A program made the translations under genes and the position numbers. A stretch of 29,517 nt of DNA from Paraphysomonas bandaiensis. Lineage: Eukaryota; Protista; Chrysophyceae. Location: NCBI GenBank assembly GCA_965644295.1, contig CBFFRP010000665.1:1-29517 (forward strand), given 5' to 3'. This document shows, piece by piece, positions 1-29,517 of this stretch (within the stretch, counting starts at the first letter, position 1; the number at the start of each line of letters is the position of its first letter). Under the pieces are notes generated by a model. The model did not search any database, was not told the DNA's origin, and saw only the letters and a program-made list of their open reading frames with translations.

Positions 1-385
1 TCCACTCCCTGTGCTCGGCTTTTCTCAGAGACTCACGATGTGTCTGAGGCACTGTCGACTCTTCCGCTTTGACATCCACACTGGTGCCTCCTGTAAAAGG
101 TCACTCATCATCTCATCACTCAAATGATGGTTGTCCTAACACCGACACATTCGTTACCGTCCTTGGAGTTCTTGCGCGTTTGCCGTGCGGATGAGGATTC
201 TCGGCAGGGTCCCTTCCCCCGAAGGTAATGCTGAGTCAGCCTGGGAGCTGCACCTGCCCACTTTCCGACTGCTGTGGCACCACTCGCTGATGCCGCCGTC
301 ACGGTTGTCCAGTAACTCTGGCCCTAACCACCCTCTGCGCAAGATCCTCTGTCATCTTCTTGATGTCAGCAATATGAATAGAGGT

Positions 386-1211
386 TTATCCTCCGCGAAC
401 CTGGTTGCCAGTAACCAACGACCGGTATCCCACAATAAGTCCCTTCCTTATCACCACTCTGTTAGTCTTGTATAGCAGACCATCCTCATGGTGCTTTCCG
501 ATAAGATACTCAAACTCACCCAGTTGACGAGCCTCGGGATCTATAGCCACTTGAGCCTCCTCCAGCTCTCTATAATAATCCTGAGACCTCTCAGGTACCG
601 ATTCATCAAATAATACATGTACAGAGTGTACTACAGTGCTCCCCACTAGCACCTTGTATCCTTTTCGATCAGCTGGATACCCTATGAAATAACCTGTCAT
701 TGCTTTGTCCTCCCAGTCCTTCCTCCTGTCGGCCTTGGGTGTTACTTACATATACTTTGCACCCCCATTCCATAGCCACGATAGGCTGGGAACGCTCCCC
801 CCTGGGACACACTCATATGGAGACATCCATCCTTGCCACATCGAGTTAGCATTCGTCGCACAATGTAACATGCAGTTTGATAAGCATCAGACCAGAACGA
901 CTTTGGAAGTCAGATGCCGTCAACATCGTCAGTGTCATCTCCCCAATTGTTCGGAATTTCCTCTCAGACACCGCGTTGAGCTCTGGCGTGTCTCATTATT
1001 TGTATAAAACACCCCGAGTCCCATATCGCTGCAACAGATACTCTCTTATCTGCTGACTAATAAGTTCGGATCCTCCATCGGCATGATACTCCACTATACG
1101 GTTCCACCCCTCGTACTTCACTAAGTGGATGTCACTTGCAAGTGTCGTAGACATTTGAACACCTCCTCTCCACTTCCCGAGTCCTCAATCCATATTCCCA
1201 TATCATCTTTG
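386..1211 (-). pseudogene. Copia integrase remnant (frameshifted core plus C-terminal SH3-like region)
   Basis: Minus-strand peptides KMIWEYGLRTR, GEEVFKCLRHL, IVEYHADGGSELISQQIREYL and GYFIGYPADRKGYKVLVGSTVVHSVHVLFDE, which match Copia integrase motifs (xSDxGxE; GxFxGY...GY...SxxVxFDE) across frameshifts. Confidence 0.85.
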
Positions 1212-2506
1212 GTACTCATCCCTTGCTTGACCCTAATGACCCAGAGGATGCTGTAATGTATTCTTCCGTGAGCTTCTTGACATCACCCAGTAGGCTACCG
1301 AGGCCTCCCTCCTGGACAACCCCTACCTACTACCTACTACCAGTCAGGAGAGCCCCAGTACTCATCCCTTGCTTGACCCTAATGACCCAGTGGATGCTGT
1401 AATGTATTCTTCCGTGAGCTTCTTGACATCACCCAGTAGGCTACCGAGGCCTCCCTCCTGGACAACCCCTACCTACTACCTACTACCAGTCAGGAGAGCC
1501 CCAGTACTCATCCCTTGCTTGACCCTAATGACCCAGTGGATGCTGTAATGTATTCTTCCGTGAGCTTCTTGACATCACCCAGTAGGCTACCGAGGCCTCC
1601 CTCCTGGACAACCCCTACCTACTACCTACTACCAGTCAGGAGAGCCCCAGTACTCATCCCTTGCTTGACCCTAATGACCCAGTGGATGCTGTAATGTATT
1701 CTTCCGTGAGCTTCTTGACATCACCCAGTAGGCTACCGAGGCCTCCCTCCTGGACAACCCCTACCTACTACCTACTACCAGTCAGGAGAGCCCCAGTACT
1801 CATCCCTTGCTTGACCCTAATGACCCAGTGGATGCTGTAATGTATTCTTCCGTGAGCTTCTTGACATCACCCAGTAGGCTACCGAGGCCTCCCTCCTGGA
1901 CAACCCCTACCTACTACCTACTACCAGTCAGGAGAGCCCCAGTACTCATCCCTTGCTTGACCCTAATGACCCAGTGGATGCTGTAATGTATTCTTCCGTG
2001 AACTTCTTGACATCACCCAGTAGGCTACCGAGGCCTCCCTCCTGGACAACCCCTACCTACTACCTACTACCAGTCAGGAGAGCCCCAGTACTCATCCCTT
2101 GCTTGACCCTAATGACCCAGTGGATGCTGTAATGTATTCTTCCGTGAGCTTCTTGACATCACCCAGTAGGCTACCGAGGCCTCCCTCCTGGACAACCCCT
2201 ACCTACTACCTACTACCAGTTAGGAGAGCCCCAGTACTCATCCCTTGCTTGACCCTAATGACCCAGAGGATGCTGTAATGTATTCTTCCGTGAGCTTCTT
2301 GACATCACCCAGTAGGCTACCGAGGCCTCCCTCCTGGACAACCCCTACCTACTACCTACTACCAGTCAGGAGAGCCCCAGTACTCATCCCTTGCTTGACC
2401 CTAATGACCCAGTGGATGCTGTAATGTATTCTTCCGTGAGCTTCTTGACATCACCCAGTAGGCTACCGAGGCCTCCCTCCTGGACAACCCCTACCTACTA
2501 CCTACT
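1212..2506. repeat. 146-bp tandem repeat array 1 (~8.9 units; unit = 72-bp S + 74-bp T)
   Basis: GTACTCATCCC recurs at 1212, 1358, 1504, 1650, 1796, 1942, 2088, 2234 and 2380; units are near-identical; the array ends inside T after CCTACT. Confidence 0.97.
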
Positions 2507-3621
2507 GTGGTAAGCGTACGGGTGTTGACTAGTGTGTCCACCCTGGGTGAGGTAAACCTTCTCCATGATGAGGAGATTGTCAATCTGTGTGATGACAGTG
2601 ACTGTATCTAATAACTAACATAATATGTCTAATTGTAGAGAGACCAAGGCTATGTCTGCTGGCATGCAGGAACTGGTGTGGCTTCGGGGGGTGTTGGTCG
2701 AACTGGGACTTCGATTGTACGAACCCACTCCATTCTTCCTGACAGCCAGGGTGCTCGCGACTTAGCGTTGAAGTTGAATGATGTGGTGTGATTGATCTCA
2801 GCGACGAGGATAGGAAATCATACGTGCTAATTATCAGAGACAGAAGATCATTCAGATGTGTTGTCTATGGTGAGGCTTGCTGAAACGTCGGAGTCATACG
2901 TCCACCGGTTTGTCCTCTGAGGTTTTTGGTGGTTGCGTATCCGTCAGTTATGTCTCGTGATATGAAGAGTCTATCTACAGCTTTGAATTGAGAGGGAGTG
3001 TTGAGTTTTGCCGTTAGAGCAATTAAAAGCTGTAATTCTACCCATCAGTGATGTCTCGTGATGTTGTGAAGATTCAATGTACAACTGATGAGGTTTTGGT
3101 GGTTGCATATCCGTCAGTCATGACTCGTGGTTTGACAAATCAATGTACATCTTTGAATTGAGAGGGAGTGTTGAGTTTTGCTGTTTGAGCAATTAAAAGC
3201 TGTAATTCTAAGATATTGGAATTATGACGGTTACTGGAGAATACAGTAGTGGTTAACTGTATTATGAGAAGTGATATCATGACGATGTAAGATCGTACTA
3301 GAAATGAGTGGTAGTAGAGATAACGTGATATATTGCTTATTATATTTATTATAATCTTCTCTTATCTTAACTTGATTCATGAGTGAATACACGTGCAGTT
3401 ATCTTAGTAATCATCCAATTGTGTCATAACTTGACAATAACTTGACATGGTAGCGGATGGTAGTTGGAAACAACTGCTGAAGTTTGACCATTGGAATGTA
3501 ACTGGACAGAGAAGCAGGAGTCCATACGACTTGTAGGGCTGGAGGAACGATCAGTGATGACGATACTGCTCTGTACAGTAGAAACATACATAGAAAATAA
3601 AATCAGTACTATTTTTACAAA
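2506..3621 (+). repeat. Inverted duplicate of 9065-10180 (RNase H remnant, PPT, 268-bp LTR 3169-3436, TSD, old LTR end, PBS 3448-3460)
   Basis: Reverse complement of 9065-10180 (paired coordinates sum to 12686); one substitution noticed (GGTCAAAC vs GGTCACAC). Confidence 0.95.
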
Positions 3622-3632
3622 CCCCTACCTCC

Positions 3633-6223
3633 TGATTCGGGGCTCGTAGAAGTAGAGGCTTTCCCAAGTTCATTCTTCATCGTAATGTCACTGCTCCTCC
3701 TTTTCTCATTGTTACGTTTTTTCTTTCTTATCTTTTTCTGAGTACTTTTAGTCACTTTGTAAGTACTCCTCATTTCCATACATATTAAGCGATGGATAGC
3801 AGGGAGCCTTGGAACTAAGACACACAAAAGGAGTTCAAGTAGTGCATCAAACATCTCCTCCTCATAGTTGTCTAGCCCTATTCCCTTTGAGTCAACAACT
3901 TGCCCAGTGATCCCAAAGAGTAGTGAAAAACCAAGACTGCTAAGTCTCTCAAAAATTAGCGCTGCGACTGCCGGGTGACAGAGGCCTGGCAAAGGATCGC
4001 AAGACACATCAACAATTACGAAGCTGTTGTAGTAAGAGGGAATCTTTTTGCTTCGGGAACTCCTCTTGTCCCATCTATTCTGCCGTTTTCCCTTAGCTTG
4101 TTTCTCGCTGCCACAAGCAGGACTTATATTCTCGTGGCTGGGACAACACACATCTCTTGATAACTCGGCAGCTTCGGGAAATAATGCCTTTTGCCAGCGT
4201 GAAAAATTGCGGACATCCAGTGGGCTTTCCCCATTGCTTGAACTCATGCCCAAACTTTCTCGCATTTCTTTCTCTGCTTCCAGAAGTGACAAAGTCGTGA
4301 GTTCCTATCGCAACATCATGAGCTTCGAATACACCCCATGTATCATTCTGATACATGCCTGTATAATATGAGCCCACAATCTAATGTGCTTGTTCTTCAC
4401 ACTTGGATGCATCGCCAAAAGGCACCACATTACTGTATACAATGTTAGAGTGTCGTTTCAGCACAAGCGATAAAATATTTACTACTGCACATACATGCTC
4501 TAAGAGTTCTTGAGTTGCATGGATGGTTAAAAAAAGTTCTCCAATTATGGTCCTCGTTAAGCAAGGGCAATAGGTGGGAGTCCACAGTTTGACGTGGAGG
4601 TCGGATGCTTCGCCCGTATATCCTTGCCGCCTCCAGAGCAATCTGAGACAAAGGCAATGACAATGCTATAGCCACGAGAGTATAAACACTAAAGGAGAAC
4701 CATTGCAAAGGGGATCATCTCATCTGATTCGGGGTCGAATCCAGGGTCGGTATAACCTCCGTCTTCATCGTCGTCGCCTCCTTCTTTGCTCTCCCCATTA
4801 GATCTCCTGCCTGTTGCAGCTCTCCTAGCAGGACCTTCTTCAGATACGTTGGATGTAATAATTCCCATTTCACTACTACTGGGGTTGTCGTTTGTAGACA
4901 TGAACGAGCTAATTTCCCACTGCACAGATACAAAGTGCTGTGAACACGGCGAGAATACAAATAAGCAACTGGCGCACCGATGAGGTCTTGAAATCTCTTG
5001 AGAGCAACTCCAGTAGTGGAAACACTCCGTGTTGTCTAATCAAAACACACCATCCTTCCCTATAAAATACACCAAGTTCAAGTATTCAGATACAACATGC
5101 ATAGCACGGAGTCTTACGAGTGTGTGAGTCCATAAGAAGGTAGCAGAGAAGACTCGACACCCATAGCGTTACTCAGTAGCATTAACACATTCTGACATCG
5201 CTCAATTCTTGCCGAGTCCCAATTCTCATCCAAAGGTATTTCATCTGGACCAACTGACAATCTACTGTCGTTTCCTTCAGAAGGGTCATGTGCCCAGTAG
5301 CTGTTATCCGAGCCTCCACAGGCACTGTCCTCATCTTCGTCAATATCAGACTCATCATCGCTCGCACTAGAGCTGCTGCTTCCACTGCTTGAGTCGTCGC
5401 TAGTACTAGAACCGTTGCTACCACTGCTTGTGTCAGTGCTTGCAATGGTTATTGACTTCGTATCATCATCGTTTTCAGTCATATGGTCGTTTACACTGGA
5501 ACAATTTATTAGATATCCGTATATCACATCATACATGCACCTTCAATATATAGGTTGGTGGTCACTACATTCACACGTACCCGAGTTGACTAAACATGCG
5601 ACAGCGTCTCCTAATGCAATTAATTCGGCACGCCACCAGTTGTGCTTCAACGGCTTGTAGAGGACTGTCTCCGGCGTCGTCTAAACTTCGTAGAGAGTCC
5701 TCACAACGAGTTAAGAGCAAACGAACGACATCTATAAGCCCTCGTGTTGAGGCTAGGTGCAAGCAAGAGAGGGGGCTTCAGCTGCTGCACGCCATTCGCT
5801 ACCTCTTTCGCCATCTAGAAGTAGCAGCAGCAATGAAACAATTTCGCTCTCTTCGCAGCCAGAGCAGAGCATGTCATGGACTGCTCTGGGATACATGCTC
5901 GGGGTGATGTGCTCTGCCAAAATCGCAAGTATTTCCGTGTTTTTCACAGATAATGCGATACTCCAAGGAGTCTCCCCAGAAGAAGAAGCAGTGGATACAT
6001 CCGCCCCATGCTCGAGGAGTGATTTCATGACAGCCGTCTCTTGAAGTTCGATCGCTCTCATGAGAAACGTAACGCCAGTGAGTGTCTGTATGGGCGTATT
6101 GATGTCTTCAGCAGACATATTCGGAATAACACTCAGACACCCATTTCGGTCCCCTGAAGTGGCGAGATGAGCGAGATGAGCCACTGCAGGAGGTAAGCTT
6201 GTGTTTCCAGCCGAGAGATCCAT
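3633..6223 (-). pseudogene. 3'-truncated copy of the ankyrin-HECT gene (no HECT domain)
   Basis: Copy of 14225-16815 with a copy-specific G-run frameshift near 5771; the frame runs through the junction (...TSPESGGRGL*) and stops at 3615. Confidence 0.85.
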
Positions 6224-6739
6224 ACAGAGATACGGACACTCAGATATACGCAGATGATAAGATGATCGTGTGGGCAATGGGCCGTAGAGTGGTTGTGAAC
6301 GGTTACGAGTGCATGTGTGATGTTGCAGATATGGACTCGTCGCTCTGTCTCTCTGCATGTCTGGCCGGGCTGCTCTGCATGTGTATGCGTGTACTGGGCT
6401 GCTGGGTGTATGTATATGTGTGTCCTACACTGTATAGACATTCGACTGTACACCATACAGCGTCCTGTAGGAATATTCCTACATGTATACCTATACCAGG
6501 CATATGTATATGGACCACATCGAGACATCTACACGTCTACGAAGACATGGACAACTCAGACTGCTGTATCTCGTGTATATACATATACATACGTAGTATA
6601 ATACAACGTATTCAAAGAACTGTACATATATATATACCAATACAGTATACAGTACATATACATATACAGAGTACTACGTACTGTATGCTGTGTATGGCTC
6701 TATGCAGTATATGTATACAGTACTCCGTATGCTATCTAT

Positions 6740-7222
6740 GTCTATCTATATGTATGTATAAGTATATGGCTATATGCTGTATGCAGTATATGTAGGCAGT
6801 ATATGTATGTATATGTATGTATATGTATATGGCTATATGCTGTATGCAGTATATGTATGCAGCAGTATATGTATGTATATGTATATGTATATGGCTATAT
6901 GCTGTATGCAGTATATGTATGCAGTATATGTATGTATATGTATGTATATGTATATGGCTATATGCTGTATGCAGTATATGTATGCAGCAGTATATGTATG
7001 TATATGTATATGGCTATATGGCTATATGCTGTATGCAGTATATGTATGTATATGTATATGGCTATATGCTGTATGCAGTATATGTATGTATATGTATATG
7101 GCTATATGCTGTATGCAGTATATGTATGTATATGTATATGGCTATATGCTGTATGCAGTATATGTATGCAGTATATGTATGTATATGTATGCAGCAGTAT
7201 ATGTATGTATATGTATATGGCT
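6740..7222. repeat. TATG-rich ~40-bp minisatellite (duplicated copy)
   Basis: Variants of CTGTATGCAGTATATGTATGTATATGTATATGGCTATATG; boundaries approximate. Confidence 0.9.
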
Positions 7223-7293
7223 GGCATGCATATATTAACATCCACAGCTCCCTCTACCGATATACATATACACCATCCTACTCATAGCCAGGG

Positions 7294-7824
7294 ATGTCTC
7301 TGCAGGACCAGTTATTGCAGATCCTGCACAGCAGTGAAGATGGCGTGTCTGATAATGATCTGAAGCAGCAGTTTGGAGACAGCTACAGCAGCCTCGTGCC
7401 CATAATAAACGAGCTGCTTCGGACCAATCACATCCAGCTATTCCTTCAGGGGGGCGTACTATTCTATCGGGCGATAGAAGAGGCCATTGCAGCTAAGCTA
7501 GAGGGACTGGGGTGAGCTAACGGGCCGCGTGTGTGTTGTATGGCTCATATATGTATGTATGTGTATCACAGACCGGAGCAGATGCTGGTATATCAGATAT
7601 GTGAGAAGGCGGGTAACAGGTACTGATACAGAAGAGATGTTGATGATCTGTGTGATGTGCTTATGTGGGGTGCAGAGGTATATGGACGCGTGATATAAAA
7701 ATTGCTACGAACTGCCCGCAGCACACTCTCACAAAGACACTGAAAATTCTTGAACAACGAAATCTCATCAAGTCGGTGCGGTCTGTGACAAGTAAATCAA
7801 AGAAACTGTACATGCTCTACGACA
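7294..7824 (+). pseudogene. POLR3F: Truncated RPC6/POLR3F copy (exons 1-2 and most of exon 3) fused to the 146-bp array
   Basis: Matches 18006-18534 up to KKLYMLYD, then reads into repeat sequence and stops at 8057. Confidence 0.88.
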
Positions 7825-8675
7825 ACCCCTACCTACTACCTACTACTACCAGTCAGGAGAGCCCCAGTACTCATCCCTTGCTTGACCCTAATGACCCAGT
7901 GGATGCTGTAATGTATTCTTCCGTGAGCTTCTTGACATCACCCAGTAGGCTACCGAGGCCTCCCTCCTGGACAACCCCTACCTACTACCTACTACCAGTC
8001 AGGAGAGCCCCAGTACTCATCCCTTGCTTGACCCTAATGACCCAGTGGATGCTGTAATGTATTCTTCCGTGAGCTTCTTGACATCACCCAGTAGGCTACC
8101 GAGGCCTCCCTCCTGGACAACCCCTACCTACTACCTACTACCAGTCAGGAGAGCCCCAGTACTCATCCCTTGCTTGACCCTAATGACCCAGTGGATGCTG
8201 TAATGTATTCTTCCGTGAGCTTCTTGACATCACCCAGTAGGCTACCGAGGCCTCCCTCCTGGACAACCCCTACCTACTACCTACTACCAGTCAGGAGAGC
8301 CCCAGTACTCATCCCTTGCTTGACCCTAATGACCCAGTGGATGCTGTAATGTATTCTTCCGTGAGCTTCTTGACATCACCCAGTAGGCTACCGAGGCCTC
8401 CCTCCTGGACAACCCCTACCTACTACCTACTACCAGTCAGGAGAGCCCCAGTACTCATCCCTTGCTTGACCCTAATGACCCAGAGGATGCTGTAATGTAT
8501 TCTTCCGTGAGCTTCTTGACATCACCCAGTAGGCTACCGAGGCCTCCCTCCTGGACAACCCCTACCTACTACCTACTACCTACTACCAGTCAGGAGAGCC
8601 CCAGTACTCATCCCTTGCTTGACCCTAATGACCCAGAGGATGCTGTAATGTATTCTTCCGTGAGCTTCTTGACAT
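7821..8675. repeat. 146-bp tandem repeat array 2 (partial T, then 6 S and 5 full T)
   Basis: S starts at 7867, 8013, 8159, 8305, 8451 and 8604 (last interval 153 bp from an extra CCTACTA); ends at ...CTTCTTGACAT 8675. Confidence 0.97.
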
Positions 8676-9225
8676 TGTATGCATTATGGTATGGTCCGAT
8701 TAAATTGTTGAACACTTCAACCTGTTGAGCATAATTTATTGCATTCCATCGCATGAGAGGAAACACTCTCATCAAATGTAGGCATAATTGATGCGACTCT
8801 TGATCACTTGCACTCTCATCGATAACACTGCACCCCCATCCACACAATCTAGACACATTATTGAATCACCGCGCTCACACTCCATCCACATGCGATAATA
8901 GTAGCCATCTTTCCTCTTATTATGCGGGCCTCTTAGAGGGTTCATACATTCATTAACCATAATACACTCCAACATAATATCTGACGGATCCAAGTTAGTC
9001 ATCTAGTCTCTAAATTTACTTTTTCGTTTTTTTCGTTTTGTAAATTCGCCTTAATACCCCCGTTTTTGTAAAAATAGTACTGATTTTATTTTCTATGTAT
9101 GTTTCTACTGTACAGAGCAGTATCGTCATCACTGATCGTTCCTCCAGCCCTACAAGTCGTATGGACTCCTGCTTCTCTGTCCAGTTACATTCCAATGGTC
9201 ACACTTCAGCAGTTGTTTCCAACTA

Positions 9226-9238
9226 CCATCCGCTACCA
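9226..9238 (-). promoter_or_regulatory. Primer-binding site of the older element (TGGTAGCGGATGG), initiator-Met tRNA type
   Basis: Directly follows LTR end ...TTGACA; begins TGGTAGC like known tRNA-iMet PBSs. The same sequence is at 11035-11047 and 3448-3460. Confidence 0.75.
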
Positions 9239-9249
9239 TGTCAAGTTAT

Positions 9250-11315
9250 TGTCAAGTTATGACACAATTGGATGATTACTAAGATAACTGCACGTGTATT
9301 CACTCATGAATCAAGTTAAGATAAGAGAAGATTATAATAAATATAATAAGCAATATATCACGTTATCTCTACTACCACTCATTTCTAGTACGATCTTACA
9401 TCGTCATGATATCACTTCTCATAATACAGTTAACCACTACTGTATTCTCCAGTAACCGTCATAATTCCAATATCTTAGAATTACAGCTTTTAATTGCTCA
9501 AACAGCAAAACTCAACACTCCCTCTCAATTCAAAGATGTACATTGATTTGTCAAACCACGAGTCATGACTGACGGATATGCAACCACCAAAACCTCATCA
9601 GTTGTACATTGAATCTTCACAACATCACGAGACATCACTGATGGGTAGAATTACAGCTTTTAATTGCTCTAACGGCAAAACTCAACACTCCCTCTCAATT
9701 CAAAGCTGTAGATAGACTCTTCATATCACGAGACATAACTGACGGATACGCAACCACCAAAAACCTCAGAGGACAAACCGGTGGACGTATGACTCCGACG
9801 TTTCAGCAAGCCTCACCATAGACAACACATCTGAATGATCTTCTGTCTCTGATAATTAGCACGTATGATTTCCTATCCTCGTCGCTGAGATCAATCACAC
9901 CACATCATTCAACTTCAACGCTAAGTCGCGAGCACCCTGGCTGTCAGGAAGAATGGAGTGGGTTCGTACAATCGAAGTCCCAGTTCGACCAACACCCCCC
10001 GAAGCCACACCAGTTCCTGCATGCCAGCAGACATAGCCTTGGTCTCTCTACAATTAGACATATTATGTTAGTTATTAGATACAGTCACTGTCATCACACA
10101 GATTGACAATCTCCTCATCATGGAGAAGGTTTACCTCACCCAGGGTGGACACACTAGTCAACACCCGTACGCTTACCACACAAGTCTCCGTAGACTCAGC
10201 AGGTACAGTCTCACAGACAAGATTCACGCTGATCTCACTAGACTTAGTATACACAGTATCACTAGGCAAAGTACGAAGGGACATTCTCTTCCCTGGAATC
10301 TCATCCGCCGTTTAGACTTATTGGGTGCACCACCCAAAGCCGGCGTGTAGATGAAGATGCACCCCTTTTTTTCATCACAAAAACGAGGTTTTTATAGTAC
10401 AGCCGTCTCACTAGATACAGCACCCGCACTTCTCTCTGGCAAAATACGAAGGGACATTCTCTTCCCTGGAATCTCATCCGCCGTATAGACTTATTGTGTG
10501 TTCCCCACGAAGCCGGCGTAGATGAAGACCCACCCCTCTTGTCGTCACAAGAACGAGGTTTTTAGTACAGCCGGCGGTTATACACGTCTATATCGATTAT
10601 ACGATGGCCGAACTCTGCAACAGCTCGAACCAGTGGGTCACTCTTGACAACAACCGCCCCAAGCTCATCGTCGATAGCACTCCATCTATCTCATGAGGAA
10701 CTACTCTCATCATAATATATAACACAATGGACACGACTCCTCATCACTCGCACCCCCATCAACACAATCAGACACATTACTGAATCACCGTGCTTACACT
10801 CTGCACATGGGTAGACATCATTCTGATAATGATATGGGGTCTCTCCAGAGGGTTCATACATCATCAATCCAGTCTACTTTTTCTGTCATGTTCGATTGAA
10901 AACCCCAATTTTCATAAATAATACTGGTTTTATATCCTATATACTGTATGTTTCTACTGTACACAGCAGTATCACTCCTGCTTCTCTATCCAGTTTCATT
11001 CCAATGGTCACACTTCAGCAGTTGCTTCTAACTACCATCCGCTACCATGTCAAGTTATGACACAATTGGATGATTACTAAGATAACTGCACGTGTATTCA
11101 CTCATGAATCAAGTTAAGATAAGAGAAGATTATAATAAATATAATAAGCAATATATCACGCTATCTCTACTACCACTCATTTCTAGTACGATCTTACATC
11201 GTCATGATATCACTTCTCATAATACAGTTAACCACTACTGTATTCTCCAGTAACCGTCATAATTCCAATATCTTAGAATTACAGCTTTTAATTGCTCAAA
11301 CAGCAAAACTCAACA
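9250..11315 (-). mobile_element. Young non-autonomous Copia-derived LTR retrotransposon, 2,066 bp
   Basis: 268-bp LTRs TGTTGAG...TTGACA at 11315-11048 and 9517-9250 with one mismatch seen; PBS 11035-11047; PPT GAGAGGGAG from 9518; 5-bp TSD GTTAT at 9245-9249 and 11316-11320; no long ORF. Confidence 0.93.
9913..10046 (-). pseudogene. Copia RNase H remnant inside the young element
   Basis: ETKAMSAGMQELVWLRGVLVELGLRLYEPTPFF, frameshift, DSQGARDLALK; matches the Copia RNase H ExxWLRxLLxELG...PT...DxQxA motif. Confidence 0.8.
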
Positions 11316-11629
11316 GTTATGACACAATTGGATGATTTACTAAGTTAACTGGACGTGTATTCACTCATTAAGCTTATTATAAAATTATAATCAATATCTC
11401 TTCTCATCAATTTCATGTTATCTCTACGTCCAATCGTTTCTCGTATGATCTTACATATCGTCACTATCTTGTATGATCACTATATTGTATTCAGTGTCAT
11501 TACTACAGTAGCCATCATGTTGTTAGTTCTCATAATACTGTTAACCACTACTGTATTCTTCGACTAACGGTCATAATTCCAATGCCTTAGAATTACAGTT
11601 TTTAATCGCTCCAACAGCAGAACTCAACA
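11316..11629 (-). mobile_element. Diverged 5' LTR of the older host element (last 6 nt displaced to 9239-9244)
   Basis: Starts TGTTGAGTTCTGCTGTTGGAGCG on the minus strand; clearly homologous to the 268-bp LTR, with substitutions and extra sequence. Confidence 0.88.
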
Positions 11630-11847
11630 TAATACTGTCTGATAAACCGATGTTCATCAGATGTTATACATTAATGTGATTTTTTTAGAATAATTCTTTC
11701 TTGGAAGTACGTTCTGTGCAACAAAGTAAGGTTAAGGTTTACGTGTAGAGCAATTTTAACAAGTAAGAAGTACACTTTACTCTTACTGCCGCATTAATTA
11801 TCAACTAAAAGTCCTCTACAATCTACAATACCACTATTATACTATTT

Positions 11848-14800
11848 TTAAGGGCGGTCGAACCCAATACAACTGAACTGAAGTGCGTTCTTGATGGCCC
11901 GCTTCATCTGATATAAAAATATTAAATCAAAAAGTACTACATATATAGTGACGTACTTCATCCAGTGTTTTGTACTCTGGTAGATATAAATGTTTGTCAC
12001 ATGTTTGAGCCTCTGGGAGAGAGTTTACCGGGTCAAATGTACTCCTCAGTGCAAGTGGCTTCTTTGACTCCATGCGAGATATAGTCATCTGATGTTGTAC
12101 ATAAAACGATCGTGAGTTAGTCATAACTTTTACAAGCACTAAACTTTACCTCCTCGTTATCATCTCCCCCGAAACCCCCACTGGGAGGCACACTGTTCCC
12201 TGTCCAGAAGAGCAAAAGGTTTCTCAAGTCCAAGTCACTCAGACTGTGCTCAAGCAAATGCCAGAAAAGTTTTATCACTCGGTGATTAGCGTGATAACCA
12301 TTACTATAAAGCACATGAATACGAAGACTTTCTACATCAATGCAACTATCCCCTTTCAAAAACACCCAATATGCTTGCTACTGAGGATATTCAGTAGATA
12401 CTGAGGTATAACCCGCAATAAGCCGGTACGTATCTCCCTCAGACTCGCTTCCATGCCTTGAGAGAGACTTCGGGCTCGACAGTAGAGGTTCACGTACTTC
12501 GCCTTGTTACTAGAGTCAACTTTAACTTGAGCCCCATCCTTCACGAGCTCCACATCCTGAGTGAGAAGGGATTGCGTACATACATCCCACACAAGTCTAG
12601 TACCGACAAATGTAAGATCCATTGCTTGTAAGTCATCATCACTTAGGTCGTTGAGAATAACACCTAAACTGCGACACGTTGATTCGTCGCTACCACAGAG
12701 CTCCTGCCACGTGATTGCTCCACTATAGTCACCATCTCTTGCTTGCCCTTTTGATCTCATGACCTGTTGGTCAAGTAGGATTTTCCATATGTAATGCGGC
12801 ATGCCCACTCCTATGGGGCAGCAGTTCCGTATGTAATATCCAATCAGAACTCCCACACATCTAAACATCGAGATTGCCATCTTTTGTGCTTGCTTTCGCC
12901 TCATCCTACCTTTATTTTTGGCACTGCTGCCGTCCTGTTCTGCACGCTGAACTAAGGGGGGATGATCCGTCTTCTCCATAATCCTTGCCACTACATCTGG
13001 CAAGTCAACAGGAACAACACATTCTGGGTGACTGTCTCCAGACGAACGGAAAAGTGGGAAAACAGTGGACAGAGGTACACTGCTGAAATGACCCCTTTGT
13101 TTCTTCTTTTTGTTAAACGACTGTCCCTGTCCACATTCCTTGTACGATGTCTCAGTTAAGGGCTCCTGTTTGAGTATTTGTCTCTCCCCTTCCACCATAT
13201 CCGTCAGAGATGTGGATGTGATAGGAGCGGTGTTGAAGAATACTCGGCACATTTCAAGAAATTCCTTTACTGGACCCGGACCTACTCCTGCCTCTCCCTC
13301 ATAGAGAATGGATAAATTGACTGCATGAAGGTTCTTGCTGTTGTCGAGAAGGAGTTGCTGTAGAACCGACTCAGCCCACACAGGCGGATCTGTAAACCGA
13401 TTTAGGTGTATCTCAAAGTCCTGATAGCGTTGCTCGGTGCTTGAGGAGTCTTCTAGCATTGCATCGTCTACTCCAGACTCCATCATATTCACCACATAGT
13501 CCAAGCGCTGACAGTCATCCAGCACCCAGGGTACTCGTAGGAGAAATGGCAAGTGGGAAGATAGAAGACCTTCCTCCGCAACGTCGGAGGTACTGTCTAC
13601 GAGACAAGCAATTCCGTCCTTTCTGGACTTACACAAATCCACGAACAAACTTGGCGTGTGAGCGATATGAGTGCCACCAGCGATATAGCGTAGTGCCAAG
13701 TCTGGACCATTCCTGGCGAGGGCACGGCGAGACCGTTTGTACTCATCAGGGGAGCTTTCAGAGACACGCTCAGATGCAGCCCCCATCATTAGACCCCAGC
13801 CTGATTCATGTGCAGTATTTCCGCCCCTCATCTTGTTGTCCCTTCTACCAACTGTCCTGATGCGCATTCCACTGGGAATCACTTTTGTGCAGTCATCTGC
13901 GACCATCCACACATACATGCCTCGGAGAAGTGTCGCGAGACGCCCCCCATCGTCAACAGATGCCATAAGCAGTGACAACATCTGGTCTACCCCGTGCCAC
14001 ACTCCCATGATCTCATTGCACAGTACTCCTGCTACGTATCTCAACAGCGAAACATTCACCTTAGCAGTTTTGTTCTTCTCCGCAGCCCTTCCACCTGGGA
14101 TTAGTGGGAATTCTCCCGGATAAAGTACTCCACCCTCTTGCAGCACAGTAGAAACGGAAACTACTCCCACTGATCGACGATACACGGAATGGTTTTCGAT
14201 AGGTTGTGCACATTCGACAGCCGTTGATTCGGGGCTCGTAGAAGTAGAGGCTTTCCCAAGTTCATTCTTCATCGTAATGTCACTGCTCCTCCTTTTCTCA
14301 TTGTTACGTTTTTTCTTTCTTATCTTTTTCTGAGTACTTTTAGTCACTTTGTAAGTACTCCTCATTTCCATACATATTAAGCGATGGATAGCAGGGAGCC
14401 TTGGAACTAAGACACACAAAAGGAGTTCAAGTAGTGCATCAAACATCTCCTCCTCATAGTTGTCTAGCCCTATTCCCTTTGAGTCAACAACTTGCCCAGT
14501 GATCCCAAAGAGTAGTGAAAAACCAAGACTGCTAAGTCTCTCAAAAATTAGCGCTGCGACTGCCGGGTGACAGAGGCCTGGCAAAGGATCGCAAGACACA
14601 TCAACAATTACGAAGCTGTTGTAGTAAGAGGGAATCTTTTGCTTCAGGAACTCCTCTTGTCCCATCTATTCTGCCGTTTTCCCTTAGCTTGTTTCTCGCT
14701 GCCACAAGCAGGACTTATATTCTCGTGGCTGGGACAACACACATCTCTTGATAACTCGGCAGCTTCGGGAAATAATGCCTTTTGCCAGCGTGAAAAATTG

Positions 14801-16815
14801 CGGACATCCAGTGGGCTTTCCCCATTGCTTGAACTCATGCCCAAACTTTCTCGCATTTCTTTCTCTGCTTCCAGAAGTGACAAAGTCGTGAGTTCCTATC
14901 GCAACATCATGAGCTTCGAATACACCCCATGTATCATTCTGATACATGCCTGTATAATATGAGCCCACAATCTAATGTGCTTGTTCTTCACACTTGGATG
15001 CATCGCCAAAAGGCACCACATTACTGTATACAATGTTAGAGTGTCGTTTCAGCACAAGCGATAAAATATTTACTACTGCACATACATGCTCTAAGAGTTC
15101 TTGAGTTGCATGGATGGTTAAAAAAAGTTCTCCAATTATGGTCCTCGTTAAGCAAGGGCAATAGGTGGGAGTCCACAGTTTGACGTGGAGGTCGGATGCT
15201 TCGCCCGTATATCCTTGCCGCCTCCAGAGCAATCTGAGACAAAGGCAATGACAATGCTATAGCCACGAGAGTATAAACACTAAAGGAGAACCATTGCAAA
15301 GGGGATCATCTCATCTGATTCGGGGTCGAATCCAGGGTCGGTATAACCTCCGTCTTCATCGTCGTCGCCTCCTTCTTTGCTCTCCCCATTAGATCTCCTG
15401 CCTGTTGCAGCTCTCCTAGCAGGACCTTCTTCAGATACGTTGGATGTAATAATTCCCATTTCACTACTACTGGGGTTGTCGTTTGTAGACATGAACGAGC
15501 TAATTTCCCACTGCACAGATACAAAGTGCTGTGAACACGGCGAGAATACAAATAAGCAACTGGCGCACCGATGAGGTCTTGAAATCTCTTGAGAGCAACT
15601 CCAGTAGTGGAAACACTCCGTGTTGTCTAATCAAAACACACCATCCTTCCCTATAAAATACACCAAGTTCAAGTATTCAGATACAACATGCATAGCACGG
15701 AGTCTTACGAGTGTGTGAGTCCATAAGAAGGTAGCAGAGAAGACTCGACACCCATAGCGTTACTCAGTAGCATTAACACATTCTGACATCGCTCAATTCT
15801 TGCCGAGTCCCAATTCTCATCCAAAGGTATTTCATCTGGACCAACTGACAATCTACTGTCGTTTCCTTCAGAAGGGTCATGTGCCCAGTAGCTGTTATCC
15901 GAGCCTCCACAGGCACTGTCCTCATCTTCGTCAATATCAGACTCATCATCGCTCGCACTAGAGCTGCTGCTTCCACTGCTTGAGTCGTCGCTAGTACTAG
16001 AACCGTTGCTACCACTGCTTGTGTCAGTGCTTGCAATGGTTATTGACTTCGTATCATCATCGTTTTCAGTCATATGGTCGTTTACACTGGAACAATTTAT
16101 TAGATATCCGTATATCACATCATACATGCACCTTCAATATATAGGTTGGTGGTCACTACATTCACACGTACCCGAGTTGACTAAACATGCGACAGCGTCT
16201 CCTAATGCAATTAATTCGGCACGCCACCAGTTGTGCTTCAACGGCTTGTAGAGGACTGTCTCCGGCGTCGTCTAAACTTCGTAGAGAGTCCTCACAACGA
16301 GTTAAGAGCAAACGAACGACATCTATAAGCCCTCGTGTTGAGGCTAGGTGCAAGCAAGAGAGGGGGGCTTCAGCTGCTGCACGCCATTCGCTACCTCTTT
16401 CGCCATCTAGAAGTAGCAGCAGCAATGAAACAATTTCGCTCTCTTCGCAGCCAGAGCAGAGCATGTCATGGACTGCTCTGGGATACATGCTCGGGGTGAT
16501 GTGCTCTGCCAAAATCGCAAGTATTTCCGTGTTTTTCACAGATAATGCGATACTCCAAGGAGTCTCCCCAGAAGAAGAAGCAGTGGATACATCCGCCCCA
16601 TGCTCGAGGAGTGATTTCATGACAGCCGTCTCTTGAAGTTCGATCGCTCTCATGAGAAACGTAACGCCAGTGAGTGTCTGTATGGGCGTATTGATGTCTT
16701 CAGCAGACATATTCGGAATAACACTCAGACACCCATTTCGGTCCCCTGAAGTGGCGAGATGAGCGAGATGAGCCACTGCAGGAGGTAAGCTTGTGTTTCC
16801 AGCCGAGAGATCCAT
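11848..16815 (-). CDS. Ankyrin-repeat + HECT-domain E3 ubiquitin ligase, multi-exon, with several frame disruptions (possible young pseudogene)
   Basis: N-terminal ankyrins (GVTFLMRA, GETPWSIA, CLHLASTRG, GDSPLQA); HECT motifs YEGEAGVGPGPVKEF, ELVKDGAQVKVDSSNKAKYV, FWTG, LPEAQTCDKHLYLPEY; terminal exon 11907-11848 ending GFDRP*. GT-AG introns near 11908-11954, 12089-12149, 15651-15707 and 16132-16170. Start at 16815 is inferred. Confidence 0.8.
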
Positions 16816-17329
16816 ACAGAGATACGGACACTCAGATATACGCAGATGATAAGATGATCGTGTGGGCAATGGGCCGTAGAGTGGTTGTGAACGGTTACGA
16901 GTGCATGTGTGATGTTGCAGATATGGACTCGTCGCTCTGTCTCTCTGCATGTCTGGCCGGGCTGCTCTGCATGTGTATGCGTGTACTGGGCTGCTGGGTA
17001 TGTATATGTGTGTCCTACACTGTATAGACATTCGACTGTACACCATACAGCGTCCTGTAGGAATATTCCTACATGTATACCTATACCAGGCATATGTATA
17101 TGGACCACATCGAGACATCTACACGTCTACGAAGACATGGACAACTCAGACTGCTGTATCTCGTGTATATACATATACATACGTAGTATAATACAACGTA
17201 TTCAAAGAACTGTACATATATATATACCAATACAGTATACAGTACATATACATATACAGAGTACTACGTACTGTATGCTGTGTATGGCTCTATGCAGTAT
17301 ATGTATACAGTACTCCGTATGCTATCTAT

Positions 17330-17935
17330 GTCTATCTATATGTATGTATAAGTATATGGCTATATGCTGTATGCAGTATATGTAGGCAGTATATGTATGT
17401 ATATGTATGTATATGTATATGGCTATATGCTGTATGCAGTATATGTATGCAGCAGTATATGTATGTATATGTATATGGCTATATGCTGTATGCAGTATAT
17501 GTAGGCAGTATATGTATGTATATGTATGTATATGTATATGGCTATATGCTGTATGCAGTATATGTATGCAGCAGTATATGTATGTATATGTATATGGCTA
17601 TATGGCTATATGCTGTATGCAGTATATGTATGTATATGTATATGGCTATATGCTGTATGCAGTATATGTATGTATATGTATATGGCTATATGGCTATATG
17701 CTGTATGCAGTATATGTATGTATATGTATATGGCTATATGCTGTATGCAGTATATGTATGTATATGTATATGGCTATATGCTGTATGCAGTATATGTATG
17801 TATATGTATATGGCTATATGCTGTATGCAGTATATGTATGTATATGTATATGGCTATATGCTGTATGCAGTATATGTATGCAGTATATGTATGTATATGT
17901 ATGCAGCAGTATATGTATGTATATGTATATGGCTG
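17330..17935. repeat. TATG-rich 40-bp minisatellite in the divergent HECT/RPC6 intergenic region
   Basis: Exact 40-bp periodicity at 17701, 17741, 17781 and 17821, with indel variants elsewhere. Confidence 0.92.
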
Positions 17936-18005
17936 GCATGCATATATTAACATCCACAGCTCCCTCTACCGATATACATATACACCATCCTACTCATAGC
18001 CAGGG

Positions 18006-19138
18006 ATGTCTCTGCAGGACCAGTTATTGCAGATCCTGCACAGCAGTGAAGATGGCGTGTCTGATAATGATCTGAAGCAGCAGTTTGGAGACAGCTACAG
18101 CAGCCTCGTGCCCATAATAAACGAGCTGCTTCGGACCAATCACATCCAGCTATTCCTTCAGGGGGGCGTTCTATTCTATCGGGCGATAGAAGAGGCCATT
18201 GCAGCTAAGCTAGAGGGACTGGGGTGAGCTAACGGGCCGCGTGTGTGTTGTATGGCTCATATGTATGTATGTGTATCACAGACCGGAGCAGATGCTGGTA
18301 TATCAGATATGTGAGAAGGCGGGTAACAGGTACTGATACAGAAGAGATGTTGATGATCTGTGTGATGTGCTTATGTGGGGTGCAGAGGTATATGGACGCG
18401 TGATATAAAAATTGCTACGAACTGCCCGCAGCACACTCTCACAAAGACACTGAAAATTCTTGAACAACGAAATCTCATCAAGTCGGTGCGGTCTGTGACA
18501 AGTAAATCAAAGAAACTGTACATGCTCTACGACACGGTGCCAGCTAAGGATATTACTGGTGGGCCTTGGTACACTGATCAGGTGACCGTATTTTGTTGTC
18601 GACAAGGCGATATGATTGATGATAATGACAGGAGTTCGATCATGAGTTTGTAGACGAACTGGCACGATTCATAGTACAATTTGTGAGTAGTGAGGGCATG
18701 GCAAGTGTCAGTGATATTAGTGCGAAAGTCAGAATTAGCGGTATATCTAAGGTAAATTCTGCTGTGCATGGTGTGCGAAGTTTTGACAGTTTTGTAGATC
18801 GAGTTGTCAGGGGACGAGATCGATCTCGTTCTTCAGACCTTGGTATTTGATGGCAAACTCGAAGAAGTAAAGCATGCAGTGGTGGCATTAACGGGTCAGG
18901 GCGGGAAAATGTACAAGGTATAATCCTATTGTCGGAATGATAAGTTTCATATTTTTTCTAGGTATCAGCACCTATACATCCACCCAACCACTATACAGCT
19001 GTACCATGTGGAGTATGTCCTGTGTATGAGCAGTGCCACGATGGTGGAGTGATTTCCCCACAGTCTTGTGTGTACATGTCACAGTGGTTGCAGATGTCGG
19101 CTGAGGAAGGTGTGTCGCCTATAGAAGACCTGTTTTAG
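18006..19138 (+). CDS. POLR3F: RNA polymerase III subunit RPC6 (C34/RPC39), 6 exons, ~292 aa
   Basis: Exons 18006-18223, 18282-18329, 18386-18581, 18632-18751, 18798-18917 and 18962-19138 splice in frame; motifs AGNRGIWTRDIK, KKLYMLYD..P...ITGGPWY, and the C-terminal Cys cluster PCGVCPVYEQCHDGGVISPQSC. Confidence 0.95.
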
Positions 19139-19604
19139 TTAGTCGTGTCTTGTTAGTCGTAGTGTGGTCTTAGTTTGTGTAATAATGTTGTACTTATAGT
19201 CATTTCTTTTTCGAACTACTTAGGAGTGACTGTGTAGTCTTATCTTCAAATATTATGATATGTAGAGTTGCTCCTAGTTCCTATATCAACATCAAACATA
19301 CTACTCCACTTAATAGACCAGTCATACCAAAATTTACTCCTACTTGCTTACTCAATACTCAACCTAGCTCTTATTCAATGTTCAAACCTATAAATACTAT
19401 TTCTGTGCCTAGATAACTCGTGTTTCAACACTCCGATTAGTATGCATGTACACACTTATTATAGAATACTGCATGCTATAATAGGAAAATTGAAGCAGAT
19501 TAATGCTTTTTGTTACCAAAAAGGGTCAATGTCATACGATGGTCCTTTATCTTTGAGGTTCTGTTCAAGAAGTTTTGTATAAAAGATTCTGTATCAAGAA
19601 TCAA

Positions 19605-19879
19605 CAGGGCCAGTCAACAATATATTGCAAGCAAAAAATAAAAATAATATTTCAATAATAATATTATGTTGCAAGATATTGATATATATAATTGTTCGAT
19701 GTTATAATAGTAGATGAGTTATGTGATTATGAAGTGTTGCTTATGATTAATCAAGTATATTTTTTATGACACACTAGCATGAGCAATATATATTGCTACA
19801 ATAATAATCAATATATTGTAGAAAGCAAGAATAAACAATTGCAATATATTGCAATCCAATATATTTTTGACTGGCCCTG
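19605..19879. mobile_element. hAT-type MITE, 275 bp
   Basis: 23-bp TIRs CAGGGCCAGTCAA(C/A)AATATATTG with one mismatch; 8-bp TSD AGAATCAA (19597-19604) / AGAGTCAA (19880-19887); AT-rich non-coding interior. Confidence 0.88.
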
Positions 19880-20663
19880 AGAGTCAAAGCCCACCGGATG
19901 TAGTGACTGCTATGATTCCTACTGTGTGGCAGAATTCCGATACCACCGCCCTCGTAGACGACTTGAGGAATGTACTTCCCATACATGTGAGCGCCTGCAG
20001 CTAGGCTTATTATCTCAGTGCTAGGCAAACATATGTATTCTACTACACTTATTAGTATTAATGTATTAATAATATGATGTTGTTTCTGAAAGCTAATCCA
20101 CACTTAGCACCTCCTCGATTGGAGGCCCTTATGTTCTTGCGCTTTACTAGACTTCTGTGGAATGCAAGTACAGTTGAAGATGCTATACGTGCCTGTAATG
20201 AGTAGCTTATTTTTAATTAGACAATAATTGGCAATTGAATTGCAATTAATTGTTACACACCCCTGATGGTCGGACAATTTTGAATCATTATATTTTATAT
20301 TCAACCTAGACACTTCAAATTATTAACTTCACAAATATATATTTCAGCCAAACTACTGAACCATGTCGTATAGTGACTCTATCTACGGTTTCATGTTTCA
20401 TAGTGGGAACAACGGGGATATGCTTAGCAAAAAGAACGACGTATTCTGTGTATTTCAATATGGAAGGGAAATTATATTTATCACAACTTATAATCACTGA
20501 ATGATCCAATAATGTATTCTCAATGTATAATCACTCATCAAAACAGGGTTGTAGAGGTACACTGCAGAGCGACACCACTCAATGGTTCGATATGCAATTC
20601 ATCAGCCGCGTTGCGAGTTTGTTGGTGCGGTACTTCTAGCTAACTATGAAGACAGGACAGGAA

Positions 20664-21561
20664 TTATTTCCCGTTTGCGGAGGTCAGGCCAACATGTCCA
20701 TTGCTACCGTCCTCCTCTGCGAATACAAAAGTACCAGTCTGTACGCAACACACATTCGGGTCAGTCATACATTATCTGACAAGCACCCACACACGACACA
20801 TACCTTTAGTTGCTTCTCGATTCTGTCCATTTCCTCCCGGGTGGTGGCGCTCTCTATCGCCCGACGCACTTGCTCCCTCTGACTCTCAGTCAGACGGGAG
20901 GCCGCACTCATTCTAGCCTGTTGCTTCTCCTGCTCAGCTGCTTGGTGCTCTTCTTGTACACTGGATATAACACCTTGGCCCTCCGAGCTCTCAAAAAGAG
21001 TAGCAGCAGCTTCACGTTCCACTTTTTTAACCTTAACGAAGTCCAGAAATTTCAACTGCGGCATCTTGTGAATGACGTAGAGTCTATAATGAGGTCGCTG
21101 CGTCACAGGGTTGTCCATCAAACTCAGACACTCTAAATTTTGCAGGGATGCTATGTTGTCTATCTCAGAAAGATTAGCTATTCTGTTATTGGTGAGAACT
21201 AGAGTATTCAGCTGAGGAAGATTCTCTCCGATGCTTCCCACGCGGAATACATAGTTGTTGTTCACCAACAGAGTCGTCAGTCTTCGCATGCGAGGGAAGT
21301 TATCGAGTATGCGGATCTCATTATCAGAAAAATCAATGACATCAAACTGATCCTGCAGCACGCTGAGGTTCTCAACAGCCGGCACTTTAAACCCTATACG
21401 GCATCATTACTCATTAAAATCATAGTGATATATCGCACCTCTTAGAAATAACTCTCGCTCTCTGACTGGATTGAGATAACTCTCAGCCCTCTGCTATAAG
21501 TCAGATAAACAGCAACATCATGAGCATCACGCACCAGCAATACATCCGCTGTGAGCCGCAT
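20664..21561 (-). CDS. SNRPA1: U2 small nuclear ribonucleoprotein A' (LRR protein), 4 exons
   Basis: Exons 21561-21535, 21490-21439, 21393-20804 and 20738-20664 give MRLTADVLLRAESYLNPVRERELFLRGFKVPAVENL...DQFDVIDFSDNEI...HYRLYVIHKMPQLKFLDFVKVK... Confidence 0.95.
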
Positions 21562-22317
21562 CGCAATACCGTCAACTAGGAAGACTCACAGATCGATTGG
21601 TGTGCAATGGATTGTATTTAATGGAAGGACGGAGCGGAGGTGTGTGCAGACCGGACCGTCGAGACGACTGTGATGCACTGGAGCCGGATGTGTGTGTAGT
21701 GCAGTGCGGAGTATGCGTGTGTGTATGTATGCAAGCACAGGAGCTGGGTGTGCTTGACTGTGGTATACACTCTGTATACCCATGAATACAGTGGAAAGGA
21801 TGGGCTGCTCCACACAACCACTGCACTGATGTCTCACTTTTCAGGATTCGAGATGGAAAACTCTGAAAAAAGAGGAAATATATAAAAATACAGTGTTTTT
21901 TTGTATCGACCGAAATTATACGCAGTTTTTATGCATAGAAAAACTCATCCGTAATTTTTTACCATATTTCTTTAAGGTCGGTATGTACGTACAGCTGTAA
22001 CCGTTACGTTAGAAGGTTGGTTGCAAAGTCTCGACTTCGTCTTCGCGTGTCGTGACGGACTTCATCATCACGCCAACTTCGTGTGTGTTCATCCATACAA
22101 AGCGCTCCATAGTAGCACATAAATAACTTCGACTTCAACTTCGTGTTCGTGTGTAGTACTTGAATTGTACAGTGCTGAGCTGCTTCATCTAGAGGCTCTG
22201 CGTATCTAGAGGCTCTGCGTATCGCTATACACACATACATACTGCTATATATTCGTGTGACTCTCTGTCGTCAGTTGGAGGTGTTTCTACGTGTAATCCA
22301 CTTATCCAAGTATCCTC

Positions 22318-25300
22318 ATGAGCACCTGGGTGGAGGAACTAAATGAATTTCAGAGCGGATCGGACAAACAGTTCGGCGCTATGGAGACTGGCGGAGGCAT
22401 GAGGAGGTGTGTCTGTATCTCTGCACTGCATGCGTCTCTGCCCTTATCATCCGTCACAGCACATTTGTTAAGCCGAAGCCGTCCCGCAAAGAGACTCTAA
22501 AGGCGGAGCTCAAGCTGTTGGAGTGGCATAAACTTGCGAACGACGCGGCTCTTAAGGTACATATCACGCGATCTTATGTGCTGTGTGTTGGGGGTTGTTA
22601 GGAGATATGTATGATATGCTATGCTGTGTGTTGCGGGTTGTTAAGAGATATGTATGATATGCTATGCTGTGTGTTGGGGGTTGTTAAGAGATATGTATGA
22701 TATGCTATGCTGTGTGTTGGGGGTTGTTAAGAGATATGTATGATATGCTATGCTGTGTGTTGCGGGTTGTTAGGAGATATGTATGATATGCTATGCTGTG
22801 TGTTGGGGGTTGTTAAGAGATATGTATCACGCGATATGCTATGCTGTGTGTTGGGGGTTGTTAAGAGATATGTATGATATGATATGCTGTGTGTTGGGGG
22901 TTGTTAAGAGATATGTATGATGTGATATGCTGTGTGTTGCGGGTTGTTAGGAGATATGTATGATATGCTATGCTGTGTGTTGGGGGTTGTTAGGAGATAT
23001 GTATGATATGCTATGCTGTGTGTTGGGGGTTGTTAGGAGATATGTATCACGCGATCTTATGTGCTGTGTGTTGGGGGTTGTTAAGAGATATGTATGATAT
23101 GATATGCTGTGTGTTGGGGGTTGTTAGGAGATATGTATGATATGCTATGCTGTGTGTTGCGGGTTGTTAGGAGATATGTATGATATGCTATGCTGTGTGT
23201 TGGGGGTTGTTAGGAGATATGTATGATATGATATGGTGTGTGTTGCGGGTTGTTAGGAGATATGTATGATATGCTATGCTGTGTGTTGGGGGTTGTTAGG
23301 AGATATGTATGATATGATATGGTGTATGTTGCGGGTTGTTAGGAGATATGTATGATATGCTATGCTGTGTGTTGGGGGTTGTTAAGAGATATGTATGATA
23401 TGCTATGCTGTGTGTTGGGGGTTGTTAGGAGATATGTATGATATGCTATGCTGTGTGTTGGGGGTTGTTAAGAGATATGTATGATATGCTATGCTGTGTT
23501 TTGGGGGTTGTTAAGATATATGTATGATATGCTATGCTGTGTGTTGGGGGTTGTTAAGAGATATGTATGATATGCTATGCTGTGTGTTGCGGGTTGTTAA
23601 GAGATATGTATGATATGATATGCTGTGTGTTGGGGGTTGTTAAGAGATATGTATCACGCGATCTTATGTGCTGTGTGTTGGGGGTTGTTAAGAGATATGT
23701 ATGATATGATATGGTGTGTGTTGCGGGTTGTTAGGAGATATGTATGATATGCTATGCTGTGTGTTGGGGGTTGTTAGGAGATATGTATGATATGATATGG
23801 TCTGTGTTGGGGGTTGTTAGGAGATATGTATGATATGCTATGCTGTGTGTTGCGGGTTGTTAGGAGATATGTATGATATGCTATGCTGTGTGTTGGGGGT
23901 TGTTAAGAGATATGTATGATATGCTATGCTGTGTGTTGGGGGTTGTTAAGAGATATGTATGATATGCTATGCTGTGTGTTGAGGGTTGTTAGGAGATATG
24001 TATGATATGCTATGCTGTGTGTTGGGGGTTGTTAAGAGATATGTATCACGCGATCTTATGTGCTGTGTGTTGGGGGTTGTTAAGAGATATGTATGATATG
24101 ATATGGTGTGTGTTGCGGGTTGTTAGGAGATATGTATGATATGCTATGCTGTGTGTTGGGGGTTGTTAGGAGATATGTATGATATGATATGCTGTGTGTT
24201 GGGGGTTGTTAGGAGATATGTATCACGCGATCTTATGTGCTGTGTGTTGGGGGTTGTTAAGAGATATGTATGATATGATATGCTGTGTGTTGGGGGTTGT
24301 TAGGAGATATGTATCACGCGATCTTATGTGCTGTGTGTTGGGGGTTGTTAAGAGATATGTATGATATGATATGCTGTGTGTTGGGGGTTGTTAAGAGATA
24401 TGTATGATATGATATGGTGTGTGTTGGGGGTTGTTAGGAGATATGTATCACGCGATCTTATGTGCTGTGTGTTGGGGGTTGTTAAGAGATATGTATGATA
24501 TGATATGGTGTGTGTTGGGGGTTGTTAGGAGATATGTATGATATGATATGCTGTGTGTTGGGGGTTGTTAAGAGATATGTATCACGCGATCTTATGTGCT
24601 GTGTGTTGGGGGTTGTTAGGAGATATGTATCACGCGATCTTATGTGCTGTGTGTTGGGGGTTGTTAAGAGATATGTATGATATGATATGCTGTGTGTTGG
24701 GGGTTGTTAAGAGATATGTATGATATGATATGGTGTGTGTTGGGGGTTGTTAGGAGATATGTATCACGCGATCTTATGTGCTGTGTGTTGGGGGTTGTTA
24801 AGAGATATGTATGATATGATATGCTGTGTGTTGGGGGTTGTTAGGAGATATGTATGATCTTATGTGCTGTGTGTTGGGGGTTGTTAAGAGATATGTATCA
24901 CGCGATCTTATGTGCTGTGTGTTGGGGGTTGTTAGGAGATATGTATCACGCGATCTTATGTGCTGTGTGTTGGGGGTTGTTAAGAGATATGTATGATATG
25001 ATATGCTGTGTGTTGGGGGTTGTTAGGAGATATGTATCACGCGATCTTATGTGCTGTGTGTTGGGGGTTGTTAGGAGATATGTATCACGCGATCTTATGT
25101 GCTGTGTGTTGGGGGTTGTTAAGATATATGTATCACGCGATCTTATGTGCTGTGTGTTGGGGGTTGTTAAGAGATATGTATGATATGATATGCTGTGTGT
25201 TGGGGGTTGTTAAGAGATATGTATGATATGATATGCTGTGTGTTGGGGGTTGTTAAGAGATATGTATGATATGATATGCTGTGTGTTGGGGGTTGTTAGG

Positions 25301-28254
25301 AGATATGTATCACGCGATCTGATATGCTGTGTGTTGGGGGTTGTTAAGAGATATGTATCACGCGATCTTATGTGCTGTGTGTTGGGGGTTGTTAGGAGAT
25401 ATGTATCACGCGATCTTATGTGCTGTGTGTTGGGGGTTGTTAAGAGATATGTATGATATGATATGCTGTGTGTTGGGGGTTGTTAAGAGATATGTATGAT
25501 ATGATATGGTGTGTGTTGGGGGTTGTTAGGAGATATGTATCACGCGATCTTATGTGCTGTGTGTTGGGGGTTGTTAAGAGATATGTATGATATGATATGC
25601 TGTGTGTTGGGGGTTGTTAGGAGATATGTATGATATGATATGCTGTGTGTTGGGGGTTGTTAAGAGATATGTATCACGCGATCTTATGTGCTGTGTGTTG
25701 GGGGTTGTTAGGAGATATGTATCACGCGATCTTATGTGCTGTGTGTTGGGGGTTGTTAAGAGATATGTATGATATGATATGGTGTGTGTTGGGGGTTGTT
25801 AGGAGATATGTATCACGCGATCTTATGTGCTGTGTGTTGGGGGTTGTTAGGAGATATGTATCACGCGATCTTATGTGCTGTGTGTTGGGGGTTGTTAAGA
25901 TATATGTATCACGCGATCTTATGTGCTGTGTGTTGGGGGTTGTTAAGAGATATGTATGATATGATATGCTGTGTGTTGGGGGTTGTTAGGAGATATGTAT
26001 GATATGATATGCTGTGTGTTGGGGGTTGTTAAGAGATATGTATGATATGATATGCTGTGTGTTGGGGGTTGTTAGGAGATATGTATCATGCGATCTGATA
26101 TGCTGTGTGTTGGGGGTTGTTAAGAGATATGTATCACGCGATCTTATGTGCTGTGTGTTGGGGGTTGTTAAGAGATATGTATGATATGATATGCTGTGTG
26201 TTGGTGGTTGTTAAGAGATATGTATGATATGCTATGCTATGTGTTGGGGGTTGTTAGGAAATATGTATCACGCGATCTTATGTGCTGTGTGTTGGGGGTT
26301 GTTAGGAGATATGTATCACGCGATCTTATGTGCTGTGTGTTGGGGGTTGTTAGGAGATGTGTATCACGCGATCTTATGTGCTGTGTGTTGGGGGTTGTTA
26401 AGAGATATGTATCACGCGATCTTATGTGCTGTGTGTTGGTGGTTGTTAAGAGATATGTATCACGCGATCTGATATGGTGTGTGTTGGGGGTTGTTAGGAG
26501 ATATGTATGATATGATATGCTGTGTGTTGGGGGTTGCTTGGAGGTATTAGTATGGGAGATATCTACGTTTGGAACATATTGATATGTATGTCTATATATA
26601 GATATTAACTATGCGTGATGTTCATATACATGGGATACATTGGTGTATTTATTGGTACAGATAGAATTCAGTTTGCGAGATATTTTGTTGTGGATGAGTT
26701 GCGTATTATGTTGTCGTATTGACAAGTACATTGCGGTAATTTGGGGATTGTATAGGCGGCACTGATGCAGACCAAAGCTTTGCATGAGCCGGGTGTGCAG
26801 AAAACGGCACCACTGGAGGAGGAAGCAAAACGGATTAGAAAGATTATAACTAATGAACAGACCAAGCCTCTTGAGGTGTTTATTTTGGATTTCATTGTTT
26901 TTATGTCACATTCTGTCGCCAGGTTACTCGGGATTTTGTTCTAAAGTATGAGCAGAAAGAATTGTCGGATTCTGAGAGGTTAACGACGCAGGTTGAGAGA
27001 CACATTGAAACACTGCGCACAATTCGTAGCAAGTTAGAGGATAGAATAGAGCTCAAGGGGCGTATAGGGGAATATCGGGACTGGAAGAAAGAGTTCATGC
27101 ACAAAAAGAATGCTGTAATGAGCGGAAAAACGCTGCAAAGTCTGACTCCACCTGCCAGTGGTACACACACCCAGTCGACAGAGAAGCAGCGCACACTAGG
27201 GTCTGGGGGTGGGTCCCGGGACCTCGCCACTGTGCTAGACAGTCTTAACAAACTTGCTCAACTGGAAGCGCGCATTACAAGTCTGGAGAAAGATAGTGAG
27301 AACATGTTTGACAAGATGAAGCGTACCGAAGAGTCTTCACAACGTGAAGCAGAGCGAACTGCGCTGCAGTTCAAAAAGAAGCGTGCTGCGGACCCTCTTG
27401 GGAAAGGATCCGTAAAGACAGTTTACGCCCTACGGACGAAGAAGGTTCCTCTTCATACAGGTGTAAAGCTTCCGCGTCAGCAGAAGACAGGCGGCACCTT
27501 CTTAACCGCGATGGACGGAGCGGAGACGAACACGAGGTACATGCATCAAGTTGATTGTCACCTTAGATGACATTATTTCTGCAGAGATGCACGTGCCAGG
27601 GAGCGGCAACGACAATTGGCTATGGCGTCCTCTGGTCAGAAGAATTTACGGAATCGAGTGAAGACAAGAAAACAGCGCGCGGTAGAGGATGTTAACTCAC
27701 ATCGCAAACACGAGGAGGCATTGCAGGAGTTGAATAAAAGGCGGTCAGAGCAGGCGGCGCGTATGAAACAGAACCGCAACCCCACTGTTGGTAAGGGTGC
27801 TAGTTCGGGTAGAAAGTTCAAGAACAAGTATATGGAAGACTTCCATAAACTCAAAAAGGAGAGCCGCACAAAACGAGGTATGTATGTACCTGTGTAGACG
27901 TCTACGTAGAGTTACATGTAGTATTTAGCTGAGAGGCGAGCAGAGCGCCGAACAGAGCCTACTGTCCGGACGCGGCGCGTCCCTGCGAAGGCACACAAAG
28001 AACAGGTGTCATCCATGACTATGCCCGCAATTTCCAGCAGACCCATCGGAAATACACGCAAGCCAGCTACGAAGACTGCTGGCACCATAACTAGGCGCGC
28101 CAATGCTGTTCCCACAAGGAGGGGAGGGCCTGCGAGAAATAGTGCTGCCCCATCCAATGGACCAGGCACAGGGAAAATGCCCTTAATTGTAGGTTCTGGA
28201 GTTGGAGGGGCCAGAGCTTTGAAACAGCAGAAGGCCAGTAGGCGGTCTTACTAG
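22318..28254 (+). CDS. Uncharacterised basic coiled-coil protein, 6 exons, ~512 aa
   Basis: Exons 22318-22406, 22460-22556, 26756-26875, 26923-27536, 27585-27877 and 27929-28254 join in frame with GT-AG ends (1,539 nt, no internal stop); K/R/E-rich. No family recognised. Confidence 0.75.
22561..26537. repeat. 43/48-bp minisatellite (roughly 85-90 units) filling intron 2
   Basis: Core TGCTGTGTGTTGGGGGTTGTTA(A/G)GAGATATGTAT followed by GATATG(C/A)TA (43 bp) or CACGCGATCTTATG (48 bp). Confidence 0.97.
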
Positions 28255-28497
28255 TATAGTACTAGACTAGTAGATTGATTGATAGTTGTTAACGCGTGAT
28301 TATCAGATAGTCTCTTCGACTATTTAAATTCTGTGTGGAATTAATTGGTGGGAGGGAACTACAATTTCGTATATGTATACGCTGAAGAATGAAATGTTTA
28401 TGGTATTCTGTTATGTCAGCTCAATAATATGTGTGAACTGAATAAATTAAAAATGTTAATATGAGGTGAAGGGAATTGTAACAGAAGTTGACATTAT

Positions 28498-29517
28498 TTG
28501 CGTGCCTACCTAAACGCCGACCTTGAGCATCCCCACATCATCCGGATCCCTAAGGACGTTACCGAGGTCTACGTGCGACACAAGCCTCATCTCCGAAAGT
28601 ATGTTCAACCCAATGGGACAATGCTTGCTGACGCAGTCAAGGCCTTGTACGGACTACCCGAAGCAGGACTACGCTGGCACCGAACCATTTCAGGGGTGCT
28701 GCTGGAGGCCGGATTCCGAATCAGCGACGCCGATCCATGTGTGTTTATATATGTGAGCAAACGTGGCAAGTGCACCATAGCACTCCACGTGGACGACCTC
28801 CTGGTCACCACAACTTCGAAGGAGCTCACCGAATGGCTCGAGAAGCTCCTCAGTGACAAGTTCGGAAAGGTAACCACAGAAACCGAATCCCAGATCCCAT
28901 ATCTCGGGATGGTCCTCACCGTGCATGACCAGGGACACATCACTGTCTCCATGCCTGCTTACATTGACGAGCTACTTCGTGACCACAGCGACGGATCCAA
29001 GGCCAAGACTCCAGCGACAAAGCACTTGTTCCGGAACGACAAGCCTGGAGACCCGGTGGACGCTAGTGAATATCTCAGCCTCCTGATGAAACTTATGTAC
29101 CTAGCCAAGAGGATCAGACCCGATATCTTGCTTGCGTGCAGCCATTTAGCCACCAGGGCAAAGTGTCCAGACACCCATGACCGATGCAAGCTGCTGCGAG
29201 TGTTGGCATACATCAATGGCACCAAAGACCTGACGCTGACACTCGACCCAGACTCTATCACACTTGAGTGTTGGGCAGACGCGAGTTATGGAGTTCACCC
29301 AGATGGGAAAGGGCATACGGGCATCGTGATGAAGATAGGCTCCAGGAGTGGTGGAACCATACTTGCAAAGTCAGTCAAGCAGAAGTGTGTGAGCCGCTCC
29401 TCATCCGAGTCAGAACTCATCTCTGCAGACACTGGTATTCCCCCAATCCTCGTCCAGAGAACACTGCTCTCAGACCTGGGTTACCCGCAGCCTCCGACTG
29501 TGCTTTATCAGGACAAC
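28498..29517 (+). mobile_element. 5'-truncated Ty1/Copia pol fragment (RT + RNase H), open frame to the window end, CoDi-like
   Basis: Frame from 28501: RAYLNAD...KALYGLPEAG...DADPCVF...LHVDDLL...YLGM...RPDI...WADASYGVHPDGKGHTG...SRSSSESEL...YQDN. No LTR, gag or integrase upstream. Confidence 0.92.

Follow-up and report, generated by a model that had tools for sequence, protein, structure and literature searches.

A composite templated insertion in a satellite array of Paraphysomonas bandaiensis, consistent with serial microhomology-mediated template switching

Template switching of the FoSTeS/MMBIR class is known to yield chains of switches like the one considered here, together with local amplification (PMC5120786, PMC13065848, PMC8421209). 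According to PMC13065848, MMEJ proteins initiate Pol-delta-dependent BIR. The locus compared here with these systems lies on contig CBFFRP010000665.1 (C665) of the chrysophyte Paraphysomonas bandaiensis (assembly GCA_965644295.1). The whole stretch of 29,517 nt that was analyzed is referred to as the window. A short array of a 146-bp satellite is split in it by a patch of 5.3 kb, copied from DNA a few kb away. The order of the elements is array 1, an inverted copy, a filler of 11 nt, a direct copy, and array 2 (Table 1). Both donors are intact and lie in cis within 11 kb of the insertion. A preliminary description had already proposed this layout, and all of its coordinates hold in the assembly (TRF, alignment).

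Table 1. Positions of the composite insertion, its satellite arrays, and its donors in the window (contig C665)
Feature	Position	Strand	Basis or remark
Left flank, truncated high-copy Copia-like retrotransposon	1..1211	-	Cut at 1211, where the satellite begins
Array 1, 146-bp satellite, 8.9 units, phase 1 to phase 127	1212..2506	+	TRF, 99%
Inverted copy of 9065-10180, interior of a high-copy repeat family	2506..3621	-	Near-identity to the neighboring copy
Filler CCCCTACCTCC, 11 nt	3622..3632	+	Comparison with satellite unit and donor flanks
Direct copy (D') of 14225-18534	3633..7824	+	9 differences from the donor; Pfam matches for genes
Array 2, 146-bp satellite, 5.8 units, phase 104 to phase 72	7821..8675	+	TRF, phase analysis
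Segment R between array 2 and donor D; holds donor 1 and most of the HECT ORF	8676..14224	.	Repeat-family alignment, HECT domain match
Donor 1, intact	9065..10180	+	Sequence alignment
Donor 2 (D), intact	14225..18534	+	Sequence alignment; PF05158 across 18534

As a satellite, the 146-bp repeat is ordinary and present in high copy. Its entire unit is found across the genome in a single register, at ~20 loci, and its read depth was very high in four organisms. Previously, the unit had been divided into S (72 bp), by implication local host sequence, and T (74 bp), a separate entity that might be found elsewhere with different S partners. This division could not be maintained. T occurs at many loci, always with the same partner: all 135 T-only matches in the genome were located inside the same satellite at a spacing of 146 bp, and none of them had a partner other than S. 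For the 13-nt motif, 130 genome matches were obtained; among the 100 listed, all were in satellite contigs with 146-bp spacing. S and T are one satellite unit. With all T-only matches in the same satellite, the idea of an undescribed gene-capturing, array-building element had to be abandoned, and nothing at the locus points to a novel kind of element that moves or builds arrays.

Elsewhere in the assembly, satellite loci have unrelated flanks, their borders are spread over many phases, and fragments shorter than a unit (40-120 bp) occur in isolation. Borders cluster only weakly in the junction-motif part of the unit, with 14 of 37 in phases 104-136 compared with ~8.4 expected (P ~0.02, normal approximation; ~0.07 without the window's own two borders). 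The large arrays at contig ends all share one polarity (9/9), and one large array lies beyond a telomere tract of ~2.2 kb; the telomeric tract in C591 (CCCTAA/TTAGGG) extends over ~2.2 kb. T had been expected possibly at chromosome ends, but the telomeres consist of TTAGGG and not of the T motif. The satellite as a general chromosome end was rejected, as the assembly contains a single telomere-to-satellite junction. The array in C436 is interrupted by 1.9 kb. Repeat copies in C183 and C155 align colinearly with this interruption, which therefore probably reflects insertion of a transposon and not another patchwork. A box C/D snoRNA gene, repeated in tandem, was also considered as an identity of the unit. 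Visual inspection of the minus strand showed GUGAUGU ... CUGA with a possible flanking 7-bp stem. No support came from Rfam (no family match to the unit), from folding (z-score = -0.37), or from SSU rRNA and the 1.5 kb downstream of it, in which no stretch complementary over at least 10 nt was found.

The two arrays of the window carry a characteristic variant, CAGTGG, in 7/9 units of array 1 and 4/6 units of array 2 (11/15 together). At ten other loci it was found in 0/72 units, and at C436 in 4/35. Given this concentration, array 1 is native to the locus and not a random chimeric partner. In addition, the first 24 nt of array 2 repeat the last 24 nt of array 1, an arrangement resembling a target duplication; the first unit of array 2 also shows a gain of 3 nt (TAC). 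By the common locus-specific variant and the 24-nt phase overlap, arrays 1 and 2 are one local array. Its flanks are two unrelated truncated transposons, not a host target. The left-flank family comprises at least 40 scored copies (154 candidates) with 94-95% identity, all of which align to 1211; beyond this position the copies continue with a common sequence missing at this locus. An ORF in this flank (386-700) encodes a retroviral polymerase SH3-like domain. Segment R begins inside a second, unrelated truncated repeat family, whose copies differ upstream of the point matching 8681. A model in which S is the host target and T a foreign module was rejected, since the flanks are truncated transposon families and the whole unit occurs genome-wide.

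Both copied pieces are nearly identical to their donors. The inverted copy matches donor 1 at 1115/1116 bases, the single difference being at 3484, and shows at most 97% identity to any other member of its repeat family. D' differs from its donor by 3 substitutions (of ~4190 positions) and 6 indels, one of which is a microsatellite length difference of 128 bp. Substitution identity of at least 99.9% points to very young copies. Family homology continues uninterrupted across the donor breakpoint 10180; J1, the first junction, is therefore not at an element terminus, and a new transposon insertion into the array was rejected as its origin. Within D' lie an ankyrin-repeat gene and a TA-rich microsatellite, along with 440 nt from the 5' end of a HECT-domain ORF and the 5' portion of an RPC34 gene. 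The left border of donor 2 lies inside the HECT ORF (domain at 12356-14665, minus strand), and its right border inside an exon of the RNA polymerase III RPC34 gene (PF05158, E = 3e-25). In exact-protein look-ups, other assemblies had no match on record for the HECT and ankyrin ORFs or for the ORF that spans J3. That the donors were not spliced mRNA, as stated previously, still stands. The argument is weaker than it was made, because the main genes of the 4.2-kb piece are on the minus strand (the RPC34 5' part is on the plus strand) and a plus-strand transcript would keep their introns anyway.

Three junctions occur in cis within 5.3 kb, i.e. J1 (2506), J2 (3621/3633), and J3 (7824), and their letters are as first described. 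At J1, satellite phase 127 meets position 10180 with 1 nt (T) in common. At J2, the inverted piece ends in ACAAA, followed by the filler and then by position 14225; the microhomology is ~2 nt (AA), or 4 nt (ACAA) if a 1-nt slip is allowed. J3 has a 4-nt overlap, GACA. The filler is not present in the donor flanks (AACGG / GCCGT). Its first 9 nt equal satellite phase 109-117 (9/11 bases match the satellite), which is beyond chance (P = 0.0024 for a random 11-mer to have an exact match of at least 9 nt to the unit). A further satellite site, CCTCCTG at phase 97, is matched by the last bases of the filler if the TG that follows is included. ACA(A) forms the end of each captured piece, with (A)CCCCTACCT coming next; in the window, the motif recurs at two junctions only, J2 and J3. 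ACAA occurs once in the 146-bp unit, immediately 5' of CCCC. If re-annealing were random, landing twice within 1 nt of the same satellite position would be uncommon (~2% by phase alone, as a rough estimate), a point against the template-switching reading proposed below.

Overall, the locus probably arose by serial microhomology-mediated template switching of the FoSTeS/MMBIR class. Features of this class found here include at least two junctions in cis, microhomology of a few nt, and a short templated insertion derived from nearby, as well as nearby templates, retained donors, and a mixture of direct and inverted pieces. Iterative Pol-theta/MMBIR-type synthesis, one of the mechanisms put forward in the preliminary description, fits all junction features. 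What we observed, and build on, is the structure itself, the junction letters, the filler origin, donors that are intact and in cis, copies nearly identical to them, and the local satellite variant common to both arrays. The starting state would be a satellite array of ~2.1 kb flanked by a truncated transposon on either side. A DNA strand growing during replication, or while a break was being repaired, would have left the array at phase 127. With 1 nt in common, it would have primed 7.7 kb further on, on the opposite strand, and run backwards for 1.1 kb (10180 to 9065). After detaching, it may have re-annealed on the satellite at ACAA and copied 9-11 nt. A second detachment would have been followed by 4.2 kb of forward synthesis (14225 to 18534). 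The strand would finally have returned to the satellite at GACA, at a phase 24 nt short of its departure point, and proceeded normally through array 2. The outcome would be a composite templated insertion of 5.3 kb with a 24-nt target duplication, or equally a local duplication with a period of 10.6 kb. The order of the switches, their occurrence in a single event, and the acting enzymes are the parts that we infer. The double return to ACAA/CCCC may indicate a favored landing or pause site, because the opposite strand of the C-rich satellite stretch (GACAACCCCTACC...) has eight G-runs of at least 2 bases.

Part of the structure might be an artefact of assembly or library preparation, such that the left 3.6 kb (transposon, array 1, inverted piece, and filler) are chimeric or mis-joined through the satellite and J1 and J2 do not exist in the organism. 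J1 and J2 are indeed confined to a single contig, C665, at 2.5-3.6 kb from its end. No contig spanning them was found among public read contigs (Logan contigs, which cannot bridge the repeats), and a scan of JGI metagenome contigs was blank for J2 as well as for the satellite. In run X1, D'-type letters alone were present at three diagnostic sites. The assembler evidently struggled here, as it also produced a redundant permuted contig, C613. On the other hand, the CAGTGG variant of array 1 speaks against a random partner. Both pieces come from the same 10-kb neighborhood, which is not expected of ligation chimeras, and the sequence is clean, with a single mismatch between inverted copy and donor. 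J3 is independently implied by C613, whose two ends abut exactly at this junction. We consider an artefact unlikely on balance. In the related organism B (run X5), a 7.5-kb contig crosses both donor borders unbranched and without J2 and J3; the junctions are therefore derived and not universal.

C613 also bears on the number of events. It is exactly one period of 10,592 bp, permuted at J3 (beginning at window position 7823 and ending at 7821), and hence might reflect a circle or additional copies in tandem. Throughout its D part the sequence is that of D' (100%), and array and R match the window except for 2 homopolymer indels. In C613, R adjoins the D' version, an adjacency that is absent from the window; it does not follow from a single event and calls for a circle, a second haplotype, or additional tandem copies. 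Accordingly, a circle or tandem duplication of 10,592 bp (array 2, R, D) could have formed first through the GACA join at J3 and been amplified or re-integrated by homology, with J1 and J2 added at the left edge by a second rearrangement. Such a course of events requires more steps and gives no reason for J1 lying only 24 nt from J3 in satellite phase, and we regard it as rather improbable. Far less credible is an RT- or telomerase-like enzyme that copies a T RNA template between jumps, builds arrays, and captures genes. It would account for the same motif after both captured pieces, for the target duplication, and for an inverted-plus-direct layout reminiscent of twin priming, and unspliced minus-strand genes would be compatible with a plus-strand transcript. 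This part of the preliminary description is nevertheless unsupported: T never occurs apart from S, the telomeric TTAGGG repeats do not match T, poly(A) is absent, and the structure contains no RT gene, only bystander Copia-like fragments at the contig ends. Moreover, the pieces stem from non-adjacent genomic sites in cis, none more than 11 kb away, the satellite borders at other loci are spread over many phases, and the unit has no Rfam family. Capture by a transposon is equally hard to credit, whether by a Helitron, a Pack-MULE-like element, or aberrant transposition of the repeat in R. The captured DNA does include parts of genes together with their surroundings, and donor 1 is transposon sequence, but each piece begins and ends at an arbitrary point inside its donor, only the filler lies between the pieces, without terminal repeats or element-specific ends, and the satellite borders lack fixed ends.

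If real, the locus represents a clean, base-resolved natural case of serial template switching in a little-studied protist lineage. The event would have duplicated one whole ankyrin-repeat gene and placed truncated HECT and RPC34 gene copies beside a satellite. The satellite itself is the major one of the genome, largely missing from the assembly and located at many contig breaks. This bears on any assessment of assembly quality and of structural variation in the species. A more far-reaching, highly doubtful scenario would have the C-rich stretch as a preferred pause or landing site and the arrays as recurrent anchors for break-induced template-switching amplification of neighboring genes. C613, with its 10,592-bp unit, would in that case represent an amplicon of this origin, either circular or in multiple copies, and the large arrays might be polar and associated with chromosome ends.

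Among known systems, Pol-theta-mediated end joining shares with this locus the 11-nt filler from break-adjacent sequence and microhomology of 2-4 nt, but not the kilobase-long copied pieces (1.1 and 4.2 kb). Typical Pol-theta inserts are far shorter than kilobases, and such pieces need a processive, BIR-like polymerase. Satellite spread by microhomology-mediated repair and eccDNA, as in Drosophila (Rsp-like/1.688, PMC7403614) and Tribolium (PMC11610590), resembles the ~20 loci with unrelated flanks, many border phases, and 40-120 bp fragments seen here. FoSTeS/MMBIR complex rearrangements, including complex insertions and chromoanasynthesis-like events (PMC5120786, PMC8421209, PMC13065848), have in common with it the junctions in cis, microhomology of 1-4 nt, a short templated insertion, inverted and direct nearby copies, copy gain, and intact donors. 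Unlike in those cases, which concern human disease or cancer, the home template here is a satellite array, to the same 5-nt spot of whose unit the strand would have returned twice, and the host is a free-living chrysophyte.

The window is a complete contig of a 62.5-Mb assembly with 669 contigs, and Copia-like retrotransposon sequence bounds it on both sides. All features listed in the preliminary description were recovered at the positions it had reported (see table). The direct piece differs from its donor (14225-18534) by three substitutions, two homopolymer indels, and four microsatellite indels, one of which comprises 128 bp. The donor has an ankyrin-repeat ORF of 318 aa; in the copy, a G run differing by 1 nt (window 5770 vs. 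16362) breaks it into two ORFs, of 201 and 131 aa, which is either a genuine frameshift or an error of the consensus at a homopolymer.

Satellite arrays and copied pieces
Feature	Position	Description	Basis
Array 1, 146-bp repeat	1212-2506	8.9 copies	Tandem Repeats Finder
Inverted piece	2506-3621	reverse complement of 9065-10180	sequence comparison; one difference, at 3484
Direct piece	3633-7824	direct copy of 14225-18534	sequence comparison
Array 2, 146-bp repeat	7821-8675	5.8 copies	Tandem Repeats Finder
Contig-end arrays	starts of C436, C451, C449, C387, C37, C591, C471; ends of C69, C598

The 146-bp unit belongs to a satellite that is dispersed and present in high copy number: searched against the genome it came from, a single unit matched at least 148 times, at about 20 loci. 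Its 74-bp part (T) alone matched 135 times, always within 146-bp arrays at 146-bp spacing, so T has no second partner. A 13-nt motif was matched 130 times (5 for the reversed control). Array boundaries fall at many positions within the unit (phases) and adjoin unrelated sequence; pieces of 40-120 bp also occur in isolation. In its other copies, the left transposon runs on past the position equivalent to 1211 with a shared sequence that this locus lacks, and the right flank begins within a different repeat family. Because the unit recurs genome-wide, T lacks another partner, and the flanks are two unrelated truncated families, the implied reading of the remaining 72 bp (S) as a host target and of T as a separate module is rejected. 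In Logan contigs from organisms under four different labels, the summed word depth, which does not equal copy number, was thousands-fold higher for the satellite than for the neighbouring gene region; with its fewer than 200 units, the assembly clearly contains just a small fraction of it. Lone satellite pieces of 40-80 bp within otherwise unrelated sequence (C12:73798-73837, C556:134-180, and C154:1358-1436) resemble filler DNA from old repair sites.

All nine arrays cut by a contig end had the same orientation, the unit's plus strand facing outward (chance P ~0.004), and mostly unrelated inner flanks. This suggests that the large arrays are terminal or palindromic rather than ordinary internal blocks. 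At C591:1-2332, 143 bp of satellite at the contig start abut ~2.2 kb of CCCTAA telomeric repeats, placing the satellite beyond the telomere tract. As this satellite-telomere junction is the sole one in the assembly and its 143-bp stretch contains small deletions, it may go back to one read that was noisy or chimeric. In C436, 1.9 kb (C436:195-2069; 3-nt border overlap, TAC) interrupt a 7-kb array; repeat copies in C183 and C155 are colinear with this stretch, which therefore looks like a transposon insertion. The window also carries a second, unrelated satellite (22579-26547; 43-bp unit, ~88 copies) whose plus strand is strongly enriched in G (GC skew reaching 0.76); its core, GGGGGTTGT, has 8 nt in common with the complement of the T motif, probably by chance.

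Junctions were read letter by letter against both donors and the satellite. At the first (J1, 2506), one T is common to both sides. At the second (J2, 3621/3633), ACAAA ends the inverted piece and is followed by 11 nt (3622-3632) found in neither donor flank; nucleotides 1-9 of this filler equal the satellite sequence immediately 3' of the unit's sole ACAA (P = 0.0024 for a match of at least 9 nt between a random 11-mer of window composition and the unit). At the third (J3, 7821-7824), GACA is common to both sides. Both re-entries into the satellite land at ACAA/CCCC, partly because of microhomology, ACAA occurring once and GACA twice per unit. A putative structural pause site is also possible, given eight G-runs of two or more bases on the opposite strand. 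Among 37 satellite borders, only weak clustering was seen in this part of the unit.

Both arrays are rich in a CAGTGG variant (seven of nine units in array 1, four of six in array 2), which was found in 0/72 units at ten other loci and in 4/35 units in C436. Array 1 ends at phase 127 and array 2 resumes at phase 104, so that a 24-nt stretch flanks the insert on both sides. In the simplest reading, an array of ~2.1 kb received an insert of 5.3 kb, with 24 nt of the target duplicated.

It is rather unlikely that the structure is an artefact. What favours such an explanation is that J1 and J2 were found in no other contig and lie 2.5-3.6 kb from the end of this one; the variant common to both arrays, the clean sequence, and the origin of both pieces from one neighbourhood argue against a random chimera. 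Independent sequence came from Logan contigs, which break at repeats, and none among the matches listed spanned a junction. JGI metagenome contigs scanned for J2 and for the satellite gave no matches. In organism B (run X5), one contig of 7.5 kb crosses both donor borders unbranched, with donor-type letters at two diagnostic sites; the locus is therefore unrearranged in organism B. The best-matching run, X1 (organism A), has solely copy-type letters at 4055, 6406, and 7458. At 7449, all X1 contigs have one base fewer than the window; the donor, matching the copy there, presumably has the same extra base, which points to a difference between strains or to a homopolymer error that is systematic in the assembly.

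J3 is implied by two contigs, since C613 (10,591 bp) begins at window 7823 and ends at 7821, and represents one exact copy-to-donor period (10,592 bp) permuted at this junction. Its array and the segment corresponding to 8676-14224 are identical to the window except for two homopolymer indels. The remainder is 100% the copy version of 14225-18534, giving an adjacency of the 8676-14224 segment to the copy that is missing from the window. C613 is a candidate circular or multi-copy amplicon; it may reflect at least one further tandem copy collapsed by the assembler, an extrachromosomal circle closed at J3, or a second haplotype. Its gene content comprises the ankyrin-repeat gene, the larger part of a HECT ORF, and the 5' portion of the RPC34 gene.

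The inverted piece is the interior of a high-copy repeat family, with 99.9% identity to the neighbouring copy and at most 97% to any other. J1 does not correspond to the terminus of an element, since homology to the family continues uninterrupted across the breakpoint in the donor. The direct piece is bordered on the left within the HECT-domain ORF and on the right within an RPC34 exon. Neither element-specific termini nor poly(A) were detected at the pieces, and between them lies the filler alone. The telomerase- or RT-templated element initially considered did not withstand the tests applied to it, and neither did transposon capture.

Microhomology-mediated serial template switching (FoSTeS/MMBIR), named in the preliminary description as an alternative, fits and passed where testable. 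Its signature lies in the combination of three junctions in cis, microhomology of 1-4 nt, a short insertion templated by adjacent sequence, and one inverted and one direct copy with intact donors within 11 kb. Such switching would have built the insertion, presumably in a single event, with the order of switches inferred. The kilobase length of the pieces argues for a processive BIR-like polymerase over Pol theta alone, in line with established knowledge and PMC13065848. PMC8421209, PMC5120786, and PMC13065848 tie FoSTeS/MMBIR to insertions that are templated or complex and to local amplification in one step. The locus behaves like a further example of an established class, the MMBIR/FoSTeS complex insertions, here placed within a satellite array. 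What it adds, modestly, is that the landing site recurs, that a 10.6-kb amplicon may exist, and that the large arrays share one polarity. The dispersed pattern of the 146-bp unit is similar to that of satellites in Drosophila (PMC7403614) and Tribolium (PMC11610590), for which microhomology-mediated repair and eccDNA have been proposed as routes.
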